From the NCBI GenBank assembly GCA_009783145.1, contig WRHR01000003.1, positions 23,019 to 87,018 of the forward strand: a DNA stretch of 64,000 bases, in the 5' to 3' direction. This DNA comes from Alphaproteobacteria bacterium (GTDB lineage: Bacteria; Pseudomonadota; Alphaproteobacteria; Rs-D84). The position numbers and the translations under genes were made by a program. Shown here piece after piece: positions 1 to 64,000 of this stretch. The number at the start of each line of letters is the position of its first letter. Positions within the stretch are counted from its first letter, which is position 1. The notes under the pieces are model-generated. The model made no database searches, had not been told where the DNA came from, and saw nothing but the letters and a program-made list of their open reading frames with translations.

Positions 1-8278: not shown

Positions 8279-9524
8279 TATCCTTCCATCCGCCCGTCAT
8301 GATCGGCGCGAATTCGGCCGGGGACGGAGCATACAGCATCTCGCCTATATCGCCCCCGCCTATTTTTCGCAATATCAGGGTGGAAAACTTTGGGCCGTTC
8401 AGGGACGGAAAGCTCCAGCCTCCCAACTTTATCGGGGCCGCTGCCGTGGAATACATCAGCTCGCTGGACACCGTCATGCCAAAGCCGGTTGCGAAAATCA
8501 ACTGGTCGGTGTTAAGGTAAGGCGTCGCAAGCGCCCCCGCGCGCACGCCGGCGACGCTGGCTGTTCTTACGCTCTCGGACCGCACGGTCATATCTCGCTG
8601 GACATGCAGAGAACCCGAAACATTCACGCTGTCGGCGACCGCATCGCCGCGCGACGACCAGGTCATACCGGGCAATACGCCGCTTCCTTTTAATCTCTTC
8701 GCCGTGATTTTCCTGAATCCGCTGATATCGCCGGTCACGCGGACGGTGCCGAAGGTGGCCTTGGACGGGTCGACGGACGCGCCTTCGGGAAAATAAAGGT
8801 CCGCGCACTGCAGTTCCGGCGCTTCGGCAAACCAGATGTTTCCGTTTGTCGCGTTCAAGCGGTTCGCGTATAACGTGCCGACGTCCGTAAGATTATACTT
8901 GGCCATGTTAAGGTCGCGATACATGGTGTTCATTTCGTCATCGCCAAGATAAGTCCTGTGCAGGTACCGTCGCGATTCGTCTTCGCCCAGAATGTCGGAA
9001 ATTCTGAAAACCAAATCGCCGGCAGAGAAGACATCCGAAGAAATGCTCCACCCGCTGGAACTTACCGCTTCGCCCCCGGCGCCGACAATCGCGGCGTCGG
9101 ATCCCAGGTTTTTCGCGATTGTCGCCACGCGGACTTCTTTGATGTCAACGGGGCGGAAAGCAAGATAGACGTCAATCATCGCGCCTCCGGCCTGAGTGCG
9201 CTTTTCTATGAACCCGGCATAAGGTTGCAACAAGCGCCCCTGCGCTCCGAATTCCTGATTCCAGATTAGATTCACTTCGTCTTCGTCGAATTCTATCTGG
9301 GCGCTGGACGGCCAGTCCGCTTGATTTATGCGGACATAAGCCATCATCGGATCATGCCATGCGGTTATGCGTTTTGATTCGGCGGCATCGGCTATGCTGT
9401 TGCTCATTTCCACCACGCCGTTATAAGCGAACGGCATAATGGCCCCGACGATCGCGATTGCCAGCAAGGTCTCCATCAGACCCGCGCCATGCTCGCTGCG
9501 AAGATATTTGTTTTTTCTTTTCAT
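8274..9524 (-). CDS. Large pseudopilin-like protein with class III signal, paralog 2
   Basis: MKRKNKYLRSEHG|AGLMETLLAIAIVGAIMPF. The first 11 aa and the upstream DNA are near-identical to paralog 3. SSELMYST motif is shared with paralog 1. Confidence 0.55.
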   Translation of the reverse strand: MKRKNKYLRSEHGAGLMETLLAIAIVGAIMPFAYNGVVEMSNSIADAAESKRITAWHDPMMAYVRINQADWPSSAQIEFDEDEVNLIWNQEFGAQGRLLQPYAGFIEKRTQAGGAMIDVYLAFRPVDIKEVRVATIAKNLGSDAAIVGAGGEAVSSSGWSISSDVFSAGDLVFRISDILGEDESRRYLHRTYLGDDEMNTMYRDLNMAKYNLTDVGTLYANRLNATNGNIWFAEAPELQCADLYFPEGASVDPSKATFGTVRVTGDISGFRKITAKRLKGSGVLPGMTWSSRGDAVADSVNVSGSLHVQRDMTVRSESVRTASVAGVRAGALATPYLNTDQLIFATGFGMTVSSELMYSTAAAPIKLGGWSFPSLNGPKFSTLILRKIGGGDIGEMLYAPSPAEFAPIMTGGWKDR

Positions 9525-9530
9525 TTGTTG

Positions 9531-9722
9531 CCTTGCTCGCAGAGTAAAGATTTTTCGGCTTTGCCGAAAAATCAGAGTAACGCTCGCTGCGCTCGCAGAG
9601 TAGGAGAGTAAGAGAGTATCTATAACTCCCTACTCTTCTACTCTCTTACTCTAGCAAACGCTGTGCGTTTGCGTCACTCTGCCGGCGAAGCCGGCGTTAC
9701 TCTGCGCGCTTCGCGCGCTACC
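9531..9722. repeat. Family A element, copy A2 (near-identical to A1)
   Basis: Same architecture and the same position relative to the downstream pseudopilin paralog. Confidence 0.85.
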
Positions 9723-11160
9723 CGCAATTACTTCGTCCGTCCAATCTGCATTGCTTGATGTTTATGCGGCGTTCCAAGCGGCTCCAGAAAACATACTGGC
9801 ACACAAGATTCTGCGCCACCGAGTTATTATTGTAATAAGGCGCGCCGGGCAGCCCCGAAATAATATTTCTGCAGCCGACAGTCTCGCTGTCGTCATTCCC
9901 GGGATTCTTAAGTATCTCGAACGAGTCGTTGTCTATATTTTCGGATAAAACATCCGGCAGCACGGATACTCCGGCGGGGCGAACATCCAGGATTATCGCG
10001 CCGCTGCCGCCTGCCAACAGAGAGCTTGAAATCTGATCGCGAAGGGTCAGATAAGCGGCGGATACCGTCCGCGCTTCGATTCCGCTTTTCGTGGAATACA
10101 TCAGCTCGGTGCTGTCTATGAATACATCCTGCCCGCGCGAAGCGTTTATGAACCCTGAGATTTCAAGCTGTTCGGTATCAATGGAGACATTGCTTAAAAT
10201 GGCGTCGCCATGAATATCCCAGTCATAGGGGCCGACAAAGCTTGTACGCCCAGCCGCCATCGCAAGCGAATTTAACGAAGCTGATTCGGCCTCGACAGAG
10301 CCTATCAATCCATATCTGAACAAGGTATATGCGGAAAGGGACTTCGCGATCAAATCCCCGCGCGAAATATTCAGAGCTCCCGCGCTGTCGCGCGTTTGAA
10401 ATACGGCCTTGTTCGCGATCAAAAGCTCTATCTTGTTCTTGAATCTGCGGTCGTTGCTGGATCCCGTAATGGAAAGCGTGCCGAAGCTCGCGGTATCAAG
10501 CTCCGCATTTTTTGCGGAGAGCTGTGAAATGTTTTTCACATCATAGCCGCCCATATCAAGGTCCGTATGAAATCTGTTTCGCATAATATCCTTGGAGTTT
10601 CGCCGAATCAGCTCCGAAAAGTCATCATCGATCGGGATCAGGACATATATGGCGTCCAAATCAGGTCTTATGCCGAAGTCTTTCAGATTTTTCTCCCATC
10701 CGCCGATGCCATGTAGGATGCCATTGCGGGCGGCTTCGGCGGCGTCCGACCCGATGCGCGCCATCAGCTCGCGCCGTGCGCCTGCGGATAAATTACTGCC
10801 CTTTATTACAAGCAGCGCCAAAACGCCGTTCGCGTTTTTACCGGTCATCAAGGATATTTTCTGCCCCTGCGCGGTCTGTGGAATAAAGCCCAGCGGAAGG
10901 CCGAAGGGCTCTAAAAGATCGGAGAATTCGTCGCCGCCGGCGACACGGACGCCATACCGCAGGTCATCCTTGTTGTACCTGACGAACTCGCGGGCGGCGC
11001 GGGCGGCGCGGGCCACGTGCCTGCTTGATGCGGTCATAATCTGGTCGTTTCTGCGCTCGCTCAGCCGACCTGCCAAAAAGGGCATAAAGGCCATGACCAA
11101 GGCGATTGCCAGCAAAGCTTGCAGCAAAAAGTTTCCACGGGATTCGGTGTTCAAAAACAT
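9718..11160 (-). CDS. Large pseudopilin-like protein with class III-like signal, paralog 1
   Basis: ESRG|NFLLQALLAIALVMAFMPF has Gln at +5; shares LDMGGYDV and TELMYST motifs with paralog 2. Confidence 0.5.
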   Translation of the reverse strand: MFLNTESRGNFLLQALLAIALVMAFMPFLAGRLSERRNDQIMTASSRHVARAARAAREFVRYNKDDLRYGVRVAGGDEFSDLLEPFGLPLGFIPQTAQGQKISLMTGKNANGVLALLVIKGSNLSAGARRELMARIGSDAAEAARNGILHGIGGWEKNLKDFGIRPDLDAIYVLIPIDDDFSELIRRNSKDIMRNRFHTDLDMGGYDVKNISQLSAKNAELDTASFGTLSITGSSNDRRFKNKIELLIANKAVFQTRDSAGALNISRGDLIAKSLSAYTLFRYGLIGSVEAESASLNSLAMAAGRTSFVGPYDWDIHGDAILSNVSIDTEQLEISGFINASRGQDVFIDSTELMYSTKSGIEARTVSAAYLTLRDQISSSLLAGGSGAIILDVRPAGVSVLPDVLSENIDNDSFEILKNPGNDDSETVGCRNIISGLPGAPYYNNNSVAQNLVCQYVFWSRLERRINIKQCRLDGRSNCG

Positions 11161-11297
11161 CCCTCCTACACACTGAATCTTAGCGAATTGAAAATTTTAT
11201 TGCAATTGGTTTTGGCACAGTGTAAACTAACGAACGTTGCAGGGTAATTCTTAACATTTTCCTGTGATTATTTTCCATTAATTAATAAAGAACCAAC

Positions 11298-11588
11298 ATG
11301 CAAAACAACAATAATAAAAAACAAATGTCCGTTGGGCTTATGATCCAACGCTGTCACCGCTGGCGGCAGAAAAGAAAGCAATACATGGACCAGGCAAGGC
11401 AAACGCCGGACGAGGTGGAGCGCGAAAGAATCCTGCAAATGGCGGAGCATTACGGGCGCATAGTCAACGAAGAGCAGTCCAAAATAGACACGACGCGTGA
11501 CCCGCGGGACAAGTCGGCGGCGCCGGAACCGGACGAAAGGCTGGACGAAGACGACAACGGCTTTCCGGATTTCATTTCTCAGCTGTAA
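11298..11588 (+). CDS. Small charged hypothetical protein
   Basis: 96-aa ORF upstream of serS, rich in acidic and basic residues; no family recognised. Confidence 0.3.
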   Translation: MQNNNNKKQMSVGLMIQRCHRWRQKRKQYMDQARQTPDEVERERILQMAEHYGRIVNEEQSKIDTTRDPRDKSAAPEPDERLDEDDNGFPDFISQL

Positions 11589-11795
11589 CTCTATTTTTTC
11601 GCCGCGGCGGCGGAAGGGATTTGACTTTTGATAACGCATAATTTATAATGCGGCCGATATGAGACATTGGTTCGTTTCTTTTTCGTCTTTTTCCTCGTCC
11701 CCTTTGGGGGAATAATTTTCATTTGCGGTTTTGCCCGCACGTTATATAATAATCACTATAAAACTTAATCCGAACAATAACAAAGGTTCGAAAAA

Positions 11796-13100
11796 ATGCT
11801 AGATATAAAATTTATAAGGGAAAACCCTGATATTGTGAAAAACGCATGCAAAGTAAAAGGCTTTGATGATGTTGTTGACGATATTATCGGGCTTGATAAA
11901 AAAGTCCGCACGCTGAAGACAAGCACTCAGACAAAGACCGCGGACAAGAATAAAATCACGGCACAGATTGCTGGCGCACAGGCTTGCGCGCGCGCGCCGC
12001 TGGTTGCGGAATCGAAAAAGATTTCCAATGAGATCGCGGACGACGAGGCAGCGCTGAAAGCGCTTGATGCCGAATTGAACGAGCTGCTGCACCGCGTGCC
12101 GCAAATTCCTGCGGCAGAAGCGCCGATCGGCCCGGATGCAGAAAGCAGCGTTGTGACAAAGACTGCCGGCGATAAAAGGAAATTCGACTTCACTCCACGA
12201 CCGCATTATGAAGTTTTGGATATGAATAATTGGTGGATGCCGGAAAAAATTTCGGAAATCAGCGGGTCGCGCGAATTCTGCCTGATGGGGGAAATCGCGG
12301 AAATGGATCTTGCGATACAAACGTTCGTAATCCAGAAAATGATTGCCAAGGGATTTACGTTCATCCAGGTTCCTTCAATTGTGAAGCCTCAAATGGTATT
12401 CGATGCCGGCCATTTCCCAGGCAGTGACCTGTCGGTTATGGATAATGACGTGTTCTATCTGAATGCACCGGACAAATGTTTGTCCGGCACTGGCGAAATT
12501 GTAATCAATTCGCTGCATAGGAATGAAATATTGCCCGAAAGCGCACTGCCGATTAAATATGCGGGATTTTCGCCCTGCTATCGCAAGGAAGCGGGCGCGG
12601 CGGGACGCGACACTCGCGGTCTTATAAGATTTTACGAATTCCACAAGGTGGAACAGTTTATTTTCTGCAAGCCTGAACAGACGGAAGAAATGCATGCGTT
12701 GCTGCTTGGGTTCTTGGAAGAAATAATGACGGATTTGGAATTGCCTTACCATGTCCTTGCGACATCGACCGGTGATATGGGATTCAATAAAATCAAAATG
12801 GACGACATAGAGGCATGGTTTCCGTCGGAAAGTGCATATCGCGAACTGGGCAGCTGTTCGTCCATCGGAGAATTTCAGGCGCGGCGGACAATGACAAGGT
12901 ATCGCGAGAACGGAACGAACGAAGTAAAGTTCTGCGCTACGTTGAACAATACGGCGATGGCGCTGCCGCGTTCGTTGGCGGCGGTGATAGAGAATCATCA
13001 GAACGCAGACGGAAGCGTGAACGTTCCGAAAAAATTGCAGACGCTGATGGGCGGCCGCAAAAAAATCGGCGGGCGGCGCCCCGGGTCCCGGCGCGAATGA
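11796..13100 (+). CDS. serS: Seryl-tRNA synthetase
   Basis: N-terminal coiled-coil arm followed by a class II catalytic core (FYEFHKVEQF, TGEIVINSLHRNE). Confidence 0.9.
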   Translation: MLDIKFIRENPDIVKNACKVKGFDDVVDDIIGLDKKVRTLKTSTQTKTADKNKITAQIAGAQACARAPLVAESKKISNEIADDEAALKALDAELNELLHRVPQIPAAEAPIGPDAESSVVTKTAGDKRKFDFTPRPHYEVLDMNNWWMPEKISEISGSREFCLMGEIAEMDLAIQTFVIQKMIAKGFTFIQVPSIVKPQMVFDAGHFPGSDLSVMDNDVFYLNAPDKCLSGTGEIVINSLHRNEILPESALPIKYAGFSPCYRKEAGAAGRDTRGLIRFYEFHKVEQFIFCKPEQTEEMHALLLGFLEEIMTDLELPYHVLATSTGDMGFNKIKMDDIEAWFPSESAYRELGSCSSIGEFQARRTMTRYRENGTNEVKFCATLNNTAMALPRSLAAVIENHQNADGSVNVPKKLQTLMGGRKKIGGRRPGSRRE

Positions 13101-13277
13101 GTTCGCGCGGGGTGGGCCAGCGGCGCTGCATCCTAGTTTTTTACTCCCCGATTCAACAAGGGAATACTCGCAACCTTGCAATAACAATAAATAAGAAATC
13201 CGCGCGAAGCGCGGATTTTTTCTTGAAAACGAAATTATGAGCTGTATAATCCGGCGCATTTAACAAAAGACTAACAT

Positions 13278-15107
13278 ATGAAAATTAGAAATATCGCAAT
13301 AATCGCGCACGTAGACCACGGCAAAACGACCTTGGTGGATAATATGCTTAAACAAGCCGGAACGTTCGCTGCCCACGAGCGCGTCGTCGAACGCGTAATG
13401 GACAGCGGAGAAATAGAGCGCGAACGCGGCATTACTATTTCGGCCAAACCCACATCCGTCATATGGAAAGACTATAAGATAAATATAGTGGATACGCCCG
13501 GCCACGCGGATTTCGGCGGAGAGGTAGAGCGCATCTTAAGCATGGTCGACGGCGTGATTTTATTGGTGGATTCTGCCGAAGGCCCCCTGCCCCAGACCAA
13601 GTTCGTGTTATCAAAGGCGTTGAAGCTGGGCCTGCGCCCGATTGTTGCGATTAATAAAATAGATCGCCAGGACGCGCGTCCCGACGAAGTGCTGTCCGAG
13701 ACGTTCGACTTGTTCGATAAGCTGGGCGCGACGGACGCTCAACTGGATTTTCCTTATGTCTACGCTGTGGGTCGCGAAGGCAAAGCCTTTCGCGAGCTGA
13801 CCGACGAACGCGCAGATCTGACGCCATTATTCCAATTGATTATTGACCATGTGCCGGCACCCAACTGCGGCGTATCCGGGCGATGCGAATTGAACGCGCC
13901 GTTCCGCATGCTTGCGACGACCTTGGAGGCTGATCCGTATGTGGGGCGAATTCTGACCGGAAAAATTGAATCGGGAACCGTGCGCGTGGGCCAGGCGGTC
14001 AAGGCAATCAATATGCAAGGCGAATTCATAGAAAATGCGCGAATCACAAAAATCATAGAACACCGCGGCATAGAAAAAATATCCTTGGACGAGGCCAACG
14101 CCGGCGATATCGTCGTCGTCGCGGGCTTCGGCAAAGCGACCGTCGCGGACACTTTATGCGCGCCCGAGGTTACCGAACCGATTCCCGCATTGCCGATTGA
14201 CCCGCCGACTCTGACGATGACATTCTTCGTTAATACCAGTCCGCTGGCGGGAAGATCCGGCGGCAAGAAGCTGACATCGCGCATGATTGGCGAGCGTTTG
14301 TTTAAAGAAGCCGAAACGAATATAGCACTGCGCGTAGTACAATCCGCGAATAACGAAGCGTTCGAAGTATCGGGGCGCGGCGAATTGCAATTGGGGATAT
14401 TGATCGAAACCATGCGCCGCGAGGGGTTCGAGCTGTCGGTCAGCCGCCCGCGCGTTGTCTTTACTGAAGACGAAAACGGAAATCGTTTGGAGCCGATCGA
14501 AGATGTCGTAATCGATGTAGACGACGAATTCAGCGGCGTTGTGATTGAAAAAATGACCAAGCGCAAGGCGACGATTACCGAAATGAAGCCGTCGGGCGTC
14601 GGCAAGACGCGGATTGTGTTCAGCGCTCCGTCGCGCGGGCTGATCGGATACTTGTCCGAGTTCCGCACGGATACGCGCGGCACCGGAATCATGAACCGCA
14701 TCTTTGACAAGTACGATTTGTACCGCGGAGATATCGAGACATATCGTCCGGGAGTGCTGGTCAGCATGGAAAACGGCGCGGCGGCGACTTATGCTTTGTT
14801 CAATCTGCAGCCGCGCGGAACGCTGTTTATAGAGCCCCAAACGCAAGTTTATTCCGGAATGATTATCGGCGAGCATAGCAAGGAAAACGACTTGGAAGTG
14901 AACCCGATAAAAGGCAAAGAGCTGACCAATATGCGCTCTGTCACGGCGGATGAGAAATTGTTCTTAAGCCCGCCGCGCAAAATCTCGCTGGAAGAAGCGC
15001 TGTCTTATATACAGGACGACGAGCTTGTGGAAATCACTCCGCAGACGATACGGCTTCGCAAAAAAGAATTGGATTCCGGCGCGCGAAAAAAGACGAGGAA
15101 AAGTTAA
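13278..15107 (+). CDS. typA: Translational GTPase TypA/BipA
   Basis: AHVDHGKTTL, DTPGHADFGGEVER, NKIDR; the 609-aa length fits TypA rather than LepA or EF-G. Confidence 0.9.
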   Translation: MKIRNIAIIAHVDHGKTTLVDNMLKQAGTFAAHERVVERVMDSGEIERERGITISAKPTSVIWKDYKINIVDTPGHADFGGEVERILSMVDGVILLVDSAEGPLPQTKFVLSKALKLGLRPIVAINKIDRQDARPDEVLSETFDLFDKLGATDAQLDFPYVYAVGREGKAFRELTDERADLTPLFQLIIDHVPAPNCGVSGRCELNAPFRMLATTLEADPYVGRILTGKIESGTVRVGQAVKAINMQGEFIENARITKIIEHRGIEKISLDEANAGDIVVVAGFGKATVADTLCAPEVTEPIPALPIDPPTLTMTFFVNTSPLAGRSGGKKLTSRMIGERLFKEAETNIALRVVQSANNEAFEVSGRGELQLGILIETMRREGFELSVSRPRVVFTEDENGNRLEPIEDVVIDVDDEFSGVVIEKMTKRKATITEMKPSGVGKTRIVFSAPSRGLIGYLSEFRTDTRGTGIMNRIFDKYDLYRGDIETYRPGVLVSMENGAAATYALFNLQPRGTLFIEPQTQVYSGMIIGEHSKENDLEVNPIKGKELTNMRSVTADEKLFLSPPRKISLEEALSYIQDDELVEITPQTIRLRKKELDSGARKKTRKS

Positions 15108-15111
15108 AAAA

Positions 15112-15280
15112 GCGGGGTCGCGGTTCCCCTCCTGTGGAGGGGTGGATTGCGAGCGAAGCAAAGCAAGACGGGGTGGTTCTTGTAATGTGCGAGATTTTTC
15201 ACCCCACTCAAGGGGCAGGAAAACAACCACCCCCGCCGCGCGATAACGGCGCGATGCCCCTCCACAGGAGGGGAACACCT
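15112..15280. repeat. Family B palindromic element (ccctcctgtggagggg termini), intergenic copy B1
   Basis: Terminal IR cggttcccctcctgtggaggggtgg / cccctccacaggaggggaac; shares the internal gacggggtggttcNtgtaatgt block with B2. Confidence 0.8.
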
Positions 15281-15291
15281 CGGCGCGATTT

Positions 15292-15858
15292 TTATTTATG
15301 ATATTCCAACTGCAACTTCCCGGTGGTTCTATATCTCTGCACTCTCATCGATTCCATATTGTCGAACTGCCTGCCGAATGTATCTTTAAAACTAAGCTGC
15401 TCCCCCTTGCCGTTTCTCGCATTGGCATTTAACATAACTGAAATTTTATTACCTTCAAAGGATACAGTGGCCGCATATTTCCCCTCGTATATAATATGTT
15501 CGGGAATTAATATCAGGCCCTTCTTGACTCTTTCCACATCCAAAGCTTGCCCCGCCAATTTTTCCAGGGCTTCCTTGTACGCTTGAAAGCTCATAACGCT
15601 GCTGGGACAATCGAACAGCCCTTGCCTTTCGATGCTATGCGCCAACTGGTTTATAAACAGGGATTTGCCTTCCGCAAAATCCTTTGCTTTCAACCGCATC
15701 ATTGTATCTGCGCCGCAAGGCTCTTCTGCGATGGGGTCGCACCGGCCGCCATTTTCACAATACTCGGCGCATCGGCAGCAAATAAGCTCGCTGTTCATTT
15801 GCAATTCCATCTTGGCATTGGCGCTGATATTATCAGCCTTTTTGAAATTAAACCCCAT
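15292..15858 (-). CDS. Cys-rich hypothetical protein
   Basis: CCRCAEYCENGGRCDP...PCGAD cluster; no family recognised. Confidence 0.35.
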   Translation of the reverse strand: MGFNFKKADNISANAKMELQMNSELICCRCAEYCENGGRCDPIAEEPCGADTMMRLKAKDFAEGKSLFINQLAHSIERQGLFDCPSSVMSFQAYKEALEKLAGQALDVERVKKGLILIPEHIIYEGKYAATVSFEGNKISVMLNANARNGKGEQLSFKDTFGRQFDNMESMRVQRYRTTGKLQLEYHK

Positions 15859-15953
15859 ATTAGAACCCCTTGTTTCGTTTTACGGCAAAACAATACTATA
15901 TCCTGCCTGTTTGTCAAGCCGTTTTAAGTCCTAGTCGAAAAGTAAAGAAATTT

Positions 15954-16790
15954 TTATAGCTCTATCAAATTTGCCTTCGCTACCGCATCAAGGTCTTTCC
16001 AAATCCGCAAGTTGTTTTCCATGTCGCTCAGCTTTATCATATTCGGCCCGTCGCAAGGCGCCGCGTCCGGATTCTCATGAGTTTCAATAAAGACGCCCGC
16101 AACGCCGATCGCCAGGGCCGCGCGCGCGATTACTGGCGCCAGGCGCCGGTCGCCGCCGGATACGCAGCCGCTGCTGGCGGGTTGCTGAATTCCATGCGTC
16201 GCGTCGATTACCACCGGCGCGTCCAGCGCGCTCATCCACGGGATAGACCGCATATCCACTATGAAATTGTTGTATCCGAAACTGGTTCCGCGCTCGCACA
16301 ATAAAATACTTTCATTACCGCTCATCCGGAGTTTCCCCAGGGTTGAGCGCATATCCTGCGGCGCGGACCATTGCGGTTTTTTCACGTTAATGGGTTTTCC
16401 TGTTTTTGCCGCGGCAACCAGCAGGTCTGTCTGGCGCGCCAAAAACGCCGGAATCTGCAGCATATCCACATGCGGCGCAACCAAGGCCGCCTGATCGGGA
16501 AGATGAATATCTGTTACAATGGGACAATTAAAAGTCGCGCGAATTTTATCAAAAACACTCAGCGCATAGTCCAGCCCGGCTCCGCGCCCGCTGCCTAAAG
16601 ACGTGCGGTTGGCCTTATCAAAACTGGTTTTGAAAACGAACGGGATGCGCAGCGCATCGGTGAGACGCTTTAAAGACTCTGCCATAAACAAGGCATGGTC
16701 GCGAGATTCCATCGCGCACGGCCCCGCGATTAGAACAAACGGCAAATCGTTTCCGAAAACGACTTCGTCAGAGATTTTTACATGCTTCAT
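15954..16790 (-). CDS. kdsA: 3-deoxy-8-phosphooctulonate synthase KdsA
   Basis: LIAGPCAMES, KTSFDKANRTS and DIHLPDQAA motifs typical of KDO8P synthase. Confidence 0.9.
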   Translation of the reverse strand: MKHVKISDEVVFGNDLPFVLIAGPCAMESRDHALFMAESLKRLTDALRIPFVFKTSFDKANRTSLGSGRGAGLDYALSVFDKIRATFNCPIVTDIHLPDQAALVAPHVDMLQIPAFLARQTDLLVAAAKTGKPINVKKPQWSAPQDMRSTLGKLRMSGNESILLCERGTSFGYNNFIVDMRSIPWMSALDAPVVIDATHGIQQPASSGCVSGGDRRLAPVIARAALAIGVAGVFIETHENPDAAPCDGPNMIKLSDMENNLRIWKDLDAVAKANLIEL

Positions 16791-17542
16791 TTTACAAACC
16801 TCCTTATTTCCTCATAATCTTCCATAGTATTGATGTCGGCCTGCGCGCGGGGATCTATGCGGGTATCGTCCAAAATCGCAGCAAAGATGCTCATCCCATT
16901 TTCAAGAAACCGCAGTTGCTCCAATTTTTCGCATCCTTCTAATTCTCCGACTGGCAATGACACAAACCTGCGCAATGATTTCAGATTATAAGCATACATT
17001 CCGATATGCCAGAAAGCGCTGTCTGCGCATCCCGCAGTGCGGTTGAAAGGAATCGGGCTGCGCGAGAAATACAGGCATCGCCCGGTTGATTTTACAATCG
17101 CGGTTTTGACTATCGACGGATTCATTATTAACACCATATCAGAAATAGGTTGCACTACGGTCGCCATATCGGCGCCGGTCTTTTCCAATATTTCTGCCAG
17201 ATGCAGACTGACCTCTGGCCGAACATTAACATCATCGCCTTGGAAATTTATAACAAAGTCATACTTGTCGCCATTGGGATCAATAGCGTCCAGCGCAGCC
17301 GCTATGCGGTCGGTGCCAGAGGGCAGATCGGGATCGGTCATTATGGCTTGCGCGCCGAAAGATTTCGCATGCGCGAAATATTCTTCGCCGTCAACGGCAA
17401 TGAAAATGTCCGCCGGATTAAACTTGGCCGCTACGTTTTCATACACGCGCTGCATCAGAGATTTTCCGTTTATATCCAAAAGATGCTTCCTGGGCAGCCT
17501 TTCGGCCCCGGCGCGACAAGGAATTATAACAACGGTTTTCAT
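16787..17542 (-). CDS. kdsB: 3-deoxy-manno-octulosonate cytidylyltransferase KdsB
   Basis: VIIPCRAGAERLPRK start, FQGDDVNV motif; 4-bp overlap with kdsA. Confidence 0.88.
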   Translation of the reverse strand: MKTVVIIPCRAGAERLPRKHLLDINGKSLMQRVYENVAAKFNPADIFIAVDGEEYFAHAKSFGAQAIMTDPDLPSGTDRIAAALDAIDPNGDKYDFVINFQGDDVNVRPEVSLHLAEILEKTGADMATVVQPISDMVLIMNPSIVKTAIVKSTGRCLYFSRSPIPFNRTAGCADSAFWHIGMYAYNLKSLRRFVSLPVGELEGCEKLEQLRFLENGMSIFAAILDDTRIDPRAQADINTMEDYEEIRRFVK

Positions 17543-18180
17543 TTATTTTCCTCTTCTATATACTTCACAAATTCCGAAAGGCTATAAAATTCCGGAGCCT
17601 TCAAATCTGCCGGTGTATCCGTAGTAAAATCGCCGCGAAATCTGACGGGCCGAACGCCTGCGCGAACTGCGGCGCGCAGATTATACGGACGATCATCTAT
17701 CAGAACCGTTTCGCTGGGATTCCAATCATTTTCCGCCATGTATTTCAGCATGTTTTCTTCCTTGAAATCTCCTCTGTCGTCATGCGGAACTATGCGAATG
17801 TCAATCGGCAAATCACCCAGCAATGATTTCAACAAAGCCATTTTCTTTGTCGGTACGCCGGTGGCAGATAGCGTTGCCTGGCGAATGCCCATATCGTGCA
17901 ATTTTAACACGGTTTCTTTTGCATCAGGGAACAGCGGACGGTCATTATAGAAATCGGATTCCGCAAAATCCTGATTTAACTCTTCGGCAAGCTGGGGATG
18001 TTGAAACAATGCAATGCCGCCGTATTCTTCCGACACCGGAAAAGCTTCGCCAAGGTCTTGGAACCGGTACATAGCGAATTTATCCCGCCATTTTGGATGC
18101 TCAGTCAGAAATCTGTAATAGGCATGATTCAAATCCGCCAGAACATCATCCACATCCCAGAAAATGTTTTTGATTTTCAT
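17539..18180 (-). CDS. HAD-superfamily hydrolase (5'-nucleotidase-like DxD motif)
   Basis: FWDVDDVLAD motif I; co-oriented with and overlapping kdsB. Confidence 0.55.
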   Translation of the reverse strand: MKIKNIFWDVDDVLADLNHAYYRFLTEHPKWRDKFAMYRFQDLGEAFPVSEEYGGIALFQHPQLAEELNQDFAESDFYNDRPLFPDAKETVLKLHDMGIRQATLSATGVPTKKMALLKSLLGDLPIDIRIVPHDDRGDFKEENMLKYMAENDWNPSETVLIDDRPYNLRAAVRAGVRPVRFRGDFTTDTPADLKAPEFYSLSEFVKYIEEENK

Positions 18181-18182
18181 TT

Positions 18183-19253
18183 CTATTCTGCATCACAGGC
18201 ATCATCTGTGTCCGGGCCGGTGGTCATTTCTTCCGCCAGTCCCGCAGATTTCGCCATGATTTTTTCCTGCAATTCTTTTTGAACCCCTGGGTTATCTTTC
18301 AGCCATTGGCGCGCATTCGCTTCGCCCTGGCCTATGCGCTCGGAATTATAGGAATAGAAAGAGCCTGCCTTTTCAATCAAGTTCATTTTCACGCCCATAT
18401 CCAAGATTTCGCTGACGCGGGAAATTCCTTCGCCGTACATGATTTTGAAATCAACAACGCGGAAAGGAGGAGCAACTTTATTCTTTACAACTTTTACGCG
18501 CGTTTCATTTCCAACAACGTCTTCCTTGTCCTTTATTGCGCCCGTGCGGCGGATATCAAGGCGCACGGAGGCATAGAACTTCAAGGCATTGCCACCCGAC
18601 GTGGTTTCGGGATTTCCGAACATCACGCCGATTTTCATGCGTATCTGATTGATGAAGATTAACAGAGTGTTGCTGCGCGAAACGCTGCCGGCCAGCTTTT
18701 TCAGGGACATAGACATCAAGCGTGCTGTGGTTCCAACATGACTGTCGCCCATGTTTCCCTCTAACTCCGCCTTGGTTACCAACGCGGCGACCGAGTCGAT
18801 CACAACAACATCAACCGCGCCTGATTTGATTAATGTATCCGTAATTTCCAATGCCTGTTCGCCGGATTCCGGTTGTGATATAATGACATCTTCAACCTTG
18901 ACGCCCAGTTTTTTCATATAGCTTGGGTCCAGCGCATTTTCTACATCGATATAGGCAACTGTTCCGCCTTTCTTTTGCGACTCGGCGCATGCATGCAGCG
19001 CCAGAGTAGTTTTTCCCGAAGACTCCGGGCCATAGATTTCAATAATGCGGCCCTTGGGGTAACCGCCGATGCCAAGCGCGATATCCAATCCCAGCGAGCC
19101 GCTTGAAATCGCCTCGATATTCTGCTGAGACCCGTCGCCCATTTTCATAATGGCTTCCTTGCCGAATTGCTTTTGAATTTGCGCCAATGCGGATTCCAGC
19201 GCGGGGTTTCTAACCGGCGCGGCGGACTCTTTCGCCGCTTCCTTTTTTGCCAT
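18183..19253 (-). CDS. recA: Recombinase RecA
   Basis: [12 protein letters not shown]alker [38 protein letters not shown]; likely start at MAKKEAAKE. Confidence 0.92.
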
Positions 19254-19287
19254 GAATTTCTCCTTTCTTCGATGAAGAAAGGCTAGC

Positions 19288-20477
19288 CTATTTTTTCGCG
19301 GGAAGCAATACAAATAATCCGGCCAAAAGACCGATAATCGCGGTCAGAATCCAGACCGAGCCGGTCATGCCGAAGAAAGTTATAAAGCCCGCGCCGATTA
19401 TCGGCACGATGAATCGAGGAAGCCGATTGACTGTCTTGAATATGCCGAAAAATCTTTCCTTGTCGTTTCCTTTTGCGGCATCGAAGAAGAATATGTCGGT
19501 CAAAGGCTCTATCATCGCGCCGGAAATCTGCCACAGTATGAATATGGCCAGCAATGTCGCCCCTGTCGCGAAGGACGCCCAGATTGAAAACGCCGCGAAC
19601 GACAGAAAGCCGATTGCGACCCATATTTTTATCCCGGTCTTTTTCGCGATGCGCCCCAGGGGCTCGGCCAAAAGGATATAAGGGATTATTCCGGCGGTCA
19701 GAACCCAGCCAAGGGTATCCTTGCTGAATCCGGCCTCGATAACCATAATCGGCACATACAGCATGCGCAGAGCGTATATCGCGTACTGGCCGAAGTTTAT
19801 AAAATACGCGCGCGTCAGATCGCGGCGCTTGAAATAAGCAAGGGTTGTTTTCCAAACCGATTTGAACGTCTTTCTGGGGCTTATCTTGGGGATTTTCTTG
19901 TCTTCTTGAATAATTCCGAACCACCTGAAATACAGCAAGGCCAGCACATTGAACAAAGCGACCGCAAAGAACGGCGTGCGGATTCCGAAATGGCTTGCCA
20001 TATACATGGCCAGCACCGGCGCGAACAATACGCCCAAATTAACCCAAAAGATATAGCGCCCGTTCAGCTTTTCCATACCCACCCCGCGCGAAAAATCCGC
20101 CATGAACAGAGATATGAGCGAGCTGACCAGCATCTGCGGCACGGCGGACGCGAAATCAAGCGCGATAAAAGTTGCGGGCTTTACTGAAAACGCCATCATG
20201 AAATACATAATCGCGACGGATAGCAGGCTGATGCTCATCATCTTTGCCTTGGTGGTCAGCTTCAGCAGCTCTCCCGAAACCAAAGTTATCAGCATAAAAA
20301 ACGCATAATACACGGACGAGTAAATTCCGACAGTCGCGGAGTTATTAAAAATTTCCAGCAAAACCAGGGCCCATACGGCGCTGATTATCCCGTCGCCGAA
20401 TCCTTTGAATATCCCCAGATTCGCGAACGAGAAACCCGTTATCCTACTTTTTATGGAAATATATTTTTCCGCCATTT
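19288..20477 (-). CDS. MFS transporter
   Basis: About 12 predicted TM helices downstream of MAEKYISIK. The N-terminal 146 aa of the ORF track are a non-coding-looking extension. Confidence 0.7.
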
Positions 20478-20538
20478 TTATTCCTATATCTTTACGCTCA
20501 ATTCTATCATAAAATGAGGAAAATTTAAAGGGGGCGAA

Positions 20539-21231
20539 ATGGTTCCGTATATCAAAATCATGCCGGACGGGCCGTATATGCTGTTCGGAGCGAAGAAAAT
20601 CACGGAAAAAATAATCCTGACGGACGAGAACGGAATCAGCATCAAGTACGGCGACGGGCAGAGTTTCGAGATAAAAAGCGATCCGGTGGCATTGTGCCGC
20701 TGCGGGCATTCGCGCAACGCGCCGTTCTGCGACGGGTCGCATCTGGACGCGGATTGGGACCCTGTGGAAACGGCCAGCTTCGAGCCTATAATGAAACAGC
20801 CCAGTGCCGAGGCGATAAAAGGCCCGACACAAACATTGCTGGATAACCAGAACTATTGCGCGTTCGCAAGATTCTGCGACCGAGGGGGGCGAATATGGAA
20901 CCTGGTAATGCAAGGCGGCAAGGCGGCGGATAAACTAAGCGCCGAAGAGGCGAACCTGTGCCCGGCAGGACGCTTGATGATGTTTACGAATCAAGGAGAA
21001 TGCCTGGAAGAATTAAGCGAGCCCGCCGTGCATACGATAGAGGACGGAGGCTTGAAAATCAGCGGGCCGCTGTGGATACGCGGCGGGATAAGGGTTGAAA
21101 GCGCATCGGGAAAATCATACGAAGTGCGTCAGAAACAAACATTGTGCCGATGCGGGCTATCCGGGAACAAGCCGTTCTGCAACGGCGCGCACGCATCAAT
21201 CCGCTGGAAGGCGAAAACAGAACAAAAATAA
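20539..21231 (+). CDS. CDGSH iron-sulfur domain protein (two zf-CDGSH motifs)
   Basis: CRCGHSRNAPFCDGSH and CRCGLSGNKPFCNGAH. Confidence 0.8.
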   Translation: MVPYIKIMPDGPYMLFGAKKITEKIILTDENGISIKYGDGQSFEIKSDPVALCRCGHSRNAPFCDGSHLDADWDPVETASFEPIMKQPSAEAIKGPTQTLLDNQNYCAFARFCDRGGRIWNLVMQGGKAADKLSAEEANLCPAGRLMMFTNQGECLEELSEPAVHTIEDGGLKISGPLWIRGGIRVESASGKSYEVRQKQTLCRCGLSGNKPFCNGAHASIRWKAKTEQK

Positions 21232-21247
21232 AGCCGTAAGTCCGACC

Positions 21248-21535
21248 TTATGTTCCATATACTTTAACGCAGCTTTGTATAACAATAGGGAACGCATTAA
21301 CAGTTATATATTCTACATATTCTACCTTTTTTATCCCGACAGACCAAGCGGCTTTGGCTACACTTGCTCCCGGGCCAAATGGTATAAACCCCAAAATAAA
21401 ACTTTGGCATGCTTTCCCTTGTCTGCTGTTCAGTAATTTTTCAAAATCAACTTTTCCCAAATCGGTATTATTCATAACCGGCGTAGAAACACATCCGCAT
21501 AAAAGCATTGGAAGTATTATAAGTAATTTTTTCAT
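21248..21535 (-). CDS. Small lipoprotein, hypothetical
   Basis: MKKLLIILPMLLCGC lipobox. Confidence 0.45.
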   Translation of the reverse strand: MKKLLIILPMLLCGCVSTPVMNNTDLGKVDFEKLLNSRQGKACQSFILGFIPFGPGASVAKAAWSVGIKKVEYVEYITVNAFPIVIQSCVKVYGT

Positions 21536-21721
21536 AGTAATCCCCCCCTCTTGCGAGGTATAACTAAAACGTCCCTTAAAAATAGACTGCCTGAGATACT
21601 GGTTCGGCGGGGAAAAACGAAATAAAAAAACGCCCAGAAAAAAGGGACGTTATTTTTATACAGGAATTATAACATAAAAAAACAAATCAGTAAATTGACA
21701 ATCTATATTAATATCATATAT

Positions 21722-22045
21722 CTATTCGGCAACGACAACTTCTTCCATGGCCTTTTTCACGCATTTGACGGCGTTGGCTTCGCCGACGACCATTATCCAT
21801 TCTGACCCTTTGTGCCACATCGCCATAAGCTGATCTCCGACTTTGCCGTCATAACGCACGCCGTTGTCGGTTTCCGTCCGTTTAAGCCTTGCCATCTCGC
21901 CGCCGATTTCAGCATCGGCGCGCCTTTTGAACACGGTAACCAAGACGTCCATGTCGCCGCATTTCAGATCGTCCGTGAGAACGGGCTTGTTGTCGCAAGC
22001 GCACAAAACCAGCGCACAAATCCCGAATATCAAGTATTTTCTCAT
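21722..22045 (-). CDS. Small lipoprotein, hypothetical
   Basis: MRKYLIFGICALVLCAC lipobox at the internal Met; upstream part of the ORF discounted. Confidence 0.45.
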   Translation of the reverse strand: MRKYLIFGICALVLCACDNKPVLTDDLKCGDMDVLVTVFKRRADAEIGGEMARLKRTETDNGVRYDGKVGDQLMAMWHKGSEWIMVVGEANAVKCVKKAMEEVVVAE

Positions 22046-22168
22046 TAGTAACCTCTTTCCCCGGATTTTATACTGAAAACGAATTCCAATGCAATGGGAA
22101 ACTCTGCGCCCTATCCACCAATTTGACAAAATCATTGACAAATTGTTTTTCTATGCTATAAACCGCGT

Positions 22169-22885
22169 ATGAACAATTCGGAGCAGTTTGATTGGGATAC
22201 TATGGTGCACAAGGCGCCGATTGAATGCTATGTCCATGACCTGGCAATCCCCAGGGCACAGTTTTACAGTCTGAACGGCAAATCGGTCTGCCTGGTGGGC
22301 GGCGGAAAATCCCCGGTTAAAAAGGGGCTTAACGAAAACGGCATCCGAAACTGCACGGTCACTAACATAGAGCCTTATCTTTGCCACGAAGCCCCGACCA
22401 CTCAGGATTTGCTGATCAAGCAGAGTCTCTTTGAAATCGATTATTGGAACCATCTTGAAAAATTCGATGAAATCTGGGCGCGGTTTTCTTTGCCTCTTTA
22501 TACAAAAAAAGAAGAGCAAAAGCTGCTGTCATTTTTGATTCCCGCAATGATGCTTAAAACAGGCGGAACCCTGCGGGTTATTCCGGTTGACGATAAAGAG
22601 CTGCCAGCCGTAAAAGCCATGGAGGGTTTGGGTTTAAGATACAGCAGCCAGAAGATCATTACCATGAACCCGATTATCTATGACGAAAAATTCAACGCTT
22701 TTCTTGAATTTTTTGACATGCTTGACATGCCAAAGCCGGACAATCCGAGTTTAAAGGATGTCTTTAATAAGAAAATCCCGATGCCTTTCCTGGACACCCA
22801 GCAGAGGCTTGTGTTAATGCAGAAAACCGGAAGCTTCAATAAGTTTATGGTTCAAAAGCTTATAGACGGGCTGAAAAACCGCTGA
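22169..22885 (+). CDS. Hypothetical protein
   Basis: 238-aa ORF with good coding periodicity; VCLVGGGKSP is a weak nucleotide-binding-like motif. Confidence 0.4.
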   Translation: MNNSEQFDWDTMVHKAPIECYVHDLAIPRAQFYSLNGKSVCLVGGGKSPVKKGLNENGIRNCTVTNIEPYLCHEAPTTQDLLIKQSLFEIDYWNHLEKFDEIWARFSLPLYTKKEEQKLLSFLIPAMMLKTGGTLRVIPVDDKELPAVKAMEGLGLRYSSQKIITMNPIIYDEKFNAFLEFFDMLDMPKPDNPSLKDVFNKKIPMPFLDTQQRLVLMQKTGSFNKFMVQKLIDGLKNR

Positions 22886-22888
22886 TTT

Positions 22889-24265
22889 TTATTTTCCCAA
22901 ACATAATTGCCCGAATACGGAATCGGCAACCTCCGATGCGCCGATGACGCCCAGAATCTGGCCTATATTGTCCGCCGCGCGGCGAATATGCTCGGAAAAC
23001 AAATCCATATTGGTCTTTTGTCCTTCAGCTTTTGCCAGTTCATCCGCAGCGGCTTGCAGATGCATGCGCGCGCGCTCATTAAGGGCGACATCGGACTGGG
23101 CGCCATCCAGACGGCTATGCACTTCCGCGCGAATTCGTTCCAACAGCTCTGGTATTCCTTCGCCGGTCAATGCCGAGACGCGAAACGCGAAACGCGAAAC
23201 GCGATTATTATTATCCAGCAAATCACATTTGTTTATGACGATTATTTCATTATCACGCGTTTCGCGTTTCGCGTTTCGCGTCTCGACCCTTATCACCAAA
23301 TCCGCCCTTTCAATTTCCTGGTTGGTTTTTTCAATCCCGATCTTTTCTATCGTATCTTGCGTCTCGCGCAAGCCGGCGGTATCCGCCAATCGCACAAGGT
23401 ACCCGTCTATATCGATTTCGGCCGACACCACGTCGCGCGTAGTGCCTGGGATTTCCGAAACTATCGCGCGCGATTCTCCAACCAAGCGATTGAACAGCGA
23501 CGATTTTCCGGCATTAACCGGCCCTATGATGGCTATATTGAAACCGCTGCGGATAGACCTGGCCGCGGCGCTGCGGGATAATGCTGCTGAAATTTCTTTA
23601 CCCAGGGCACGAGTGCGCGAGAGTATTGTCTCGCCGATATTCGCAGGAAGTTCTTCGGCCGGATAGTCCAGCATTGCGGCGGAATAGGCTGTGATTTCAA
23701 CCATTTGCAAGCGCCAGTTCTCATATACGGCACTGTCCGCGCCGGCGGCAGCGCGCAAAGCGCTTCGCCGCTGGGCATCAGTGCGCGAATCCAAAAGGGC
23801 CGCCAAGCCGTCGGCCTCTATCAAATCCATTTTGCCGTTATCGAAGGCGCGGCGGGCGAACTCGCCGGGATTCGCCAAGCGCGCCCCATACGCGCGCAGG
23901 GTCGCGAATAATTTTTCAATTACGGCCGCGGCGCCATGAACATGAAACTCAATAATATCTTCGCCGGTGAAACTGTGTGGGGCCTGGAAATAAATGGCAA
24001 TCGCGCGGTCAATCACATCGCTGCTTTTATCAACCAGGTCGGCGAGATACGCATGGCGGGGCAGCGGTTCCCCTCCTGTGGAGGGGTGGCTCGCGAATGA
24101 AATGAGCGAGACGGGGTGGTTCGTGTAATGTTCGCAGTTGGCTAAACCACCCCGGCCCTTCGGGCCACCCCTCCACAGGAGGGGAACCGCTGCCCCGCTG
24201 ACGCGCACGACCGCAACGCCCGCTTTTCCATGTCCCGAAGATAATGCGAAAATCGTATCGGTCAT
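22889..24265 (-). CDS. mnmE: tRNA modification GTPase MnmE, carrying two in-frame palindromic-element insertions
   Basis: FTGEDIIEFHVHG N-domain, G-domain GPVNAGKSSL, NKCDL, C-terminal CLGK. An extra 47-aa segment (VPLLWRGG...GGEPLP) is encoded by element B, and the RVETRNAKRETR/RVSRFAFRVS segments by element I. Confidence 0.88.
   Translation of the reverse strand: MTDTIFALSSGHGKAGVAVVRVSGAAVPLLWRGGPKGRGGLANCEHYTNHPVSLISFASHPSTGGEPLPRHAYLADLVDKSSDVIDRAIAIYFQAPHSFTGEDIIEFHVHGAAAVIEKLFATLRAYGARLANPGEFARRAFDNGKMDLIEADGLAALLDSRTDAQRRSALRAAAGADSAVYENWRLQMVEITAYSAAMLDYPAEELPANIGETILSRTRALGKEISAALSRSAAARSIRSGFNIAIIGPVNAGKSSLFNRLVGESRAIVSEIPGTTRDVVSAEIDIDGYLVRLADTAGLRETQDTIEKIGIEKTNQEIERADLVIRVETRNAKRETRDNEIIVINKCDLLDNNNRVSRFAFRVSALTGEGIPELLERIRAEVHSRLDGAQSDVALNERARMHLQAAADELAKAEGQKTNMDLFSEHIRRAADNIGQILGVIGASEVADSVFGQLCLGK
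23175..23275. repeat. Family I (gcgaaac)n palindrome, copy I1, inside mnmE G-domain coding region
   Basis: gagacgcgaaacgcgaaacgcgaaacgcg ... cgcgtttcgcgtttcgcgtttcgcgtctc. Confidence 0.8.
24057..24197. repeat. Family B element, copy B2, 141 bp in-frame inside mnmE
   Basis: ggggcagcggttcccctcctgtggaggggtgg ... ccacccctccacaggaggggaaccgctgcccc; 141 bp equals 47 codons. Confidence 0.85.
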
Positions 24266-24483
24266 TGGGTATGCAGATTAAAAAACTCAGCACATAATTC
24301 GGTCTTATTTTCGCATGCTTTACAATATTTATTTTGAATATGCTGCAAGACTTCTTTATTGGATAAATCCACCTTTGTGCTACCTTGAGCAACCTGGTCT
24401 TCTATAAGAAGGCTCCGTGACGGGCAATTGAACACAAAGACCTTATGTTGCTTTACATGCCCAAAGTTATATTTTTCATTCAT
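24262..24483 (-). CDS. Small Cys-motif protein (paralog a)
   Basis: C-terminal YCKACENKTELCAEFF; paralogous to the next gene; conserved upstream DNA motif. Confidence 0.4.
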   Translation of the reverse strand: MNEKYNFGHVKQHKVFVFNCPSRSLLIEDQVAQGSTKVDLSNKEVLQHIQNKYCKACENKTELCAEFFNLHTQ

Positions 24484-24580
24484 AACGCGCTCCTTTTATT
24501 TATAAGTTATCTCCGTACCAAGCGCCCTCTTGCCAACATGATAAATCACTTTCCCTGGATTTCAAGCAAATATGCATCGG

Positions 24581-24802
24581 TTATTTTATTTTTTCCAAAA
24601 AATATTCCGCACATGTATCAGCCAGCGCGCCGCATCCTTTGCAGTATTCTTCATGAACGCACCGCAGGAATTCCTTTTCGGCCGCAAACTCCGCCTTGTT
24701 TTTTAGAATATATTTTTTAGGACAATTCAGAATCCAAAAGGCGGAAGTAAGCACAACTATATGGATAGGCTCCGAATTTTCGATTTGAAACTCTTCAATC
24801 AT
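24581..24802 (-). CDS. Small Cys-motif protein (paralog b)
   Basis: C-terminal YCKGCGALADTCAEYF; start chosen at MIEEFQ (the ORF track extends to 24865). Confidence 0.4.
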   Translation of the reverse strand: MIEEFQIENSEPIHIVVLTSAFWILNCPKKYILKNKAEFAAEKEFLRCVHEEYCKGCGALADTCAEYFLEKIK

Positions 24803-24884
24803 TATGCACGTCTTTTGCTTATCGCACCCTCTCGGCCCCCCGCTTTGGCTTATATGATAAATCACTTTGCCCGGAATTCAAGTT

Positions 24885-25457
24885 TTATCTAACCATTTCT
24901 TTCAAGGCCAATCTTACCAAGGCGCCAACTTCGGCGTCGGGGTTTTCGCGGATAAGTTTCTGCGCCAGCTCCGCCACATCCATGCGCCTGTATCCCAACG
25001 ATTCCAGCGCAGACAGCAAGTCCGGCAAATTATTATTTTCCGCGGACGGGTCAAAATTAAAGCCCGCGGTCTTGCCTTTCAGCTCTACAATTATCTTTTC
25101 CGCGACTTTTTTGCCGACGCCAGGCGCGGCAATTATGGTCTTCACGTCGCCGGTAGCAATCGCGCCCATCAAGACCTCGGGCTTGAACGCGCCGAGTATT
25201 GCCATCGCGACCTTGGGCCCTACGCCGGACACGCCTGTCAGCTTATTGAACAAATCCTGCCCGGCCAGCGACGCAAACCCAAACAAGCGGAAAGAATCCT
25301 CGCGCACGACGGTTTCGATCCAAAGGGTGGCCGGAACTTGGGAACCGGGGGCTTGAAAGTTCGCCGGAACGAATACTTTATAGCCGACCCCGCCCACCAT
25401 CAAAATGACGAAATCATCGCCGACATAATCAACAATTCCTTGCAATTTGCCTATCAT
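24885..25457 (-). CDS. ruvA: Holliday junction branch migration protein RuvA
   Basis: MIGKLQG, OB domain, tandem HhH (GVGPKVAMAIL, GVGKKVAEKI), C-terminal domain III. Confidence 0.9.
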   Translation of the reverse strand: MIGKLQGIVDYVGDDFVILMVGGVGYKVFVPANFQAPGSQVPATLWIETVVREDSFRLFGFASLAGQDLFNKLTGVSGVGPKVAMAILGAFKPEVLMGAIATGDVKTIIAAPGVGKKVAEKIIVELKGKTAGFNFDPSAENNNLPDLLSALESLGYRRMDVAELAQKLIRENPDAEVGALVRLALKEMVR

Positions 25458-25507
25458 TTGTTATCCTCTTGTCGGAATTATAAAGCAAAATATCAAAAAG
25501 GCAAGCT

Positions 25508-26224
25508 ATGTCAGGACACAGCAAATGGAGCACCATCAAACACAAAAAAGCCCTGGTGGACGCGGCGCGCAGCGGGCAATTTACCAAGCTGGCGCGGGAA
25601 ATCACTATGGCAGCGAAACTGGGGGACAAGAACCCGGATAACAATCCGCGGCTGCGTCTGGCTATATTGAACGCGCGGAAATCATCGATGCCGAACGACA
25701 ATATAAAGCGCGCGATTGACAAGGCTGCGGATAAGAATACCGAAAGCTATGTTGCCACCAGGTACGAAGGCTACGGCCCCGGCAACGTGCCGATTATGGT
25801 AGAGGCTTTGACCGACAACCCCAGGCGCACGGTTCCGGAAGTGCGCAGCGCGTTTGCAAAGAACAGCGGAAATATGGGAGAGGAAGGCTCTGTGGCGTTT
25901 CTCTTTACTCGCGCTGGTGTGATTTACTATGCGCCGACCGCGGCAAAGTCCGAAGATGAGATGACCGAGGCGATAATGGAAGCCGGCGCGGATGATTTGG
26001 AGTCCAGCCCGGAAGGATACATAGTAAAGACAAAGCCGGATGATTTTATGGCGGTTCAGAAAGCCCTTTCGGATAAATTGGGAGAACCGGAAAAAGCAGA
26101 ATTGACCTGGATACCGAATACGCCGATGGATCTGGATGACGCGACTTACGAAAAGCTTTCAAGACTGGTGGATACGTTGGACGCGCTGGACGACGTGCAA
26201 AAGGTAATAACGGCAGCAAACTAA
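25508..26224 (+). CDS. yebC: YebC/PmpR family DNA-binding regulator
   Basis: MSGHSKWSTIKHKK start, typical of the DUF28/YebC family. Confidence 0.88.
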   Translation: MSGHSKWSTIKHKKALVDAARSGQFTKLAREITMAAKLGDKNPDNNPRLRLAILNARKSSMPNDNIKRAIDKAADKNTESYVATRYEGYGPGNVPIMVEALTDNPRRTVPEVRSAFAKNSGNMGEEGSVAFLFTRAGVIYYAPTAAKSEDEMTEAIMEAGADDLESSPEGYIVKTKPDDFMAVQKALSDKLGEPEKAELTWIPNTPMDLDDATYEKLSRLVDTLDALDDVQKVITAAN

Positions 26225-26265
26225 TTTGGGGAATTGGCGGAGAGAGCAACAATGGGGACTTCAAT

Positions 26266-27048
26266 ATGACGCGCCATAAATACCAAGTACATAACTACAA
26301 ACACCTTACGGGCAACACTCATACCGTAAAAGCCCAGAAGTATTTAGAATCGGATATGCTCGTTCAGGAATTCTTGAACGACTGGACGGTTTATGAATCC
26401 CCGGATAAAGAAACCTATACCTTGAAAAATAGGTCTCAAACACCAATTTACAAATCAGAAACATTATTCCTTCTCCACCCCAATTTACGATTCAATAACA
26501 ATGGCAGATATGACGCCGCTGAAAGACGCTATTGGAACAAAATCAACATGAGCTTTCCGAATACTTACCATATGCTAACCATTCTTCAAGATTACGAGGA
26601 AGATTGGCCCGCGCTTATATTTTCCAGCGGCGGAAAGCTTTTGTTTGATGAAATGGTATATCGCGAGGCTTTCGACATTGACCGCGTGATTTCCGTCATG
26701 TCACTGGGCGACTCTTTAAGCTGCGTTTATGAGATGAAATACGAAAAAATGATTGGCGACCAGCACAAGACTCTTACCGGCTTGCTTACCGGTTCGCCAA
26801 ACAGAGAGTTCCGCCCCATTGCAATGGATTTGTTATATGCCAGGGTTACATCGCATTATCCCTATAAATTCATAGCAGAAGATGAGGAAAGCCAATCCCA
26901 AATGCTATGGTTTAAATGCGAAAGCCATACGCCGCTGACAGAATACGATATTACAAAAGTCTTTGCCGCGGAATCCGACGCGCTGCAAAGTGCGTTTCGC
27001 AATGCGCGGGAGATGTACAAGAAAGAACACTGCCGACAGAGCTATTAA
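26266..27048 (+). CDS. Hypothetical protein inserted between yebC and ruvC
   Basis: 260-aa ORF, lower GC than its neighbours; no family recognised. Confidence 0.4.
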   Translation: MTRHKYQVHNYKHLTGNTHTVKAQKYLESDMLVQEFLNDWTVYESPDKETYTLKNRSQTPIYKSETLFLLHPNLRFNNNGRYDAAERRYWNKINMSFPNTYHMLTILQDYEEDWPALIFSSGGKLLFDEMVYREAFDIDRVISVMSLGDSLSCVYEMKYEKMIGDQHKTLTGLLTGSPNREFRPIAMDLLYARVTSHYPYKFIAEDEESQSQMLWFKCESHTPLTEYDITKVFAAESDALQSAFRNAREMYKKEHCRQSY

Positions 27049-27317
27049 AATTACCGGTTCTGTTTTACAAAATCACGAAGTGATTTTGTCATTGCGGTTC
27101 CGGCCTTCGCCGGAATGACAAAACAGGTCCGCAACAGGGTCTTTAAGACCTTTGGCTCGCTTCGCTTGCGGTTTATAGGCCCTATTGCGGTTCTTATTTT
27201 TAACCATTATTAATGGTTAAAAATAATTCAGTGCCGCAATGACAATTTTTTATTTCATAAAAAATTGTAAAAAATTATATATTTCTTTTTCCGCGCCTTA
27301 TCGCATATAATACGCTT

Positions 27318-27842
27318 ATGAAACGCATACTTGGGATTGATCCCGGACTTTTGCATACCGGCTGGGCGGTGATTGAGACCGCCGGGTCCGAACGCCGCTA
27401 TATCGCATCTGGCGTGATTTTGCCCCGCGCCACGGATCCCCTGCCCGAACGCCTGGCGCATATTTTCAACGAAATCAGTAAAATCTGCGCCGATTTCAAA
27501 CCGGATGAATGCGCTATAGAATATACTTTCGTAAACAAGAATCCGACCAGCACCCTTCTGCTGGGTCATGCGCGCGCAGCGGCAATGGTCGCGGTCGGCA
27601 CTCACAATATTCCTGTTTTTGAATACGAGCCGAACAAGATAAAAAAAGCCGTGACCGGCGTCGGGCATGCGGACAAGAATCAAGTCGCTGCGATGGTAAA
27701 AATACTTCTGCCCGCGGCTTTTGCCACCCCGGCGAAGGCCGGGACCAAGACTTCGGATGAATCCGATGCGCTCGCGATCGCACTGGCGCATTCGAACACA
27801 TCTGGATTGCTTCGCTTTGCTTGCAATAACAAATCGGTATAA
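27318..27842 (+). CDS. ruvC: Crossover junction endodeoxyribonuclease RuvC
   Basis: ILGIDPGLLHTGWAV, ECAIEYTFV, DESDALAIALAH. Confidence 0.9.
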   Translation: MKRILGIDPGLLHTGWAVIETAGSERRYIASGVILPRATDPLPERLAHIFNEISKICADFKPDECAIEYTFVNKNPTSTLLLGHARAAAMVAVGTHNIPVFEYEPNKIKKAVTGVGHADKNQVAAMVKILLPAAFATPAKAGTKTSDESDALAIALAHSNTSGLLRFACNNKSV

Positions 27843-27962
27843 ATTGTCATTGCGAGGAGCATAAGCGACGAAGCAATCCAGTGAATAAATCTGATTTTGT
27901 TCCTGATAAAAACCCTTCACTTTTCTGCTATAATCCACTCGTACAACCCAAAGGAGGGAATT

Positions 27963-28280
27963 ATGAAAGATATGAAAATGGACAAGGAGTGGCTTGGATA
28001 CAAAATATGGAAGCTGAAACAAAAACGGAACATATTGTTCCGCGCGTTCCTGATAAACTACGTAGTTATTTTGCTGGCTTGGCTGGTGTCGATGACGCCG
28101 TTTTATATGGGCTTGCTGATGCATTTCATGCCGGGCATTAACGCCATCGAGGCGAATATGTACCTGATGACCTTGTTCGGAATCTGGAAGATAGCGGGAG
28201 TGGTCCTGTTCCTGATACCGGCGTTGGCGATATGGTGGGAACAGTGCATGATGCAGAAATACTATGACATGAAGAAATAA
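27963..28280 (+). CDS. Small membrane protein, hypothetical
   Basis: RBS aaggaggg, start at MKDMKMDKEW, three predicted TM helices. Confidence 0.4.
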   Translation: MKDMKMDKEWLGYKIWKLKQKRNILFRAFLINYVVILLAWLVSMTPFYMGLLMHFMPGINAIEANMYLMTLFGIWKIAGVVLFLIPALAIWWEQCMMQKYYDMKK

Positions 28281-28302
28281 GAATCCGGCGAACGCCGGAT
28301 TC

Positions 28303-28656
28303 TTATTTAGTTTTATATGCGTCTTTTACCGATTGCCAGCATTCTTTGTATTCTTCAATTCTTTTCTCTGTATTCAATACACTGGTGGTCTGACGAATAC
28401 TTAATACGTTGTCTTTACGGGGGACGCCAAAACGAATACAAGCGCCGGCCCCTGAAAATGTTTCACAAACCTCACACATTGGCAGCGGCGTTAAATCCAA
28501 AGGATGCTGTGTATACATTTCACATTCTGTACGCATTCTGCAATTTTTACACCACATGGTGTCAGTGAAAACAGGAGGATTACTTTCAGCAGAATCATTA
28601 TCAATATGAAAATTTACACCGCATTCGGATAAATCATGCCTTGTCCAATTTGACAT
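28303..28656 (-). CDS. Cys-rich hypothetical protein
   Basis: CKNCRMRTEC...CEVCETF...GAC clusters; no family recognised. Confidence 0.3.
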   Translation of the reverse strand: MSNWTRHDLSECGVNFHIDNDSAESNPPVFTDTMWCKNCRMRTECEMYTQHPLDLTPLPMCEVCETFSGAGACIRFGVPRKDNVLSIRQTTSVLNTEKRIEEYKECWQSVKDAYKTK

Positions 28657-28722
28657 AACAGAGCCTTTAATGTCTTGTATCTCTCAGGCTCATAGTACCA
28701 TTACGCTGGCATTTGTCAAATG

Positions 28723-29109
28723 CTATTTCTTTACAGTTATCTTCCCAACCGCGTCATAGCCAAAGTACTTGTTAATCCGCGCACGGAATTCCTCTGTTCT
28801 GTATGATAATTCCATTGCAAACGCGGGCTGCACCGCTTTCAGCGTTATGTTGAATTTTGTAGGGGCGCATTTTTGCGCCCTTTTAATCGGTCGCTTTGCG
28901 ACCGACGGGGCACAAGAATGTGCCCCTACACTACGTATCCCTTGCAGCTTCGCCAAACGCGCCAAGTCCGCGCCTATGATTTCGTTCCACCGCGCGGCCA
29001 AGTCTGCATCAGACGCGCGCACGCCGAATATTTTCAGCAAGCCTCCGAACGCCCCGCCCAAGCTTTGCGGGCGCGAAGTTCGGAGTGAAAGATTAGGTTT
29101 TGCTTTCAT
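28723..29109 (-). CDS. DciA-like (DUF721) protein with in-frame palindromic insertion
   Basis: C-terminal LKAVQPAFAMELSYRTEEFRARINKYFGYDAVGKITV fits the DUF721/DciA family; the segment VGAHSCAPSVAKRPIKRAQKCAPT is encoded by hairpin element F. Confidence 0.5.
   Translation of the reverse strand: MKAKPNLSLRTSRPQSLGGAFGGLLKIFGVRASDADLAARWNEIIGADLARLAKLQGIRSVGAHSCAPSVAKRPIKRAQKCAPTKFNITLKAVQPAFAMELSYRTEEFRARINKYFGYDAVGKITVKK
28858..28930. repeat. Family F nested-hairpin element in-frame in dciA-like gene
   Basis: tgtaggggcgcatttttgcgccc..ggtcgctttgcgacc..ggggcacaagaatgtgcccctaca. Confidence 0.75.
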
Positions 29110-29165
29110 TTACGATTTACGATTTACGATTTAGGGAGTCAAATCTTAAATCGTAAATCTTAAAT
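29108..29165. repeat. Family J (acgattt)n palindrome with GGGAGT core, copy J1
   Basis: ttacgatttacgatttacgatttaGGGAGTcaaatcttaaatcgtaaatcttaaatt; abuts the dciA-like start codon and the mltA stop. Confidence 0.8.
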
Positions 29166-30241
29166 TATTTATATGGTTTCGGCATCAGGATATACATCTC
29201 GCCTTGGCTATGCTGGCCGTGGGCATAGCTATACGCCTCGTCCCCTGTGCCAAAGAATATATCCCCTCGTATCCAGCCTTTTATCGCGCCGCCCGTATCC
29301 TGGGCCACCATCAGCCTCTGGAACTTGCGCCCGTCCACCGACAGGTTAGTGTTCACATAAACCGGCAGGCCGACCGTATATATGCTGTCGTCCACCGCGA
29401 TGCTGCGGATTTTGGATAACGGAGTCCCGATTTTTCCAATCACGTCATGCGCGGTCGCAACCTGGAAATATACATACCGCGGGTTGTTGTATATGACTTC
29501 CTTTGCCAGCGCGGGATTCTTTCTAAGATGCGCCCAAACCGCCTCGCTGGAATAGCCGCCTTCCGGACGGATTCCGCGCTGTTTCAGTTGCTCTCCGATT
29601 GATTTGAACGGCAAGTCGTTGACCGCGGCAAAATTCAGCTTTACTTTAGTCCCGTCCTCCAGCTTCAGCATTCCGCTGCCTTGGATTTGGATATTTTGCA
29701 CATCGACTATGTTTGCCCAATAAAGAACTCTGCCTATCTTATTTTCTACGATGGTTTTCTTGTCCACGCCCTTAAAGCTCCGGCCTTCGAGGGGGACGCC
29801 CATCAGCGGCTCGTTGCACTGGGCGGTTTTCGTCCTGCACGCGGGTATTATGGGAGAATAGTATCCCGTATAGGTTCCCGCAGGCTTTCCGGCTTCGTCG
29901 TGGATTTTATACGGCTGAAAATGAGACTCGAACCAGTCGCGCGCGACGGCGGGACTTGCCGATTCCGACGGCATAAATTGGCATTTTTCTTCCAACAATT
30001 TGCGGTCCGGAATGACCTTTCCCTGATATTGGAGCTTTGCTTTGCAAGTATTCCTGAATGCCGCCAAAGCATAGCGGTGGTCGTCTTCGCGCCAGCCCGG
30101 CAACTGGGAATACGAGACTTTGTGAAGATTAGAAGGCTTGACGGAGTTATCGCCGGTCTTATAATCGCGCGACTCGGTCAAATCGCCGCATCCGGCCAGA
30201 AGTCCAAAAACTATAAATACCGGCAAATAACACTTTTTCAT
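29165..30241 (-). CDS. mltA: Membrane-bound lytic murein transglycosylase A
   Basis: Lipobox LLAGCG, MltA N- and 3D-domain motifs (YYSPIIPA, IAVDDSIY, GTGDEAY). Confidence 0.85.
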   Translation of the reverse strand: MKKCYLPVFIVFGLLAGCGDLTESRDYKTGDNSVKPSNLHKVSYSQLPGWREDDHRYALAAFRNTCKAKLQYQGKVIPDRKLLEEKCQFMPSESASPAVARDWFESHFQPYKIHDEAGKPAGTYTGYYSPIIPACRTKTAQCNEPLMGVPLEGRSFKGVDKKTIVENKIGRVLYWANIVDVQNIQIQGSGMLKLEDGTKVKLNFAAVNDLPFKSIGEQLKQRGIRPEGGYSSEAVWAHLRKNPALAKEVIYNNPRYVYFQVATAHDVIGKIGTPLSKIRSIAVDDSIYTVGLPVYVNTNLSVDGRKFQRLMVAQDTGGAIKGWIRGDIFFGTGDEAYSYAHGQHSQGEMYILMPKPYK

Positions 30242-30322
30242 AAAAAACTCTCCAGTCACTTGAAAATTAATTCCTACGCGCTATAATACCATAAAACCAC
30301 CGCCGAACAAAGGAGCAATCGC

Positions 30323-30748
30323 ATGGCAAAGTTTCAACTTATATCTCAATTCTTGAAGGATTTCTCTTTCGAGTCGCCAAATGTGCCGGAGCTGTTCTTC
30401 AAGCAGGAAAACGGACAGGCGAAAATGGACATCAACCTGGATATCCAGATAAAAGGCACCGAAAACAACATTTATATGGTCGACCTGCTGGTAAAGCTGC
30501 ACTCTAAGCTGGAACAGGGCGACAAGTCGATATTTATGATCGAATCCACATACTCGGGCCTGGTGCAGATTGAAAAGTCGGAAAATGAAGAGGACTTGAA
30601 GAAAACCCTGCTGATAGAGGTTCCGAACCTGTTGTTCCCGGCGATAAGGGCGATTATCCTGCGTATGACGGGCGAAAGCGGATTCCCGCCGTTCGCATTG
30701 CAGCCGATTGATTTTCAAAAGCTGTATGAAGAAAAGAACGCAAAATAA
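30323..30748 (+). CDS. secB: Protein-export chaperone SecB
   Basis: MAKFQLISQFLKDFSFESPN and overall SecB length and profile; terminator follows. Confidence 0.85.
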   Translation: MAKFQLISQFLKDFSFESPNVPELFFKQENGQAKMDINLDIQIKGTENNIYMVDLLVKLHSKLEQGDKSIFMIESTYSGLVQIEKSENEEDLKKTLLIEVPNLLFPAIRAIILRMTGESGFPPFALQPIDFQKLYEEKNAK

Positions 30749-30776
30749 AAACCGGGCTTTGCCCGGTTTTTATTTT
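30747..30776 (+). terminator. Rho-independent terminator after secB
   Basis: aaaaccgggctttgcccggtttttatttt. Confidence 0.75.
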
Positions 30777-30780
30777 GCGT

Positions 30781-30893
30781 TCTTTTCAGAGTGTTCGCTC
30801 GCTTCGCGCGCAGAGTAGAAGATTAAGAGAGTATCTATAACTCTACTACTCTCTTACTCTGATTTTGCGAAGCAAAATCGTTACTCTTGTTCT
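30781..30893. repeat. Family A element, copy A3
   Basis: cagagtagaagattaagagagtatctataactctactactctcttactctg plus gcgaagc hairpins. Confidence 0.8.
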
Positions 30894-30901
30894 TGAAATC
30901 G

Positions 30902-31672
30902 CTATGCGATTTCAAGAACCAACCCGCAGTGGTCGGTGGGTTTTGCATCCATTCTCGGGCGAGGATCGATTTTACAATGCTTTACCAGCTTTTGCGCGGC
31001 ATGATTCGCCAGGAAATAGTCCAGGCGCAGGCCATGGTCTTTGCCGATAGAGCCGCCGCGGTATCCTATCCAAGTCCAGGGGCTTTCCTCGTTCGGGTTA
31101 TATTTTCTATAACAATCAAGCCAGCCGTCATCAAGCCATTCCTGCATGATTTTTCGCGCGTCGGGGGCAGAGATTGACGATCCCTCGTATTGTTTCGGAT
31201 TCCAAACGTCGCGGTCTTCTATTGCGACGTTAAAGTCCCCGCCCAATATCACGGGCTCTTCACTTTTCAGATAATGGGCAATATGCCGTCCAAAATGCTT
31301 CATCCACTCTATTTTATACTGAAACTTGGGCGATTCCTCGCTTTCCCCGTTCGGCATATATACGTTGATAAGCCGTATACGTCCGTCTATCACACATTCC
31401 AAAAACCTAGCGGCCGGATCGGGATAATTCGGCAGGCCGCGAACGACGTCTTCTATGGAGTGTTTGGAGAAAACCGCAACCCCGTTCCAGGATTTCTGTC
31501 CGAAAACTTTGATGTTATAGCCCAGATGCTCAAAGACTATAAAAGGAAACCCATGGTCTTCCACTTTTAATTCTTGCAGGAGAATCACGTCATATTCGCG
31601 ACTTTCGGCGATTTTCATAAAGCTATCCATATGCGCCCGGATGGAGTTGATGTTAAGAGAGAGAATTTTCAT
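30902..31672 (-). CDS. xth: Exodeoxyribonuclease III
   Basis: MKILSLNINSIR, LQELK, GGDFNV, LDYFL motifs of the EEP/Xth family. Confidence 0.88.
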   Translation of the reverse strand: MKILSLNINSIRAHMDSFMKIAESREYDVILLQELKVEDHGFPFIVFEHLGYNIKVFGQKSWNGVAVFSKHSIEDVVRGLPNYPDPAARFLECVIDGRIRLINVYMPNGESEESPKFQYKIEWMKHFGRHIAHYLKSEEPVILGGDFNVAIEDRDVWNPKQYEGSSISAPDARKIMQEWLDDGWLDCYRKYNPNEESPWTWIGYRGGSIGKDHGLRLDYFLANHAAQKLVKHCKIDPRPRMDAKPTDHCGLVLEIA

Positions 31673-31683
31673 AAACATGTCCT

Positions 31684-31784
31684 ATGGCAAATGGCAAATG
31701 TAAAATGGCAAATGTAAGGTGATAAAGAGATAAACTGTGCTCTTACCTTCCACATTTTACATTTGCCATTTGCCATTTGCCATC
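31684..31784. repeat. Family C (caaatgg)n palindromic element, intergenic copy C1
   Basis: atggcaaatggcaaatgtaaaatggcaaatgtaagg ... ccttccacattttacatttgccatttgccatttgccat. Confidence 0.8.
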
Positions 31785-31829
31785 CTATAATACTATCGTC
31801 CAATATAAAAACAATAGGAAGTTTTTAAA

Positions 31830-33410
31830 ATGAACATGTATCAGTTTCTGGAATCGGCCGTATCGGAGGTACCGAACGACCTGTTTCTTACGCGCGAAAA
31901 GATAACTTACGCGCAGTTCAACGATTTGGTGAAAAAGCGCGCCGCGACCTTGGCCCGTATGGGCGTAAAGAAAGGCGACGCTGTCGGAATCCTTTCGCAT
32001 AATATATGGGAGTTCCCCCTGTCATTGTTCGCAATCTGGTATCTGGGCGCCTCGGTCCTGATGCTGGACACGAACCTTACTCCGTACGAGTATGACAATA
32101 TGACAAAGGTTACGGGGACCAAGCTGGTTCTGGCCGAAAAAAGCTTTTTCTATAAGTCCGCGGGATTCAAGTTCCACGACATTACAGAAAAAGACAAGGA
32201 AGCGGACCCGAAGCTAAAGCCGGCGCATGTGGAATCCGAAGACATCGCGACGCTGTCATTTACATCGGGTTCTACTGGAATGCCGAAAGTGGTGCCTTTA
32301 ACGCACTATAACCTGACGGAATGCGCGCTGTCGCTGGAGGATATGAGCGAATGGCTGAACCGCGGCGATACATTGTACGGATTTCTTCCGATGTACCATG
32401 TATTCGGCTTTGCGGTGGAGATTCTGGCGACGATTCATTACCGCGCGAACGTTCTGCTGCAAAGCACGATCAACCCAAAAGATATCCTGGACGACTTCAA
32501 AACATACCGGCCGCAGATTATTCCTGCGGTGCCAAGACTGTGGGAGGTCTTCCGCAACAAGATTATCGACGGGCTAAAGCAGAAAAGGCTTTGGTGGCTG
32601 GCGTCATTCGTCCTGAAATTCGGGCCGTTCCTTAAAAAAATCGGGCTCGGGTTCTTGGTGCGGAAAATTCAAGAGCCTGTGCTGGCGGTATTCGGCGGAA
32701 GGGCGCGCCTGTTAATAGGAGGCGGCGCGGCTGTAAAGCCAGAGGTGGAAACTTTTTACGAGCGCCTGGGGCTGACCTTTATACAAGGATATGGTCTGAC
32801 TGAAACAGTGGGGCCGATTTGTATATCCAAGCCTGGCAAATGCCGCCTTCCGTTCGCATTCGGGGGACCGATTACGAACAACGAGTGCGAAATCCGCGGA
32901 AAGAACGCGGAAGGCATCGGGACATTGTGGATGCGCGGGCACCAGGTGTTCGGCGGATACATGAATAACCCGGAAGCAAATTCGGAATCGTTTGATGAAA
33001 GGGGTTTCTTCAACACAGGTGACTTGGTGTCGATGGATTGCAATGGAGAATTGCATTTTCATGGACGTCAAAAGCAGGTGATTGTGCTGGATTCGGGAAA
33101 GAACGTGTATCCGGACGAACTGGAGGCATTGTTCATATTGATTCCTGGCGTAAAGAATGTTGCGGTGTTTGAGCATACTGTCAAAGACAAAACCGTGGCT
33201 TACGGCGTGTTTCAGGTTGAAGAAGGCATGACTTTTGAGAAGTTGGAAAAGGCGGTGGCCATCGCGAATAAAAAGGTGGCGAGTTACAAGTGGGTCACGC
33301 ATTTTGCGATGACGACCAAGGATCTGCCGCTGACCAGCACTCAGAAGATAAAGCATCATGTGGTGCGCGAGCGTCTGATTGCCGGCGAATATCCGACGAA
33401 ACATAATTAA
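31830..33410 (+). CDS. AMP-dependent acyl-CoA synthetase/ligase
   Basis: FTSGSTGMPKVV AMP-binding motif, GYGLTET, C-terminal lid. Confidence 0.8.
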   Translation: MNMYQFLESAVSEVPNDLFLTREKITYAQFNDLVKKRAATLARMGVKKGDAVGILSHNIWEFPLSLFAIWYLGASVLMLDTNLTPYEYDNMTKVTGTKLVLAEKSFFYKSAGFKFHDITEKDKEADPKLKPAHVESEDIATLSFTSGSTGMPKVVPLTHYNLTECALSLEDMSEWLNRGDTLYGFLPMYHVFGFAVEILATIHYRANVLLQSTINPKDILDDFKTYRPQIIPAVPRLWEVFRNKIIDGLKQKRLWWLASFVLKFGPFLKKIGLGFLVRKIQEPVLAVFGGRARLLIGGGAAVKPEVETFYERLGLTFIQGYGLTETVGPICISKPGKCRLPFAFGGPITNNECEIRGKNAEGIGTLWMRGHQVFGGYMNNPEANSESFDERGFFNTGDLVSMDCNGELHFHGRQKQVIVLDSGKNVYPDELEALFILIPGVKNVAVFEHTVKDKTVAYGVFQVEEGMTFEKLEKAVAIANKKVASYKWVTHFAMTTKDLPLTSTQKIKHHVVRERLIAGEYPTKHN

Positions 33411-33440
33411 AAACGCGGGCAAAGCCCGCGTTTTTAATTA
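33410..33440 (+). terminator. Rho-independent terminator after acyl-CoA synthetase gene
   Basis: aaaaacgcgggcaaagcccgcgtttttaatt. Confidence 0.75.
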
Positions 33441-33563
33441 GAGTAGTAGAGTAAGAGAGTAAGAGAGTAAAAGAGTAAATAATATCTATAACTCTACTAC
33501 TCTCTTACTCTGCAAACGCAAAGCGTTTGCGTTACTCTGCGAGCGAAGCGAGCGCTACTCTCA
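33440..33563. repeat. Family A element, copy A4 (supplies tsaE C-terminus and stop)
   Basis: agagtagtagagtaagagagtaagagagtaaaagagtaaataatatctataactctactactctcttactctg plus gcaaacgcaaagcgtttgc and gcgagcgaagcgagcgc. Confidence 0.8.
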
Positions 33564-33972
33564 ATTTTCTGCCGCCCTCAAACTCCGTAATAAAAATATG
33601 AATAGTATTGGCGGGCAGGAAATTGGTGGCAATCTCCGGCCATTCTATCAAGGTAATATCATTTGCAATCGCATGCGACAGACCAATTTCTTCCAATTCC
33701 GAAACATCGGTGATGCGATAAAGGTCAAAATGGGAAATACATTTGCCATTTGCCATTTGCCATTTGCCTTCGTATGTCTGAACCAAGGTAAAGGTAGGAC
33801 TCGGCACGACGGTATCCGCGCCGCATAGGGTCTGAATAATCGCGCGCGCAATCTCGGACTTTCCCATGCCCAAGTCGCCATGCAGGGCCACCACACACGG
33901 AGCATGCAGAGTTTTCGCAAACTCCCCCGCCCACGCGCGCGTTTCATCAATGTTTTTTAGAATTATTTCCAC
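33532..33972 (-). CDS. tsaE: tRNA threonylcarbamoyladenosine biosynthesis protein TsaE
   Basis: GDLGMGKSEIARAI P-loop, SPTFTLVQTYE, HFDLYR. GTG start. The GKWQMANGK segment is encoded by a (caaatgg)n repeat and the last 11 aa plus stop by an A element. Confidence 0.85.
   Translation of the reverse strand: MEIILKNIDETRAWAGEFAKTLHAPCVVALHGDLGMGKSEIARAIIQTLCGADTVVPSPTFTLVQTYEGKWQMANGKCISHFDLYRITDVSELEEIGLSHAIANDITLIEWPEIATNFLPANTIHIFITEFEGGRKLRVALASLAE
33738..33772. repeat. Family C (caaatgg)n tract in-frame in tsaE
   Basis: acatttgccatttgccatttgcc encodes GKWQMANGK on the minus strand. Confidence 0.8.
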
Positions 33973-34020
33973 TCTTTTACTCTCCTACTCTTTCACTCTG
34001 CCGGCGAAGCCGGCGTTACT
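33962..34020. repeat. Family A half-element, copy A5 (between uvrB stop and tsaE GTG start)
   Basis: actcttttactctcctactctttcactctgccggcgaagccggcgttactc. Confidence 0.7.
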
Positions 34021-36004
34021 CCAACAACAAATCATCTTCCATCTTGCGGATGGTGTCGCGGATGGCGGAGGCTTCTTCGAACTCCAAATTCTCGGCATGC
34101 CTGAACATCTTCCTGCGCAAGTCCGCGATTGTCTTCTCCAAGCTTGCCCTATCCATAACCCCGCCGGATTTAGTATAAACAAATTGTCGCTTCTTATCTG
34201 TTTTCTCAATCCGGTCGCCGACCTCATTGAATACTGATTTTATAATAGTCTTCGGCACAATGCCATGCTTTTCGTTATAGGCCATCTGTTTTTCACGGCG
34301 ACGCGAAGTCTCGTCCATTGCAGCGCGCATGCTGTCCGTTATTGTATCCGCGTACAGAATCACACGCCCATTGCTATTGCGCGCAGCGCGCCCGATTGTC
34401 TGTATCAAGCTGCGGGTGCTGCGCAAGAATCCTTCCTTGTCTGCGTCCATGATTGCAACCAGCTCGCACTCCGGAACATCCAACCCTTCGCGCAAAAGGT
34501 TGATTCCAACCAATACATCGAACTTTCCCATTCGCAACTCGCGCAATAACTCTATGCGCTCCAAAGTCTCAATATCGCTGTGCAAATACCGCGCGCGAAC
34601 GCCATGCTCGTTTAAATAATCCGTCAGCTGTTCGGACATTTTTTTGGTGAGAGTTGTTATAAGAACGCGGCCTTTGGTTTTCTTTATCTCGTGCAATAAA
34701 TCATCTACTTGGTTCTTTGTCGGGCGAACTTCGACGACAGGATCCAACAGTCCTGTCGGGCGGATTACCTGCTCGGCAACGATTCCGCCGGCTTGCGTTA
34801 GTTCCCATTCCGCGGGAGTTGCGGATACGAATATGGTCTGCGGGCGCATGGCGTCCCATTCCTCGAACCGCAGCGGGCGGTTGTCCGCGCACGAAGGCAA
34901 ACGAAAACCGTATTCATACAACGAGCGTTTTCTCGCGGCGTCTCCCTTGGACATAGCGCCGATTTGCGGCACGGAAACGTGAGATTCATCCACAAACAAA
35001 ATCGCGTCTTTGGGCAGGTACTCGAATAAAGTCGGAGGCGGCTGGCCGGGCGCGCGTCCCGACAAATACCGCGAATAGTTCTCTATCCCGCGGCAGATGC
35101 CCGTCGCCTCCATCATCTCTATGTCGTAATTGGTGCGCTCGCGCAGGCGCTGTTCCTCCACATACTTCATATTTTCATGAAAGTAATCCAAGCGCGGCTG
35201 CAGGTCTTTTCGTATCTCCCCTATCGCTTGCAAGACCGTCGGCTGAGGCGTTGCGTAATGGGTATTTGGATATACCGCGATATGGTCCAGCTTATGCAGC
35301 TTGGCGCCGGTTAGTGTATCGAACTCCCAGATTTCCTCTATCTCGTCGCCAAAGAACGAAATCTTCCATCCGCGGTCTTGGCTGTGCGACGGAAAAATGT
35401 CCAAGGTATCGCCGCGAACTCGAAAATCCCCGCGGTCAAAGCCCACTTCATTGCGCTTGTATTGAATATCAACCAAAGCGCGCATTACATCCTTGGCGCT
35501 TAATTTGTCGCCCGCGCCCAGCACCAGTTTCATCCCAGAATATTGCTCCGGAGAACCCATTCCGTAAATGCTGGATACGCTTGAGACCACAATAACATCG
35601 CGCTCTTCCAGCATCGCGCGCGTGGCGCTGTGCCGCATGCGGTCCAGCTGATCATTTACGGATGCATCCTTATCGATATAAGTATCCGTGACTGGCAAGT
35701 ATGCCTCTGGCTGATAGTAATCGTAATACGAAACGAAGTATTCCACATGATTGTGCGGGAAAAAGGACTTCATCTCGGTATAAAGCTGCGCGGCCAGAAT
35801 CTTGTTTGGCGCCATTATCAGTGCCGGCCGACCCATATTTGCAATCACATTCGCCATGGTAAAGGTCTTTCCCGTGCCGGTGGCCCCCAGCAATACCTGG
35901 GACCGGCGGCCTTCTTTCAGGCCAGCGGCCAATTCGGCAATGGCCGCCGGTTGGTCGCCTGATGGCTTGTAGCTGCTTTGAAGATTAAAATTTGTTTTTT
36001 TCAT
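34016..36004 (-). CDS. uvrB: Excinuclease ABC subunit B
   Basis: [11 protein letters not shown]alker A, helicase motifs, C-terminal UVR domain ([19 protein letters not shown]). Confidence 0.93.
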
Positions 36005-36066
36005 TTTAACTGAGAACTGAAAACTGAGAACTGAGAGCTTAGTTTTCAGCTTTCAGTTTTCAGTTG
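36005..36066. repeat. Family H (ctgaaaa)n palindrome, copy H1
   Basis: ttaactgagaactgaaaactgagaactgagagcttagttttcagctttcagttttcagtt; abuts the uvrB start codon. Confidence 0.8.
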
Positions 36067-36115
36067 TAAGCTAAATATAATCACATTATAATCGAATTAC
36101 AAGAGGGAGAAAAAT

Positions 36116-38626
36116 TTGAAGGCAAGACATCGCCGGGCAATTTATTGGACTATTTTTTCAGTAGCGGCGGCGGCGGTTATGCTGCTGGTGGTCGTTCCGC
36201 CTATGATAAACCTTGACCATTTAAAGCCTAATTTCGAGCGCGCAATCCTCTCCCAAACCGATATCCCCGCAAAGATAAACGGCCATATAAATATAAGCTT
36301 GCTGGGGCGCATAAGCATCAAGGCGCATAATGTAAGCGTCCCGAACGGCAGTATAGATTCCGTTCTATTCGCGATACCGCTGTCAAAAATATTCGATATA
36401 AATACGGCGACATTGGACGAGAAAATCACTATTTCGGGGGCCAGGCTTGATATCGGGGATTTGACCGCGCCCAAAATCGGGGCCGGGATAGAGATTCGAA
36501 ACGCGCTTGTTAATTTCATGGACAGGGATTACAGGATAATCACCGGCGCGCTAAAAAATGGAAGCTTTGCGGGAACCGTGCGCACCGAGCAGCATAAGTA
36601 CAGCATAGAAACCAGGGGCGATCAGTTCTCGGTGCTTAACAAGAACGAGGGACTGTCAATTCGCGGACGACTTAATCAGGGAGGCGGCGCGCACGCGATA
36701 TTATCCATAGATACGAATAACATCAACGCTTGGTTCGATTTTTTCGAACCGAAGATAAACCAGCACGTCGCATTAACAATGGAAGTGGATTGGGACGGCG
36801 GATACGGATTCCGGTTCCAAGACATACATGGAACCGTCGGCGAGGATAATTTTACGGGCAGCATTGATTTACCAGACGGGGACGCCGCGCGGACGATACG
36901 ATTCGCGTCCGATAATATCGACTTCGATTTGTCTTTTCTGCTGACCGGCCGGTCTTTCCTTATGGGCGCGAATTTGGATTTGGACCTCGGCGGAAATATT
37001 AAATTTATGAACACGGTTTACAGGCATGTAAGGCTGGCCGCAACCGGCCAAGGCGACAAGATAATCATAGACAACTTGGAATTTGAAAACGATTCGATCA
37101 AGGGTTCGCTGGCCGGGGAAATTACGGCGGACGGGGCGCATAATCTGGCCTTGCGTTTTTTGCGCGGGAACGCGGAGATATATTGCCTGTTCAACGGCAC
37201 GCCGGAAGTCTGGCAGTGCGACGAATACGAGTACAGCGATAAGAATCTGTTCGCAAGGGGAACTCTGGCAGTAAAGGGGGACTCGTTCGCGGCGGCCTTG
37301 CAATCTCCGGACGCGATGCCCGAGAATTTCGACTTTGCGCGCAACTTAAGTTTCTTGGGCAACAACGGAACGGTATCTTTTGAGTTCGCGAACGCTTTGG
37401 GTCAGATCACAATAAAAAATAAAAAGCAGAGAATCGACTATACCGCGGTTCAAGGTAAAAGCCTGGATTGGCTGGGGGCGGGATTTGAGTTTCTGCCCGC
37501 AAAGATGCGCGATGCGGTCGGCCGGATAACTTGGGACGGCAAGGATATCTCATTCGTGCCAACCGGGGAGCGGTGGGAACTGACCATGCAGGGAAATTTC
37601 TTCTTTCTGTCCGGCATCAGCGCCAAGGAGTTCTTGACCGCTTTTTACCCGACGCTGGAGCTTGGGTTCGCGAATGATTTCCCTTACCATATGTCCGGCA
37701 CTTATTCCAAACCGAATATAAGGGATTTGGAAATCCACATAGCGGACCATATCTTCCGCGGCAGCGCCAATGCTTCGAACATAACCCTGCGCACCGAGAC
37801 TTTGGACCTGGATATGTTTGCGAATCGCGGGTATTTCGACAATTACGAAAAAATGCAGTTTCTGGCCGCCGCGCCGATTACGACGCCGTTTTCGCTTGGC
37901 GGCGCCAGCATTTCTCTGTCCGCCCCCAGCATAATCATGAACGGCGAAGAATATAATAACTTCGTTTATTCTGTGCGCGGCAATACCCAGGACTTTTCAA
38001 TCACGGACGATGCGCGCGGCAGCCTTTTGGTATCGCTTAAAAGAAGGAGCACCAATACCTATGACATTTTGTTAAAGCTGAACCGGTTTGCGTTCAGCGG
38101 GCCGCTGCTGGCCGCCGCCTCGCCGTTAAATATCTCCGATTCCGTGGTTACGGGCCAGGCGCAGCTTATGACGGGCGGGAGAATAGCCTATGACTTTTGG
38201 AATAACTTGAAGGGCGCCGTGGATTTAAGCTTTGACGGCGGGATTCTGAACGGCATAGGCACGGACGCGTTTTACGCGCGCGCGGCAGATATAACGCGAA
38301 CGACGGCCGAAGACGCGATCGCGCATGCGGTGTCCGGGGGCAACACAAGAATAAAATCGTTCCGCCTTTCGGGAGAGTACGAGAACGGGGATTTTCAAAC
38401 CACGCGCAGGTTTCTGCTTAACGCGCGAAATACGGAGATGTCGGGACACCTGCAATTGATTGACGGAATCCTGACGGCGCAAATCGGGATTCTGCTGCGC
38501 GGGACGTCCATAGAGCCCCGGCCCATATCGTTAACCATATTGAAGTCGGGTATGCGCAGCTATTCCTTATCGGAAATGATGAGAGTCTTTGATCCGGAGT
38601 ACTTGGCGGAATTTGTAAAAATGTGA
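36116..38626 (+). CDS. AsmA family protein
   Basis: N-terminal TM anchor, then the LDHLKPNFERAILSQTDIPAKINGHI pattern typical of the AsmA N-domain; 836 aa. Confidence 0.6.
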   Translation: MKARHRRAIYWTIFSVAAAAVMLLVVVPPMINLDHLKPNFERAILSQTDIPAKINGHINISLLGRISIKAHNVSVPNGSIDSVLFAIPLSKIFDINTATLDEKITISGARLDIGDLTAPKIGAGIEIRNALVNFMDRDYRIITGALKNGSFAGTVRTEQHKYSIETRGDQFSVLNKNEGLSIRGRLNQGGGAHAILSIDTNNINAWFDFFEPKINQHVALTMEVDWDGGYGFRFQDIHGTVGEDNFTGSIDLPDGDAARTIRFASDNIDFDLSFLLTGRSFLMGANLDLDLGGNIKFMNTVYRHVRLAATGQGDKIIIDNLEFENDSIKGSLAGEITADGAHNLALRFLRGNAEIYCLFNGTPEVWQCDEYEYSDKNLFARGTLAVKGDSFAAALQSPDAMPENFDFARNLSFLGNNGTVSFEFANALGQITIKNKKQRIDYTAVQGKSLDWLGAGFEFLPAKMRDAVGRITWDGKDISFVPTGERWELTMQGNFFFLSGISAKEFLTAFYPTLELGFANDFPYHMSGTYSKPNIRDLEIHIADHIFRGSANASNITLRTETLDLDMFANRGYFDNYEKMQFLAAAPITTPFSLGGASISLSAPSIIMNGEEYNNFVYSVRGNTQDFSITDDARGSLLVSLKRRSTNTYDILLKLNRFAFSGPLLAAASPLNISDSVVTGQAQLMTGGRIAYDFWNNLKGAVDLSFDGGILNGIGTDAFYARAADITRTTAEDAIAHAVSGGNTRIKSFRLSGEYENGDFQTTRRFLLNARNTEMSGHLQLIDGILTAQIGILLRGTSIEPRPISLTILKSGMRSYSLSEMMRVFDPEYLAEFVKM

Positions 38627-38655
38627 AACGCGCCGACCGGCGCGTTTTTATTTTC
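38627..38655. terminator. Bidirectional rho-independent terminator between asmA-family gene and convergent paralog gene
   Basis: aaacgcgccgaccggcgcgtttttatttt. Confidence 0.7.
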
Positions 38656-38932
38656 TATACGTCCCGTCCATATTCAATTTTATTCCGCGCCGATCGATTA
38701 TGATAACAGCGTCGGGCCCGATAAGGTCGGCGCGCGGCCCCAATAAAATTTTCTTAACGCCGTCCAGGAAATCGCGGGAGAGCTCGCACTTATAAGGCAC
38801 ATATAAAACATCGCCGCGCTTTACAAGGTGGCGAAAGTCGTATTTGTCGCCGTTATGCTCCAACATATACAACTGATACGGAGTAAGCCGCAAGTTTCTG
38901 GCAATACGTTCAAAATATTCGTGGTCTGGCAT
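38648..38932 (-). CDS. Hypothetical protein (paralog of next gene)
   Basis: Shares LTPYQLYMLEHNGDKYDFRHLVKRGDVLYVPY...GPRADLIGPD...GIKL with the adjacent 123-aa protein. Confidence 0.4.
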   Translation of the reverse strand: MPDHEYFERIARNLRLTPYQLYMLEHNGDKYDFRHLVKRGDVLYVPYKCELSRDFLDGVKKILLGPRADLIGPDAVIIIDRRGIKLNMDGTYRK

Positions 38933-38941
38933 CAGGCCCCA

Positions 38942-39313
38942 TTATATAATTCTGTAGAACAGCTTGCGGTCTATGACCTGCCCGGTCGGGTCGGAGTAGT
39001 ACCTGTGTCCGTGCTGGTCGCGGGCGCTGAAAAACCCTGTGCCATAAAGCTTGATCCCGCGTCCGTTGCGGACTAATATTCTGTTTTTTCCGACGAGATC
39101 CGCGCGCGGGCCTGATAAGAACTTTGCCATAAAATTGGAATCGTGGGAATAAGGCGCGTAAAGCACATCGCCTTTCTTAACTAACTTCTCCAGGTCGTAT
39201 TCGTCGCCGTGCCCTTCCAGAATAGATATTTGGAATGGCGACAAGCGAAAATGCTCGGCCAGTTTTTCAATATGTCCAGTGGTAATCATTTCTCTTCCCC
39301 CTGCCGAAACCAT
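38942..39313 (-). CDS. Hypothetical protein (paralog of previous gene)
   Basis: LSPFQISILEGHGDEYDLEKLVKKGDVLYAPY...GPRADLVGKN...GIKL. Confidence 0.4.
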   Translation of the reverse strand: MVSAGGREMITTGHIEKLAEHFRLSPFQISILEGHGDEYDLEKLVKKGDVLYAPYSHDSNFMAKFLSGPRADLVGKNRILVRNGRGIKLYGTGFFSARDQHGHRYYSDPTGQVIDRKLFYRII

Positions 39314-39361
39314 AGCACCGGCAAAAGGAAGAGTTTATAAGAAGCTATTCATAAAGAGTTA

Positions 39362-41155
39362 TCAGTTTTTCTTTCTTATGGAAATATGCACATCGCGCAA
39401 CTGCTGTTCGGTCGGCACGCTGGGACTTCCCATCATCAGATCCTGACCGCGCTGATTTGTCGGAAACATAGTGACTTCGCGCAAGTTCGGCTCTCCCAGC
39501 AGCAAGCATACCAAGCGCTCTACGCCGAACGCGCAGCCCCCATGCGGAGGCGCGCCATATTGGAACGCGGTGTAAAGCCCCCCGAATTTTGCTTTGACTT
39601 CTTCTTCGCCATATCCGGCGATTTTAAACAGTTTTAACATAGTTTCAGGATTATAGTTGCGAAGCGATCCGCCGCCTATTTCCCATCCGTTCAAGACAAT
39701 GTCGTATTGGGACGCCTTCAATTCCAACGGCTTGGACAAATCCAACGTGTCCGAATCGTCCAAGGGCCTGCAAAACGGGTTATGCCCGAACGCAATTCCG
39801 GTCGGGACATTTTCATCCTCTTCGAATTGCGGAAAATCCACAACCCAGCAAAGACGGAATTCTTTCGGGTCTATCAGCCCCAAATCTTCGCCCAGCTTTA
39901 TACGCAGCTTTCCGGCGGCCTTTGCGGCAATATCTCGTTTGTCGCAAACAAAGAAAACCGTATCGCCGACAGATGCGCCGGATGCAATGCGAATTTTTTC
40001 TATTTGTTCCGGCGTTATTTTCTTCGCAACCGGTCCTTTGGCTTCCCCTGCAAACACAATATAGCCAAGCCCGCCAAGCCCAAGCTCTTCTTTCGCAAAC
40101 GCTTCCGTTTTGTCGAACCAAGACCTCGGTTTATCAGCGGTCGCGGGCGCAGGGATTGCACGCACGGTCGCGCCGCCCTTTACCGCGTTTGCAAATATGG
40201 CAAATTCGGAATCGCGGAAAATTTCCGACACATCAGATATTATAATCGGATTACGCAAATCCGGCCTGTCTATTCCGTATTTCAGCATTGCTTCCGCGTA
40301 TGTGAATTGCGGAATTTCCGGATGCAATTTTCCATCCGCGGCGAATTCTTTGATAAGAAATGTCGTGATAGCTTCGCAAATGTCTTGAACATCGCGCTGC
40401 CCGACGAACGACATTTCAAAGTCCAACTGATAGAATTCAAGCATGCGGTCGGCGCGCAGGTCCTCGTCGCGCATGCAGGGAGCGATTTGGAAATACCGGT
40501 CGAATCCGGAAATTTGGATTAATTGCTTCCATTGCTGCGGCGCCTGGGGCAAAGCATAAACCATTCCGTGATGCATGCGCGACGGCACGATGAAATCTCG
40601 CGCGCCTTCCGGCGACGAGGCGCCCAAAATCGGCGTCTGGAATTCGGAGAAGCCCAACTCCCACATCTTATCGCGCATAGCCTTTATCACACGATTGCGG
40701 AACAGGATTTTATGGTGCATCTTTTCACGGCGCAAGTCCAGATAGCGATATTTCAAGCGCAGTTCTTCATTCGTTTCATCATCGCCGAATACTTGGAAAG
40801 GCAGAGGCAGGGACTTTGTTAAAATTTCGTATTTACCCACCTGTATTTCTATGGCACCGGTTGGAATCTTATCATTTACGGCGGCCGGGTCGCGCGCAAC
40901 AACTTTGCCGCGCACGGTAATGACGGATTCGGGATTGATTTTCTCGGCCCCAAGCAGACCTTGGTCCGCAAGGTCCAGAACGCATTGAGTAATTCCGTAA
41001 TTATCGCGCAAATCGATGAATAATAGAGAACCATGGTCGCGCTTGCGATGCACCCAGCCGGAGAGCACGACAGCCTCGCCTACATTGGCGGAGTTCAGCT
41101 CGCCACAAGTATGAGTACGGTATTTGGATTTTAATGATATGGACATTTTCAGCAC
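39362..41155 (-). CDS. aspS: Aspartyl-tRNA synthetase
   Basis: OB anticodon-binding N-domain, class II motifs (FRNEG-like RDEDLRADR, GGGSLR), GAD insertion; 597 aa. Confidence 0.92.
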   Translation of the reverse strand: MLKMSISLKSKYRTHTCGELNSANVGEAVVLSGWVHRKRDHGSLLFIDLRDNYGITQCVLDLADQGLLGAEKINPESVITVRGKVVARDPAAVNDKIPTGAIEIQVGKYEILTKSLPLPFQVFGDDETNEELRLKYRYLDLRREKMHHKILFRNRVIKAMRDKMWELGFSEFQTPILGASSPEGARDFIVPSRMHHGMVYALPQAPQQWKQLIQISGFDRYFQIAPCMRDEDLRADRMLEFYQLDFEMSFVGQRDVQDICEAITTFLIKEFAADGKLHPEIPQFTYAEAMLKYGIDRPDLRNPIIISDVSEIFRDSEFAIFANAVKGGATVRAIPAPATADKPRSWFDKTEAFAKEELGLGGLGYIVFAGEAKGPVAKKITPEQIEKIRIASGASVGDTVFFVCDKRDIAAKAAGKLRIKLGEDLGLIDPKEFRLCWVVDFPQFEEDENVPTGIAFGHNPFCRPLDDSDTLDLSKPLELKASQYDIVLNGWEIGGGSLRNYNPETMLKLFKIAGYGEEEVKAKFGGLYTAFQYGAPPHGGCAFGVERLVCLLLGEPNLREVTMFPTNQRGQDLMMGSPSVPTEQQLRDVHISIRKKN

Positions 41156-41319
41156 CTTTTTGTTTCTTATCCGTAAGCAGGGGCGCTGGATTGTCGCGCG
41201 GTGCCACCCTGTCTTTTATCTTTATTAAAGGAACAAATTTGCAACTCTTGGCTTGTCAGACCCGTCATTATTGTAAATTTATCTTCGGTAATTGTAGCGC
41301 TAAAAAGCTAAAAATCAAG

Positions 41320-41347
41320 TTGATTTTTGGGTTCGGGCTGTTATAAT
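41320..41347 (+). promoter_or_regulatory. Sigma70-type promoter for tRNA-Met (TTGATT-16-TATAAT) with GC-rich discriminator
   Basis: ttgatt at 41320 and tataat at 41342, about 10 nt upstream of the tRNA 5' end; gggccccgctggc discriminator. Confidence 0.55.
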
Positions 41348-41357
41348 GGGCCCCGCT

Positions 41358-41432
41358 GGCGGGTTAGCTCAGTGGTAGAGCAGAGGAATCATAATCCTTT
41401 GGTCGGGGGTCCGAATCCCTCACCCGCTACCA
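41358..41432 (+). tRNA. tRNA-Met (CAT)
   Basis: Cloverleaf: acceptor ggcgggt/acccgct, D-arm gctcagtggtagagc, anticodon loop aaTCATAat, T-arm ggtccgaatcc, encoded CCA. Could instead be the Ile2 lysidine tRNA. Confidence 0.8.
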
Positions 41433-41552
41433 CCCTTCGCGTCTGCGACGCTTCGGGTGGCTCACGCCACCAGAATAGCGAGCAGTGAACCGCGAAGGAG
41501 TGCCCACCGGAGCCTTGGCGAAGGCGGGCCAGCCAAACAAGATTTAATTATC

Positions 41553-41626
41553 GCCCCCTTAGTATAATGGTAGAACACGTCCTTGGTAAGGACGAGGCGC
41601 AAGTCCGATTCTTGCAGGGGGCACCA
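41553..41626 (+). tRNA. tRNA-Thr (GGT)
   Basis: Acceptor gccccct/agggggc, anticodon loop ttGGTaa, T-arm ggcgcaagtccgattc... with encoded CCA. Confidence 0.8.
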
Positions 41627-41645
41627 GGTATTACAAATTACAAGT

Positions 41646-41924
41646 ATGTCTAAAAGCCAACATAAAAATTATTGCGAGAATTACATTGGGTCATTATCTG
41701 AGCTTGCTGCGGATATTGGGGCGATGACACATGAGGCTCGCGCAGAATTATTTAGCGCTTTGGCGGATTATGTGGAAAAACAGCATAATTCGGACATGGC
41801 GCGCGGTCGCATTAAGTATGCCGGAAAATTAAAGGAGATCTTCGATCTTTTAAAACAGATTAAAAAATTAGAAGATGATGCGTGGAATATCTGCAAATCA
41901 AAAACAGAAATAATATCCAGATAA
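41646..41924 (+). CDS. Small hypothetical protein
   Basis: Start at MSKSQHKNY. The ORF-track start at 41583 would overlap tRNA-Thr and is rejected. AT-rich. Confidence 0.35.
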   Translation: MSKSQHKNYCENYIGSLSELAADIGAMTHEARAELFSALADYVEKQHNSDMARGRIKYAGKLKEIFDLLKQIKKLEDDAWNICKSKTEIISR

Positions 41925-42007
41925 GAGCTACGATATAAGGGTTTTCAGATCAGCCCGATAATCGCACAGTATCCCGCACCAGTTTTTTAATCCTTACTGA
42001 TTCAAAA

Positions 42008-42532
42008 ATGAAACCAGGAAAGCGTATTTGCATTCTCGGCGGAACTTGTTCCGGCAAATCTACGCTCGCCATACAACTTGGCGATGCTCTTGGTTATAAA
42101 GTTCTGCATATGGATTGGATATACTATATTCCGAACAACAATTGGGTTCGCGCTCTGCCCGAGATAACAGGCAAGAAACACGACGAATTTATCAGACAAA
42201 ATTCTTGGATAATCGATGGCACATATCGGGAATACCTGCCGAAAAGATTGGCGGCCGCGGATACGGTAATTATTTTAAGGGCGCCAAAAATAATCCGCTT
42301 GTGGCGATTTTTCATACGCGGCCGGAATAACGGCAAAAACCGGGTCGACAAATCGGTCGGGGGTGAATTTAAAGACTTCACATGGGCTCATGTCTGGTGG
42401 ATATTGTTCAAAGAAAGACACAGGAAAAAAGACTATATCTTTTTAAAAGATTACCCGCACCTTAAGATAATAATATTGCACTCGTTTAGAGAAATGGAAA
42501 GCTTTTTGGAATCCGTGCAAACTGCAGCATAA
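42008..42532 (+). CDS. P-loop NTPase (topology-modulation/adenylate-kinase-like)
   Basis: ICILGGTCSGKSTLA Walker A; 174 aa. Confidence 0.55.
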   Translation: MKPGKRICILGGTCSGKSTLAIQLGDALGYKVLHMDWIYYIPNNNWVRALPEITGKKHDEFIRQNSWIIDGTYREYLPKRLAAADTVIILRAPKIIRLWRFFIRGRNNGKNRVDKSVGGEFKDFTWAHVWWILFKERHRKKDYIFLKDYPHLKIIILHSFREMESFLESVQTAA

Positions 42533-42541
42533 ATAAATGCC

Positions 42542-43204
42542 TTACCACTCGATCGGGGGTTTTCCTTGTTCGGTCAGATATTCGTTCGCTTGGGAGAACT
42601 GGTGATTGCCAAAGAATCCGCGCGATGCGGACAATGGTGACGGATGCACGCTTTTCAATACCAAGTTATCCATAGGATTCACAATGTCGGCCTTGCGCTG
42701 CGCATAAGAGCCCCACAATAAATACACAATTCCGCTGCGGCGCGAGCAAGCGCGGATTACTGCGTCCGTAAATTGCTCCCACCCCTTGCCCGCATGCGAT
42801 GCCGCCGCGTGAGCCTGCACCGTCAATGTGGAATTCAATAATAAAACACCCTGCTCTGCCCATTTGGTTAAATCTCCGTTTGTAACCGAAGGCCGGCCTA
42901 AATCATCGCGGATTTCTTTATAAATATTTTGCAATGATGGAGGCAATGCAGTGCCATTGCGCACAGAAAAACAAAGCCCATGCGCCTGGCCGGGTTCGTG
43001 ATAAGGGTCCTGGCCGATGATAACTACTTTGACCTGGTCCAAGGGACACAGGTTGAAAGCATTGAAAATGTCTGCTGGCGCGGGATAAATCTTTTTGCCG
43101 GACAGATATTCTTGGCGCACGAAATCTGTCAGCGCAATAAAATAAGGCTTGTCGAATTCATTCTCCAAAGCGTTCTTCCAAGATTCTTCAATTTTTACGT
43201 TCAT
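42542..43204 (-). CDS. ung: Uracil-DNA glycosylase
   Basis: VVIIGQDPYH water-activating loop, GVLLLN, HPSPLS motifs. Confidence 0.9.
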   Translation of the reverse strand: MNVKIEESWKNALENEFDKPYFIALTDFVRQEYLSGKKIYPAPADIFNAFNLCPLDQVKVVIIGQDPYHEPGQAHGLCFSVRNGTALPPSLQNIYKEIRDDLGRPSVTNGDLTKWAEQGVLLLNSTLTVQAHAAASHAGKGWEQFTDAVIRACSRRSGIVYLLWGSYAQRKADIVNPMDNLVLKSVHPSPLSASRGFFGNHQFSQANEYLTEQGKPPIEW

Positions 43205-43205
43205 A

Positions 43206-43862
43206 TCATACCCCCTCTATCATATGGTTTTGCAGACCTTTCCATAAAACGACGTCGATATATCCGCGCGGAAGGCCGGTTTCGCGGACAAGGTGCGCGA
43301 ACATGGCGCCACATGCTGCTTTGACATCCGGGTCAAGTCTGCCATTATCTATTTTTGATTTTAATTCATCCGCGCCCGCAAAAGCAACGCCAAGTCGTTG
43401 AATCCAAATATCGTATTTTACAATGTCTTCGCCCAGATTTCGCGCAAGATGATTCGCCGTTATTTTTCCAATATGAGGCAAGGACGCCAAGTAAGCCAAT
43501 TTGGAATCCAAATCTGACAGTTGATAATACCAATCGCGGTATACGCCGCGATTCTGCCAGATTTTTAGAATCGCATTTATTTTGTTTTTATTGTTGAAGA
43601 TTTTTATCAGCGCGTCAAACTGCAGCTGGTCATTATCCGCAATATAATCCATTATCTTTTTATGAATTGCCTTGGCGGTCTTTTGGGAAAACCCGCCTGC
43701 AAGAATTACATAGATCGCCTCGCGCGCAAATTCATCTGCTGACAAAGGCGTCTTGTTCTTTAACCGTTCTTTTATAACATCGAACTTTTCAAGGTCGGAA
43801 TTTGCGCCGGCGTCTTGCAGCCGTTGTTCCAAATCAAAAAAGAATTCCCGCGATAGGTTCAT
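43206..43862 (-). CDS. HhH-motif protein, possible DNA glycosylase/repair protein
   Basis: LPHIGKITANHLARNLG helix-hairpin-helix; adjacent to and co-oriented with ung. Confidence 0.35.
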   Translation of the reverse strand: MNLSREFFFDLEQRLQDAGANSDLEKFDVIKERLKNKTPLSADEFAREAIYVILAGGFSQKTAKAIHKKIMDYIADNDQLQFDALIKIFNNKNKINAILKIWQNRGVYRDWYYQLSDLDSKLAYLASLPHIGKITANHLARNLGEDIVKYDIWIQRLGVAFAGADELKSKIDNGRLDPDVKAACGAMFAHLVRETGLPRGYIDVVLWKGLQNHMIEGV

Positions 43863-43864
43863 TC

Positions 43865-44095
43865 TTAATCCGTCAGATCTTTGCCGCGTTTAACAATCTC
43901 CCCTTTGTTCAAATTCACAATCGTTCCGTCTCCCAAAATTAAAAAGTCACGCCCTTCTTTGAATTTCTCGTCATCTTTGGGAATATCTTGATTTGCCGAT
44001 TTCTTTGGCAGGCCGGACTTTTTCGCATACATCTTCTTTTGCATTTTTTGCAATTTCTTCACATTGGTTGTCGCCAATCCGAATTCTTTTCCCAT
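43865..44095 (-). CDS. Small basic hypothetical protein
   Basis: 76-aa Lys-rich ORF between gyrB and the HhH gene. Confidence 0.3.
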   Translation of the reverse strand: MGKEFGLATTNVKKLQKMQKKMYAKKSGLPKKSANQDIPKDDEKFKEGRDFLILGDGTIVNLNKGEIVKRGKDLTD

Positions 44096-44107
44096 ACTTT
44101 GCCCCCT

Positions 44108-46684
<2,577 letters not shown>

Positions 46685-46693
46685 AGATTCAAA

Positions 46694-47269
46694 ATGAAAT
46701 TCAAATTACTATATTTCGGAGAGCTTCGGACCAACCCGAAAAAGCGGTCCCAGCACATCGCAAACATACGCATGCAGTTCCATCCTCAGTTGAAAAAGCT
46801 GGTTGAAAACAGCCCCTGGAACAACATGCAGAAATATATGATGCCGGGGGCCACGAAAAGCCCGATTTCAACTCGGCATGTCGGCGGAATCGACTGGAAT
46901 CCTATTATTACGCCGAACCTGAAGCTGTTGGCGGAATTGGACGTATTGCTGATGCATCCGCAGATAGTGGGACTGGGACGCACCGATATAGACAACAGAA
47001 TGAAGACTTTGCTGGACGCATTGCGCAGCCCTCAGAACGAGCATGAAATAGGCGAGAACACGCCGAAAAATATGGGGCCGATTTATACTCTGCTGGACGA
47101 CGACCATCTGGTTACGAAAATATCGGTTAATACATCGCACTTGCTGGCGCCGCAAATGTTGGGGACCCGGCTGCAAGCCGACGACGGCGAAGAAAAGGTG
47201 TTTTTGCTGATAGATGTGAATGTAAGGGTGGAAGAAGGGAATTTGGAGAATTTGCCGTTTATGGTGTAA
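46694..47269 (+). CDS. Hypothetical protein
   Basis: Start at MKFKLLYF; the upstream ORF-track extension is repeat I2-derived. Confidence 0.4.
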   Translation: MKFKLLYFGELRTNPKKRSQHIANIRMQFHPQLKKLVENSPWNNMQKYMMPGATKSPISTRHVGGIDWNPIITPNLKLLAELDVLLMHPQIVGLGRTDIDNRMKTLLDALRSPQNEHEIGENTPKNMGPIYTLLDDDHLVTKISVNTSHLLAPQMLGTRLQADDGEEKVFLLIDVNVRVEEGNLENLPFMV

Positions 47270-47285
47270 AAAATCCGGCGCTTGC

Positions 47286-47413
47286 CGGATTTTTTAGAGT
47301 AGAAGAGTAACGCCGGCTTCGCCGGCAGAGTAAGAGAGTAGTAAAGTATTAGATTACTCTTTAACTCTCTTACTCTTCTACTTTGCAAACGCGAAGCGTT
47401 TGCGTTACTCTGG
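47286..47413. repeat. Family A element, copy A6
   Basis: agagtagaagagtaacgccggcttcgccggcagagtaagagagtagtaaagtattagattactctttaactctcttactcttctact plus gcaaacgcgaagcgtttgc. Confidence 0.8.
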
Positions 47414-47423
47414 CTTACCGCGC

Positions 47424-48167
47424 CTAGGCGCGGTATAACCCTCCGTTTACATGAATCGTCTGCCCGGTAATATATGACGCTACATCGGAAGCCAGGAACA
47501 GGGCCGCATTTGCGATATCGGACGGCTCGCCAAAACGGCCGGCCGGAATCTGCGCCAAGTACTGCGCTTTCAATTCTTCCGGCAAAACATCAGTCATGGG
47601 GGTTTTGATAAAGCCCGGCGCGATGCAGTTCGCAGTGATTCCGCGCGATGCGACCTCGGCCGCAATGGATTTCGTCATCGCGACGATGCCGCCTTTGCTT
47701 GCCGCATAGTTCGCCTGACCCGGGCCTCCGATTGTGCCGATGATGGACGACATATTTATGATGCGCCCATACCTTGCCTTCATCATGGGAATAATTGCAG
47801 CGCGGCATAATTGAAAAGTAGCACGCAAATTGGTGTTAATCACATCGTCGAACTGCTCGTCCGTCATGCGCATCAACAGGGTATCTTTCGTAATGCCGGC
47901 ATTATTGACCAGAATGTCTATTTTCCCGGCCTTCTCGATGGTTTCCGCGACTAAACGGTCGGCTTCACCCAATTTGCTCAAATCTGCAACAATTGGAATT
48001 ACATTTGCCATTTTACATTTGCCATTTGCCATCTCTTCCAGTTTCGCGGCGTCTCTGCCCGTAATAATAACTGTTGCGCCCTGGCCCGCGAAACTGGAAG
48101 CTATCGCTTCGCCGATTCCGCCTGTGGCGCCGGTGATTAATGCAACTTTGTCTTTGAGTAACAACAT
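47424..48167 (-). CDS. fabG: 3-oxoacyl-[acyl-carrier-protein] reductase FabG
   Basis: KVALITGATGGIG, NNAG, YAASKGG SDR motifs; an extra MANGKCKMAN segment is encoded by a (caaatgg)n repeat. Confidence 0.88.
   Translation of the reverse strand: MLLLKDKVALITGATGGIGEAIASSFAGQGATVIITGRDAAKLEEMANGKCKMANVIPIVADLSKLGEADRLVAETIEKAGKIDILVNNAGITKDTLLMRMTDEQFDDVINTNLRATFQLCRAAIIPMMKARYGRIINMSSIIGTIGGPGQANYAASKGGIVAMTKSIAAEVASRGITANCIAPGFIKTPMTDVLPEELKAQYLAQIPAGRFGEPSDIANAALFLASDVASYITGQTIHVNGGLYRA
48003..48034. repeat. Family C tract in-frame in fabG
   Basis: catttgccattttacatttgccatttgccat encodes MANGKCKMAN. Confidence 0.75.
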
Positions 48168-48168
48168 T

Positions 48169-48444
48169 TCATCTTCCTTCGTTTTCTTTAAAAACAAGCC
48201 TTTCATATTGTCCCGCTTTTCTTCTCGCTTCCTGCCGGGCGCTATGCCTGGCGCCCTCTTCTCCGAACTTCAAAACCTTTTTACTTAATTTCTTGGGAGG
48301 CTTTAGTTTGCTAAACAACTTTTCCCCAAGCAAATCTTTCGTGCTGATCGACAACCGCATTCTACCAAGCTCTTTCTTTGCCGTCTCGATTATTTTGCGC
48401 TTTTTATATTCGTCCTCATGATCCTTTTCTCGGCCGTTTTTCAT
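48169..48444 (-). CDS. Small basic hypothetical protein between fabD and fabG
   Basis: ORF in the 278-bp fabD-fabG spacer; Lys/Arg-rich; uncertain. Confidence 0.2.
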   Translation of the reverse strand: MKNGREKDHEDEYKKRKIIETAKKELGRMRLSISTKDLLGEKLFSKLKPPKKLSKKVLKFGEEGARHSARQEARRKAGQYERLVFKENEGR

Positions 48445-48445
48445 A

Positions 48446-49372
48446 CTATATCTCCAACTTTCTAGCGCCCAGCTCCGGCACGATTCGCGGAACCAGTCCT
48501 GTAAGAACACTACCCGGACCGACCTCTATTGTTTCCGTAATGCCCAGCGCGGGAAGCGCCAAAACAGTCTCGCGCCAGCGCACGCCATGCGTAATTTGAT
48601 AAACAAGAGCTTCTTTTATTTCCGCCGGGTCCGACATAGGCGCGGCAGTCTTGTTTGAAATCAAGGGCACCGCCGGCGCGCGCATTTCAATCTTATCCAA
48701 TGCTTCGCGCATCTCTATTGCAACCGGTTCCATCAATCTTGAATGAGGCGGCACGGAAAGCGGCAGCAGCATGGCGCGCTTCGCGCCCATATCGCGCGTA
48801 ATCTCCATCGCGCGCAGTATAGTCCCCTCGCCCCCGGAAATCACAACCTGGCCCGGAGCGTTGTCGTTCGCCACATCCGCGACATTATAATGGTCATTGC
48901 GGCCGGCCTCTTCTTCAATTTGCTGCTCGGCCGTCTTGCAAGCTGTTGCCACCTGCTCTATTCCCAAGCCCATTATGACAGCCATGGCGCCTTTGCCCGC
49001 CGGGACCGCGCGCTGCATTGCGGCGCCGCGCAGGCGCAAAAGTTTCGCCGTGTCCGTAACGCTTAAAGCCCCCGCCGCGCACAGCGCGGTATATTCGCCC
49101 AAGGAATGCCCCGCGACGAACTTCACATCATCCATCGTTAATTTCGCCGCTTTCAGCATCGCGATTGAAACGGCGAAAATCGCCGGCTGAACGTTCGCGG
49201 TCAGCGTTAATTCTTCCATAGGGCCGTTGAAAACAATCTCGGACAATTTCTGTCCCAGCGCGGAATCCACTTCATCAAAAACATCGCGCGCTATCGGATA
49301 ATTGCCGTACAGGTCCTTGCCCATGCCGACGGCTTGCGACCCTTGGCCCGGGAAAATCAAAATCGATGACAT
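48446..49372 (-). CDS. fabD: Malonyl CoA-ACP transacylase FabD
   Basis: FPGQGSQ, GHSLGEYTAL active-site Ser, 308 aa. Confidence 0.9.
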   Translation of the reverse strand: MSSILIFPGQGSQAVGMGKDLYGNYPIARDVFDEVDSALGQKLSEIVFNGPMEELTLTANVQPAIFAVSIAMLKAAKLTMDDVKFVAGHSLGEYTALCAAGALSVTDTAKLLRLRGAAMQRAVPAGKGAMAVIMGLGIEQVATACKTAEQQIEEEAGRNDHYNVADVANDNAPGQVVISGGEGTILRAMEITRDMGAKRAMLLPLSVPPHSRLMEPVAIEMREALDKIEMRAPAVPLISNKTAAPMSDPAEIKEALVYQITHGVRWRETVLALPALGITETIEVGPGSVLTGLVPRIVPELGARKLEI

Positions 49373-49405
49373 TTGTCGCCTCTTTTGTGGGATTTATAGC
49401 AAATA

Positions 49406-49468
49406 AATTAGCGATTAGCAATTAGCAATTATCAGGGAGTTTAATTGCTAATCGCTAATTGATAATTG
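49406..49468. repeat. Family G (aattagc)n palindrome with GGGAGT core, copy G1
   Basis: aattagcgattagcaattagcaattatcaGGGAGTttaattgctaatcgctaattgataattgctaatt. Confidence 0.8.
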
Positions 49469-49499
49469 CTAATTAAAAAACCGGCAAAGCGCGGATTTT

Positions 49500-50537
49500 T
49501 TATGAAAGCGCTGCCGTTATCTGGTCCTGCATCTCGAACGTGCCGAAGACGACCCATGCGATGACTGCGGAAACCAGCAGTATTCCGACCGAGTTCAAGA
49601 TATTTGACATGCTTTCCATCTTGCGGACGGATGCGTCCAGATAGTCGTTCGCTATCTTTTCAAGGTTCGCGTCAAAGCCGTTCATATCGGCGTAAATGGC
49701 CAGGTCGCCGATGATTTCGTCATTCGGGAAACGCGTTCCTGTGTTCTCCAAGGCCCGCCCCAGATTGTCGCCGTTGGCGATAAATCCTATCGCGCGCTCC
49801 AGAATATCCTTCAGGTATTTGCCGGAATTATCGGCCAGCATTTTCATAGACATAGGCAAACTGCCGCCCGCGGCAACCATAGCCGCCAAAGACATCATCC
49901 AGCCGACGGATACGGAAATCTTGTACATAGACCAAGGCGGAATCGCATCGAACATGACGCGCAAGCGCCCCGACCAATTCGTGAACGAAGCCCAAATCAG
50001 AGCAATCAGGGCAATAAACGCGGCGATTATAATCAGAAAGTAGTTATTGGAAAAATCGGATACGGCGATGAGCGTTGCCGCCGCGCCGCGCCAAGCTATA
50101 TCGCCTCCGGCCGCTTCCCTTAACGGGGGCACCAGATATAATCCGACCGCCATGATTATGACAAAGGTCAACGCCAGCAAAACCGACGGATACAAAATCG
50201 CGTCCATCATGGCTTTCTTAATTTTGCTGATTCCTTCGCCGACGCGAACCACGTTATCCAAAGCGATGGAAAGCTTTGAAATATCGCCGACGGCCAACAT
50301 AAGAGTTTCGTTGCCGGGCGACCATCCGCGCGTGGCGTCGGGAAAAGGCAGACCGCGCTCCAGATTCTCGCGCCAGGCATTGATGACCAGCGCGAAAGGC
50401 TCGTTCGGCTTGTCCCCGTTCTTGCTTTCGGTCGCATAAACCCTGTCCAGCGCATCCATCAAAGTGAAGTTATTACGCAGCATTGATGCCAGCTTGCGAT
50501 ATAAATTCATCCGCTTGTCCGTATCGAAGCCGAACAT
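49500..50537 (-). CDS. GspF/PilC/TadB-family platform protein (short form)
   Basis: LYRKLASMLRNNFTLMDALDRV matches the T2SSF domain signature; three TM helices; about 345 aa from the internal Met, with the TTG-start extension lying in repeat G2. Confidence 0.55.
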   Translation of the reverse strand: MFGFDTDKRMNLYRKLASMLRNNFTLMDALDRVYATESKNGDKPNEPFALVINAWRENLERGLPFPDATRGWSPGNETLMLAVGDISKLSIALDNVVRVGEGISKIKKAMMDAILYPSVLLALTFVIIMAVGLYLVPPLREAAGGDIAWRGAAATLIAVSDFSNNYFLIIIAAFIALIALIWASFTNWSGRLRVMFDAIPPWSMYKISVSVGWMMSLAAMVAAGGSLPMSMKMLADNSGKYLKDILERAIGFIANGDNLGRALENTGTRFPNDEIIGDLAIYADMNGFDANLEKIANDYLDASVRKMESMSNILNSVGILLVSAVIAWVVFGTFEMQDQITAALS

Positions 50538-50576
50538 GAATTTCGCGTATAAGATATCAAGTTTCGTTGCCAAAAC

Positions 50577-50737
50577 AATTAGCAATTAGCAATTAGCAAT
50601 TAGCAATTAGCAATTTTTTCATTACTTATGCTTATTACCAACCAACTAATTTTTCCTTTATTTGTTTTAAAGCAACCAACTTTCTCACAACCGCAATCTA
50701 AATAATTGCTAATTGCTAATTGCTAATTGCTAATTAA
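50577..50737. repeat. Family G (aattagc)5 ... (gctaatt)5 palindrome with about 90-bp spacer, copy G2
   Basis: Left arm 50577-50614 overlaps the GspF-like 5' end; right arm 50705-50737 overlaps the GspE-like stop; adjacent actcccggc (GGGAGT on the other strand). Confidence 0.8.
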
Positions 50738-52377
50738 TACACTCCCGGCTGGTCCAGTAGTCCCACCCAGCGTTCCAGCTCCTCAACGCCGATGATGCCT
50801 TTCAGCATCAGCTCTATCGCCGCCTCTTTCAACGTGCGCCCGTCCAGTTCTTCCAGCCAATATTTTACCGCATCCGCGGAATTCCCCGCAAGCGCCAGTT
50901 CTAGGAATCTATTGTCTGTGATGATAATCTCGCCCGCTTTTATGCGCCCTATGGTGCCCTTTTCCGCGCAGTACTTGCATCCGTCGCCGCGGAAGTAAGT
51001 CTGGCGCAGGCCTGTTTCTCCGAACGCTTCCAGCACGCGCTTGTACGCGGGATGATCGGGAAAATTAACCAGCATTTTTCTGCACTGCGGGCAAAGCTTG
51101 CGGAACAAGCGCATCGACACCAGCCCGCGCATCATGGTTTCGTCTTTCAGCTTGAACCCTTCCACGCCCATATCCAAAAGGCGGGTAAGCGCCGCCATTG
51201 CGGAATTGGCATGCAAGGTGGTCCAAACGCTGTGCCCCGACAATGCCCCCTTTACCGTCAATTGAGCCGCGCTTAAGGTGCGGATTTCGCCGACCATCAT
51301 CACATCCGGATCGCTGCGCAGGGCGGATTGCAAAGCTTCGGTGAATTTCTCTTCCCGCTGCTCTTCGTTGTTCGCATTAACGACTGGAATCTGATGGCTG
51401 CCGAAAATGCGCCTTTCCGCCGGGTCTTCGATCGTAATCAGATTGATTTCATAATCGCGCTCTTTCAGCATAAGCGACATATTCTGGAAAAGAGTCGTGG
51501 ACTTTCCGCTGCTGGTCGGACCCGCGACCACGATAAGGCCGGTCGGGAAAGACCGCATGCGCATCAAAAGATCGCGCTCGTACTCGCCGAATTCCTGCTC
51601 GGTCTTTATGGTCTCGGCCGGGTTGTCGTACAGCAGGCGCATCACCACATAGCGCGATCCGAACGCGATCGGATTGAACTGCATTCTAATGCCCATAATG
51701 CCGGCCGGAAGATACAGGTCCCGCGTGCCGCGCAAAGGAGTGCGCCCGTCTTTCTGCGCGCTCTGATACTCGTTCTGCGCATAGTTGGAATTGGACTGGT
51801 CGGCGGATGCGAATGCTGCGCGGACGAAAGACTCGCCCCATTGAGAGTTGTATTCCAACACGGTCTGCATGCTGCCGTCCATGCGGAAATAAACGGTGGT
51901 CTGGTCGGCGACCTCTATATGAATATCGGATACTTTCAGGCTTGCGGCGCGCGCGATTATATCAACGAAGTCCTTTTGCATCTGGTTATCGTAATCCAAG
52001 GGCGCGCGTGATGCGATGCCCGCGAACTTCGCGTCGTTAAATTTGTATATGCCGGAAATAAGGCCCAGATCGCTGTAAAAAGGCTCTTTGGCCGTGCGCT
52101 TTTCTTTTTTAAGCAGCTCCAGGAACGAAATCACCCGCCCGTCATAGCGGTGAGTGCGAGAAATGACGATTTCGCCGCCGGAAAAGTACGCGAGCAAGTT
52201 CTGCGTATCTCTTGCCACTTCCAGCGCGCCGCCATTCGCGGTCAGCAAGGCGTTTGTGTTTGAGAACAAATACTCGATGATTTCTTTTTGCGTCGACGCG
52301 CCGATATTATTCGGCACGCTTGGGGCCGCGCTGCGCGCGGGCGAAGGAGTATTTTCAAGATTCTTTCGTGCTGACAT
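50734..52377 (-). CDS. GspE/PilB-family secretion/assembly ATPase
   Basis: GPTSSGKSTTL Walker A, MVGEIR, TLHANSA, C-terminal CPQC..x24..CKYC zinc motif. Confidence 0.8.
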   Translation of the reverse strand: MSARKNLENTPSPARSAAPSVPNNIGASTQKEIIEYLFSNTNALLTANGGALEVARDTQNLLAYFSGGEIVISRTHRYDGRVISFLELLKKEKRTAKEPFYSDLGLISGIYKFNDAKFAGIASRAPLDYDNQMQKDFVDIIARAASLKVSDIHIEVADQTTVYFRMDGSMQTVLEYNSQWGESFVRAAFASADQSNSNYAQNEYQSAQKDGRTPLRGTRDLYLPAGIMGIRMQFNPIAFGSRYVVMRLLYDNPAETIKTEQEFGEYERDLLMRMRSFPTGLIVVAGPTSSGKSTTLFQNMSLMLKERDYEINLITIEDPAERRIFGSHQIPVVNANNEEQREEKFTEALQSALRSDPDVMMVGEIRTLSAAQLTVKGALSGHSVWTTLHANSAMAALTRLLDMGVEGFKLKDETMMRGLVSMRLFRKLCPQCRKMLVNFPDHPAYKRVLEAFGETGLRQTYFRGDGCKYCAEKGTIGRIKAGEIIITDNRFLELALAGNSADAVKYWLEELDGRTLKEAAIELMLKGIIGVEELERWVGLLDQPGVY

Positions 52378-52452
52378 TTACGATTTACGATTTGCGATTT
52401 ACGAATTACGATTTATGGGGAGTCAAATCGTAATTCGTAAATCGTAAATTTT
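52378..52452. repeat. Family J element, copy J2
   Basis: tttacgatttacgatttgcgatttacgaattacgatttatgGGGAGTcaaatcgtaattcgtaaatcgtaaatttt; lies between the GspE-like start and the PilP-like stop. Confidence 0.8.
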
Positions 52453-52455
52453 AAA

Positions 52456-53064
52456 TTATTCACCGGCATAAACGCCTAAAACAGTAATCTCGCCGCCTTT
52501 GGATAGAACCACGCCTTCGTCGATCGATACGGATTCAACGCGGTAGTCGTCCAGATTCTTGCCGACGGAAACTTTTCTTCTCTGCCCGTTGGTGACATCC
52601 TCGACGGTCGCGAACAGCTGGCGTCCTGCGCCTACGATTTCAATCAGGCGATATCTTTCGTTTATCGGGGACGGGGCAGGTTTGCTGGTCGCGGGAGCGC
52701 GTTCTGGCTGGCGGCTTTCCATGGACATCTTCTGCTGTTCCAACTTTTCCCTTTCCAGCTCCAGCCGCTGGCGTTCCAGCTCTATCGCGCCGGTCTGAGC
52801 CTGCGAAGCCCCGCTCATAGCGTCCATTTCGTTGCGGATGCGCACTTGCTCGGCCGCCAGGCGATCCATATCCAGTTGCAACTGAGCCCTTTCCTTTTCC
52901 AACTGCATCAGGATTTTTTCCTGCTCCAGGTCGGCGATCATCTGAAACAGCGACCCTTCCGGATTGTAATCCTCGACATCTTCCGCGGCGCGGACGCCAA
53001 TCGGCGAAATCGCCGCCAGTACTGCCAATAGCATTAGTTTATTTTGCATAGATTCTAACCTCAT
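52456..53064 (-). CDS. PilP/GspC-like periplasmic protein (signal peptide, coiled coil, C-terminal beta domain)
   Basis: Signal MLLAVLAAISPIGVRA, long Glu/Gln/Leu-rich coiled coil, C-terminal YRLIEIVGAGRQLFATVED...VSVGKNLDDYRVESVSIDEGVVL resembling PilP/GspC HR domains. Confidence 0.45.
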   Translation of the reverse strand: MRLESMQNKLMLLAVLAAISPIGVRAAEDVEDYNPEGSLFQMIADLEQEKILMQLEKERAQLQLDMDRLAAEQVRIRNEMDAMSGASQAQTGAIELERQRLELEREKLEQQKMSMESRQPERAPATSKPAPSPINERYRLIEIVGAGRQLFATVEDVTNGQRRKVSVGKNLDDYRVESVSIDEGVVLSKGGEITVLGVYAGE

Positions 53065-54280
53065 AGTTCCAAACCCTGGTGCGGGCGTCCCATTTTACCG
53101 CCTTTAAATAAAGCGGCGAAATCCCTTCGAAAATCTCTATGAATTCAAGGGGTTTTAATTTCGAGCTCGCATTCACCGTAACAACGCTTATGTCCTGCGT
53201 GGCGATTCCCTGGCGAACGGTTTCGATAACAGGCCTTACATTTGCACTCGCGCCTATTGTCTGAAACAGAGTATTCACCGAGTACACTATATTTTCGACC
53301 AAGAATTGGGGCGTTTGCGGCTGGCTGGGCAATTTGGGCAGCGTCACGCTGATAACGGCATCCGAGTCCGTGTTTTCAGTGATGAAGACATTGTTCATCA
53401 TCAAGCGCGCGGATTCGTGCATTCCGGCAACCGTGCCGTATGTGCGGCGCAGGTTGGCGCGCGCGGTCAGTCCGTCGCACTCGGCCCCGGTCTGAACCCA
53501 TCCCGGAATCTGCTGCATGACATAGGCGATCCCGCGCCAGCATTGGTCCGCGCGAAGCTCTGCGTCGGGCAAGTCGTCATAAGGCATCGCGATGCGGACG
53601 GGCTCAGGCGCAGCAACACGAGCATTTTTAGCTTCCAGTTTGCGTTTATATTCTTCCAGAACCTCTGGGCTAATATTTGCTTTCTGGGGCTTTGGGGCAA
53701 TCAATTTCGCGATCGGCTCATGAAAGAAATACCAAACGCCGAACGCAAAGGCCGCGAAAACAAGAAGCGAGATAATGTTTCCTGAAACGCTGCCTATGGG
53801 CGTCAGCGAGACTTTGGAGTTCCCCGCGACAATATCTTTCAGCGGTTTTTCCACCGCGCGCGGAATGGTCCAGTACCCAGGAGCGACCATGATCCCCCAA
53901 TCGGGCAATTCCGATAAATTCGCATACTCGCGTTTGGCGTCGTTTTCATTAGAGAACAACTGGTCGAAGATTATGATGTTATTGCGGACCGCGACAATCC
54001 AGAAACCTTGTGGCACAAAGAATGCCGCCAGAAAACTGTTGTATTCGGAAAAGGAATTAATAACCTCCACTGCGGCGATTTTCATCCCTCTGCGATGACC
54101 CAAAGCGCGCCCGCCTACGCCGACCATGGACTTGAACTCGGCATAAAACTTTACGGTTCCGGGAATTTGCTTGGACAGGGTTGCGGCGAAATTACGCGGA
54201 TTTTGACCGGCGGCCAAGGGCTGCCAAAACAGCCCGACCGCGTATTTTTTACGCTCAATAGTGATTACTTGCAGTGGCAA
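53039..54280 (-). CDS. Bitopic inner-membrane assembly protein (GspL/PilM-PilN-PilO-like topology)
   Basis: About 165-aa cytoplasmic domain, single TM (NIISLLVFAAFAFGVWYFF), about 220-aa periplasmic domain; overlaps the PilP-like gene by 26 nt. Confidence 0.4.
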   Translation of the reverse strand: MPLQVITIERKKYAVGLFWQPLAAGQNPRNFAATLSKQIPGTVKFYAEFKSMVGVGGRALGHRRGMKIAAVEVINSFSEYNSFLAAFFVPQGFWIVAVRNNIIIFDQLFSNENDAKREYANLSELPDWGIMVAPGYWTIPRAVEKPLKDIVAGNSKVSLTPIGSVSGNIISLLVFAAFAFGVWYFFHEPIAKLIAPKPQKANISPEVLEEYKRKLEAKNARVAAPEPVRIAMPYDDLPDAELRADQCWRGIAYVMQQIPGWVQTGAECDGLTARANLRRTYGTVAGMHESARLMMNNVFITENTDSDAVISVTLPKLPSQPQTPQFLVENIVYSVNTLFQTIGASANVRPVIETVRQGIATQDISVVTVNASSKLKPLEFIEIFEGISPLYLKAVKWDARTRVWNYEVRIYAK

Positions 54281-54374
54281 AATTCTCTCCGGTTTTCCCC
54301 TTCTATGGGATTATAACAAATAAACTATGAAATAAGGAAGGGAAAAGTGAAGGGGCGTTCCCGCCCCTATAACA

Positions 54375-54698
54375 CTATAGCCCCTGGCAATCATAAACAA
54401 GCGTAGTCATAACAAACGAGCGTTCCGGCGCGAACATTCTCCATTCGTTCTGGCGCGTATCCTTGGACTTTATCCAAAACGCGTTGCCGTTTCCGCGCGC
54501 TGCAATTTGATTTTTCACAAAGCGCACCGCGTCATCCTCGGAATACATGGAAACATCGGATTCCAGTTGGTACAAGAATGTGCAGGCCGTTGGTTCCGCT
54601 TTCAATTGCACCAATTCATCGGCGCCGGATTTAAGCTTGACAGTATTGCTGCACGCAGCCAGCGCAACCGCCGTTATTGCCAATAAAACTTTTCTCAT
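54375..54698 (-). CDS. Small lipoprotein (possible pilotin-like)
   Basis: MRKVLLAITAVALAACS lipobox; immediately upstream of the membrane assembly gene in the same direction. Confidence 0.35.
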   Translation of the reverse strand: MRKVLLAITAVALAACSNTVKLKSGADELVQLKAEPTACTFLYQLESDVSMYSEDDAVRFVKNQIAARGNGNAFWIKSKDTRQNEWRMFAPERSFVMTTLVYDCQGL

Positions 54699-55075
54699 TT
54701 CGCATCCTCCTTTGTTTGCTCTTGAAATATTTTGTCGCCCCACCAGTGCGGAATCAACTCTTTCAATCTTATGGTTTTTCTTGTTTCAAAATCCATCATG
54801 ATTTCTGTGTCTTTATTCTTATCGGACAGTTGCATCATCCATTCCCGGCATGCGCCGCAAGGAGCCCAGTTGTTCAGTTCTTCTTTTGGCGGGAATGGCC
54901 CGACGCTCGCTAAAATCCGTTTTACAACCACTTCGCCGGTTTCAGACGCCATTTTCAATATCGCAACTCGTTCTGCGCACATATTGCCGACACCGCTGCA
55001 TGAATCGAAACATATTCCTGTGAAAATTTTACCGCTTTCGCTTTCTATCGCGCTTGCCACGCCGCCGCCAGACAC
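54695..55075 (-). CDS. cdd: Cytidine deaminase
   Basis: CAERVAI and PCGACREWM zinc-binding motifs; the N-terminus appears short, so the true start may be a non-ATG upstream. Confidence 0.7.
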   Translation of the reverse strand: MSGGGVASAIESESGKIFTGICFDSCSGVGNMCAERVAILKMASETGEVVVKRILASVGPFPPKEELNNWAPCGACREWMMQLSDKNKDTEIMMDFETRKTIRLKELIPHWWGDKIFQEQTKEDAK

Positions 55076-55152
55076 AAATGGAGAATACTGTTTAGAACCT
55101 TTGACTTTTTACGCCTCGTCTTTCAGACGTTCCCAAATATCTTCTCTCATAT

Positions 55153-56097
55153 TTACTCTCCTATGATTTCATAATTTTCCGGGTCTGCAAAGAGCTTTCG
55201 CAACACCAAGTTATTCAGCCCATGGCTGCCTTTCCAGGATTCCAATTCTCCGACTATCAAGCCGCCGGCCGTAAACAGGTCGCCGGCCGCGTCTATCAAT
55301 TTATGCCGCACGAATTCGTCCGGGCAATGCAATTCGTTCAATGTTCCGTCGCCGGTTTCGTTAAGCGCCAGGATATTGTTTTCGTTCGCGCCCAGTCCCA
55401 TTCCGCGCTTTTTCAAATACTCCCATTCCCAGATGCGGCCGAAAGACCGGCAATTCGCAAATTCTTTTAAAAATTTACGGCGCGAAGCCTCGGCGCCCTT
55501 GGGCGACGGGTCAAATAAAAATTCAGCGCTTTGCGTTCCGATTATTTTATCCGGATATACCAAAGTCGCTTTTATCTTCAACCCTTTTGAATAAGGCGAC
55601 AATTTTACGAACCCGTCCTCTCGCCGCCCGGTTTTCAAATTATAAAACCATAATCCGATGCGTTTTAATAAAGGCATCTGTCCTATGATTTCGCGCCGAT
55701 ACGCGATTACCGGCCGTTTTACTATTATTTTTTTACCAGCCCAAGGTTTGCAGATTCCGGCCTCTTCAAATATTTCTATGAATTGCTTCGCGCTGCCGTC
55801 CAGTATGGGGAACTCCGGCCCGTCAATTTCCACAATTGCGGAATCTATGCCGCAGACGAACAGCGCCGCCATAAAGTGTTCAATAGTTCGAACCTGATTG
55901 GGCGCCTTACCAATCGTTGTGTCCCATGTGCCGGTATTTACAACGTTATCCCAAGTCGCGGGAATGGGCTGGCTACCGGGCAAATCAGTGCGATGAAAAA
56001 ATATCCCCGGCTTGTCGGTCAGACGAACGCGCACGTTCGCGCTTTTGCCAGACTGCAAACCAACGCCGGAAAATTTAATCTCTTTAATTTTTTTCAT
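55153..56097 (-). CDS. lpxC: UDP-3-O-acyl-N-acetylglucosamine deacetylase LpxC
   Basis: TIEHFMAALFVCGIDSAIVEIDGPEFPILDGSA, HCPDEFVRHKLIDAAGDL, GSHGLNN. Confidence 0.9.
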   Translation of the reverse strand: MKKIKEIKFSGVGLQSGKSANVRVRLTDKPGIFFHRTDLPGSQPIPATWDNVVNTGTWDTTIGKAPNQVRTIEHFMAALFVCGIDSAIVEIDGPEFPILDGSAKQFIEIFEEAGICKPWAGKKIIVKRPVIAYRREIIGQMPLLKRIGLWFYNLKTGRREDGFVKLSPYSKGLKIKATLVYPDKIIGTQSAEFLFDPSPKGAEASRRKFLKEFANCRSFGRIWEWEYLKKRGMGLGANENNILALNETGDGTLNELHCPDEFVRHKLIDAAGDLFTAGGLIVGELESWKGSHGLNNLVLRKLFADPENYEIIGE

Positions 56098-56194
56098 TTT
56101 TTCTCTTTTTTCGCTCGCCGCTTCGCATCTGCGCGTCTGCGCGTATCCTCGTAATTGCTCAATCTTCGCTACGCTCGATTTCGCATACTCGGAT

Positions 56195-57133
56195 TCATTT
56201 AATTTTTCCTTCTAGCCATTTCCAAAATGCCGGCTCTATTGTTGTTTCCAGTTTCGCAAATTTGATTTTCTTTTGCGCGATAGGCGGCAAACGAATCCAA
56301 TCTTTTTCAGTGGTTATCAATTCTGCTTTTTCTTTTACCGCTAATGCGAACAATTTTTTCAAATCGGCATCAGAATATTGATAATGATCTGGGAAAGAAA
56401 TCGTTTTTACCGGCCTTTTCGGCAATTTTTCAAAAAACTTCTTCGGATATCCGATACCGGCAAAAGCTATGAACGGCAAATGGCAAATAGAAGATGGCAA
56501 ATGTGTCTCGCTTTTTGCCAAAAACACCGGCTTTTTGTACCTTTTTGCAGCAATTTCCACTTCTGATTCCCCATTTGCCATTATTATCACCGCATCCGCT
56601 CTCTTTATTGCGCTCAGCGGTTCCCGCAAAGGCCCGGCAGGCAGAATGAACCCATTTCCAATGCCGATTTTCCCGTCAAAAACAGGGATGGAAATATCTT
56701 TTTTTACGGTCGGATTTTGAAATCCGTCGTCCATAATGATGTGTGAAAAGCCGGCCTTTTCGACCATTTTTATGCTTTTCAACCGGTCCTTTCCAACAAA
56801 GACTGGCAAACCGGACGCGGCCAACATCTTCGCCTCATCGCCGACATCCGCTGCCGTATCATTTGACCCGACTTTTCCGGCCTTTTTGCCTTTATACCCC
56901 TGCATAACTATTGCAGAACTGGGGAACAAGCGGGCAACTTCGCGGACTATCGGGGTTTTCCCGACGCCGCCGGCAAGAATATTGCCTATGCAAATTACCG
57001 GCCTTTTTGCACTTTTTTGCCAAAAAGACCGGTAAAAAAAGACTGCGCGGCTGGTCAAAAGATATAGCCAAGACACCGGCAGCAAAAGCCACGCGATAAT
57101 ATTTCTTTCAAGAAACCAATTCGGTGTTTTCAT
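56195..57133 (-). CDS. lpxK: Tetraacyldisaccharide 4'-kinase LpxK
   Basis: GNILAGGVGKTP P-loop, SRGYKG-like, IMDDGFQN; a THLPSSICHLPF segment is encoded by a (caaatgg)n repeat. Confidence 0.85.
   Translation of the reverse strand: MKTPNWFLERNIIAWLLLPVSWLYLLTSRAVFFYRSFWQKSAKRPVICIGNILAGGVGKTPIVREVARLFPSSAIVMQGYKGKKAGKVGSNDTAADVGDEAKMLAASGLPVFVGKDRLKSIKMVEKAGFSHIIMDDGFQNPTVKKDISIPVFDGKIGIGNGFILPAGPLREPLSAIKRADAVIIMANGESEVEIAAKRYKKPVFLAKSETHLPSSICHLPFIAFAGIGYPKKFFEKLPKRPVKTISFPDHYQYSDADLKKLFALAVKEKAELITTEKDWIRLPPIAQKKIKFAKLETTIEPAFWKWLEGKIK
56473..56504. repeat. Family C tract in-frame in lpxK
   Basis: ggcaaatggcaaatagaagatggcaaatg; a further catttgccat lies at 56571-56580. Confidence 0.7.
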
Positions 57134-57202
57134 TTTAAACTGAGAGCTGAAAACTGAAAACTGAGAACCAGATTTCAGTTCTCAGTTTTCAGTTTTCAGT
57201 TT
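57134..57202. repeat. Family H element, copy H2
   Basis: aactgagagctgaaaactgaaaactgagaaccagatttcagttctcagttttcagttttcagtt; supplies the DUF374 gene stop codon and abuts the lpxK start. Confidence 0.8.
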
Positions 57203-57912
57203 TTTATTTCTCCTGGCTCTATCTTGGGCAACTTAAATTCAGCATCGGTATCTTGTAGCTGTTTTATCATAAATTTTTCAAGATCTTCACGTGCGGAATT
57301 AAAATTGTCTTTGGTTATGAACACCGGCTGACCCACATTGCAGATTATCTTTGAAAACGGCTTGGCGACCAAGTATCTGTCCCAACGCTTTTGAAACCAA
57401 GGACGCGAACTTGAATAACATACCGGGATGATCGGCGCGCCGGTCATGCGCGCGAAGTAAAGCGCGCCGTCGTTCAGGCGCATCAAAGGCCCCTTTGGGC
57501 CGTCGGGAGAGAGCGCAAGGATATAGCCTTCGTTAAGGCGCCGCACGCCTTGGCGCAGCGCGGATACGGCCCCGTCGCGACCGGTGGAGCCAAATATGGC
57601 GCGCAAACCGAACAAGCGCTGTAATTTCGCCATCAGGCGTCCATCCTTGTGGCGGGATGAAAGCGCGAATCCGCGAAATCCGTACCTGCGGACAATGGGG
57701 GAAAGCATCATGGATCGCCCATGCCAAAAGACGAATATGGCGGGCTTTTTGCGGTGTTCCAGGAAAACTTGTTCGCCATTGATTTTTTTTCTGGAAGTAA
57801 AATAAACGAGGTAAATCCCCAAAAACATAACGGAGGCCAAGACCCATTGCACTGGGGCGGCGCCAAACGCTTTTTTCCAAAATCTTTTCCAAACGTCTTT
57901 AAATTTCTTCAT
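57196..57912 (-). CDS. DUF374-family (lysophospholipid acyltransferase-like) lipid A-associated protein
   Basis: FVFWHGR, LSSRHKDGRL, ALSPDGPKGP motifs; start at MKKFKDVWK; upstream of lpxK. Confidence 0.6.
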   Translation of the reverse strand: MKKFKDVWKRFWKKAFGAAPVQWVLASVMFLGIYLVYFTSRKKINGEQVFLEHRKKPAIFVFWHGRSMMLSPIVRRYGFRGFALSSRHKDGRLMAKLQRLFGLRAIFGSTGRDGAVSALRQGVRRLNEGYILALSPDGPKGPLMRLNDGALYFARMTGAPIIPVCYSSSRPWFQKRWDRYLVAKPFSKIICNVGQPVFITKDNFNSAREDLEKFMIKQLQDTDAEFKLPKIEPGEIKN

Positions 57913-58273
57913 AACAAACTCTGCTTTAAGGGAAATATAGCAATAAGCCCAAAGGAATTCAACAAAAACGAAATCCGCCCGCTCGCCGATTCGTTGCTGT
58001 GGATTTTCATAGTAATTTAGTGCGTGTAATGCCCGGTTTCCTGGGACTTTTTTAGTGTTTAGCGAATAACAAAAAATACCTTGACCGAAAAATATTTCTT
58101 CTGTATAAAACAAGATAAAGGGGACCGATTTATAAAAAAATCAATCCCCTGAAACTGGGCGGTGTAATGGTGCCCAAGTGTGAACACTTCCACCTTACAC
58201 TGCCCAAGAGTACTTTGTCAAATGCAAATTTGATGAAGGTGTTTAACACATCATATAACCAAAAGGATAAAAA

Positions 58274-58504
58274 ATGGTGAGATGTAAAAGAACGTGGGGA
58301 TTAGAAATCCACCACAAACGCATTGATGGCGGAAATGACTTGGGTAATGCCCAAGTTTTATGCCAAAAATGCCACGAAAACACAAGCTCTTATGGCAGCC
58401 CAGACCATAAAACTCCGCCTGCGTTTAGCGAAGAAACAAAAAAAGCTGCGCTGAAACGTGCGGAGCATCGGTGCGAATGCACAAAGGGAGCTTGTTGTTT
58501 ATAA
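58274..58504 (+). CDS. HNH endonuclease
   Basis: LEIHHKRIDGGNDLGNAQVLCQKCH, a short stand-alone HNH motif; begins the AT-rich island; terminator follows. Confidence 0.7.
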   Translation: MVRCKRTWGLEIHHKRIDGGNDLGNAQVLCQKCHENTSSYGSPDHKTPPAFSEETKKAALKRAEHRCECTKGACCL

Positions 58505-58505
58505 C

Positions 58506-58536
58506 AAATAACCGCCCAAATGGGCGGTTTTGTTTT
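58506..58536 (+). terminator. Rho-independent terminator after HNH gene
   Basis: aaataaccgcccaaatgggcggttttgtttt. Confidence 0.7.
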
Positions 58537-59062
58537 GAACTTGGTTGGGGCAGTTAGACAAGTTTCTAACTGACCAGTCTGATGAACTGATAGATTTCAT
58601 AAATCAGTATAATCACTTTATGGAACTGCTATCCATAGAAGAACCAGAACTATTTGCTCTATACGGCGGAAACATTGGTGTTGAAAAATAATTCATTACG
58701 ATTTAATCCGATATTCCGAATTCCATTAAATCCACATATTTGACCCACAGACCTTCAGGTTATGAGTCCGATTATCAACAGTTCAGCAACCGTTCTTAAA
58801 TCACTTATTGCTCTGCAAGTGTTAGTTTTCAACGGTCATTATCAACCATTAGTGGAATTGTTCTATAAACCATTCTGATAACCATTCTATCAAACCCTAT
58901 GTAAAAACAGATTGTAGTTTGTTGAACCATTCTTAAAAGTGTTTCAAAAGAGTTAATTAACTGGACTTTGTTATATGGTTCCGCCAGGGTTAAGGGGTTG
59001 ATGAAACGATTTATGAAAAAGGAGATTGCTATGAACTTTTATTATGCTGAAATGGTTCGCAT

Positions 59063-60037
59063 CTATTGACCTTCGGAACTAATCACCGTTTTCCATACAT
59101 CTCTTTCTTTCGGAGTCAGTAAAACACAGTCATAATGCAACCCTTTCGGAGCATAGTCATTTACGATATAAAGGTTATTGCTATTTCTCTTATGTGCAGT
59201 TGCAAGTTTGCTGGTTATAACATTAGATTTTGTCGTAAATTCAAACGAACTACCGTCCTCAAAATAGACTTTTTCATAATAAGGCAAATCCGAACAATTA
59301 GTTTTAAGATTTTTCTTTTCATTATAATTAAAGTGCTGGTATCCAAATTTATATACATTTAGTTTCCCCATCTTGATTTTTTTAGAGTCTTTATACCTAT
59401 AAGTTTTTTCATTACTATATGAACCAAATATATTTACTTCACAAGAATTTTTGGTGAATGAGACCAAATACTCAAACGGAAGTTTCTTTGCTATAACTGC
59501 TTCAAGTGCTTCACGAGACCAACCGCCCTTGTTTTTAACTTCCTGTATAAATCTATCAGTATCCCCCACCGCACAGAAAAATAGTTTCTGCTTGCCTTCT
59601 TCTTTATCAAAAAATGCCATTGAACTTTTCGCAATCTTCTCCATTTCCTTCTTTTTGCACAATTCTTCTATGGCATCCCTTTTCTTCGGAGAGTATGAAG
59701 CAAACTTCCGTTTGAAATTATCAACATCTATAAGCAGGTCTCGTGGGTCTGTTTCTACAAACCCAACATCCACATAATTAAAGTTTCTTTGGGAAGAACT
59801 AATATCCATTTTTCGTTGGAAGTCCCTTTTGGGTTCAAAACCTTGTGCGACACCGCAGGGTATATCCACACCCCAGTCTTTCATAGATTTTTTGGAAATC
59901 TTATCAACCTCGTCTGTAAATAGATTGATTCCTACCGGGATAAGAACCACCGCAGATACACCGCCAATAATTGCATATTTGACGACATTTAATAATCCCG
60001 ACCACAAGGTCTTTATAGAACCCAGCATTTGTTTCAT
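59063..60037 (-). CDS. Membrane-anchored hypothetical protein
   Basis: N-terminal TM (YAIIGGVSAVVLIPVGINLF); AT-rich; no family recognised. Confidence 0.4.
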   Translation of the reverse strand: MKQMLGSIKTLWSGLLNVVKYAIIGGVSAVVLIPVGINLFTDEVDKISKKSMKDWGVDIPCGVAQGFEPKRDFQRKMDISSSQRNFNYVDVGFVETDPRDLLIDVDNFKRKFASYSPKKRDAIEELCKKKEMEKIAKSSMAFFDKEEGKQKLFFCAVGDTDRFIQEVKNKGGWSREALEAVIAKKLPFEYLVSFTKNSCEVNIFGSYSNEKTYRYKDSKKIKMGKLNVYKFGYQHFNYNEKKNLKTNCSDLPYYEKVYFEDGSSFEFTTKSNVITSKLATAHKRNSNNLYIVNDYAPKGLHYDCVLLTPKERDVWKTVISSEGQ

Positions 60038-60061
60038 TTTGGTTTCCTTTGAATTCCGTTT

Positions 60062-60958
60062 TTAGAACATATTTTTCAGTCCATTAAAAACTTCAAGTTC
60101 TTGCTTATCGCTGACAAGTTTCCAGACTGTTGGTATATTTCTATGCCCATTGTCTTTAACCTGTTCTCGACTCATTCTGCAGGACTTATTCAATATGTCA
60201 TTTAATTGGTCAATAGACCACGGGTCTGTATATGCAGATTCCATTTCTACGATACATTCGCCCGTTTTTTGATTATAAATAGTCTGAACAAATGACCTTT
60301 TCTTGCCACGACCAAATGGACAAGTTGTATCCACTCTTCCATCGGCAGTTTTACCATTATATTCACAATCTCTCAAATTGGGTTGAACCATATTTCCAAA
60401 AGTGCATTGTGAATCTTCTATGTATCTGGTAGTAGTGGACTTTTTAGTTTTAATTAGCGAATAAACAGTTTTGTTGATTGTGCAAGAGTATTGTCCTGTT
60501 TCGTTAAAACTCACCTCCAAATATCGTGTTTCCGATTTGTCTTCAAATTTGTAAATTAAATTGAGGATTTCGGGGACTTTTTCGCAAACAATGTCTTTTC
60601 CTGAAGTTTTGTTTGTTGGCACCTTTTCTTCAAAATAAGTAGGTCTTGTGTGCTTTATTATCTGATAACAAACCTTTGCGGAGTTTTGCTCTTGTTTTGC
60701 ATTACCTTCAATTTGCGAGTTGTCGTTTTTTGCTTCTTCTATCTTCTTATGGCACTCCGAATCCGAAAGATATTTTGTTTTCTTCTTTTTCTTTATTTTG
60801 CAATATTTCTCTTTCAAATCTGGGTCAATTTGCAACTTTTCACTTATAGTCGTATCGGTTGTAGGTGTTGATGGGGCAAGTGACTTCTGGGATTTCTTCG
60901 GACTACCACCACAAGCGACAAGTGCCAGCAGTGCTATCAGGATTGTAAGTTTTTTCAT
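60062..60958 (-). CDS. Cys-rich lipoprotein, hypothetical
   Basis: MKKLTILIALLALVACGG lipobox, about 14 Cys, Lys-rich low-complexity region. Confidence 0.45.
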   Translation of the reverse strand: MKKLTILIALLALVACGGSPKKSQKSLAPSTPTTDTTISEKLQIDPDLKEKYCKIKKKKKTKYLSDSECHKKIEEAKNDNSQIEGNAKQEQNSAKVCYQIIKHTRPTYFEEKVPTNKTSGKDIVCEKVPEILNLIYKFEDKSETRYLEVSFNETGQYSCTINKTVYSLIKTKKSTTTRYIEDSQCTFGNMVQPNLRDCEYNGKTADGRVDTTCPFGRGKKRSFVQTIYNQKTGECIVEMESAYTDPWSIDQLNDILNKSCRMSREQVKDNGHRNIPTVWKLVSDKQELEVFNGLKNMF

Positions 60959-61415
60959 TTTTTATCCTTTTGGATTTTTGTGCAAAAACCACCCTTCCAA
61001 CAGAAAGGTGGTCCAGGTTTTCCAAATCATCAAATGAGTGATTCCGTTGCCTTCGGCAATGCCTTATAACAACGGTGCCTGGACCATAAGGAACAGGCGA
61101 TAACGGTGTGAAAAGCACCATTATGCAAAAAATCGGATAAACGATGCTTTCACACCGCATTTGACGGGTTTGGAAATCCCGGAACCAATTATCCCTAATT
61201 GATTCAACCTAAATCATACTTAAAAACCTTGGAAATATCAACCAGAAACCTTAAATAATTTTCAGTTTCAAAATACTTATTTTAGTCGGGACTTGTGGAA
61301 GTTTTTTTGTATAAAATCTACCTAGATTGGCATTTGTTGCAATTTTTAGATTGAATAATTTGTAAAGTTTATTGTAAGGTTAAATTATAAAGAACAAGAC
61401 AAAAAAGCAGAACGA

Positions 61416-62087
61416 ATGCGAGTAAAAGACGGTATTATTATTGCCAATGCAGCGGATAAAATAAAAGCAGAATTGATAGATTTTCTGCTTGATTGCCATG
61501 ACAATTTTGACCTCATTGCCAACGAGACCCCTTTTTTGCAAAGCGAGCGAATGGCGGATATGATTGCTATTCGCAATGGCATAACAATGGGGTTTGAGAT
61601 AAAAAGCAATACAGACGACTTGCGGACTCTTTCCCAGCAATTGAGTGATTATACAAGGGTGTTTAATGCGGTTTATCTGGTATTTTCTGCAAAGTTTGCT
61701 GGCAGTCCAGAAATTGAAAAATTGCCCAAGACTATCGGTCTTTTTACTGTTGATACCGACAATAATCTAAAATTTCGCCGCAAAGCGGCAACAAAGGTTA
61801 TACTGGATAAATCCGCGATGCTTTCCTTGTTATGGAGAAAGGATTTGGAGACTCTTGCTCCCAGCAAGAAGAAAGCGGACTTTGACGATTTACGAGATTA
61901 TGTGCTGAGAAACTGCCCAATAAAGACCATTCAAGAACAAATTATAAAATCACTGCAATCTCGCTATGGGAATGGATATAAGTTGATGATACACGAAAGG
62001 GGCGAGAAAACTACCATAGAAGACCTGTTTTACATTACAGGTCTAAAAAAGCACCAGATTGTCTTCGCAGATACAAGCATTGCATAG
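61416..62087 (+). CDS. PD-(D/E)xK nuclease-fold protein (sce7726/MmcB-like)
   Basis: ADMIAIRNGITMGFEIKS gives a D..x12..E-x-K arrangement; AT-rich island. Confidence 0.35.
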   Translation: MRVKDGIIIANAADKIKAELIDFLLDCHDNFDLIANETPFLQSERMADMIAIRNGITMGFEIKSNTDDLRTLSQQLSDYTRVFNAVYLVFSAKFAGSPEIEKLPKTIGLFTVDTDNNLKFRRKAATKVILDKSAMLSLLWRKDLETLAPSKKKADFDDLRDYVLRNCPIKTIQEQIIKSLQSRYGNGYKLMIHERGEKTTIEDLFYITGLKKHQIVFADTSIA

Positions 62088-63165
62088 TCATATATAGATT
62101 TGACCGCACAGCAATCCAATATGCTGGTGCTTTGCCTTCTGGGGCACCGTTTGCCTTTTCAGCAATTCGTCTGTCCCCCTCGGTTAAAAACTCAGTTATA
62201 GGTGCATATTCGGACGAACCAATAACCTGCTTTGCTAATCCTACATAATCCGAACTGGTATTTCGCCCATTCCCTCGTCTAAACCAGTATTTTATGGGTT
62301 GCTTTGTTCGTTGGTCTCTTTCAATATAATCTATCCTTGCATACCATCCGGCACCACCCATTTCATATCTTTTGGGATATATGGATGAGAAATCCCCGTG
62401 AAAGACTTTGCTTCCTAATTCGGTCTTTACACAATCAGAGACTTGATTTTCAGTAATATCAATACTGCCCGCAGTTTTGCTTATACTACTAACCGATGCA
62501 GGGAAACTTGAAGAAACAGGTATAAGTGCTTTTATATTTGAAATATCTATACCAGATAATCCGCTCTTAATTTCATTTTCCTTATAGTCCCGAACAAAGT
62601 CAAAATCAAGAATAACAAACAATTTGCCGTTGCCAATAATGTCAGTAATAAATTTGATAACCTGTGGCAAAGATGGTGCAAAAGCAGGCAATTTTACAGC
62701 AATGTAATCAAAATTAGCATTTAATACTTGTATTTGTGCTTGAACCTCTGTCATATGGGCAGCATTAAATTGAATGACAGGTATAACCTGCTTCTTGAAT
62801 TTATCGTTCTTTTGTAAGAAATCAGACCAAGATTGATACCCGTTTGACGGGTCTAATAATCCGCCACCTTTACTGCTAAGACCGTCATATTTCAATGAAG
62901 CATCGTCTGTTATATCCAGAATGAACCGCCTGTCGTCCATAAAATCTAATATTTTTTGGATTTTGTTGTATATATCGCCCTGTCTTCTTTTGCCCCGCAA
63001 ATTTTCGTCTTTACAATTTTTTGTATAGGTGTATCCCAACTCCCCTGTCATTTCAATTATAGGTAAAATGTTATCTTTGACTGTATCGTTCAGGGCATCA
63101 TAAGCATTCACCTCTGACGGGCGAGTTTTTAAGATTGGGAAATAGCAGTATCTTGGCATACTCAA
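62035..63165 (-). CDS. Hypothetical protein, partner of ImmA-like peptidase (possibly sce7725-like)
   Basis: 376-aa ORF, 4-nt overlap with the upstream ImmA/IrrE gene; convergent with and 3'-overlapping the PD-(D/E)xK gene. Confidence 0.35.
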   Translation of the reverse strand: MSMPRYCYFPILKTRPSEVNAYDALNDTVKDNILPIIEMTGELGYTYTKNCKDENLRGKRRQGDIYNKIQKILDFMDDRRFILDITDDASLKYDGLSSKGGGLLDPSNGYQSWSDFLQKNDKFKKQVIPVIQFNAAHMTEVQAQIQVLNANFDYIAVKLPAFAPSLPQVIKFITDIIGNGKLFVILDFDFVRDYKENEIKSGLSGIDISNIKALIPVSSSFPASVSSISKTAGSIDITENQVSDCVKTELGSKVFHGDFSSIYPKRYEMGGAGWYARIDYIERDQRTKQPIKYWFRRGNGRNTSSDYVGLAKQVIGSSEYAPITEFLTEGDRRIAEKANGAPEGKAPAYWIAVRSNLYMTMQCLYLRRQSGAFLDL

Positions 63166-63737
63166 TACTCCGATATTAGACCAAGTTTATAAGCACGATA
63201 GCGGACCGCCGGTGTGGATAAATTAAACTTGTCTGCCAGTTTCTTTACTGTATTCTCTCCCCTTTTAATACAATCGTTTACAATCGTTTCAGGCATCAAT
63301 AAGTTTGAAGCAAAATCATTTGCCTCCCGTTCATCTGGATTTGTATTCTCGTCCCTGAAAAATATCAGGTCGTGCTGAAATCTTCCATTTGCATATTTTT
63401 CGCGGTGTTTTACATAATGTCCTAATTCGTGAGCGATTGTAAATCTTTGTCGCTGTTCGCTTTCATATTGATTTATATAAATACACCACTGGTTATCTAT
63501 CTGTTCTAGAAAACCAGAAGCGGATTTACCCAAATCCTTTTTTATCAATTTAATACCAAATATCTTTTCAACAACACTGGCAATATCCAATGGGTCGGTT
63601 TTTATTTTGAGTTCTTTCGCTTTTGCCCAGATTTCAGAGACAGACATTGTTTGAGGTGTTTGTTTCTTTGCCACAGAACGGGAAGTGGCATTCCCGCCGG
63701 AGAGAAAGTTTTGCCAATTAGATAAGTCTGTTGCCAT
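63162..63737 (-). CDS. ImmA/IrrE-family metallo-endopeptidase
   Basis: HELGHYVKH HEXXH motif plus EREANDFASNLLMP downstream. Confidence 0.7.
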   Translation of the reverse strand: MATDLSNWQNFLSGGNATSRSVAKKQTPQTMSVSEIWAKAKELKIKTDPLDIASVVEKIFGIKLIKKDLGKSASGFLEQIDNQWCIYINQYESEQRQRFTIAHELGHYVKHREKYANGRFQHDLIFFRDENTNPDEREANDFASNLLMPETIVNDCIKRGENTVKKLADKFNLSTPAVRYRAYKLGLISEY

Positions 63738-63979
63738 TATCTCCCTCCTTTCTTTTTCGTGGTTGCTTTTTTCTTTGCTGCGGGTTTAGGTTTTATAGTC
63801 GCAGCAGCATCCTTCTGTATCTGCTCAATAATCTTATTTTTTGTTAGTTCATATTCTTGCGATATGAATCCACGGATTCGGGTTTCGTCTAATTCTTCTG
63901 CTACATAATCCGACAAGTTTGTTTTAAGATAATCCGCAACTTTCTTGTCAAAATATATGCCAAACCATTCGGATTGCAT
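63737..63979 (-). CDS. Small hypothetical protein with Lys/Ala/Pro-rich basic tail
   Basis: Start overlaps the ImmA stop (ATGA); C-terminal AAKKKATTKKKGGR tail. Confidence 0.3.
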   Translation of the reverse strand: MQSEWFGIYFDKKVADYLKTNLSDYVAEELDETRIRGFISQEYELTKNKIIEQIQKDAAATIKPKPAAKKKATTKKKGGR

Positions 63980-64000
63980 TTCTTCGTGAATGATTTTCCG

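Follow-up and report, generated by a model that had tools for sequence, protein, structure and literature searches.

Two kinds of in-frame palindrome in the mnmE gene of an uncultured alphaproteobacterium

Two palindromes within mnmE

The window, by which we mean the whole 64-kb stretch of DNA that was analysed, belongs to an uncultured alphaproteobacterium and carries the essential tRNA-modification gene mnmE (Table 1). The product of the mnmE ORF matches the Pfam families TrmE_N, MMR_HSR1 and MnmE_helical as well as PDB 1xzp (E = 7e-67), and its AlphaFold2 model (pLDDT 79.9) resembles solved MnmE structures with TM scores of 0.65-0.69, or of 0.89 when the N-domain is taken alone. An earlier note on this DNA had described two palindromic elements, B and I, as lying in-frame within the gene; the peptides that it quoted for them were correct.

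Table 1. Positions of mnmE, of its two palindromes and of their partners in the window
Feature	Position	Strand	Description
mnmE ORF	22889..24265	-	458 aa; intact, G1-G5 and C-terminal CLGK motif present
Element B	24056..24198	-	complete cargo-less palindromic element, in-frame, codons 23-70
B arm, 5' in coding sense	24161..24198	-	outer box GGTTCCCCTCC-TGT-GGAGGGGTGG; encodes SGAAVPLLWRGGP
B arm, 3' in coding sense	24056..24093	-	outer box CCACCCCTCC-ACA-GGAGGGGAACC; encodes ASHPSTGGEPLPR
B inner boxes and centre	24112..24154	-	CGGGGTGGTT at 24145-24154; AACCACCCCG at 24112-24121; 23-nt variable centre is the cargo slot
Element I, upstream arm	23256..23287	-	(GCGAAAC)n; encodes VETRNAKRETR, in the loop between strands β4 and β5
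Host segment between I arms	23204..23255	-	conserved; encodes DNEIIVINKCDLLDNNN, strand β5 plus G4 NKCD motif
Element I, downstream arm	23172..23203	-	(GTTTCGC)n; encodes RVSRFAFRVSA
B1	15111..15279	+	intergenic copy of B directly after the typA stop codon
I2	46499..46685	.	(GCGAAAC)n arms at 46499-46534 and 46650-46685; 115-nt AT-rich divergent intergenic centre

Both palindromes are genuine and lie far above the level of chance. The 24-mer GGTTCCCCTCCTGTGGAGGGGTGG of element B occurs three times in the window, against no occurrence in 100 shuffles, and the RNA of B folds at -114.3 kcal/mol (z = -14.6); the (GCGAAAC)3 pattern gives nine matches in the window against 0.01 expected, and the uninterrupted 32-bp stem of element I folds at -65.9 kcal/mol (z = -9.0). 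At gathering thresholds, Rfam recognised two tRNAs in the whole window and no RNA family matching B or I.

Palindromes can form as chimeras, and ribosomal bypass of inserted elements is known from phage T4 and yeast mitochondria (10.1101/2022.08.31.505936), so that the elements could in principle be artefacts of assembly or amplification, or be skipped by the ribosome. We regard this as highly improbable: the same element families are found in-frame in independent assemblies from different projects, and the reading frame is open in all intragenic copies, which would be needless if they were bypassed or artefactual. It is these open frames that suggest translation through the elements.

Element B, its copies and its long forms

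The arms of element B are 38 nt each, 97% complementary and 67 nt apart within a span of 143 nt, and the reading frame continues through them, as had been claimed. At either end the last 5-6 bp belong to host codons (AGC GGG, SG; CCC CGC, PR) that are also found in relatives without the element, and no direct repeat of the kind left by target-site duplication flanks B in mnmE; its flanks are the complementary host codons GCGGGG and CCCCGC. Of the block RVSGAA, taken earlier as conserved, RVSG alone is conserved, and the AA codons are part of the palindrome. Nor does B add 47 codons: the linker from RVSG to R[HY]A is 45 aa here and has a median of 18 aa among 104 homologues, so that about 18 codons (helix α1) were swapped for 45, a net gain of 27 aa. 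In the AlphaFold2 model the B peptide is a surface or disordered loop, with residues 34-63 below a pLDDT of 50; residues 27-32 form a helix in it, and the N-domain keeps its fold. We suppose that B is translated as a Gly/Pro-rich disordered loop in which VPLLWR would stand in for α1.

Comparison of copies resolves B into a module and, beyond a variable centre, its mirror image. Going inward, the module has the outer hairpin box TTCCCCTCC-NNN-GGAGGGGTGG, a mini-hairpin that varies between copies, and then the inner box GGGGTGGTT. The boxes are conserved among 12 aligned copies of the family, and the mini-hairpins or spacers and the centre are variable. These copies lie in the window and in at least six related MAGs; the exact 24-mer, searched for in 185,579 species genomes, occurs only in uncultured alphaproteobacterial MAGs and in one contig labelled Muribaculaceae. 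The second copy reported earlier after typA was recovered as B1; its boxes match those of the mnmE copy, its mini-hairpins and centre differ, and its left 35 nt are identical at 33 positions, AGCGGGG included. B-type halves also occur solo and in-frame, and at three loci (L012, L017 and L095) conserved coding sequence of 80 nt separates them.

In the sister orthologue (L011) element B occupies the same codon and frame and shares the variable mini-hairpin GGCCC(G/A)AAGGGCC; a 12-nt outer extension that is present here is missing there. The mnmE of the next relative (P0006) has no element B, nor have most mnmE orthologues, consistent with entry of the element before this MAG and its sister diverged from their common ancestor. 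The strong similarity of B between the sisters at the DNA level was rejected as proof of selection, the contrast being just moderate (43/44 in the left half; up to 84% in conserved parts of the gene).

Long forms of the module are found in other bacteria, in which the centre holds an ORF for a DUF559/Vsr-like PD-(D/E)XK endonuclease between identical boxes. One QueA (L005) contains two DUF559 domains (PF04480, E = 2e-52) in-frame, each between B-type boxes; one MnmE (L017) harbours such a domain at the same hot spot; and in a Gallionella MAG (L100) a short element adjoins a long form that bears DUF559 and has identical boxes. The DUF559 ORFs of L005, L099 and L100 are enclosed by outer and inner boxes identical to those of B, and translated box motifs at fixed offsets were found in 95 of the 120 closest DUF559 proteins, a figure biased upward by the box-encoded flanks that the query included. 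What is newly recognised here is that B represents, without cargo, a modular element with two inverted half-units.

To our knowledge the DUF559 ORF, although abundant, is unexplained in many bacteria, and for the in-frame palindromes of the RPE type known from Rickettsia we know of no clear mobilising enzyme. A search of the window with tblastn detected no DUF559 gene. The sequence relationships nevertheless suggest that a DUF559 nuclease mobilises the element B family, and since shared modular termini tie an RPE-comparable element to a nuclease ORF, the mechanism can be tested in vitro. DUF559 belongs to the Vsr clade, which contains a proven homing endonuclease (PMC3424549, PMC3239194).

Heptamer arms around the G4 motif and across the window

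Element I is built differently. Its arms are 30-32 nt long, 100% complementary and 52 nt apart; the arms reported earlier are thus real, but the element had been ended at 23275 and in fact runs to 23287. In an alignment of orthologues the 52 nt between the arms prove to be conserved MnmE codons, DNEIIVINKCDLL, which in the AlphaFold2 model include a strand at residues 340-345, and the outer end of the downstream arm overlaps the conserved VSA (G5) codons GTC TCG GCA. The two loops that carry the arms, on either side of β5/G4 in the model, measure 20 and 15 aa, the medians among 106 homologues being 22 and 13 aa, so that no net residues have been added. Element I is therefore not a unit insertion; its arrays overwrite two variable loops around strand β5 and G4.

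The intergenic I2, taken in the earlier note for a second copy, shares its arms with the mnmE pair (I1), including their outer and inner boundaries, but its AT-rich centre is unrelated. Each I2 arm abuts a ribosome-binding site, that of gyrB (ATG at 46486, minus strand) on one side and that of an ORF starting at 46694 on the other.

These findings bear on the proposal that B and I are both RPE-like mobile palindromes, each inserted in-frame as one unit. Each ends in inverted repeats and is represented twice in the window, and B behaves as expected, being a member of a dispersed family that lies in-frame in a surface or disordered loop, is extra relative to the orthologues and is missing from most of them; a REP-type doublet in DciA is likewise a clean 21-aa insertion. 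For I the proposal is contradicted by an interior of conserved MnmE coding sequence with no net gain, and I1 and I2 have only their arms in common. Even B replaced about 18 codons and so was no pure insertion, and its halves occur alone in-frame or split around host sequence. As a claim about both elements the proposal is half right, and as a full account we consider it unlikely. Unit-insertion scenarios for arms around host sequence (two full elements plus deletions, duplication plus deletion, or the host segment as cargo) were also rejected, as they call for several unlikely steps or would leave the G4 segment lost or inverted.

In 7 of 11 close orthologues the G4/NKxD segment lies between inverted repeats of 18 nt or more, with different arm families. 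The same holds for none of 57 distant mnmE genes, which served as the negative control and came from a metagenome scan for relatives that yielded mostly distant genes. The same arm family occupies both G4-flanking loops in 8 of the 11, once in direct orientation (L094). In another orthologue (P0004) the arms look homologous to those of the present gene, with compensating differences. A further locus (L095) holds a perfect 25-nt palindrome of host codons, VVRLSGKNL|TDFFQIIEQ, which shows inverted copying in place with length unchanged.

Arms of this kind extend well beyond mnmE. The window holds 11 heptamer-armed inverted pairs, element I among them, and the sister locus has 7 per 13 kb; none was found in 16 kb of the P0006 genome, whose mnmE is also free of an inverted repeat, and 4 were found in 276 kb across 74 distant loci. 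The in-frame heptamer arms of RluD (net gain of 2 aa) and LpxK (no gain) again overwrite rather than insert, and a 34-nt arm in a FabG-like ORF has a 100% identical counterpart in intergenic DNA at a distance of 16 kb. Among the period-6-to-9 arrays listed, 27 of 31 have a period of 7, and at least eight different heptamer units occur in the 64 kb. The DciA doublet belongs to a family (TGTAGGGGCGCA, 28855-28933) that is separate from B and carries GTAG.

The inverted repeat around G4 might be a selected nucleic-acid structure. As a DNA cruciform, or as an mRNA hairpin that tunes how strongly mnmE is expressed or how stable its message is, for instance by offering RNase III a target or making translation pause, it would let its arm sequences change provided that they still paired. 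The excess of such repeats in close over distant orthologues, the preservation of pairing across differing arm families, the compensating differences in P0004 and the stable 32-bp stem all speak for it. Against it, the presence of the repeat follows the genome-wide load and not mnmE as such, P0006 having neither and the sister many; in L094 the heptamer family stands on both sides in direct orientation and cannot pair; equivalent arm pairs occur in unrelated genes and at intergenic sites; the arms of I2 would fall on different transcripts; and homogenisation of arms by template switching keeps pairing without selection (PMC8604942). We therefore find a selected structure unlikely.

Alternatively, the arm pairs could be intragenic or promoter invertons, at which a recombinase or RecA flips the enclosed segment and switches mnmE and other genes off and on. 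The architecture fits (PMC10028968), in that repeats of 20-40 nt in inverted orientation bound segments of 10-130 nt, arms recur at several loci and centres vary; among the centres are the divergent promoter region of I2 and a ribosome-binding site with start codon (6145-6270), and the mnmE segment of I stays open when flipped in silico. The same flip, however, destroys NKCD in mnmE, and in silico inversion brings stop codons into B, RluD and LpxK. Eight or more heptamer units per 64 kb would also call for many recombinase specificities, and no invertase gene was identified. Invertons are, in our judgement, very unlikely.

Proposed origin and comparison with known systems

On balance we lean towards two different DNA-level palindrome processes behind the mnmE elements as the full explanation. 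The best reading overall is of a genome-wide DNA-level process, with template switching as the most likely mechanism. A process that is genome-wide and not specific to one gene is indicated by the load of heptamer-armed repeats, high here and in the sister, absent from P0006 and low in the distant loci.

Copying from arm to arm and from one copy to another would keep the arms of B near-perfect, and the palindrome may have grown outward into host codons; such outward growth and homogenisation within the genome are suggested by the 12-nt extension missing from the sister and by the near-identity of the left arm to that of B1. The heptamer arms would arise, and remain complementary, through replication template switching between arms and slippage within arrays, with rarer copying between loci accounting for the similarity of I1 and I2. 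Lengthening of arms in coding DNA by template switching has been documented (PMC8604942, PMC7202029). The very stable mRNA and single-stranded DNA hairpins would then be by-products and not a device specific to mnmE. Telomerase-like end addition was rejected as a source of the heptamer arms, no evidence for it being found; the eight or more units would need as many templates. That both palindrome types are tolerated in mnmE is best explained by where they lie, in regions at which the protein is permissive.

Template switching does not readily account for the recurrence of one arm family in both G4-flanking loops, including the direct pair, for the B-type halves around 80 nt of conserved coding sequence, or for the preference of the arrays for a 7-nt period. 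Recurrence at one site, together with the compensating arm changes between P0004 and the present gene, could alternatively reflect selection for a hairpin. A bolder account, which we put forward tentatively as a possibility, is that B represents an undescribed, phylum-spanning selfish DNA with paired palindromic half-sites. A DUF559/Vsr-like nicking endonuclease would mobilise or copy-correct it, and, whether or not the nuclease ORF came along, it would write itself in-frame into essential genes such as mnmE and queA. In prone genomes, the same short-patch templated repair would overwrite nearby loop codons with matching arms, 7-nt arrays included, and so give rise to coupled repeats around conserved segments.

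Under the preferred reading of DNA-level processes, the heptamer case indicates that perfect hairpins of 30-38 bp can enter essential genes without altering protein length, and that one pair of loops in a single GTPase was rewritten time and again among related lineages. It offers a natural system for templated multi-nucleotide mutation, for palindrome tolerance and for the absorption of such events by proteins. There are also consequences for annotation: gene callers split or truncate such genes, as in P0002 and the QueA fragments, and the odd Gly/Pro-rich peptides that the elements encode should not be taken for functional motifs.

Rickettsia palindromic elements (RPEs) measure about 100-150 bp, fall into several families with several copies per genome, and lie in-frame in unrelated housekeeping genes at fold-compatible positions (PMC10969869). 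Element B, compared by architecture, resembles them as a palindrome of that size at two loci in 64 kb of an alphaproteobacterial genome, and both B (net +27 aa) and the DciA doublet are in-frame at fold-compatible sites. Unlike RPEs, B has a long form that encodes a nuclease, replaced host codons, and has halves that occur alone or split around host sequence, whereas element I is an arm pair that adds no net residues and not a contiguous repeat.

REPINs consist of a short hairpin-forming unit whose inverted doublet, with a less conserved spacer, is the replicating form; singlets exist, and the associated RAYT transposase gene lies between REPs (PMC3116915). Element B is likewise an inverted doublet of hairpin boxes with a variable spacer and solo halves, and a candidate enzyme gene lies between the inverted boxes of its family, but that gene encodes DUF559 (PF04480), a Vsr-like PD-(D/E)XK protein, and not an HUH/Y1 RAYT. 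The boxes of B are without the GTAG/CGTC tag that marks one end of REPs, and REPs are extragenic (PMC3733652, PMC3116915) whereas B in mnmE is intragenic; copies of the B family are often intragenic and apparently translated. The DUF559 ORF, moreover, is multicopy, and host genes can contain the entire unit in-frame. As in a MITE, the non-autonomous derivative of an autonomous element, the termini of B are common to a longer, DUF559-encoding element that may mobilise it, but no target-site duplication is seen at B in mnmE.

Vsr-like (EDxHD) homing endonucleases such as I-Bth0305I belong to the same VSR/DUF559/DUF2726 clade (PMC3424549) and are similarly selfish ORFs embedded in conserved host genes (PMC3239194); here, by contrast, there is no intron or intein, and the DUF559 ORF and its boxes are read through as host protein in QueA and MnmE.

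The heptamer arrays recall the cyanobacterial STRR and Beggiatoaceae TAACTGA repeats, which are mostly intergenic, with a period of 7 and an origin described as unknown (PMC4679880). The arrays here share that period, likewise comprise 3-6 units and, again like those repeats, in many cases lie a few nt upstream of start codons; they differ in the many units present per genome, in being mostly inverted pairs 6-130 nt apart and in lying at several places within coding sequence, and the published description (PMC4679880) has neither inverted pairing nor intragenic copies.

Template-switch (quasipalindrome) mutation, finally, lengthens or perfects inverted-repeat arms in coding DNA with length unchanged and keeps them complementary without selection (PMC8604942, PMC7202029). 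The host-sequence palindrome of L095 and the putative outward growth of B resemble its products, although the documented arms reach at most 16 bp in single events, whereas those described here measure 18-38 nt, recur and are shared between loci.

The mnmE gene and its two palindromes

The mnmE gene encodes a complete MnmE of 458 aa with TrmE_N, MMR_HSR1 and MnmE_helical domains by Pfam and a match to PDB 1xzp at E = 7e-67; an identical protein, MCL1891949.1, belongs to a MAG labelled Alphaproteobacteria bacterium. The protein was aligned with 30 orthologues (56-71% identity), and its AlphaFold model (pLDDT 79.9) superposed on solved MnmE structures with TM 0.65-0.69, the N-domain alone reaching 0.89 at 1.7 Å. 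Both palindromic elements reported earlier in this gene were confirmed, with arms 97% (element B) and 100% (element I) complementary and at counts far above shuffles or expectation; three copies of the 24-mer terminus of B were counted in the window and none over 100 shuffles, and (GCGAAAC)3 matched nine times against 0.01 expected. As RNA, B folded at -114.3 kcal/mol (z = -14.6) and I at -65.9 kcal/mol (z = -9.0), the latter with an uninterrupted stem of 32 bp.

Coordinates of the repeat features and the genes that carry them (window positions unless a comparison locus, L, is named)
Feature	Position	Strand	Description
mnmE	22889-24265	minus	complete ORF
Element B arms	24056-24093 and 24161-24198		in mnmE; 38 nt each, 67 nt apart
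B1, second copy of B	15111-15279		directly past typA stop codon
Element I arms (I1)	23172-23203 and 23256-23287		in mnmE; 30-32 nt, 52 nt apart
I2 arm pair	46499-46534 and 46650-46685		second (GCGAAAC)n pair
FabG-like ORF, single arm	47999-48032		34 nt, encodes MANGKCKMAN
RluD-like arms	5473-5505 / 5568-5600 (ORF 4745-5719)	minus	(AGAGCAC)n, in-frame
LpxK arms	56472-56488 / 56566-56582 (ORF 56195-57133)	minus	(GGCAAAT)n, in-frame, no length gain
DciA REP-like doublet	28855-28933 (ORF 28723-29109)	minus	GTAG-tagged, in-frame; TTTTGTAGGGGCGCATTTTTG and complement, 37-nt spacer
(AAAGAAT)n arms	6145-6184 / 6231-6270		flank start codon of ORF 5712-6191 and its ribosome-binding site
Dispersed intergenic family	8133-8260, 9571-9710, 30786-30890, 33440-33575, 33959-34027, 47301-47412		8-nt AGAGTAAN/AGAGTAGN arrays
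Boxed DUF559/Vsr-like endonuclease ORFs	L005 600-2300; L017 1378-3405; L100 1450-2042; L099 1501-2092		outer and inner boxes same as element B

Relatives separate the N-domain blocks RVSG and PRHAY by about 18 residues (helix DLxxLFxxIxxxxxxIx; median of 18 aa in 104 homologues) and the window MnmE by 45, a net gain of 27 aa rather than the 47 codons that had been proposed; helix α1 has been replaced by the element B peptide. In the AlphaFold model VPLLWR forms a short helix (residues 27-32), residues 34-63 of the protein form a low-confidence loop, and the arms of I lie in two variable loops. A distance tree places P0002 (locus L011) as the sister of this MnmE; its gene carries B at the same codon, in the same frame and with the same variable mini-hairpin, and the mnmE of the next relative, P0006, is without it, a pattern that suggests a single event in an ancestor. 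At their outer ends, over 5-6 bp, the arms consist of host codons, AGC GGG (SG) and CCC CGC (PR), which element-free relatives also have; a 12-nt outer extension is absent from the sister, so that the palindrome has probably grown outward in the window lineage. The left arm is identical to B1, recovered past typA as reported, at 33/35 positions with this extension included, suggesting copying between the two within this genome.

The 52 nt between the arms of element I encode DNEIIVINKCDLLDNNN, strand β5 plus the G4 motif NKCD, a segment conserved in all orthologues aligned, and the arms occupy both variable loops beside it. Since these loops are of ordinary length (20 and 15 aa; the medians across 106 homologues are 22 and 13), element I overwrote about 21 codons rather than adding them. 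The earlier note had read both elements as in-frame insertions resembling Rickettsia palindromic elements (RPEs); this holds for B, whose segment is extra relative to orthologues, but fails for I, whose interior is conserved MnmE and whose arm loops gained no length. I2, described as a second copy, has arms bounded as in I1 on both the outer and the inner side, around an unrelated centre. Its arms lie directly against two ribosome-binding sites, one belonging to gyrB and the other to a divergent ORF starting at 46694. Inversion of arm-bounded segments, as in invertons (PMC10028968), is a most improbable account, as flipping would destroy the genes.

The annotated start of P0002 is an internal GTG, the true start (MTDTIFALSSGHGKAG...) lying 66 nt upstream; gene callers truncate or split element-carrying genes, including P0002 (L011 6001-7410) and the QueA fragments P0122-P0124, P0128, P0138 and P0184.

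The B family and DUF559 nucleases

Twelve B-family copies, from the window and related MAGs, followed one order. The outer box (GGTTCCCCTCC-TGT-GGAGGGGTGG) comes first and is a hairpin in its own right; after it come a mini-hairpin, which varies, and the inner box (CGGGGTGGTT). Beyond a centre of 20-80 nt, likewise variable, these three parts return in mirror image. A class II aldolase and a RuvX-like ORF contained lone left halves in-frame, so that the basic unit is the half and full elements are inverted pairs of halves.

In the QueA gene of a rumen MAG (L005, CADAFS010000007.1), two in-frame DUF559 domains (PF04480, E = 2e-52) interrupt the gene, each exactly bracketed by B-type outer and inner boxes; in the L017 MnmE a DUF559 domain lies in-frame at the same N-domain hot spot as element B, and in a Gallionella MAG (L100, GCA_028749025.1) a cargo-less short element adjoins a long form in which identical boxes enclose a DUF559 ORF. 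Among the 120 closest proteins with DUF559, 95 had translated box motifs, spaced at constant distances from the catalytic core, a fraction biased upward by the flanks included in the query. DUF559 is a member of the Vsr clade of PD-(D/E)XK nucleases, as are a nicking repair enzyme and the homing endonuclease I-Bth0305I (PMC3424549, PMC3239194). No DUF559 gene was found within the 64-kb window, and none of the 25 searched papers that mention DUF559 connects it with palindromic repeats. We infer that element B is the non-autonomous form of a DUF559-associated element; a nuclease-associated mobile family is the favoured reading of B, and the link to B-type palindromes is a potentially important lead.

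Throughout the clade the MnmE α1-β3 linker (RVSG to PRHAY) is a hot spot for insertions (L012, L014, L017, L093, L098). It holds compact G/C-run hairpins (TAATTGCCCCCCCCAGGGGGGGGTAATTA, CTCCCCCCCGTAGGGGGGGAG, CCCTTCGCTGGCGAAGGG) with peptides such as LNCPPQGGVI and PFAGEGV, and the same hairpin was found in orthologues only about 50% identical.

Coupled arms around coding segments

Inverted repeats of at least 18 nt surrounded NKxD in 7 of 11 close mnmE orthologues, with differing arms: (GCGAAAC)n in the window, (CAAAGTG)n in P0003, GCAAACC/GCAAATC in P0004, TAATTGCCCCCTTTGGGGGG in P0002, and B-type halves in P0015, P0027 and P0041, where 80 nt of mnmE coding sequence stand in place of the B centre. 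In P0009 both sides carried one heptamer family, directly oriented; at this site no inverted repeat exceeded 15 nt in any of 57 distant mnmE genes. The P0004 arms look homologous to those of the window, with compensating changes in both; such changes, and recurrence at one site, make a selected hairpin around the G4 segment a live alternative. The P0041 mnmE (L095 2057-2107) also holds a perfect palindrome of 25 nt (loop of 1 nt) built of conserved host codons, in which those of VVRLSGKNL are mirrored to give TDFFQIIEQ (helix α1); it shows inverted copying in place at unchanged length.

Local inverted repeats with arms of 16 nt or more numbered 38 in the window, where shuffled sequence gave 1-7; 11 of the 38 were heptamer-armed, and the units GCGAAAC, ATTTACG, GGCAAAT, AATTAGC and AACTGAG were present at two or more loci. 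The FabG-like arm and one in intergenic DNA 16 kb off (31684-31717) are 100% identical, so that heptamer arms are probably copied between loci. RluD-like arms encode NRAQSTEHR and NSVLCALCSVHC on either side of LKSSEKVKAGDNIEV, a conserved part of the S4 domain; relative to E. coli RluD the net gain is 2 aa. The heptamer unit of these arms is also in-frame in L095 mnmE (STEHRAQS). In contrast to heptamer pairs, the DciA doublet is a clean 21-aa insertion relative to L097 DciA; its family also occurs in the mnmE helical domain of L011, L095 and L097. One (AAAGAAT)n arm encodes the signal-peptide core IFILYSLFFILF and the other starts immediately after the upstream ORF's stop codon. The intergenic 8-nt arrays are interleaved with small GC-rich hairpins (for example GCCGGCGAAGCCGGC and GCAAACGCTTCGCGTTTGC), their copies up to 92% alike over 39 kb. 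Assembly artefact or translational bypass is an unlikely source of the elements, given that independent assemblies have the same features in common and the reading frame is open in every intragenic copy.

Heptamer-repeat load varies from genome to genome: 11 per 64 kb in the window, 7 per 13 kb at the sister locus, and 4 in 276 kb across distant loci; 16 kb of the P0006 genome held none, and its mnmE is likewise without any repeat.

Origin of the repeats and known systems

The inverted repeats are best read as the outcome of DNA-level processes that act genome-wide, not as mnmE-specific devices. For the heptamer arms, local templated copying by template switching and slippage is favoured; template switching lengthens and homogenises arms in coding DNA at unchanged length (PMC8604942, PMC7202029). 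Templated copying leaves clear gaps, namely the period-7 preference of the arrays, the presence of one family in both loops and the B halves flanking host sequence. Coupled arms written around conserved coding segments constitute one unexplained phenomenon.

Heptamer arrays near start codons have been reported for the TAACTGA repeats of Beggiatoaceae (PMC4679880); several further arrays of the window likewise end at or within a few nt of start codons (29106, 52372, 46499/46685). Element B with DUF559 parallels REPIN/RAYT (PMC3116915), the difference being the enzyme, and relative to RPEs (PMC10969869) the mnmE case is a new variant.

Follow-up and report, generated by a model that had tools for sequence, protein, structure and literature searches.

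A putative GTAG-type REPIN carried in frame by the dciA gene of an uncultured alphaproteobacterium

The locus considered here raises the question of what kind of DNA folds into nested hairpins inside the reading frame of a gene for a replication protein, how it came to lie there and whether the function of the protein has been changed by it. The window, that is the whole 64,000-nt stretch of DNA that was analysed, belongs to a contig from a clade of uncultured Alphaproteobacteria, and a first-pass annotation made from its letters had described a nested three-hairpin element inserted in frame in a DciA-like (DUF721) gene. The sequence, the position and the outer inverted repeat of that element were confirmed by a repeat finder and by folding calculations. 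What the first-pass annotation had not recognised is the class to which the element appears to belong, a head-to-head dimer of GTAG-tagged REP units (a REPIN), for which intragenic cases have been published.

The host gene and the site of the insert

The open reading frame that contains the element matches the Pfam DciA profile PF05258 with an E-value of 4e-10 and a score of 40.2 bits (cut-off, 24), residues 31-126 of the protein being aligned with profile positions 19-89. For an AlphaFold2 (AF2) model built with 20 homologs, the best Foldseek matches in the PDB were DciA 7ykm and Vibrio cholerae DciA 8a3v, with a TM score of 0.65 on the target and a probability of 1.00 for 7ykm, the E-values of both matches being only approximately 0.01; a search of PDB sequences with the DciA profile returned no DciA match. 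Profile and predicted fold agree with the DUF721 assignment of the first-pass annotation and indicate a bona fide DciA/DUF721 protein with the KH-like DciA fold, a predicted helicase loader.

A search of 5.8 billion proteins yielded 180 homologs, nearly all of those listed carrying a precomputed PF05258 match. Most orthologs are 108-109 residues long and have no insert, as had been supposed at first pass and as their alignment confirmed. In the window DciA 26 residues separate the conserved motifs G(I/T)R and FNIT, versus approximately six in the others (KTKDKK, for example), and the motif-to-motif distance, which takes the canonical value of 49 residues in 89 of the 102 homologs in which it could be measured, is 69 in the window protein. 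In the closest insert-free ortholog (contig L121) the stretch AAG ACG AAA GAT AAA is found where the window gene reads AG followed by the 73-nt element, so that five codons correspond to 25, with a net gain of 60 nt or 20 residues. All the invariant residues of the DUF721 family are kept, and from the 103 flanking codons a dN/dS of 0.12 at a dS of 0.80 was obtained for the comparison with the insert-free ortholog, values that point to purifying selection on dciA outside the insert.

The placement of the insert between an N-terminal part and the conserved DUF721 block, as initially described, has to be corrected. The profile alignment and the AF2 model place the insert within the stretch matched by DUF721, in the loop of a β-hairpin: strands 53-61 and 85-92 are antiparallel in the model, and residues 62-84 form an unstructured loop with a pLDDT of approximately 52 as compared with 85-90 in the core. 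Thus, the insert is predicted to lengthen the turn of one DUF721 β-hairpin, which the alignment identifies as the least conserved stretch of the family.

A chimeric join within dciA, generated during assembly or binning, has to be considered because the source is a metagenome-assembled genome and palindromes can mis-assemble. However, two Logan assemblies of separate sequencing runs (SRR6220664 and SRR5248970) contain the full 387-nt gene with its insert in a form 100% identical to that of the window, the frame is intact, and conserved residues are found on both flanks. The identity across independent assemblies excludes an artefact for all practical purposes, and its chance is negligible.

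Anatomy of the element and its REP family

The features of the locus are collected in table 1. The window letters of the element are TGTAGGGGCGCATTTTTGCGCCC TTTTAA TCGGTCGCTTTGCGACCGA C GGGGCACAAGAATGTGCCCCTACA. Its length is 73 nt, or 71 nt from GTAG to CTAC, and a second GTAG adjoins its head (CGTAG-T-GTAGGGG). The three inner hairpins of the first-pass annotation were all found, the middle one having been drawn slightly short with respect to its actual 8-bp stem and 3-nt loop. On the plus strand one REP unit reads GTAG-GGGCGCA-TTTT-TGCGCCC and on the other strand the second one reads GTAG-GGGCACA-TTCT-TGTGCCC, each beginning with the tag. For the coding-strand RNA a single long hairpin was predicted, with a minimum free energy of −50.2 kcal/mol, versus −22.9 ± 3.2 kcal/mol for 200 dinucleotide shuffles, none of which was as good (z, −8.55).

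Table 1. Features of the element, of its host gene and of the adjoining gap in the 64,000-nt window.
Feature	Position	Strand	Remarks
REPIN	28858..28930		GTAG REP heterodimer, head-to-head (GTAG termini outside), 27-nt spacer
Outer inverted repeat	28858-28880 and 28908-28930		arms of 23 nt each, 87% complementary, 27 nt apart (repeat finder)
Left REP unit	28858..28880	+	T-GTAG head 28859-28862, stem GGGCGCA, loop TTTT, stem TGCGCCC
Right REP unit, inverted	28908..28930	-	minus strand T-GTAG, GGGGCACA, loop TTCT, TGTGCCCC
GTAG tag, left	28859-28862	+	
GTAG tag, right	28929-28926	-	
Inner hairpin 1	28863-28880		GGGCGCA/TTTT/TGCGCCC, perfect 7-bp stem, 4-nt loop
Inner hairpin 2 (spacer hairpin)	28887..28905		TCGGTCGC-TTT-GCGACCGA, perfect stem
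Inner hairpin 3	28907-28926		GGGGCACA/AGAA/TGTGCCCC, perfect 8-bp stem, 4-nt loop
dciA (DUF721) ORF	28723..29109	-	uninterrupted, 128 aa; REPIN at codons ~60-84; MCL1891958.1
Inverted heptamer-array hairpin	29106..29167		(ATTTACG)n ... (CGTAAAT-like)n; fills the 55-nt gap between mltA stop and dciA start

Across the element the minus-strand frame reads ...GIRSVGAHSCAPSVAKRPIKRAQKCAPTKFNITLK..., and the peptide encoded is (S)VGAHSCAPSVAKRPIKRAQKCAPT, also given as SVGAHSCAPSVAKRPIKRAQKCAPTK, in keeping with the in-frame translation made at first pass. The frame is read as GTA-GGG-GCA ... TGC-GCC-CCT-ACA and bypasses the TAG within GTAG. The middle hairpin, which is preceded by CG and begins with TC on the coding strand, was also considered as a REP of the CGTC type, a reading that was rejected because the TC is base-paired and the stem is without CGTC-family features; the resemblance is regarded as a coincidence. 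This spacer hairpin is private to the dciA copy, being seen among the loci fetched only in two contigs of the same species (L122 and L123).

A search of the window for GGGCRCA-N2-10-TGYGCCC returned only the two REP units, with 0.02 matches expected by chance. Together with BLAST, a 12-mer search allowing two mismatches and a search for GTAGGGRC, it revealed no second copy in the 64 kb, and no REP was found in approximately 6 kb past the end of the window (L129). On the other hand, when the pattern TGTAGGGGCRCA-N35-65-TGYGCCCCTACA was scanned over representative genomes of 185,579 species, at least 119 loci matched, versus approximately 0.2 expected by chance on our estimate. The hosts among the matches listed include Oscillospiraceae, Opitutaceae, Chloroflexota, Acidobacteriota, Abditibacteriota, Planctomycetota, Bacteroidota, cyanobacteria and others, and in all the matches listed the layout is that of GTAG plus GGGCGCA-loop-TGCGCCC, a spacer and an inverted copy, with loop sequences that are specific for each genome. 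By its letters, the element in dciA is assigned to the GTAG-tagged REP head-to-head dimers, or REPINs. A full-text literature search for GTAGGGGCGCA gave chance primer matches only.

Twenty of the 119 dimers listed lie inside open frames with at least 60 codons on either side. Most of the ten largest frames that were inspected proved to be spurious high-GC frames or to lie 5' of the real start, and for this reason no intragenic frequency is claimed for the class.

RAYT-like open reading frames adjoin, or are flanked by, REPs of the TGTAGGGGCRCA class at three of the loci (L012, L042 and L111). They were detected with the expression MP[DN]HxH, which was built on an alignment of RAYT proteins supplied with PMC3733652, two earlier expressions for HUH/Y motifs having found no RAYT. 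The three proteins are homologous to one another (27-41% identity), have Pfam Y1_Tnp matches and match the NCBIfam REP-associated tyrosine transposase model NF047646 with E-values of 2e-22, 7e-17 and 5e-16, just below the curated cut-off. At a fourth locus (L029) a partial RAYT-like match was obtained by tblastn a few kb from the REP dimer. Thus, this REP class is associated with RAYT-like genes elsewhere.

The exact subfamily of the window element, GTAGGGGCRCA-TTYT-TGYGCCC, was found at 24 loci in a metagenome scan. Four of the contigs (L142, L143, L145 and L148) show synteny to parts of the window, with 65-84% amino acid identity over gyrB, uvrB, aspS, serS and the lpxC region, and to judge from this similarity they come from relatives of the window organism; relatives are met in what appear to be termite-gut metagenomes. 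In L145 the subfamily dimer is intergenic, upstream of serS. In L142 it is an in-frame part of the gene for DnaG primase (Pfam Zn-ribbon, DNAG_N and Toprim domains), where it encodes VGAHSCAPESEDIGQGRKNAPLQ, whose first eight residues are those of the dciA insert. In L148 the ortholog of window positions 43206-43862 is interrupted by three segments, at least two of them REP-encoded, with the element in frame, and the window copy is without them. The REP family therefore appears to be resident in this clade, a little-known lineage of Alphaproteobacteria in which GTAG REPs from one widespread class of sequences are found. No RAYT-like open reading frame was detected by the expressions and tblastn in the 64-kb window or in the contigs fetched from relatives. 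With neither a second copy nor a RAYT-like frame in the sequence searched, REPIN activity in this genome is at best putative, and the dciA copy could be a relic.

The loop in related lineages and the fate of the insert

The same DciA loop is occupied by other palindromes in other lineages. In L120 (P0003, 113 residues) a single GTAG REP, GTAGGGGCGGGGTCGGCCCGCCC, is found at the same position, and another GTAG REP provides the TAG stop codon of dciA. In L124 (P0017, 121 residues) the loop carries a different GTAG REP dimer, GGTAGGGACGCGCTGCC...GGCAGCGCGTCCCTACC, with a fold z of −10.1, and on the same contig another dimer of that family lies in frame in tsaE, directly before the Walker A motif. 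In L125 (P0006, 132 residues) an inverted octamer-array hairpin, (GGACAAAA)n...(TTTTGTCC)n, is found (z, −7.7). P0026, which has 16 additional residues in this loop, was left out of the palindromic inserts because its DNA contains only a weak palindrome of 5-6 bp (z, −1.3). Most simply, insertions of palindromic repeats would be frequent in the clade, and the loop would be the only place in a 108-residue protein where one survives selection; a preference for this target site is also possible. The turn of this DUF721 β-hairpin is a naturally permissive insertion site.

The explanation that we consider probable is that a RAYT-type REPIN inserted in the DNA encoding the β-hairpin turn of DciA, was kept in frame and persists as a tolerated extension of the loop. 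REPINs are non-autonomous mobile DNA, and their movement, on single-stranded DNA, is ascribed to RAYT/TnpA-REP proteins (HUH, IS200/IS605 type). One copy of a resident family of this type would have landed in the turn and converted approximately five codons of a variable basic loop to the present 25; the frame, which avoids the TAG inside GTAG, would have been maintained by trimming or by selection; and the copy would persist because the loop tolerates extra residues. A clean insertion could not have preserved the frame, since neither 73 nt nor the 71 nt between the termini is a multiple of three, so that one has to suppose either that approximately 11-13 nt of the target were lost or that the loop was shorter in the ancestor.

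The same considerations bear on an origin other than transposition, namely recombination with the dciA allele of a relative or local hairpin-templated repair such as seems to produce the heptamer arrays of this genome. Such an origin would agree with boundaries unlike those of a clean insertion, with the second GTAG at the head, with the single copy in 64 kb and with the heptamer arrays of mnmE, which overwrite coding sequence and leave its length unchanged, suggesting some non-classical hairpin-making in the lineage. However, the termini, stems and dimer architecture are those of a widespread RAYT-linked family, down to the 12-nt head, and in relatives the copies of the exact subfamily are scattered over sites that are not homologous, which is the signature of a mobile family; an origin of this kind is very unlikely.

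A cis-regulatory role of the insert is another rival reading. A hairpin in the mRNA, or a cruciform or single-stranded DNA hairpin in the gene, could tune the dosage of DciA, and this might occur through ribosome pausing, cleavage by RNase III/E or transcript stability, perhaps in concert with the hairpin of heptamer arrays just ahead of the start codon. The great stability of the structure, the presence of that second hairpin element in the mltA-dciA spacer and the preservation of the hairpins at a dS of 0.8 would fit with such a role, and many REPs are argued in PMC3733652 to work as RNA elements. However, a promoter and terminator scan detected no terminator- or promoter-like signal in the element, and an Rfam scan of positions 28000-30000 (E ≤ 1) gave no family above threshold, with chance hairpin matches to miRNA and snoRNA models. 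The same REP subfamily is found in unrelated genes and in spacers, and relatives have unrelated sequences or nothing at the site, so that no conserved regulatory element is present. A cis-regulatory function is thus judged unlikely. As to the spacer, in L126 mltA and dciA abut with no gap, and in L120 an array with a different unit is found at the orthologous spot.

A gain of function at the protein level would require that the basic loop, VAKRPIKRAQK, now serves DciA, for example by making an extra contact with single-stranded DNA or DnaB. The spacer-encoded residues keep the loop basic (KRPIKRAQK versus KTKDKK in orthologs), which could be due to chance or to selection, the same loop is expanded in several lineages, and the DUF721 domain of Caulobacter DciA binds single-stranded DNA (PMC12547741). 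On the other side, the inserted peptides of the different lineages are unrelated and set by the palindromic DNA (VGAH...CAPT in the window, KVGAGSARP and CRRVHNQIGHAGS), the AF2 model gives the loop no structure, and the insert is missing from most of the DUF721 family. Furthermore, Arg106, which binds single-stranded DNA in the Caulobacter protein (PMC12547741), has flanks that suggest a helix rather than this loop. Exaptation therefore seems quite unlikely. For the regulatory, exaptation and non-transpositional readings alike, the positive support is limited to the stability of the hairpins and to the basic residues encoded by the spacer.

An effect of the insert on the initiation of replication, as put forward at first pass, is conjectural. 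The position in the loop, the dN/dS value and the other palindromes in relatives point instead to a tolerated passenger rather than to a change of function, and the most likely status of the insert is that of a passenger, neutral or slightly deleterious, and not that of an adaptation. Its hairpins are nearly perfect in spite of the dS of 0.8 to the nearest insert-free relative, which fits with a young insertion or with selection that maintains the structure.

Hairpin repeats of other types are abundant in the window. Tandem arrays of heptamers or octamers form at least 14 inverted pairs, each with its own unit; one of these pairs fills the spacer between mltA and dciA, and two, inside mnmE and a rluD-like gene, flank conserved motifs in proteins of nearly the same length as their orthologs. 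In mnmE the region encoding the N-domain contains, in frame, a nested palindrome of 143 nt, which recurs at 15112-15276 and is also present in relatives. TAACTGA direct heptamer repeats have been described in other phyla (PMC4679880), and the array and nested-palindrome repeats of the window look less well explained by the literature found. A wider reading would be that of a lineage-wide process by which unrelated hairpin repeats recurrently occupy variable loops of essential genes and are kept because they are functional; they could, for example, act on the single-stranded DNA of replication forks or control how much of the replication proteins is made. The genes concerned are dciA, dnaG, tsaE, mnmE and the rluD-like gene, with the DciA β-hairpin turn as a recurrent target, and the repeat classes are GTAG REP dimers, the 143-nt nested palindrome and the inverted tandem heptamer/octamer arrays. 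We give this wider reading a rather small chance.

With a tolerated REPIN as the preferred explanation, the consequences are circumscribed. DciA, the ancestral helicase loader, and DnaG in a relative join the published list of replication and repair proteins with in-frame REP dimers. The permissive β-hairpin turn may be useful for tagging or engineering DciA, and for annotation the additional 20 residues are to be regarded as repeat-encoded and not as a new domain. The dciA REPIN alone leaves our knowledge of the initiation of replication unchanged.

Comparison with known palindromic elements

GTAG REPs, REPINs and RAYT/TnpA-REP proteins are known from several studies (Nunvar 2010, PMC2817692; Bertels & Rainey 2011, PMC3116915; Di Nocera 2013, PMC3733652; Corneloup 2021, PMC8266576). 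In PMC3733652, REPs are described with stems of 6-13 bp and the tag GT[AG]G, and GTAG REPs form head-to-head dimers and heterodimers with small stem-loops in their spacers. The dciA element has the unpaired terminal GTAG with an adjoining GC-rich stem-loop of 7-8 bp; its units are inverted, with GTAG outside, in a head-to-head dimer that forms one long hairpin; its size of approximately 71-73 nt corresponds to one of two lengths that are common among the REPINs of Pseudomonas fluorescens SBW25 (PMC3116915); and, as described in PMC3733652, its two units form a heterodimer and the spacer between them is structured. It differs in being wholly inside an open reading frame, an extragenic location being typical, but not exclusive, since intragenic members are documented in the same paper, in being a single copy in 64 kb with no RAYT in the lineage sequence searched, and in its alphaproteobacterial host: according to PMC3733652, GTAG REPs are mainly those of Gammaproteobacteria and Alphaproteobacteria have mostly CGTC REPs.

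Intragenic REPs are the closest precedent. In PMC3733652 both GTAG and CGTC REPs are reported inside open reading frames, with intragenic dimers that encode 20-30 residues, hosts that include Opitutus terrae, Thioalkalivibrio, Xanthomonas (recB) and Rickettsia conorii, and many cases in genes of replication and repair (uvrA/B, recB, dnaE, ligase) and of RNA/tRNA modification. Different REPs are carried at about one site by the recB orthologs of Xanthomonas, and the TAG stop codon is often supplied by GTAG. The peptides start with VGA... because GTA-GGG-GCx is read in frame. The dciA dimer resembles these cases in its position within a reading frame, in the approximately 20 residues added, in the replication gene that hosts it and in its VGA... 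start. It differs in that DciA is not found among the hosts named in the parts of PMC3733652 consulted, and in that at least four lineages have different palindromes, including an octamer array that is not a REP, at one loop of a 108-residue protein.

The Rickettsia palindromic elements (RPE; Ogata et al. 2000, as cited in PMC10969869 and PMC3733652) are the classic alphaproteobacterial precedent, with hairpin repeats found, as here, in frame in housekeeping genes at permissive positions and with several families per lineage. However, elements of the RPE-1 type are approximately 100-150 bp long with a conserved peptide of their own, versus the 73 nt and GTAG type of the dciA element, and RPE-4 and RPE-6 are CGTC-type REPs. 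The likeness is thus one of behaviour only, the descriptions of size and tag setting the RPEs apart from the dciA element. Bacterial MITEs inside genes, such as ERIC, BOX, Correia/NEMIS and the cyanobacterial MITEs reviewed in PMC10969869, share with it the small size, the non-autonomous and palindromic nature and the occasional in-frame fusion with host open reading frames (PMC10969869). However, MITEs have the terminal inverted repeats of DDE-type insertion sequences and target-site duplications, whereas the dciA element has GTAG-hairpin ends and no evident duplication.

Since intragenic REP dimers in replication and repair genes have been published, the dciA case belongs to a known phenomenon. 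What it adds is new but modest: two further hosts (DciA and DnaG), the occurrence of a GTAG family in a lineage of the Alphaproteobacteria, for which mostly CGTC REPs are reported in PMC3733652, and one loop repeatedly occupied by unrelated palindromes.

Hairpins of inverted heptamer arrays

The window holds at least 14 hairpins whose two arms are inverted arrays of short tandem repeats (heptamers, in some cases octamers) with three to six copies per arm, and most of them lie in short intergenic spacers. The repeat unit differs at almost every locus, as exemplified by AGAGCAC, AAAGAAT, CGCGAAA, ATTTACG, ATGGCAA, AACTGAG, AATTAGC and AGAGTAAG, and at the spot orthologous to the mltA-dciA array the relative L120 has one built on a different unit (AACTAAA). 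The density of about 5 arrays per 10 kb is similar in the relatives L120, L124, L125, L149 and L151, but only 0.5 per 10 kb in the relative L126. The only parallel found in the literature is a partial one, namely the TAACTGA direct repeats of Beggiatoaceae and cyanobacteria (PMC4679880).

Two of these hairpins are found inside genes, with the arrays placed on either side of a conserved motif. In mnmE this is the G4 motif, NKCD, and in the rluD-like gene, which encodes a pseudouridine synthase, it is the 'KVKAGDNIEVIIPE' segment. The length of the protein is nearly unchanged with respect to the ortholog (ETRNAKRETRD versus QSAECEVQNLDKN). Variable coding sequence appears to have been overwritten by the arrays rather than interrupted by an insertion.

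Coordinates of the features discussed
Feature	Position	Strand	Context
Array hairpin	window 5478-5595		rluD-like gene (4745..5719, -); arms 5478-5504 and 5570-5595
Array hairpin	window 6146-6273		
Array hairpin	window 8159-8231		
Array hairpin	window 9597-9652		
Array hairpin	window 23174-23285		mnmE (22889..24265, -); arms 23174-23204 and 23256-23285
Array hairpin	window 29108-29165		between mltA and dciA
Array hairpin	window 31684-31783		
Array hairpin	window 33440-33511		
Array hairpin	window 36008-36065		
Array hairpin	window 46506-46683		
Array hairpin	window 49406-49474		
Array hairpin	window 50576-50735		
Array hairpin	window 52376-52449		
Array hairpin	window 57137-57203		
143-nt nested palindrome	window 24056-24198		in frame in mnmE, TrmE_N domain
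Diverged second copy	window 15112-15276		intergenic, after bipA/typA
117-aa Cys-rich ORF	window 28303-28656	-	between dciA and ruvC
Candidate mobile island	window ~59000-64000 and L129:1-5975		
Genome-scan example	L111:1320-2171		
Genome-scan example	L012:3291-3872		
Genome-scan example	L042:6630-7187		
In-frame GTAG REP dimer	L142:6646-6712		DnaG primase (dnaG 6446..8170, -)
In-frame GTAG REP dimers	L148:178-1113		ortholog of window 43206-43862
In-frame GTAG REP dimer	tsaE, L124:3744-4274		just N-terminal of Walker A motif of TsaE
GTAG REP TGTAGGGGCGGATATTATCCGCCC	L120:3339-3363		dciA 3' end

A second palindrome family and the surroundings of dciA

The nested palindrome of mnmE, with 38-nt arms that are 97% complementary and a calculated fold of −113 kcal/mol (z −11), takes a stretch of approximately 18 residues in the L126 ortholog to approximately 44. 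Related copies are present in L148/L143, L109, L140 and L124, where the copy (L124:399-421) is just upstream of dciA. These copies represent a second family of MITE-like repeats in this clade.

The Cys-rich ORF that follows dciA gave no match in a Pfam search. L125 and the same-species contigs L122/L123 also have a gene of 117 aa at this position; in L126, dciA adjoins ruvC directly. At the edge of the dciA REPIN, a second GTAG adjoins the head (coding strand CGTAG-T-GTAGGGG; window 28931-28937, + strand ctacgta), which could be a target remnant, a partial duplication or chance.

The window end looks like the entry into a mobile island, continued on contig L129, with an M78 peptidase domain, a 'Beta_protein', a phage P4 cII-like gene and a resolvase. 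Neither heptamer arrays nor REPs were found in this putative island.

GTAG REPs in other genomes and in genes of relatives

Among the matches listed from the scan of representative genomes (L001-L119), the 12-nt REP head and stem TGTAGGGGCGCA are nearly unchanged across genomes of at least 10 phyla, unlike the loops, which are genome-specific. Homologous RAYT-like genes adjoin, or lie between, TGTAGGGGCGCA REPs in Anaerolineales, Ignavibacteriaceae and Ruminococcus MAGs, and an in-frame REP ('TGAHVGAPL') seems to be present within the RAYT-like ORF of L042.

GTAG REP dimers are also in frame in the DnaG primase of the syntenic metagenome locus L142, in TsaE of L124 and in an L148 protein, in which three inserted segments, at least two of them REP-encoded, add 94 residues. 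Finally, in the P0003 lineage (L120) the TAG stop codon of dciA comes from a GTAG REP, as already described for other GTAG REPs that provide TAG stop codons (PMC3733652).

Follow-up and report, generated by a model that had tools for sequence, protein, structure and literature searches.

The 64-kb stretch of DNA analyzed here (the window) carries on its minus strand tsaE (33532..33972) and its neighbor uvrB (34016..36004). tsaE is a small essential tRNA-modification gene, and TsaE is the ATPase subunit involved in t6A formation. In the open reading frame list the gene runs from a GTG start to a TAA stop, and its 146-residue product matches the TsaE profile (Pfam PF02367, E = 1.3e-31, 109.6 bits against a cut-off of 26.6). 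The protein has relatives in the PDB (1htw, 9zw5 and 6n9a_E) and keeps the Walker A (GDLGxGKS), HFDLYR and IEWP motifs, which are invariant in the ortholog alignment; every other clade-invariant residue is present as well. The AlphaFold2 model is confident (pLDDT 89), with only two low-confidence parts, an insert in a loop and the C-terminal tail. Our analysis bears out the overall observation of an earlier note on this DNA, that tsaE contains in-frame pieces of repeat DNA and is flanked by more of it.

The possibility that repeat misassembly or a decaying pseudogene accounts for these oddities was considered and is extremely improbable. Two short contigs stop within the repeat element at the 3′ end of tsaE (L002 at 33448 and L003 at 33509), which indicates that assemblers do break at such repeats, but independent assemblies agree exactly over the gene. 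The DNA of the locus is 100% identical across three assemblies from three samples, and all five contigs read, including the three whose DNA was compared, encode the same 146-residue TsaE. The reading frame is also intact, with its clade-invariant residues and a confident fold. Assembly artefact was rejected on the basis of the identity between independent assemblies.

Inside the gene, Tandem Repeats Finder (TRF) detects (CATTTGC) x 4.1 at 33740-33768 with 100% matches. On the coding strand these are four perfect copies of GGCAAAT, which read G-KWQMANGKC-ISHFDLYR, confirming the claim that such a tract encodes GKWQMANGK beside HFDLYR. Compared with the YDG-IS loop of most orthologs, the tract corresponds to a 27-nt in-frame insertion (33739..33765, minus strand) encoding K70-C78 (KWQMANGKC). 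The inserted residues sit in the β-hairpin loop directly N-terminal of HFDLYR and form, in the model, a loop of low confidence that joins strands 64-68 and 78-83. The tract is more than a chance occurrence: in the window, 10 perfect period-7 arrays reach 25 nt or more, as against 0 in 50 Markov-1 simulations, and no array of that length has a period of 5, 6, 8, 9 or 10.

Folded alone, the heptamer tract has no significant self-structure (z = -0.5), and it is not palindromic. We therefore dropped the reading of a mobile palindrome inside the gene, which the earlier note had advanced; the tract instead belongs to a dispersed family of heptamer arrays, of which it is a solo arm. A candidate pairing of this arm with the native downstream ISHF codons (11 nt, one mismatch) was also rejected, as the fold was no better than that of shuffled sequence and the relative L089 lacks such complementarity.

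A 7-nt unit in a coding sequence does cause a frameshift when one unit is gained or lost, and a perfect tract would favor slippage, such that the tract could be viewed as a phase-variation switch that toggles tsaE. Like contingency loci, it is a tandem repeat in a coding sequence whose unit length is not divisible by three. Such a role is nevertheless very improbable. tsaE is a housekeeping gene, no copy-number difference is seen at the assembly level (five of five contigs with the same protein, three samples with the same DNA), four units is the usual array size across the window, non-coding DNA included, and relatives (L004) carry decayed versions of the tract. A phase-variable contingency locus was rejected because the tract is identical in all assemblies found; it seems not to act as a switch.

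At the 3′ end of tsaE lies A4 (33440..33561), a complete composite element of the repeat family called A, delimited by repeat finding, alignment and inverted repeats. It is built of an arm of (AGAGTAAG)x5, a loop, an arm of (CTTACTCT)x3.4, and then two mini-hairpins, GCAAACGCAAAGCGTTTGC and GCGAGCGAAGCGAGCGC, separated by GTTACTCT, with TACTCT at the end. Pairing within the outer “hairpin”, GCGAGCGAAGCGAGCGC, needs two G.A mismatches in its stem. A4 aligns to copies at about 8086-8280, 9525-9724, 30749-30905 and 47270-47430, and the minus-strand RNA of 33400-33575 folds at -78.4 kcal/mol (z = -9.6). Adjoining A4 is a bidirectional, intrinsic-terminator-like hairpin with a 17-bp stem (33404..33440, inverted repeat I8), common to an AMP-binding gene and the uvrB-tsaE transcript.

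The last nine codons of tsaE (RVALASLAE, R138-E146) and its TAA stop (33532..33561, minus strand) are all within A-family homology, and the stop falls in the A4 linker GAGTAAC. The earlier note had assigned LRVALASLAE and the stop to the element; all of this lies inside A4 except the leading leucine, L137 (TTG, 33562-64), which is outside the homology. The net C-terminal change is best read from the sequence as a putative 15-nt in-frame hairpin insertion encoding ALASL (A140-L144; 33541..33555, minus strand), corresponding to the body of the GC-rich mini-hairpin module GCGCTCGCTTCGCTCGC; the 15-nt piece is only part of a 17-nt imperfect hairpin. The CGCTCGCTTCGCTYGC module flanked by AGAGT units also occurs at 8143-8158, 9581-9596 and 30796-30811, and the CGCTCGCTTCGC hairpin module is present at four loci. 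Without ALASL, the end of tsaE (AGA GTA GCA GAG TAA) can be aligned to that of L005 (AAA GTC CAA GAA TAA) with 15/21 matches, suggesting that R-V and E-stop of TsaE occupy ancestral positions.

On the 5′ side, a right-half A element, A5 (33971..34021; 91% identity to the right half of the copy at 8205-8259), makes up the entire 43-nt spacer between uvrB and tsaE and, as had been claimed, lies at the tsaE GTG start (33970-33972), which it overlaps by 2 nt. A5 consists of (nnTACTCT)x3.8, the hairpin GCCGGCGAAGCCGGC and GTTACTC, and when folded alone shows no significant structure. A Shine-Dalgarno-like AGGAG (33982..33986, minus strand) can be read directly within A5, and 9 nt separate it from the GTG downstream. 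In relatives the spacer is 3 nt (L088) or 10 nt (L089) long or contains extra genes (L004, L086); in L088 a GGAG of the native uvrB end stands 6 nt before the ATG. The uvrB TAA stop (34016..34018, minus strand) does fall within A5, in the linker GTTACTC, but it is of native origin. UvrB ends in ...DDLLL(L)E* in L086, L087 and L004, and the native ...LLLE* end of relatives closes with GAA TAA or GAG TGA. Because the relatives end in the same way, A5 alters nothing in UvrB, and we rejected the candidate reading that the uvrB stop comes from the element.

Comparison with orthologs sets both TsaE features apart. Of 81 species-level orthologs, 71 have a short loop of the YDG-IS form, and 54 of 76 have a tail of 4-5 residues following GRK, where the window protein has 10. 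On this sequence comparison the window features are lineage-specific additions, of nine residues in the loop and about five (ALASL) near the C-terminus. Orthologs without the repeats having the same sequences would have told against remodeling by repeats, but repeat-free orthologs lack them.

The loop inserts are confined to the window’s clade, in a tree that rests on about 130 residues, and are associated with array-rich flanks (Fisher p = 0.002, a statistic that ignores phylogeny). Different, unrelated repeats rewrite the loop in nearly every lineage of this clade: L089 has (GAGACGC)4 and L090 (GGAATAA)4, L087 carries a complete inverted heptamer cassette, L086 three hairpins, and L085 a multi-hairpin insert of roughly 177 nt. 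A 33-nt stretch of GAA or GAG, four 7-nt units and two bases is common to the window, L004 and L090; the L089 stretch is 30 nt, without the leading codon, and its four units also end two bases before the Ile codon. This common geometry could stem from a single old insertion whose units later changed in concert, or from independent events. In L088, from the same sample, the loop reads GAA GGC AAA GAT AGG, which amounts to one “unit” and looks like a one-unit seed. Gene ends in relatives run into arrays as well, AYNL* deriving from (AGCTTAT)n in L086 and EMTE* from an 8-mer array in L085. The earlier proposal of repeated remodeling by mobile palindromes is supported in part.

Related repeats are spread through the window. 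Period 7 accounts for 24 of the 32 TRF arrays, and the heptamers fall into about 15 families within 64 kb. GCAAATG arrays occur at five places (31684-31714, 31760-31783, 33740-33768, 48002-48032 and 56475-56503); the arm in fabG and an intergenic arm have the same unit-variant pattern, ATGGCAAATGGCAAATGTAAAATGGCAAATGTAA, which identifies them as copies of one another. The A family comprises five full copies and one half copy, and the six have the loop TATCTATA in common. Its elements are mosaics drawn from about six hairpin types with heterogeneous stems and overlap coding ends, and the linkers beside the hairpins read AGAGTAAC or AGAGTAGC, giving GTAA and sometimes GTAG. The family is also found in a termite-gut metagenome, on contigs of a related species. 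An exact 17-mer scan of metagenome contigs with the A-family core gave 91 matches, of which two (L093 and L150) have flanking arrays and the remainder look like chance.

Several other genes of the window, fabG, mnmE, a rluD-like gene and lpxK, also contain in-frame arrays. FabG orthologs are mostly 241-242 residues long; the window protein has 247, six of them extra residues at the array, where inserts in some orthologs are longer. A-element ends elsewhere had been suggested as a place to look for further altered stop codons, and here FabG ends in YRA*, which replaces the conserved GRF* and is encoded by a palindrome arm adjoining the A copy at 47286-47413. In a related species (L150), a membrane protein ends in ...AE* (GCA GAG TAA) inside an A unit; its window ortholog has another ending, ahead of a plain terminator. 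One site in UvrB is empty in the window and in L087 and filled by different inserts in L085 and L086.

Neither the window nor the annotated flanks of relatives revealed a mobilizing enzyme. A Pfam scan of 10 unassigned window ORFs, among them three tandem paralogs with A elements lying between them and the array-flanked ORF 46694-47269, returned no transposase, nuclease or RAYT, and no RAYT (Y1 transposase) is present in the annotated flanks of L085 and L086. In L086 one cassette lies in frame in both uvrB and ruvA. MITEs are defined by terminal inverted repeats plus a target-site duplication; the repeats here have long inverted arms, and no duplication is evident at the two L086 insertions when they are compared with empty sites. 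An Rfam scan of the whole window found two tRNAs only, indicating that known RNA families do not cover the elements.

These observations bear on whether the repeats moved at all. Under a purely local origin, each array would have grown by replication slippage from a short native seed of 7-8 nt, such as the GGCAAA(T) of a YEGK-type loop or, where uvrB ends, GAGTAA, with the inverted partner arms made and kept matched by intrastrand template switching and no movement between loci. The one-unit loop of L088 fits this model. In L089 the uvrB end GAGTGA runs straight into (GAGTGTT)3, and in L086 the xth end (TIN*) and the tsaE end form unit 1 of their own arrays. In the window, the last five xth codons are a hairpin arm, and the terminal codons of xth and fabG form one arm of a perfect hairpin. 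Enrichment of period 7 alone fits slippage set by the polymerase footprint, a published idea quoted in PMC4692102, and homogenization of inverted repeats by template switching is established (PMC7202029, PMC8604942). We nonetheless regard a purely local origin as unlikely. Unlinked loci (fabG and the intergenic arm) carry the same heptamer array down to its internal variant unit, the six A-family copies share a loop, and L086 has the same cassette in uvrB and ruvA; with identical families at several sites, local slippage alone is insufficient. Separately, the array starts in native codons (L089 uvrB, L086 xth and the L088 loop) fit slippage and copying alike. The word “mobile” in the sense of a transposon is not borne out; several arrays begin in native codons, which is also consistent with in situ growth or microhomology-guided copying.

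Alternatively, the repeats could be selected functional elements, serving as terminators or insulators, as stabilizers or in translation control at starts, with the TsaE additions being adaptive. The window and L086 do have hairpin cassettes at matching intergenic positions, with differing unit sequences, meaning that the architecture is conserved and the sequence is not. Arrays overlap stop codons of neighboring genes and abut the ATG of uvrB (AACTGAG/AAACTGA arrays at 36008-36065), of the genes starting at 29109, 52377 and 57133, and of L086 dciA; TAACTGA repeats placed likewise have been proposed as translation regulators (PMC4679880). The very strong fold of A4 and the AGGAG that A5 places before the start codon point in the same direction. 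Against selection for function stand the unstructured internal tract and its low-confidence peptide, the absence of the insert from most orthologs and its different sequence in every lineage, and the conventional terminator that already follows A4. We judge this explanation unlikely.

Rickettsia palindromic elements (RPEs), which are about 100-150 nt long with family consensus sequences and palindromic potential, are known as “selfish DNA in protein-coding genes”. The repeats analyzed here resemble them by description, being short, dispersed and alphaproteobacterial, and lying between genes and in frame within essential genes at sites that the fold tolerates, where they add peptide segments without destroying the protein. 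The tsaE inserts likewise belong to families with other copies in the window (GCAAATG at five loci, CGCTCGCTTCGC at four), are absent from most orthologs, and preserve frame and fold in the alignment and the AlphaFold2 model. They differ from RPEs in that the pieces are 15-30 nt long, the arms are about four tandem 7- or 8-nt units, the unit varies by family and lineage, and the heptamer piece in tsaE is solo and non-palindromic. By this analogy, the repeats resemble RPEs but are built from 7-8-nt arrays. RPEs are mentioned in PMC10969869 and PMC1779305.

REP/BIME mosaic elements, associated with the terms REPINs and RAYT transposases, are found in enterobacteria and pseudomonads. The A family looks similar in being a mosaic of a few GC-rich hairpins in varying order and orientation, with short linkers that hold GTAA or GTAG beside the hairpin, and it lies at gene 3′ ends and between convergent genes. 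Its linkers, however, are 8-mer tandem arrays that themselves form a long hairpin, its stems are heterogeneous, it overlaps coding ends, and the DNA examined contains no RAYT.

STRR are the heptamer tandem arrays of heterocystous cyanobacteria. Such arrays share with those of the window a 7-nt unit in few copies, a mostly intergenic location, often a few bases from a start codon or overlapping a stop, and at times an inverted pairing between convergent genes; inside ORFs they are rare and peripheral. The window has both the period-7 enrichment and the placement by start and stop codons, but many different heptamers in 64 kb, arranged as hairpin cassettes and reaching beyond protein peripheries into conserved core enzymes (TsaE, FabG, MnmE, LpxK and the RluD-like protein). 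Comparable heptamer repeats are TAACTGA in Beggiatoaceae, cyanobacteria and Bacteroidetes (PMC4679880) and GGGAATC/GGGGAYT in Xanthomonas and Nostoc (PMC4692102).

We propose, with a probability of roughly 60%, that short hairpin and tandem-array repeats proliferate in this lineage, multiplying and turning over fast and persisting only at permissive sites. The host, an uncultured alphaproteobacterium from the gut, belongs to a clade related to Candidatus Enterousia. The repeats are of two kinds: cassettes with arms of about four tandem 7-nt units (8-nt in the A family), usually an inverted pair that can form a hairpin, and GC-rich mini-hairpins with GAA/TTC-type loops and AGAGTA-type linkers. 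Both would be tolerated in intergenic spacers, often touching start or stop codons, and at permissive sites in proteins if the piece is stop-free and a multiple of three in length.

In tsaE, a solo GGCAAAT arm would have added nine residues at a β-hairpin tip that, by inference, is distal to the ATP site. A 15-nt mini-hairpin two codons before the stop would have lengthened the tail by five residues, such that the gene now ends inside repeat DNA. The half-element A5 would have replaced the uvrB spacer, bringing AGGAG near the start codon, and it may have been left behind as a scar when a deletion took out genes that sister lineages have here. We infer that the peptide additions are most likely near-neutral passengers. 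Spread by copying from another repeat copy, guided by short native matches and accompanied by slippage, is the mode that we favor over a dedicated transposase.

This lineage, with no prior description of this kind, shows very short repeats written repeatedly into essential coding sequences at the same permissive spots, and it thereby offers a natural map of insertion tolerance in proteins such as TsaE, UvrB and FabG and a route from non-coding repeats to peptide segments, signal-peptide cores, stop codons and ribosome-binding sites. Its many families, its sister lineages, and sites both filled and empty make it a compact system in which to ask why 7-nt repeats are over-represented in some bacteria. 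It also carries a warning for annotation, as odd low-complexity peptides and shifted gene ends in such MAGs are real and not errors. Tentatively, the elements may represent an undescribed kind of bacterial repeat: hairpin cassettes with arms of about four arbitrary 7- or 8-nt units, spread without a transposase by template switching at a target match of a few bases and maintained by slippage and arm-to-arm correction. If this is true, such cassettes would keep rewriting loops and termini, the cores of signal peptides, ribosome-binding sites and stop codons, those of essential genes included, within one clade of termite- and animal-gut alphaproteobacteria.

The tsaE gene (33532..33972, minus strand) is a 146-aa ORF with a GTG start whose product matches PF02367 at 1.3e-31, and HI0065/YjeE and other TsaE chains are its closest solved relatives. 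Upstream, 43 nt separate it from uvrB (34016..36004, minus strand); on its other side is the convergent gene for an AMP-binding enzyme (31830..33410, plus strand). As the earlier note had proposed, tsaE is flanked by elements of the A family (composite repeats of 8-mer arms and GC-rich mini-hairpins), with A4 at its 3' end and A5, a right-half element, at its 5' end. These repeat features are not an assembly artefact: the locus is 100% identical across three independent assemblies from different samples. Two of the three matching contigs break within A4, as expected because A4 is repetitive.

Within the gene, Tandem Repeats Finder (TRF) detects 4.1 copies of CATTTGC at 33740-33768 (100% matches). 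Read on the coding strand, they make up the in-frame tract noticed earlier, TAC GAA (GGCAAAT)4 GT ATT TCC, which encodes Y-E-G-KWQMANGKC-I-S-H-F-D-L-Y-R. Its supposed palindromic nature is ruled out by the RNA fold (z = -0.5). The segment from SPTFT to HFDLYR has nine residues (LVQNYDGIS) in 71 of 81 species-level loci versus 18 in the window. An AlphaFold2 model (pLDDT 89) shows the insert as a loop of low confidence at the tip of a hairpin formed by strands 64-68 and 78-83, and the last six residues of TsaE are likewise of low confidence. Because the strand after the loop ends in the Walker B aspartate of HFDLYR, ordinary P-loop geometry predicts that the loop tip points away from the nucleotide site.

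A protein search returned thousands of TsaE relatives at 60-86% identity, and a genome scan assigned their genomes to Candidatus Enterousia and to related uncultured Alphaproteobacteria of the gut, some of them in termite-gut bins labelled Rickettsiales. Orthologs free of repeats have neither the internal nor the C-terminal sequence of the window's TsaE, so the comparison named in the earlier note does not refute its reading. Repeated remodelling of the gene, suspected from the window alone, is borne out by eight loci from related genomes or metagenomes in which this same loop carries different repeats. The insert reads TAC (GAGACGC)4 GT ATT in L089, TAC GAG plus four GGAATAA-type units and GA ATA in L090, and GGCAGAA GCGCGAC GTCAGAA GGCAGAA GT in L004, where the protein is 86% identical and the insert is as long as the window's. 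L008 has CACGAAT-type units. In L087 the loop contains a full inverted pair, (GGGACTA)n ... (CCCCAGT)n, and in L059 a 15-bp hairpin that uses the native I-S-H codons as its right arm. Multiple hairpins fill the loop in L086 (three, all perfect; 93 nt) and in L085 (~177 nt of insert). The L088 loop has only GAA GGC AAA GAT AGG (YEGKDRIS), which resembles a single 'unit'. In a neighbor-joining tree (~130 residues) every insert-bearing TsaE belongs to the window's clade, and short DG forms branch among them. Arrays of 7- or 8-nt units lie in the flanks of 6 of 10 loop-insert loci versus 9 of 71 others (Fisher p = 0.002, kinship ignored).

A4 (33440-33561) begins with five AGAGTAAG-type 8-mers and a short loop, followed by complementary CTTACTCT 8-mers, the hairpin GCAAACGCAAAGCGTTTGC, the linker GTTACTCT, the imperfect hairpin GCGAGCGAAGCGAGCGC and TACTCT. 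Together with the neighbouring terminator, the region folds at -78.4 kcal/mol (z = -9.6). The terminal hairpin described earlier is an imperfect module, since the outer 'hairpin' of A4 pairs only with two G.A mismatches. The last 30 nt of A4 encode codons R138 to E146 and the TAA stop; L137 falls outside, so that of the LRVALASLAE end once credited to the element all but the first residue stands. The tail after the conserved G-R-K is 4-5 residues long in 54 of 76 loci versus 10 in the window. Without 15 nt (33541-33555, ALASL), the gene would end AAA TTG AGA GTA GCA GAG TAA (KLRVAE*), which aligns at 15 of 21 positions with AAA TTA AAA GTC CAA GAA TAA (KLKVQE*) of the related locus L005. These 15 nt form the body of the mini-hairpin module CGCTCGCTTCGCTYGC, which has AGAGT units on its flanks and also occurs at 8143-8158, 9581-9596 and 30796-30811. 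The most economical reading is that ALASL is an in-frame hairpin insertion two codons ahead of the stop, with R-V and E-stop plausibly at their ancestral positions though now resembling A-family units; the reconstruction is not unique because ortholog tails vary. The tsaE 3' end meets a different array in each relative compared: (AGCTTAT)n giving AYNL* in L086, a AATGACAG-type 8-mer array giving EMTE* in L085, and, in L089, a TAGCGGA-type array that follows the last codons (SISG) immediately and starts with the TAG stop.

At the other end of the gene, A5 (33971-34021) aligns with the right halves of other A-family copies and is 91% identical to that of the copy at 8205-8259. It was thought to begin exactly at the GTG start and to overlap the uvrB stop; it covers 2 nt of the GTG and does include the uvrB TAA. 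In L086, L087 and L004 the UvrB C-terminus reads ...DDLLL(L)E*, its last codon and stop being GAA TAA or GAG TGA, and we conclude that this stop is native and UvrB unchanged. The uvrB-tsaE spacer is 3 nt in L088, where GGAG of the uvrB end is likely the ribosome-binding site for tsaE, and in L089 it is 10 nt of (GAGTGTT)3 running on from GAGTGA. L004 and L086 have one or two further genes between uvrB and tsaE, an RgpF-family gene among them. Because ~1.36 kb separates the two genes in L004, a sister lineage, versus 43 nt here, the half-element is plausibly the scar of a deletion. A5 carries AGGAG 9 nt before the GTG. A promoter-like site lies upstream of the uvrB leader and none was found between uvrB and tsaE, which makes co-transcription of the two genes likely.

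Repeat ends also meet other gene ends. Two paralogs, ending at 8274 and 9718, have TAG stops that share one base with the outermost hairpin. The last five codons of xth (VLEIA) and its stop contribute the left arm and the loop to a 14-bp hairpin adjoining A3, the A copy beside this gene; relatives have equal protein length and different final residues. FabG ends YRA* (47424-47445) versus the conserved GRF* of orthologs; the left arm of TACCGCGCC-TA-GGCGCGGTA, a palindrome adjoining the A copy at 47286-47413, encodes the YRA* ending. In L150, from a related termite-gut species (70-77% nucleotide identity), a 110-aa membrane protein ends ...MRAKFAE*, its GCA GAG TAA lying inside an A unit and giving AE* as in TsaE; the window ortholog (27897-28280) ends QKYYDMKK*, with an ordinary terminator after it. 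These cases show that repeat ends do reshape C-termini, usually without length change, tsaE being the one with a clear extension. At 6760-11160, three tandem paralogs (441, 416 and 480 aa), for which no Pfam match was found, have 5' regions 92% identical and full A elements between them. The A family (loop TATCTATA, matching hairpin types) and an ACAGAGC heptamer occur on L093 and L150 (JGI metagenome Ga0123353, termite gut), which points to a termite-gut origin of the lineage.

Period 7 dominates the window's arrays (24 of 32 TRF arrays). Ten perfect period-7 arrays of at least 25 nt occur in the window versus none in fifty Markov-1 simulations, and the window has none of that length with periods 5, 6, 8, 9 or 10. 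Five arrays belong to the GCAAATG family. Two form an inverted pair in the spacer between xth and the AMP-binding gene (31684-31783); the others are solo arms in tsaE (33740-33768), fabG (47999-48032; MANGKCKMAN, six residues more than 241-aa orthologs) and lpxK (56475-56503, read on the opposite strand as ICHLPF). The fabG site carries longer inserts in other orthologs. The fabG arm and the left intergenic arm have a common variant third unit (TAAAATG) and are therefore copies of each other, not independent slippage products. Orthologous spacers of the window and L086, a co-occurring relative, hold heptamer hairpin cassettes at equal positions with unrelated units (31679-31829 versus 12170-12373; 29110-29164 versus 14784-14892). 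L086 also has one cassette in frame in both uvrB (8248-8325) and ruvA (1158-1225), with AAGTGTG arms and the peptide KCEV.NVKCE...LHTSHST; this UvrB site holds an unrelated REP-like insert in L085 and is empty in the window and L087.

The coding sequences of mnmE, an rluD-like gene and two signal peptides also contain in-frame arrays. In mnmE (22889-24265, minus strand), an inverted pair, (CGAAACG)n / (CGCGTTT)n at 23174-23204 and 23256-23285, encodes ETRNAKRETRD and RVSRFAFRVS, with the NKCD G4 motif between them; the N-terminal domain has its own REP-like insert (PLLWRGGPKGRGG..., 24056-24101), whose DNA matches an intergenic copy (15112-15157) at 87% identity. In the rluD-like gene, ~65 nt of coding sequence lie between the two ACAGAGC arrays of an inverted pair (5478-5504 / 5570-5595). 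T-rich heptamer arrays at 2892-2923 and 6146-6176 encode the hydrophobic cores of two N-terminal signal peptides, the lipoprotein-like MKKFALCSLLFALCACG and MKNKIFILYSLFFILFVCA; export signals may here come from repeat DNA. AACTGAG/AAACTGA hairpins (36008-36065, the uvrB leader; 57137-57203; L086 14778-14841) stop within 3-4 nt of the ATG of uvrB, a gene starting at 57133 and L086 dciA. Cassettes at 29108-29165, 49406-49474 and 52376-52449 each lie between tandem genes, directly ahead of a start codon, with arm units ATTTACG, AATTAGC and ATTTACG and nearly identical loops (GGGAGTC, GGGAGTT and GGGGAGTC).

We propose that the flux of short repeats is high and that selection filters them; permissive loops and termini would be struck repeatedly, and only stop-free pieces with a length divisible by three would survive. 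Copying from locus to locus is favoured by the families and variant patterns that sites have in common; local nucleation is favoured by the L088 'seed' and by arrays starting within native codons. The two would be reconciled if an existing array served as the template, with a few matching bases as primer, and if slippage and arm-to-arm template switching also took part. Slippage and such template switching are known processes (PMC7202029, PMC8604942). No transposase was seen in the window DNA or in the relatives' DNA examined.

Rickettsia palindromic elements are in-frame selfish repeats in essential genes. They appear closest in behaviour, a likeness that claims no membership, but the window's pieces are far smaller, array-based and partly non-palindromic. 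The A family is like REP/BIME mosaics in layout, although no RAYT gene is in evidence in the DNA examined. The heptamer arrays resemble STRR, TAACTGA and GGGAATC repeats, which are found next to start and stop codons and now and then within ORFs (PMC4679880, PMC4692102). The TAACTGA type is known from Beggiatoaceae, cyanobacteria and Bacteroidetes (PMC4679880), and the AACTGAG/AAACTGA arrays now place such a unit also in an alphaproteobacterium. The novel points are the way the cassettes are built, the large number of unit families, and the recurrent insertions in conserved housekeeping and core enzymes of the window's clade.

Follow-up and report, generated by a model that had tools for sequence, protein, structure and literature searches.

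How do housekeeping genes come to carry tandem copies of a 7-nt unit inside their reading frames and remain intact? The question is raised by fabG and lpxK in a 64,000-nt stretch of an alphaproteobacterial MAG (the window), where a sequence-only reading had noticed heptamer tracts shared with tsaE and with an intergenic palindrome and had interpreted them as in-frame peptide insertions. The positions it gave were accurate to within 1–2 nt (Table 1). The objection that the host genes might be pseudogenes was checked and does not apply: FabG (NCBIfam TIGR01830, 1.2e-96), LpxK, and TsaE are full-length and NCBIfam-identified, with intact catalytic motifs, in agreement with the view of the tracts as translated parts of intact genes.

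Heptamer Arrays Across the Window

The 10-mer ATGGCAAATG is present in 14 copies where 0.36 would be expected, and none of 100 shuffles yields as many as 14. The window holds 17–19 period-7 arrays, compared with 0–2 for each of periods 5, 6, and 8–12 and with 0.07 period-7 arrays in shuffles. Beyond what had been described, GGCAAAT is one of at least ten heptamer unit families, and arrays usually come as inverted pairs. A typical array comprises ~4 units (28–35 bp) and forms one arm of such a pair. The ~16 pairs show near-perfect complementarity and mirrored variant units—as from arm to arm of the (CGCGAAA)n pair—and fold into hairpins with energies of −22 to −66 kcal/mol and RNA-fold z scores of −6 to −10; the GGCAAAT palindrome itself folds at −43.2 kcal/mol (z −6.1). 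Short-loop hairpins of three different families have a GRGAG loop motif in common, and an octamer family forms a conserved nested composite palindrome in five copies. Most arrays occupy intergenic spacers, abutting start and stop codons, and a few lie in ORFs; at two loci CGTAAATG provides the start codon.

Over stretches of 1.6–9 kb, the window is matched at 100% identity by contigs from two assemblies, one from JGI and one from ENA; an assembler artefact is therefore an unlikely source of the tracts, although the underlying reads probably share a sample. The family pervades this MAG and some relatives, and GGCAAAT arrays are present in many phyla, often within long ORFs (e.g., the UbiD core domain).

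Coding potential separates the families by location. All four in-gene families (GGCAAAT, CGAAACG, ACAGAGC, and TTTGCTC) lack stop codons on both strands, vs. none of the six intergenic-only families, in all of which one strand or both contain a stop (Fisher's exact P ~0.005, hand-calculated from these counts). This pattern upholds the earlier suggestion that selection filters what persists.

Table 1. Heptamer arrays, pairs, and hairpins in the window, with the coding sequences of the three principal host genes
Feature	Position	Strand	Details
Solo (TTTGCTC)4.6 array	2892..2923	+	Within periplasmic-binding-protein-like ORF
Inverted (ACAGAGC)n pair in rluD	5471..5600	-	Native S4-domain codons enclosed
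(AAAGAAT)n inverted pair	6144..6269	.	Encloses intergenic spacer and start codon
Inverted (CGAAACG)n pair in mnmE	23174..23285	-	Arms 30/30 complementary
(ATTTACG)n hairpin	29108..29165	.	Intergenic; adjoins start codon of dciA-like gene
GGCAAAT palindrome	31684..31783	.	Intergenic; arms 31684-31714 and 31753-31783; 38-nt spacer
tsaE CDS	33532..33972	-	NCBIfam TIGR00150; PDB alignments
GGCAAAT x4 array in tsaE	33740..33768	-	Four perfect units; (G)KWQMANGKC
(AACTGAG/AAAACTG)n hairpin	36008..36065	.	Intergenic; immediately upstream of uvrB start
(CGCGAAA)n inverted pair	46501..46683	.	Flanks 123-nt divergent intergenic region
fabG CDS	47424..48167	-	247-aa form per NCBI annotation; 260-aa ORF reaches 48206
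GGCAAAT array in fabG	48002..48032	-	ATGGCAAATGGCAAATGTAAAATGGCAAATG; solo arm; encodes MANGKCKMAN
15-bp stem adjoining fabG array	48030..48104	-	48030-48049 / 48086-48104; inverted repeat I1
(AATTAGC)n hairpin	49397..49474	.	Intergenic
(AATTAGC)n inverted pair	50574..50735	.	Intergenic; 87-nt spacer
(ATTTACG)n hairpin	52376..52456	.	Intergenic; adjoins T2SS-E-like gene start codon and upstream gene stop codon
lpxK CDS	56195..57133	-	NCBIfam TIGR00682, 6.3e-52; orthologue alignment
lpxK downstream arm	56475..56503	+	GGCAAAT GGCAAAT AGAAGAT GGCAAAT
lpxK upstream arm, decayed	56551..56581	-	GGCAAAT GGGGAAT CAGAAGT GGAAATT; encodes MANGESEVEI
(AAAACTG)n hairpin	57138..57203	.	Intergenic, DUF374 gene/lpxK; fold z -9.1

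Arrays Within Coding Sequences

The fabG array (GGCAAAT GGCAAAT GTAAAAT GGCAAAT) is identical to the left palindrome arm at 31 of 31 nt, including the variant unit GTAAAAT, and at 34 nt with the following TAA. The adjoining stem encloses the native GATVIITGR codons of fabG and folds at −39.2 kcal/mol (z −3.7); the residues encoded by its arms, SSFAG and AAKLEE, are unlike those of relatives in the orthologue alignment.

In lpxK, the downstream arm is read antisense (THLPSSICHLPF) and gives the peptide (T)HLPSSICHLPF. The separate 'catttgccat' (CATTTGCCAT, 56572–56581) is the second, decayed arm of an inverted pair, in the opposite orientation. The two arms (fold z −3.9) enclose resident coding sequence with the KxYxKPxF motif. 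The repeat does use different reading frames in different genes, but this is trivial, because any array of at least three heptamers traverses all three phases; the real difference is one of strand, sense in fabG and tsaE and antisense in the lpxK downstream arm.

Other genes host comparable features. The mnmE pair (−65.9 kcal/mol, z −9.2) encloses the native IIVINKCDLL segment, which holds the G4 NKxD motif, and one of its arms terminates in the G5 'VSA' codons (native RVSA); the rluD pair folds at −64.7 kcal/mol (z −10). Arms of both pairs are located in linkers, and their net insertion is nil. The solo TTTGCTC array encodes a signal-peptide core, FALCSLLFALC.

Orthologue comparison supported part of the insertion claim. 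Residues are added relative to close orthologues—6 aa (18 nt) in FabG, 2–3 aa (6–9 nt) in LpxK, and, against minimal orthologues, 9 aa (27 nt) in TsaE—but FabG gains none over its same-length relative P0130, whose loop of equal length carries the proto-repeat TTGGCAACCGGCAAG. PDB alignments have no gap at the FabG or the LpxK tract. The idea of simple n × 7 peptide insertions is not supported: the arrays span 29–31 nt and exceed the net gains, and part of each replaces resident codons, in variable loops. AF2 models place these tracts at predicted loops and element ends: the end of helix 40–48 and loop 49–55 in FabG, and a strand end, loop 212–220, and a strand start for the LpxK downstream-arm segment.

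Comparison with Relatives

Intergenic and in-gene copies were each compared with relatives. In three syntenic relatives (L125, L127, and L129), the genes that flank hairpin-holding spacers of 62–196 nt in the window overlap or lie ≤54 nt apart, without arrays; at the DUF374 gene/lpxK junction of L129, stop and start codons overlap. On this comparison, the intergenic copies are gains in the window's lineage.

Relatives carry orthologues of the lpxK and tsaE arrays, equal in length but built from another unit (GGCAGAT/GGCAGAA), in lineages diverged by 14–36% at the amino acid level, and the arrays are still repeat-like across ~30% nucleotide divergence. In L123, both lpxK arms occupy the corresponding codons, with the unit GGCAGAA / ATCTGCC: (CATCTGC)4 at L123:827–860 for the downstream arm and GGCAGAA AGCAGAA GGCGGAA GGCAGAA at L123:742–770 for the upstream one. 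At position 4 of the unit, the window has T,C,T,T and L123 has C,C,C,C. In the closest relative, L133, tsaE carries a 27-nt insert of equal length with the unit GGCAGAA, the peptide being RSATSEGRS vs. KWQMANGKC; a 21-nt periodic duplication, GAAGGCAGAAG...GAAGGCAGAAG, is also seen in L133 tsaE. Because the orthologous arrays share length but differ in unit, changed in parallel across repeats, the alignments point to homogenising copying and not to copy-number slippage. Family-wide re-typing rests on these two loci, since L123 and L133 are short contigs and perhaps different genomes.

Origin and Persistence of the Arrays

On balance, we lean toward regarding the fabG, lpxK, and tsaE tracts as in-gene members of a dispersed heptamer-array family that has been copied, filtered, and homogenised. 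Judging from array anatomy, the arrays probably arose and spread through copying of a replication type, in which slippage by 7 nt per step was followed by short-patch copying, hairpin-templated or ectopic, that local microhomology seeded; a cut-and-paste transposase is less likely. Microhomology with native sequence is found at the lpxK start (ATGAAAAC), identical to the unit TGAAAAC of the adjacent hairpin, at the mnmE arm end (RVSA), and at the CGTAAATG start codons. Copies within genes would survive where the unit is stop-free on both strands, the presumed cause of the filter seen above; where the patch falls in a length-variable loop or linker; and where the gene changes in length by a net multiple of 3, with the remaining array sequence written over codons already there. 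Fixed arrays are then inherited, as the orthologous lpxK pair and tsaE array show; they remain repeat-like and even take on the unit now prevailing in the genome, for which gene-conversion-like homogenisation among arrays is the most likely route. The peptides MANGKCKMAN, HLPSSICHLPF, and KWQMANGKC would be by-products with no required protein function, and any function would lie at the nucleic-acid level, e.g., as REP-like hairpins in polycistronic mRNAs.

Several observations count against copying of this kind. It leaves unexplained the 7-nt step and the arms enclosing 50–125 nt of resident, even catalytic, sequence; the GRGAG loop and the octamer composite fit whole-element spread better than local seeding; and hairpin stability and mirrored variants fit structural selection as well as they fit templated copying. 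Whole elements are what MITE/REPIN/RPE-like mobility would supply, with the arms as terminal inverted repeats for a trans-acting transposase (e.g., RAYT or IS-encoded), insertion both into spacers and, with the frame kept, into genes, and solo arms as decayed halves. Besides the loop motif and the five-copy composite, this explanation accommodates the multi-copy families within 64 kb, the 34-nt identity of the fabG tract with a palindrome arm, and the clean 'empty' compact junctions in relatives, and it has a precedent in the in-frame insertion of RPEs into Rickettsia genes (PMC10969869). We nevertheless consider it unlikely: between the mnmE, rluD, and lpxK arms lies resident coding sequence (NKxD, S4 domain, and KxYxKPxF) and no element interior, the arrays chiefly overwrite and add little sequence, and the junctions inspected show no target-site duplication. 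More than ten unrelated units with only the 7-nt period in common would also be hard for sequence-specific end recognition, and no transposase, RAYT, or reverse transcriptase was found in the 64-kb window. RecA is encoded there.

Selection for nucleic-acid structures or binding-site arrays, with coding copies maintained for a cis role, is a distinctly doubtful explanation. The arrays might serve as REP-like mRNA stabilisers or processing sites, as translational regulators at start codons, or as platforms for ssRNA/ssDNA binders (CSD or S1 protein). The very stable folds (z −6 to −10) coincide precisely with cistron boundaries, next to start and stop codons, the variant units in the arms look compensatory, the lpxK and tsaE arrays persist over ~30% nucleotide divergence, and TAACTGA repeats upstream of start codons have been suggested to be regulatory (PMC4679880). 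However, neither the fabG nor the tsaE array is paired or shows significant structure (tsaE z −0.4), relatives do without such elements at the same junctions, the units are too diverse for a single sequence-specific binder, and 30-bp perfect stems within essential ORFs are probably more costly than useful. Very improbable, in our judgment, are contingency-type microsatellites, in which slippage would be limited in essential genes to three-unit (21-nt) changes, the step size that the sequence-only reading had offered for expansion and contraction. Tandem arrays of a short unit, the equivalence of three heptamers to 7 codons, and the 21-nt duplication in L133 tsaE would suit such slippage, but orthologous arrays are equal in length and differ in unit, 90% clusters contain no length variants of the tracts, and none of the net changes (18, 6–9, and 27 nt) is a multiple of 21. 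Losing three units would abolish a ~4-unit array, and the hosts serve housekeeping functions and are neither surface nor virulence genes. Adaptive peptide insertion, with the segments favoured by selection for what they do in the protein, is disfavoured to the point of being scarcely credible. The tracts do lie in surface loops at positions conserved between the window and its closest relatives; one DNA unit, however, yields unrelated peptides by gene and strand and also occurs in noncoding spacers, and DNA periodicity and unit identity are conserved where the peptide is not.

Comparison with Known Repeat Systems

The tracts are an unusual form of a known repeat phenomenon and not a new system. 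Their nearest precedents are the heptamer arrays and inverted pairs of Xanthomonas, Nostoc, and Beggiatoa, together with the in-frame Rickettsia palindromic elements. REP units, as in REP/BIME and REPIN-RAYT, are imperfect palindromes with conserved sequence, mobilised by RAYT. The window likewise has short intergenic inverted pairs that form hairpins between operon genes in many copies per genome, but its arms are tandem arrays, its families are diverse, and no RAYT lies within it. In the Rickettsiales genome of Ehrlichia ruminantium, short tandem repeats reportedly expand spacers, and heptamers encode peptides; those repeats are said to be direct and actively length-variable, whereas inverted pairs dominate in the window.

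Rickettsia palindromic elements are ~150 bp long and inserted whole, with family-specific sequence and a conserved peptide (PMC10969869). The window's repeats share with them a selfish-looking palindromic character, an alphaproteobacterial, Rickettsiales-like lineage, and in-frame tolerance in unrelated housekeeping genes, where surface segments are added and function is kept. They differ in having arms that are 28–35-nt arrays, a resident interior, small or nil net insertion, and some solo members.

TAACTGA direct repeats occur in Beggiatoaceae, cyanobacteria, and Bacteroidetes, in a patchy, cross-phylum distribution, as arrays of 2–6 units a few nucleotides upstream of start codons; some fall within ORFs, where translation yields peptides with a 7-aa period (LSVISYQ) (MacGregor 2015, PMC4679880). 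The window's AAACTGA family is one base off and sits directly upstream of starts (lpxK and uvrB). Unlike the window's arrays, TAACTGA arrays are almost all direct, with one inverted case reported and a single dominant unit, and those found in ORFs occupy protein termini or hypothetical proteins and spare conserved catalytic domains.

Heptamer over-representation in bacteria is described by Mrazek et al. (2007), as cited in PMC4692102. The heptamer simple-sequence-repeat arrays of Xanthomonas (GGGAATC) and Nostoc (GGGGAYT), comparable to cyanobacterial STRR, have a modal ~4 units and are ~90% intergenic near gene ends and 7–11% intragenic; Xanthomonas has 70–75 convergent inverted pairs per genome able to form stem-loops, and polymerase slippage has been proposed for both (Rehm et al. 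2015, PMC4692102). The window shares the 7-nt unit, the ~4-unit length, a strong period-7 excess, a mostly intergenic location, and many inverted pairs. Unlike those genomes, it has at least ten unrelated, mostly A/T-rich units in place of one G-rich, G4-prone motif; nearly all of its arrays are paired, with pairs inside essential enzymes enclosing catalytic motifs; and its orthologous arrays keep their length and change their unit.

Heptamer Tracts in Coding Sequence

The best reading of the GGCAAAT tracts of fabG, lpxK, and tsaE is that they represent the coding-region part of a family of heptamer-array hairpins, with selection as the filter and homogenizing copying as the means of maintenance. 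A check of the sequence confirmed the tracts where the sequence-only reading had placed them—in the three genes and in an intergenic palindrome. The 10-mer ATGGCAAATG occurs 14 times vs. 0.36 expected, a count that shuffles never came near. The fabG tract and the left arm of the palindrome are identical for 31 nt, variant unit GTAAAAT included, and for 34 nt if the TAA that comes next is counted; the resemblance is copying and not chance.

These tracts had been described as peptide insertions, and part of that description holds: Relative to orthologs, FabG gains 6 aa, LpxK 2–3 aa, and TsaE 9 aa. The gain is smaller than the array, however. Arrays of 29–31 nt accompany net changes of 18 nt in fabG, 6–9 nt in lpxK, and 27 nt in tsaE; the remainder of each array overwrites resident codons. 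The nearest FabG relatives (241 aa) have six residues fewer at the tract, PDB homologs align across it with no gap, and P0130, a FabG relative of 247 aa, has the same loop length with DNA (TTG GCA ACC GGC AAG ...) that already resembles two units. In LpxK, THLPSSICHLPF aligns to the consensus TIIPxGIxK--F with a net gain of two to three residues. The TsaE site lies between YEG and ISHFDLYR, where relatives carry 0, 2–9, or 20–58 extra residues and the window 9; it is an insertion hot spot.

All three gains are in frame and in loops, and the tracts are predicted to sit at loop and element ends. In AlphaFold models, the FabG tract covers the end of helix 40–48 and loop 49–55, and the LpxK arms fall in loop 186–190 (upstream) and in loop 212–220 between two strands (downstream). 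TsaE loop inserts of 20–58 aa are found in the relatives P0246, P0247, P0249, and P0263 and in a more distant relative (L134:10001-10579); that of P0249 is G/C-rich quasi-palindromic DNA (CCCCCCCTCTTGGGGGGGG ... CCCCCCC), so repeat DNA has landed in this loop repeatedly.

The fabG and tsaE arrays are solo. A search for inverted partners yielded nothing beyond an 11-nt match with native ISHF codons for tsaE and an unrelated 15-bp stem for fabG. The latter, CTTCCAGTTTCGCGG / CCGCGAAACTGGAAG, adjoins the GGCAAAT tract and flanks native GATVIITGR codons; its arm residues read SSFAG and AAKLEE vs. KTFRD and ESKLKE in relatives.

Pseudogenes were rejected as an explanation: NCBIfam assigns the host genes to FabG, LpxK, and TsaE, and all three ORFs are intact and align at full length with conserved motifs. 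Chance similarity was rejected on the 31–34-nt fabG/palindrome-arm identity and the 10-mer excess. An assembly artifact was likewise rejected, because two assemblers agree—the window is exactly reproduced in JGI and ENA assemblies—and orthologous arrays are present in other samples. Relatives of the source MAG are labeled Rickettsiales or Alphaproteobacteria.

Coordinates of repeat arrays and other features (window coordinates unless a locus is named)
Feature	Position	Strand or ORF	Sequence, product, or remark
fabG tract, ATGGCAAATGGCAAATGTAAAATGGCAAATG	48002-48032	minus	MANGKCKMAN
fabG 15-bp inverted repeat	48030-48049 / 48086-48104
lpxK array	56475-56503	plus	GGCAAAT GGCAAAT AGAAGAT GGCAAAT; antisense reading THLPSSICHLPF
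lpxK second, inverted arm	56551-56581		GGCAAAT GGGGAAT CAGAAGT GGAAATT
lpxK CATTTGCCAT	56572-56581
tsaE array	33740-33768		four perfect units; GKWQMANGKC
Intergenic palindrome	31684-31783		GGCAAAT arms
mnmE (CGAAACG)n arms	23174-23204 and 23256-23285	ORF 22889..24265, minus	perfectly complementary, 30 nt
rluD-like (ACAGAGC)n inverted pair	5471-5600	ORF 4745..5719, minus	31 nt, 1 mismatch
Signal-peptide array (TTTGCTC)4.6	2892-2923		FALCSLLFALC
Signal-peptide array in L134	L134:14253-14273		TTTGTGC TTTATGC TTTATGC
Octamer-family copies	8159-8231, 9593-9652, 33440-33511, 47327-47382, 33970-33999		nested composite palindromes
GRGAG loop sites	29135-29139, 49435-49441, 52418-52424, 36035-36045, 57165-57172	plus
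recA	18183-19253		RecA
tRNA genes	41358-41429 and 41553-41623	plus	Rfam RF00005
Deaminase-like ORF	54695-55075	minus	87-126 aa

Heptamer-Array Hairpins across the Window

Tandem Repeats Finder and our own scan found 17–19 period-7 arrays of 3.4–5.7 units in the window, vs. 0–2 for each of periods 5, 6, and 8–12 and 0.07 in composition-preserving shuffles (within 64 kb). At least 10 units are represented: GGCAAAT, CGAAACG, ACAGAGC, TTTGCTC, ACGAATA, AAAGAAT, ATTTACG, AATTAGC, AACTGAG/AAAACTG, and an octamer family, AGAGTAAG. Nearly all arrays form inverted pairs (~16 in the window) with ~4 units per arm; the arms lie 0–8 nt or 38–125 nt apart and are near-perfectly complementary, variant units included as mirror copies. 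As RNA, the pairs fold at −22 to −66 kcal/mol (z −6 to −10). Intergenic pairs adjoin start and stop codons.

Across the block DUF374-lpxK-lpxC-...-T2SS E/F-fabD-fabG, genes of three syntenic relatives (L125, L127, and L129) overlap or are separated by ≤54 nt and carry no arrays, whereas the window's hairpin-holding spacers measure 62–196 nt. Because the relatives' junctions are compact and array-free, the hairpins are gains in the window's lineage. Heptamer hairpins of the same kind occur in L134, which comes from another sample.

The octamer family (AGAGTAAG / CTTACTCT) is flanked by GC-rich mini-hairpins (GCCGGCTTCGCCGGC, GCAAACGCnnnGCGTTTGC) and a terminal GTTACTCT; with five copies in 64 kb, it looks like a classical REP/MITE-like element. 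Short-loop hairpins of three heptamer families have in common the plus-strand loop motif GRGAG, which on the transcribed strand reads CUCYC and is anti-Shine-Dalgarno-like. Two related genomes, the window's and L134, have lipoprotein-type signal peptides whose hydrophobic core comes from a heptamer array.

A small ORF between lpxC and pilus-like genes has a weak cytidine/dCMP-deaminase zinc-binding match (E 3.7e-6); the syntenic relatives L125 and L129 lack any gene there. The segment from ~58000 to 64000, with a GC content of 0.38–0.41 vs. ~0.50 elsewhere, is free of heptamer arrays. Its ORFs include one of the Beta_protein family and one of ImmA/IrrE type (Peptidase_M78), and it resembles an island acquired recently.

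Inverted Pairs inside Genes and a Stop-Codon Filter

MnmE is an essential GTPase. Its (CGAAACG)n arms flank the codons for IIVINKCDLL, the strand bearing the G4 motif NKxD, and the G5 "VSA" codons form the end of one arm; in mRNA, the stem is predicted to reach −66 kcal/mol. At either arm, homologs have more sequence, not less, and there is no net insertion against them; such 30-bp inverted arrays around NKxD show that the process can overwrite resident sequence as well as insert. The rluD-like pair flanks S4-domain codons and encodes NRAQSTEHRL and NSVLCALCSVHC. In lpxK, the short "catttgccat" is what is left of another arm in inverted orientation, which gives this gene a bracketing architecture like that of mnmE and rluD. 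The interiors of all three pairs are native, evidence against a conventional inserted element with an interior of its own.

Elsewhere in mnmE, the N-terminus (~aa 27–70) has an extra segment of ~40 aa (PLLWRGGPKGRGGLANCEHYTNHPVSL...). At this site, the MnmE relative P0362 (67–71% identical) carries an insert of ~200 aa whose sequence, judged by eye, is similar to a DUF559/Vsr-like endonuclease domain.

All four unit families found in genes are stop-free on both strands, whereas each of the six intergenic-only families has a stop on at least one (0/6 stop-free; Fisher's exact P ~ 0.005, by hand from the counts). Of heptamers taken at random, ~50% lack stops on either strand. Viewed side by side, the unit families are thus separated by the filter into those tolerated in genes and the others, which supports the earlier proposal of selection after insertion.

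Inheritance and Unit Turnover

Arrays persist at orthologous sites while their units change. The closest LpxK relative, P0005 (64–70% amino acid identity depending on the alignment, 71% nucleotide identity, 52.5% at third positions), shares both arms with the window, codon for codon in position; its upstream arm is built of GGCAGAA, and its downstream arm of four nearly perfect ATCTGCC copies. At position 4 of the unit, the window reads T,C,T,T and P0005 C,C,C,C. For TsaE, the insert of the closest relative (86% identity) is exactly as long as the window's, in heptamer register GGCAGAA GCGCGAC GTCAGAA GGCAGAA vs. GGCAAAT x4. From these alignments, we conclude that the lpxK and tsaE arrays are orthologous, length-stable, and changing in parallel across units and loci.

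Parallel change at stable length, taken with the match of the fabG tract to the palindrome arm, points toward copying between arrays in the manner of gene conversion, a mechanism that we infer; the window encodes RecA. The alternative offered before—expansion and contraction in steps of three units—does not fit, because orthologous arrays are equal in length and differ in unit; arrays stable in position and length with a changed unit point to homogenizing copying instead of slippage. The host genes are fabG, lpxK, tsaE, mnmE, and rluD, none of them the surface, virulence, or restriction gene (or its promoter) of a phase-variable contingency SSR. No independent population sequence was found: The 90%-identity clusters contained no sequences but those of the window, JGI and ENA contigs carrying these genes were 100% identical to the window and from the same sample, and a single metagenome scan with the LpxK query found nothing closer than 68% identity.

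Origin of the Arrays

Several units coincide with resident sequence. TGAAAAC is the native lpxK start ATGAAAAC, also in an array-free relative (57138-57203 vs. L129:1915-1935); ATTTACG arrays (29108, 52376) end in CGTAAATG, whose ATG is the start codon at both genes; and the tsaE array adjoins native ATTTCCCATTT. This coincidence fits arrays that would be seeded locally or by microhomology-guided template switching. Two findings speak against an origin that is purely local: a GRGAG motif common to the short-loop hairpins of three families and an octamer family that is a conserved nested palindrome in five copies. Of ~60 window ORFs, none matched a transposase, RAYT, or reverse-transcriptase family in Pfam, and Rfam at gathering thresholds returned two tRNAs only.

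It is very unlikely that the arrays are written or rewritten by a dedicated templated mechanism (a trans-acting template or enzyme, or a directed conversion system) installing ~4 copies of a 7-nt unit, often flanking a segment. If true, such a writer would explain the parallel unit switch from GGCAGA(A/T) to GGCAAAT in lpxK and tsaE, the constant 7-nt step whatever the unit sequence, arms around catalytic-motif DNA with length unchanged, and the recurrence of GGCAAAT and AAAACTG/TAACTGA in many phyla; that recurrence would suggest a horizontally transferable activity. Slippage, transposition, and templated-conversion models can be tested directly in this one lineage.

Comparison with Known Systems

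Over-representation of heptamer repeats in bacteria has been known since 2007; slippage has been hypothesized (PMC4692102). Three-unit GGCAAAT arrays occur at at least 120 loci in many phyla (scan of one genome per species). The GGCAAAT loci listed are enriched in other period-7 arrays as well (121, vs. 26 for period 6 and 31 for period 8), and 79 of the 125 GGCAAAT arrays listed sit within stretches that run ≥150 codons with no stop. Within this set (L003-L122), an array in the UbiD core domain of a Phycisphaerales MAG encodes MANGKWQMAN, and PMT_2-type glycosyltransferases account for 4 of the 10 array-bearing ORFs examined. L060:3-2264, L016, L070, L022, and L095 are examples of such loci, and units akin to window families (AAAACTG, AATTACG, AAATCGC, and AGATGGC) recur in other-phylum GGCAAAT loci. 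For annotators and protein modelers, 7-aa-periodic oddities of housekeeping enzymes (GKWQMAN and ICHLPFA, for instance) can be repeat DNA read through.

The closest counterparts are the SSR arrays of Xanthomonas, Nostoc, and Beggiatoa. Xanthomonas has ~186 GGGAATC arrays per genome, mostly of four units, with 70–75 convergent inverted pairs and 7–11% intragenic (PMC4692102); in one Beggiatoaceae genome, TAACTGA arrays precede start codons and are also present within 25 ORFs (PMC4679880). The window's arrays are alike in their 7-nt unit, in unit number (3.4–5.7 vs. 2–6), in the excess of period 7 (in 64 kb), and in intergenic, gene-end placement as convergent pairs, but they differ in comprising at least 10 families where those genomes have one dominant unit. 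RPEs provide the earlier example of palindromic repeats that Rickettsia genes carry in frame (PMC10969869), and the in-frame surface peptides in FabG, TsaE, and LpxK resemble theirs in housekeeping ORFs; an RPE, however, is a conserved palindrome of ~100–150 bp inserted whole, whereas the window has 28–35-nt arms, around a resident coding interior in the pairs inside genes. Element interiors are conserved only in the octamer family and the 5-nt loop motif. REPIN-RAYT systems form hairpins from inverted REP pairs; inverted pairs and hairpins occur here too, with arms that are tandem arrays, not REP palindromes. The arms look like the terminal inverted repeats of MITEs, and two junctions compared with "empty" sites had no MITE-type target-site duplication. 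New here is a combination: many units, pairs around catalytic motifs in essential genes, and unit turnover at orthologous sites.

Follow-up and report, generated by a model that had tools for sequence, protein, structure and literature searches.

Heptamer-array hairpins with a GGGAGT core at alphaproteobacterial gene junctions: putative gene-less relatives of S23p intervening sequences

Introduction

To our knowledge, the S23p/TIGR02436 'four helix bundle protein' is an orphan family, with thousands of genes and no known function. In Coxiella burnetii an S23p ORF is carried by an intervening sequence (IVS) of 23S rRNA that has a 28-bp terminal inverted-repeat stem, is excised by RNase III and contains tandem GACAGAT heptamers, variable in copy number, before the S23p start (PMC4990558). 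This IVS is the closest known relative of the elements analyzed here, which were found in a 64,000-nt stretch of an alphaproteobacterial metagenome-assembled genome (contig WRHR01000003.1, positions 23,019 to 87,018; hereafter the window) and are designated G1, G2, J1 and J2. Like the S23p IVSs of C. burnetii and Leptospira, the window elements have a long stem formed by terminal inverted repeats, and the tandem heptamers of the IVS have their counterpart in arms that are heptamer arrays. The IVS is a selfish insertion tolerated through looping out of the transcript, and the window stems, predicted to be perfect over at least 20 bp, are likewise predicted RNase III substrates. The S23p cargo is shared by full-length relatives only. 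The window copies differ from IVSs in several respects: they lie between protein-coding genes, with none in 23S rRNA, whereas the IVSs occupy helix 25 or 45 of 23S rRNA; they contain no S23p ORF; and their arms consist wholly of heptamer arrays, with many unit families per genome.

Heptamer-array repeats have puzzled microbiologists for decades. The cyanobacterial STRR heptamer repeats were reportedly described by Mazel et al. in 1990, and the units of STRR1-3 are CCCCAGT, TTGGTCA and CAACAGT. TAACTGA direct repeats occur in Beggiatoaceae, Cyanobacteria and Bacteroidetes, with one inverted case only in BOGUAY's genome; the paper describing them makes no connection to S23p (PMC4679880). The window elements resemble the STRR and TAACTGA repeats in having a 7-nt unit in 2-6 copies, an intergenic position ending a few nucleotides from start codons (at least two tandem heptamers in each case), stops in all frames and downstream genes that often lack a Shine-Dalgarno (SD) box. 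These repeats also occur in the same phyla as S23p genes, and AACTGA-like units are present in the window, confined to hairpins at 36008 and 57137. However, STRR and TAACTGA repeats were described as direct repeats, whereas the G (AATTAGC) and J (ATTTACG) units form inverted pairs.

Correia/NEMIS, REP/BIME and Rickettsia palindromic elements (RPE) are small, non-autonomous and hairpin-forming, and are co-transcribed with flanking genes. Correia/NEMIS elements measure ~100-155 bp, have terminal inverted repeats of 26 bp and duplicate a TA target, and Correia stems are RNase III substrates. REP/BIME elements are imperfect palindromes of 20-40 nt with a GTAG-type head and a RAYT transposase, while RPEs are fixed-length palindromic elements found in frame inside ORFs. 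We know of no member of these groups with arms of tandem heptamers. The window elements share with them a small, hairpin-forming palindrome of the intergenic type. Nevertheless, the comparison with these architectures that the initial annotation had proposed placed the window elements in none of them, and no sequence similarity to any of the three groups was found. Unlike Correia/NEMIS, the window elements have arms that vary in length and are periodic arrays, with no 26-bp terminal repeat with TA duplication; G1, G2, J1 and J2 have no GTAG head, and no transposase-like Pfam match was present among the flanking genes scanned, unlike REP/BIME; and all four are intergenic, unlike RPE, the only in-frame likeness being a CGAAACG palindrome in mnmE that adds no length.

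Results

The initial annotation described all four elements as tandem heptamers, a GGGAGT core and the heptamers inverted. This layout was confirmed by the sequence and by TRF for G1, J1 and J2, but not for G2, in which the core is absent (Table 1). The GGGAGT nearest to G2 reads ACTCCC at 50741-50746, beyond the arm and within the T2SSE coding end. RNA folding of G1, J1 and J2 predicted hairpins of 23-29 bp with dG values of -21.6 to -36 kcal/mol and z scores of -5.8 to -8.5. As the sequences match exactly in independent ENA and Logan assemblies, we conclude that the elements are not assembly artefacts. The flanks of J1 and J2 read ..AATAA[..]ATG, which is ambiguous as a duplication; a target-site duplication is not definable because the element ends are repetitive and A-rich.

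Table 1. Coordinates of the arms, loops and spacer of the four elements in the window
Feature	Position	Strand	Description and source
G1 left arm	49406..49431	+	(AATTAGC)3.7; TRF, sequence
G1 loop TCAGGGAGTT	49432..49441	+	GGGAGT at 49435-49440
G1 right arm	49442..49474	+	(TAATTGC)4.7; TRF
G2 left arm	50576..50615	+	(CAATTAG)5.7, 100% matches; TRF
G2 spacer	50616..50702	.	87 nt, A+T-rich; no GGGAGT, no S23p remnant
G2 right arm	50703..50735	+	(TAATTGC)4.7, 100% matches; TRF
J1 left arm	29108..29133	+	(ATTTACG)3.7; TRF
J1 core GGGAGT (loop AGGGAGTC)	29134..29139	+	sequence, fold
J1 right arm	29141..29167	+	(AAATCTT/AAATCGT); TRF
J2 left arm	52376..52415	+	(ATTTACG)5.7; TRF
J2 core GGGGAGT (loop ATGGGGAGTC)	52417..52423	+	sequence
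J2 right arm	52425..52458	+	(AAATCGT)3.6 and degenerate units; TRF

The placement of these elements precisely at gene junctions held up, as J2 and G2 touch the ends of T2SSE and J1 spans the mltA-dciA gap. The J2 left arm overlaps the T2SSE ATG (52375-52377), which is conserved in relatives, and the stop codon of the 197-aa gene upstream (52456-52458) falls within the J2 right arm. The G2 right arm extends into the T2SSE stop codon (50734-50736), while the TTG annotated as the T2SSF start (50585) falls inside the G2 left arm. Since the T2SSF proteins of relatives begin MATKLD, translation probably starts at the TTG at 50573-50571, immediately at the end of the G2 left arm. J1 occupies the whole gap from the mltA stop codon (29165-29167), which lies inside the end of its right arm, to the dciA ATG (29107-29109, minus strand), which adjoins its left arm. 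In this lineage the elements sit 0-4 nt away from start codons, and new stop codons are provided by array units; in the predicted fold, the upstream stop codon and the downstream start codon face each other at the foot of the A/U-rich stem of 23-29 bp. A TATAAA motif lies 17 nt downstream of TTGCTA in the G1 right arm, and this TATAAA is conserved in L125 ahead of fabD. A promoter and terminator scan of 49200-52700 gave results at or below the shuffled expectation.

We compared the junctions with close relatives that have the same gene order and a T2SSE that is 86-88% identical (L124 and L126). The stop-start gaps are 12, 3 and 52 nt in L124 and 3, 1 and 91 nt in L126, compared to 78, about 160 and 127 nt in the window. 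No hairpin was found at the junctions of this operon in L124 or L126, and L124 contains no heptamer arrays whatever. A further relative, L125, has hairpins at the same three junctions, built from another unit and lacking GGGAGT. At the DUF374-LpxK junction the relatives have an ATGA overlap, while the window and L125 have a hairpin 3-4 nt before the ATG. Because relatives with the same gene order have shorter stop-start gaps, the hairpins represent net insertions of 55-160 nt that are specific to the lineage.

Across the window as a whole, GGGAGT shows no enrichment (19 copies observed versus 13.9 expected). However, 5 of the 23 GGGAGT/ACTCCC sites in the window and L125 fall at hairpin centres, which comprise 471 nt of 85,638. 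As none of 20,000 random placements reached 5, the presence of the core at hairpin centres is non-random. The view that these are related elements with different arms and a common core was thus borne out and could be extended: the core occurs with four different arm families in three genomes. In the related genome L125 it borders the left arm on its inner side in two further arm families, at 7943 (an AACTGAT hairpin) and at 20417 (after TAATCTA arrays). As GGGGAGT with AATTACG arms, it is also present in the unrelated bacterium L038. At the same time, the core is missing from most copies. These include G2, six other families (units AACTGA, AGAGTAAG, CGAAACG, ATGGCAA, ACAGAGC and AAAGAAT), the hairpins that L125 has at the three corresponding junctions, and the J-like hairpins of other taxa (L030, L073 and L077).

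A shared core with variable arms had suggested recognition by one recombinase or nuclease; on this view, a recombinase, transposase or nuclease would recognize or cut GGGAGT and mobilize all of the hairpins. The constant position of the core directly 3' of the left arm in all four arm families and three genomes is consistent with such a site, as are its significant enrichment at hairpin centres and the scattering of the same arm and loop combinations over non-orthologous sites; AACTGA-type hairpins with the loop AGCTCTC or AACCAG, for example, occur at non-orthologous sites in the window and L125 alike. We nonetheless regard this mechanism as quite unlikely, since most of the elements lack the motif, no copy is adjoined by a transposase or recombinase gene, and the motif sits as an SD box where an ORF is present (see below).

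Genomes differ in how the core is oriented with respect to transcription. The G1 loop reads ACUCCC on the operon's sense (minus) strand, and the sense-transcript loop is ACUCCC(C) in all three window copies, whereas the L125 core is in the sense orientation (GGGAGU in RNA). GGGAGT as an SD sequence for the flanking host genes was rejected, as all three window copies have it on the antisense strand. The ACUCCC loops would be compatible with a structured regulatory RNA motif, such as an anti-SD-like loop pairing with GGGAGU-type sites or a protein-binding loop acting on the downstream cistron. Moreover, dciA and T2SSE lack an SD box before the ATG, and the stems end at the ATG. However, the orientation argument rests on two independent arm families only, the same operon is hairpin-free in L124 and L126, and the L125 hairpins have other loops. 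An Rfam scan of the window returned two tRNAs only, with no rRNA and no family for the hairpins. From these data a cis-regulatory role appears highly improbable.

We then examined S23p genes. Inverted arrays of 7-8 nt bracket S23p (PF05635/TIGR02436) genes at 15 of 16 independent loci, with representatives in Pseudomonadota, Bacillota, Bacteroidota, Cyanobacteriota, Spirochaetota and Chloroflexota. At the S23p loci, inverted matches scored 12-34, compared to a mean of 8.0 and a 99th percentile of 11 for 412 control segments. In two relatives that are otherwise array-poor (L157 and L159), arrays were found around S23p only. Full-length cassettes carrying S23p were identified in L125, L150, L038 and L172-L180. 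The G-type units AATTAGG/AATTGCT occur in the arms of S23p cassettes from Monoglobus (L172), L169 and L038, and the J-type unit ATTTACG in those of a Planktothrix cassette (L178). In the latter the J unit lies upstream of S23p in the opposite sense, which excludes a constant arm polarity relative to the core.

In L125 and L038 the S23p leaders match hairpin loops. The L125 leader, TTGGAGTTTAGT directly followed by ATG, agrees with an L125 hairpin loop, TGGGAGTTTAGT, in 11 of 12 positions, and GGGAGTTTA is common to this leader, this hairpin loop and the G1 loop. In L038 the S23p leader is GGGGAGTGGAAAG, again directly followed by ATG, and an ORF-less hairpin (AATTACG..GGGGAGTGAAA..CGTAATT) lies directly after the S23p stop codon; GGGGAGT in the J2 core is identical to GGGGAGT in both this leader and this hairpin loop. 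A GGAGT within the 30-nt leader was present in only 4 of 18 S23p genes, and a GGAG-like box would be expected somewhere in any SD-using gene, not just S23p.

Neither an S23p gene nor a remnant was detected by tblastn and six-frame hmmsearch in the window and L123 (71 kb of the source genome). The idea that the long spacers of G2 and other elements are decayed S23p genes was discarded, as the six-frame profile search found nothing in them. The proposal that S23p is mere cargo of a recently mobile cassette also had to be tempered: the clade has a conserved S23p locus next to VirB4 in four species, with co-varying arms of the octamer AAGTGTAA, not of the G or J unit.

At least ten heptamer or octamer families of this kind are present in the window. 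Some inverted arrays flank native sequence, as seen for the NKCD motif of mnmE and for the divergent promoter of gyrB, and hence hairpins need not come from ORF loss. Within mnmE, the CGAAACG palindrome keeps the reading frame and replaces residues, such that the protein region is not lengthened. Some arrays sit within signal-peptide codons. One unit can be common to neighbouring junctions, as in G1 and G2 of the window and with ATAGCTA at several junctions in L125. GGGAGT also turns up within the octamer AGAGTAAG family as a variant unit (9625-9630; it reads ACTCCC), and an origin of the core in another array family is therefore possible.

These observations bear on whether there is an element at all. 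At A+T-rich junctions, slippage during replication together with intrastrand template switching could have generated the arrays in situ, GGGAGT being a coincidence or a stray AGAGTAAG-type unit. The mnmE arrays, which replace rather than add residues, the signal-peptide arrays, the units common to neighbouring junctions and the ACTCCC variant at 9625 all fit such an origin. It is at odds with the enrichment test, the 11 of 12 match between loop and S23p leader, the recurrence of these units and loops in other phyla as well as at non-orthologous loci far apart, and the net gain of 55-160 nt at the junctions, and we consider it unlikely.

Discussion

The explanation that we favour, with somewhat better than even confidence, is that G1, J1 and J2 are gene-less miniatures of an IVS-like family whose core is the leftover S23p SD leader, G2 being a core-less member. 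The arms of such elements consist of a unit of 7 nt (sometimes 8 nt) repeated in inverted tandem arrays, and full-length members contain a ~120-aa four-helix-bundle S23p gene between the arms, preceded by a GGAG-type leader. GGGAGT would then be the SD box of S23p, remaining in the loop where the ORF is absent. As for consequences at the RNA level, we infer that the stem makes the insertion tolerable inside operons. This could occur by RNase III processing, as in the Coxiella 23S IVS, by translational coupling in which terminating ribosomes open the stem and thereby allow downstream initiation, or by both. The arrays themselves may grow, shrink and homogenize by slippage and arm-to-arm template switching.

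A broader hypothesis, which we put forward tentatively and hold to be rather doubtful, is that heptamer-array repeats such as STRR and TAACTGA are arms or footprints of one widespread element class, so far unrecognized, whose autonomous form has the organization array, SD, S23p, inverted array. Pentameric S23p would bind 3-6 heptamers and aid spread or maintenance, rRNA IVSs would represent one special site, and the GGGAGT hairpins would be non-autonomous miniatures at operon junctions. We found no literature joining S23p with heptamer arrays beyond the Coxiella IVS study. If true, the hypothesis would unite start-codon heptamer repeats, the orphan S23p/TIGR02436 family and rRNA intervening sequences in one element class, and would give S23p a testable role, i.e. 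heptamer-array binding. It could also explain why S23p genes are found mid-operon in restriction-modification, efflux and type IV secretion operons. It further predicts that operons can accept inserts of 60-160 nt placed precisely between a stop and a start codon, because such an insert folds out of the way. In practical terms, these arrays displace annotated start codons (as in T2SSF), give rise to signal peptides and protein segments encoded by array units, and cause metagenome assemblies to break.

Additional scans were carried out with patterns derived from these arrays. The octamer-family pattern ACTCTNCTACTCTCTTACTCT had no match in viral contigs. A genome-collection scan with TTASSAWTTASSAWTTASSAWTTA gave cyanobacteria, Bacteroidota, Acidobacteriota and others among the matches listed; the source genome, and hence further G or J copies from it, was not among the matches listed. 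A metagenome scan with ACTCTNCTACTCTCTTACTCT identified 30 loci, none of which was a further G or J copy; about half came from relatives and contained new unit families.

Heptamer hairpins at gene junctions

G1, G2, J1 and J2 are inverted heptamer arrays (G unit AATTAGC, J unit ATTTACG). The initial annotation described all four as palindromes with a GGGAGT core, an observation that was partly confirmed: the description holds for G1, J1 and J2 but not for G2, as inspection of the 87 nt between its perfect arms revealed no GGGAGT, and the nearby ACTCCC (50741-50746) lies beyond the arm within the final codons of the secretion ATPase. Folded as RNA, G1, J1 and J2 each form one hairpin with 23-29 pairs (ΔG -21.6 to -36 kcal/mol, z -5.8 to -8.5); none of 200 shuffled sequences was as stable. 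The element sequence is identical in the ENA and Logan assemblies, so the elements are not an assembly artefact.

Their reported placement at gene junctions was borne out. J2 overlaps the ATG of T2SSE, whose N-terminus MSARKNL is kept in relatives, the right arm of G2 overlaps the T2SSE stop codon, and the annotated T2SSF start (TTG, 50585) falls within the G2 array. Because T2SSF of relatives begins MATKLD, the true start is probably the TTG at 50573-50571, at the end of the G2 arm. In J1 and J2 the final units are degenerate and contain the upstream stop codons.

Features of the window (arrays of G1, J1 and J2 from sequence and Tandem Repeats Finder)
Feature	Position	Strand	Description
G1	49406-49431; 49442-49474		(AATTAGC)3.7; loop TCAGGGAGTT; inverted array
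G2	50576-50615; 50703-50735		perfect arms
J1	29108-29133; 29141-29165		(ATTTACG)3.7; loop AGGGAGTC; inverted array
J2	52376-52415; from 52425		(ATTTACG)5.7; loop ATGGGGAGTC; inverted array
DciA	28723-29109	-	
MltA	29165-30259	-	
FabD	48446-49372	-	
T2SSF-family protein	49500-50573/50585	-	
T2SSE/TadA ATPase	50734-52377	-	
197-aa gene	52456-53049	-	
Octamer family	8159-8231; 9597-9652; 30817-30863; 33440-33511; 33970-33999; 47327-47382		six copies in 64 kb
mnmE	22889-24265	-	tRNA-modification GTPase
mnmE palindrome	23174-23285		in frame; (CGAAACG)4.4, 52 nt, (CGCGTTT)4.3
Signal-peptide arrays	2892-2923; 6146-6176		
Peripla_BP_6 lipoprotein	2883-4448		array-encoded signal-peptide core MKKFALCSLLFALCACG
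ORF	5712-6191		array-encoded signal-peptide core MKNKIFILYSLFFILF
RluA-type pseudouridine synthase ORF	4745-5719		
Palindrome in RluA-type ORF	5478-5595		(ACAGAGC)/(TCTGTGC)
gyrB/46694 gene arrays	46506-46683		inverted (CGCGAAA)/(CGCGTCT)
Terminator-like hairpins	30731-30787; 13188-13226; 28272-28311; 33400-33444; 47262-47301		bidirectional; A-run/T-run-flanked, G+C core
Beta_protein (PF14350)	62035-63165		

Comparison with syntenic loci

Three syntenic loci from relatives (T2SSE 85-88% identical) were compared with the window. The three junction gaps holding G1, G2 and J2 measure 78, about 160 and 127 nt in the window, 12, 3 and 52 nt in L124, which has no heptamer arrays, and 3, 1 and 91 nt in L126, which has one small pair. 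The third locus, L125, also carries hairpins at these junctions, with units (ATAGCTA/TAGCTTA) 6/7 identical to the G complement and no GGGAGT found in them. DUF374 and LpxK overlap as ATGA in relatives; in the window and L125 an AACTGA-type hairpin lies 3-4 nt 5' of the ATG, and its first unit supplies a new stop codon. The short gaps and the ATGA overlap in relatives indicate that the hairpins are lineage-specific net insertions between stop and start codons; the same comparison indicates that the loop is not kept at orthologous sites.

Ahead of fabD, the window (49442-49474, 49372-49405) and L125 (12839-12915) have TGCTATAAAT..CCCAC.AAGAGG in common. The right arm of G1 gives TTGCTA, 17 nt 5' of the fabD TATAAA, and could be an array-derived -35 box; this pair was not among the predictions of a consensus promoter scan.

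The GGGAGT core

GGGAGT is not enriched in the window overall (19 observed, 13.9 expected). The window and L125 together (85.6 kb) contain 23 GGGAGT/ACTCCC sites, five of which fall within hairpin centres (loops plus inner arm edges, 471 nt in total); none of 20,000 random placements reached five. The core also occurs in loop TGGGAGTTT of an AACTGAT hairpin (L125 7943), immediately 3' of TAATCTA-type arrays (L125 20417) and, at 9625, in a variant octamer-family unit. It is missing from J-like hairpins of other taxa (L030, L073, L077, L006). The core is a real feature, not a universal one. The earlier proposal of an element family with a common core and differing arms was upheld; neither a recombinase site nor a structured, riboswitch-like regulatory RNA was supported.

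Inverted arrays flank S23p genes

The association of inverted heptamer arrays with S23p, the 23S rRNA intervening-sequence protein, is the more interesting result. In L125 a 123-aa gene (Pfam 23S_rRNA_IVP) lies between octamer arrays AAGTGTAT and CACTTATA. Its leader TTGGAGTTTAGT/ATG matches the L125 hairpin loop TGGGAGTTTAGT at 11 of 12 positions, and GGGAGTTTA is common to this leader and G1. The protein is of the TIGR02436 'four helix bundle protein' type (closest solved structure PDB 2rld, E 2.5e-33). A homologue at L150 (55% identity) has (AACTAAC)n arms on both sides. In an unrelated bacterium (L038) the homologue follows (AATTACG/AATTAGG)n arrays with leader GGGGAGTGGAAAG/ATG, and an ORF-less hairpin, AATTACGAATTAATAATT-GGGGAGTGAAA-ATTCGTAATTCGTAATT, lies immediately 3' of its stop codon: the J2 architecture beside its presumptive parent.

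S23p contexts were gathered via homologues, their contigs and annotated plasmids. Inverted tandem 7-8-mers flank both sides of the gene in 15 of 16 independent loci, the single exception being Pseudanabaena L181; flank scores were 12-34, compared to a mean of 8.0 and a 99th percentile of 11 for 412 control segments. G-type arms occur in Monoglobus (AATTAGG, AATTGCT), L169 and L038, and the exact J unit in Planktothrix. S23p lies between co-directional operon genes (HsdS/HsdR; Mod/RhuM-Res; RND adaptor/permease; VirB4/next gene; aldolase/alcohol dehydrogenase; DUF1156/HEPN). The VirB4/S23p locus is orthologous in four alphaproteobacterial species; both arms co-vary (AAGTGTAT/ATACACTT versus AAGTGTAA/TTACACTT), and the right arm falls in signal-peptide codons of the following gene. 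GGAGT is present in 4 of 18 S23p leaders, and no S23p gene or remnant was found in 71 kb of this genome.

In four alphaproteobacterial species S23p is a conserved member of a VirB type IV secretion row (VirB3-VirB4-S23p-207 aa; L125 2332-2703, L157, L159 and L160). Elsewhere the gene is found within operons for restriction-modification or RND efflux and in BREX-like and CRISPR-adjacent operons.

The intervening sequence (IVS) in 23S rRNA of Coxiella burnetii is described as a selfish element that has an S23p ORF, forms a 28-bp stem from its terminal inverted repeats and is excised by RNase III; its S23p start is preceded by two or three GACAGAT heptamers in tandem, the number varying among strains (PMC4990558). 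Xanthomonas S23p is a homopentameric ring (cited in PMC4990558). Our literature search found the link between S23p and heptamer arrays for Coxiella only, and the general association with inverted arrays appears to be undescribed. The elements resemble MacGregor's TAACTGA repeats in their 7-nt unit, position ~1 nt before start codons, stops in all frames, missing Shine-Dalgarno boxes and taxa in common; the TAACTGA repeats, however, are direct, and no protein partner has been identified for them (PMC4679880).

Proposed origin of the hairpins

The hairpins are stable and inserted at stop-start junctions. In J1, J2 and the element at 57137 the stop codon lies opposite the start codon at the stem base, array units provide stop codons, the T2SSF start has been altered from ATG to TTG, and the core is homologous to S23p leaders. 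We lean slightly towards reading the G1/J1/J2-type hairpins as miniature S23p-type intervening elements that lack an ORF and have the ribosome-binding leader of S23p as their core. The stem would allow RNase III to process the insert, as in IVS, and/or make initiation of the downstream gene depend on termination of the upstream one. The arrays may evolve by slippage and by template switching between arms, which fits the CGAAACG palindrome in mnmE, where the spacer encodes the native NKCD motif and nothing was lengthened.

Other repeats in the window

G and J are only two of at least ten unit families (TTTGCTC, CACGAAT, ACAGAGC, AAAGAAT, CGAAACG, ATGGCAA, AACTGAG, AATTAGC, ATTTACG and octamer AGAGTAAG) and are related to each other (AWTTASS). 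Most arrays are inverted pairs with a loop of 3-16 nt or a spacer of 45-125 nt. The compound octamer element, also present in ~15 JGI metagenome contigs, runs AGAGTA, G+C-rich mini-hairpin, (AGAGTAAG)n, TATCTATA, inverted array, second G+C hairpin (GCAAACGC..GCGTTTGC) and GTTACTCT.

The mnmE palindrome is translated: its spacer contributes the essential NKCD motif, and its arms yield the peptides ETRNAKRETR and RVSRFAFRVS. The region is no longer than in homologues, and relatives too have odd, variable segments at both arm positions. The MnmE N-terminal domain (24100-24200) has an additional G+C-rich segment, VPLLWRGGPKGRGGL..., common to the window and the L125 genome and absent in relatives (428-436 aa versus 458-469 aa); L125 (19433-19494) also carries a G+C-rich 20-bp hairpin. 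This segment may represent a second, non-heptamer kind of insertion.

Heptamer arrays also encode signal-peptide hydrophobic cores, in the window and in L152 (701-733), L125 (2716-2752), L157 and L160. Arrays flank the 120-nt divergent promoter region of gyrB and the 46694 gene, so both 5' UTRs bear the same array just 5' of their Shine-Dalgarno box. The palindrome in the RluA-type ORF lies in the annotated N-terminal 94 residues; as the Pfam domain begins only at residue 95, the true start may lie downstream of the annotated one. The terminator-like hairpins are ordinary and separate from the heptamer hairpins. From 58000 to 64000, G+C falls from ~0.50 to 0.37 and ORFs mostly lack Pfam hits, Beta_protein being the exception; a contig of the same organism in ENA stops at 59048, and this segment probably represents a genomic island or a region that varies among strains.
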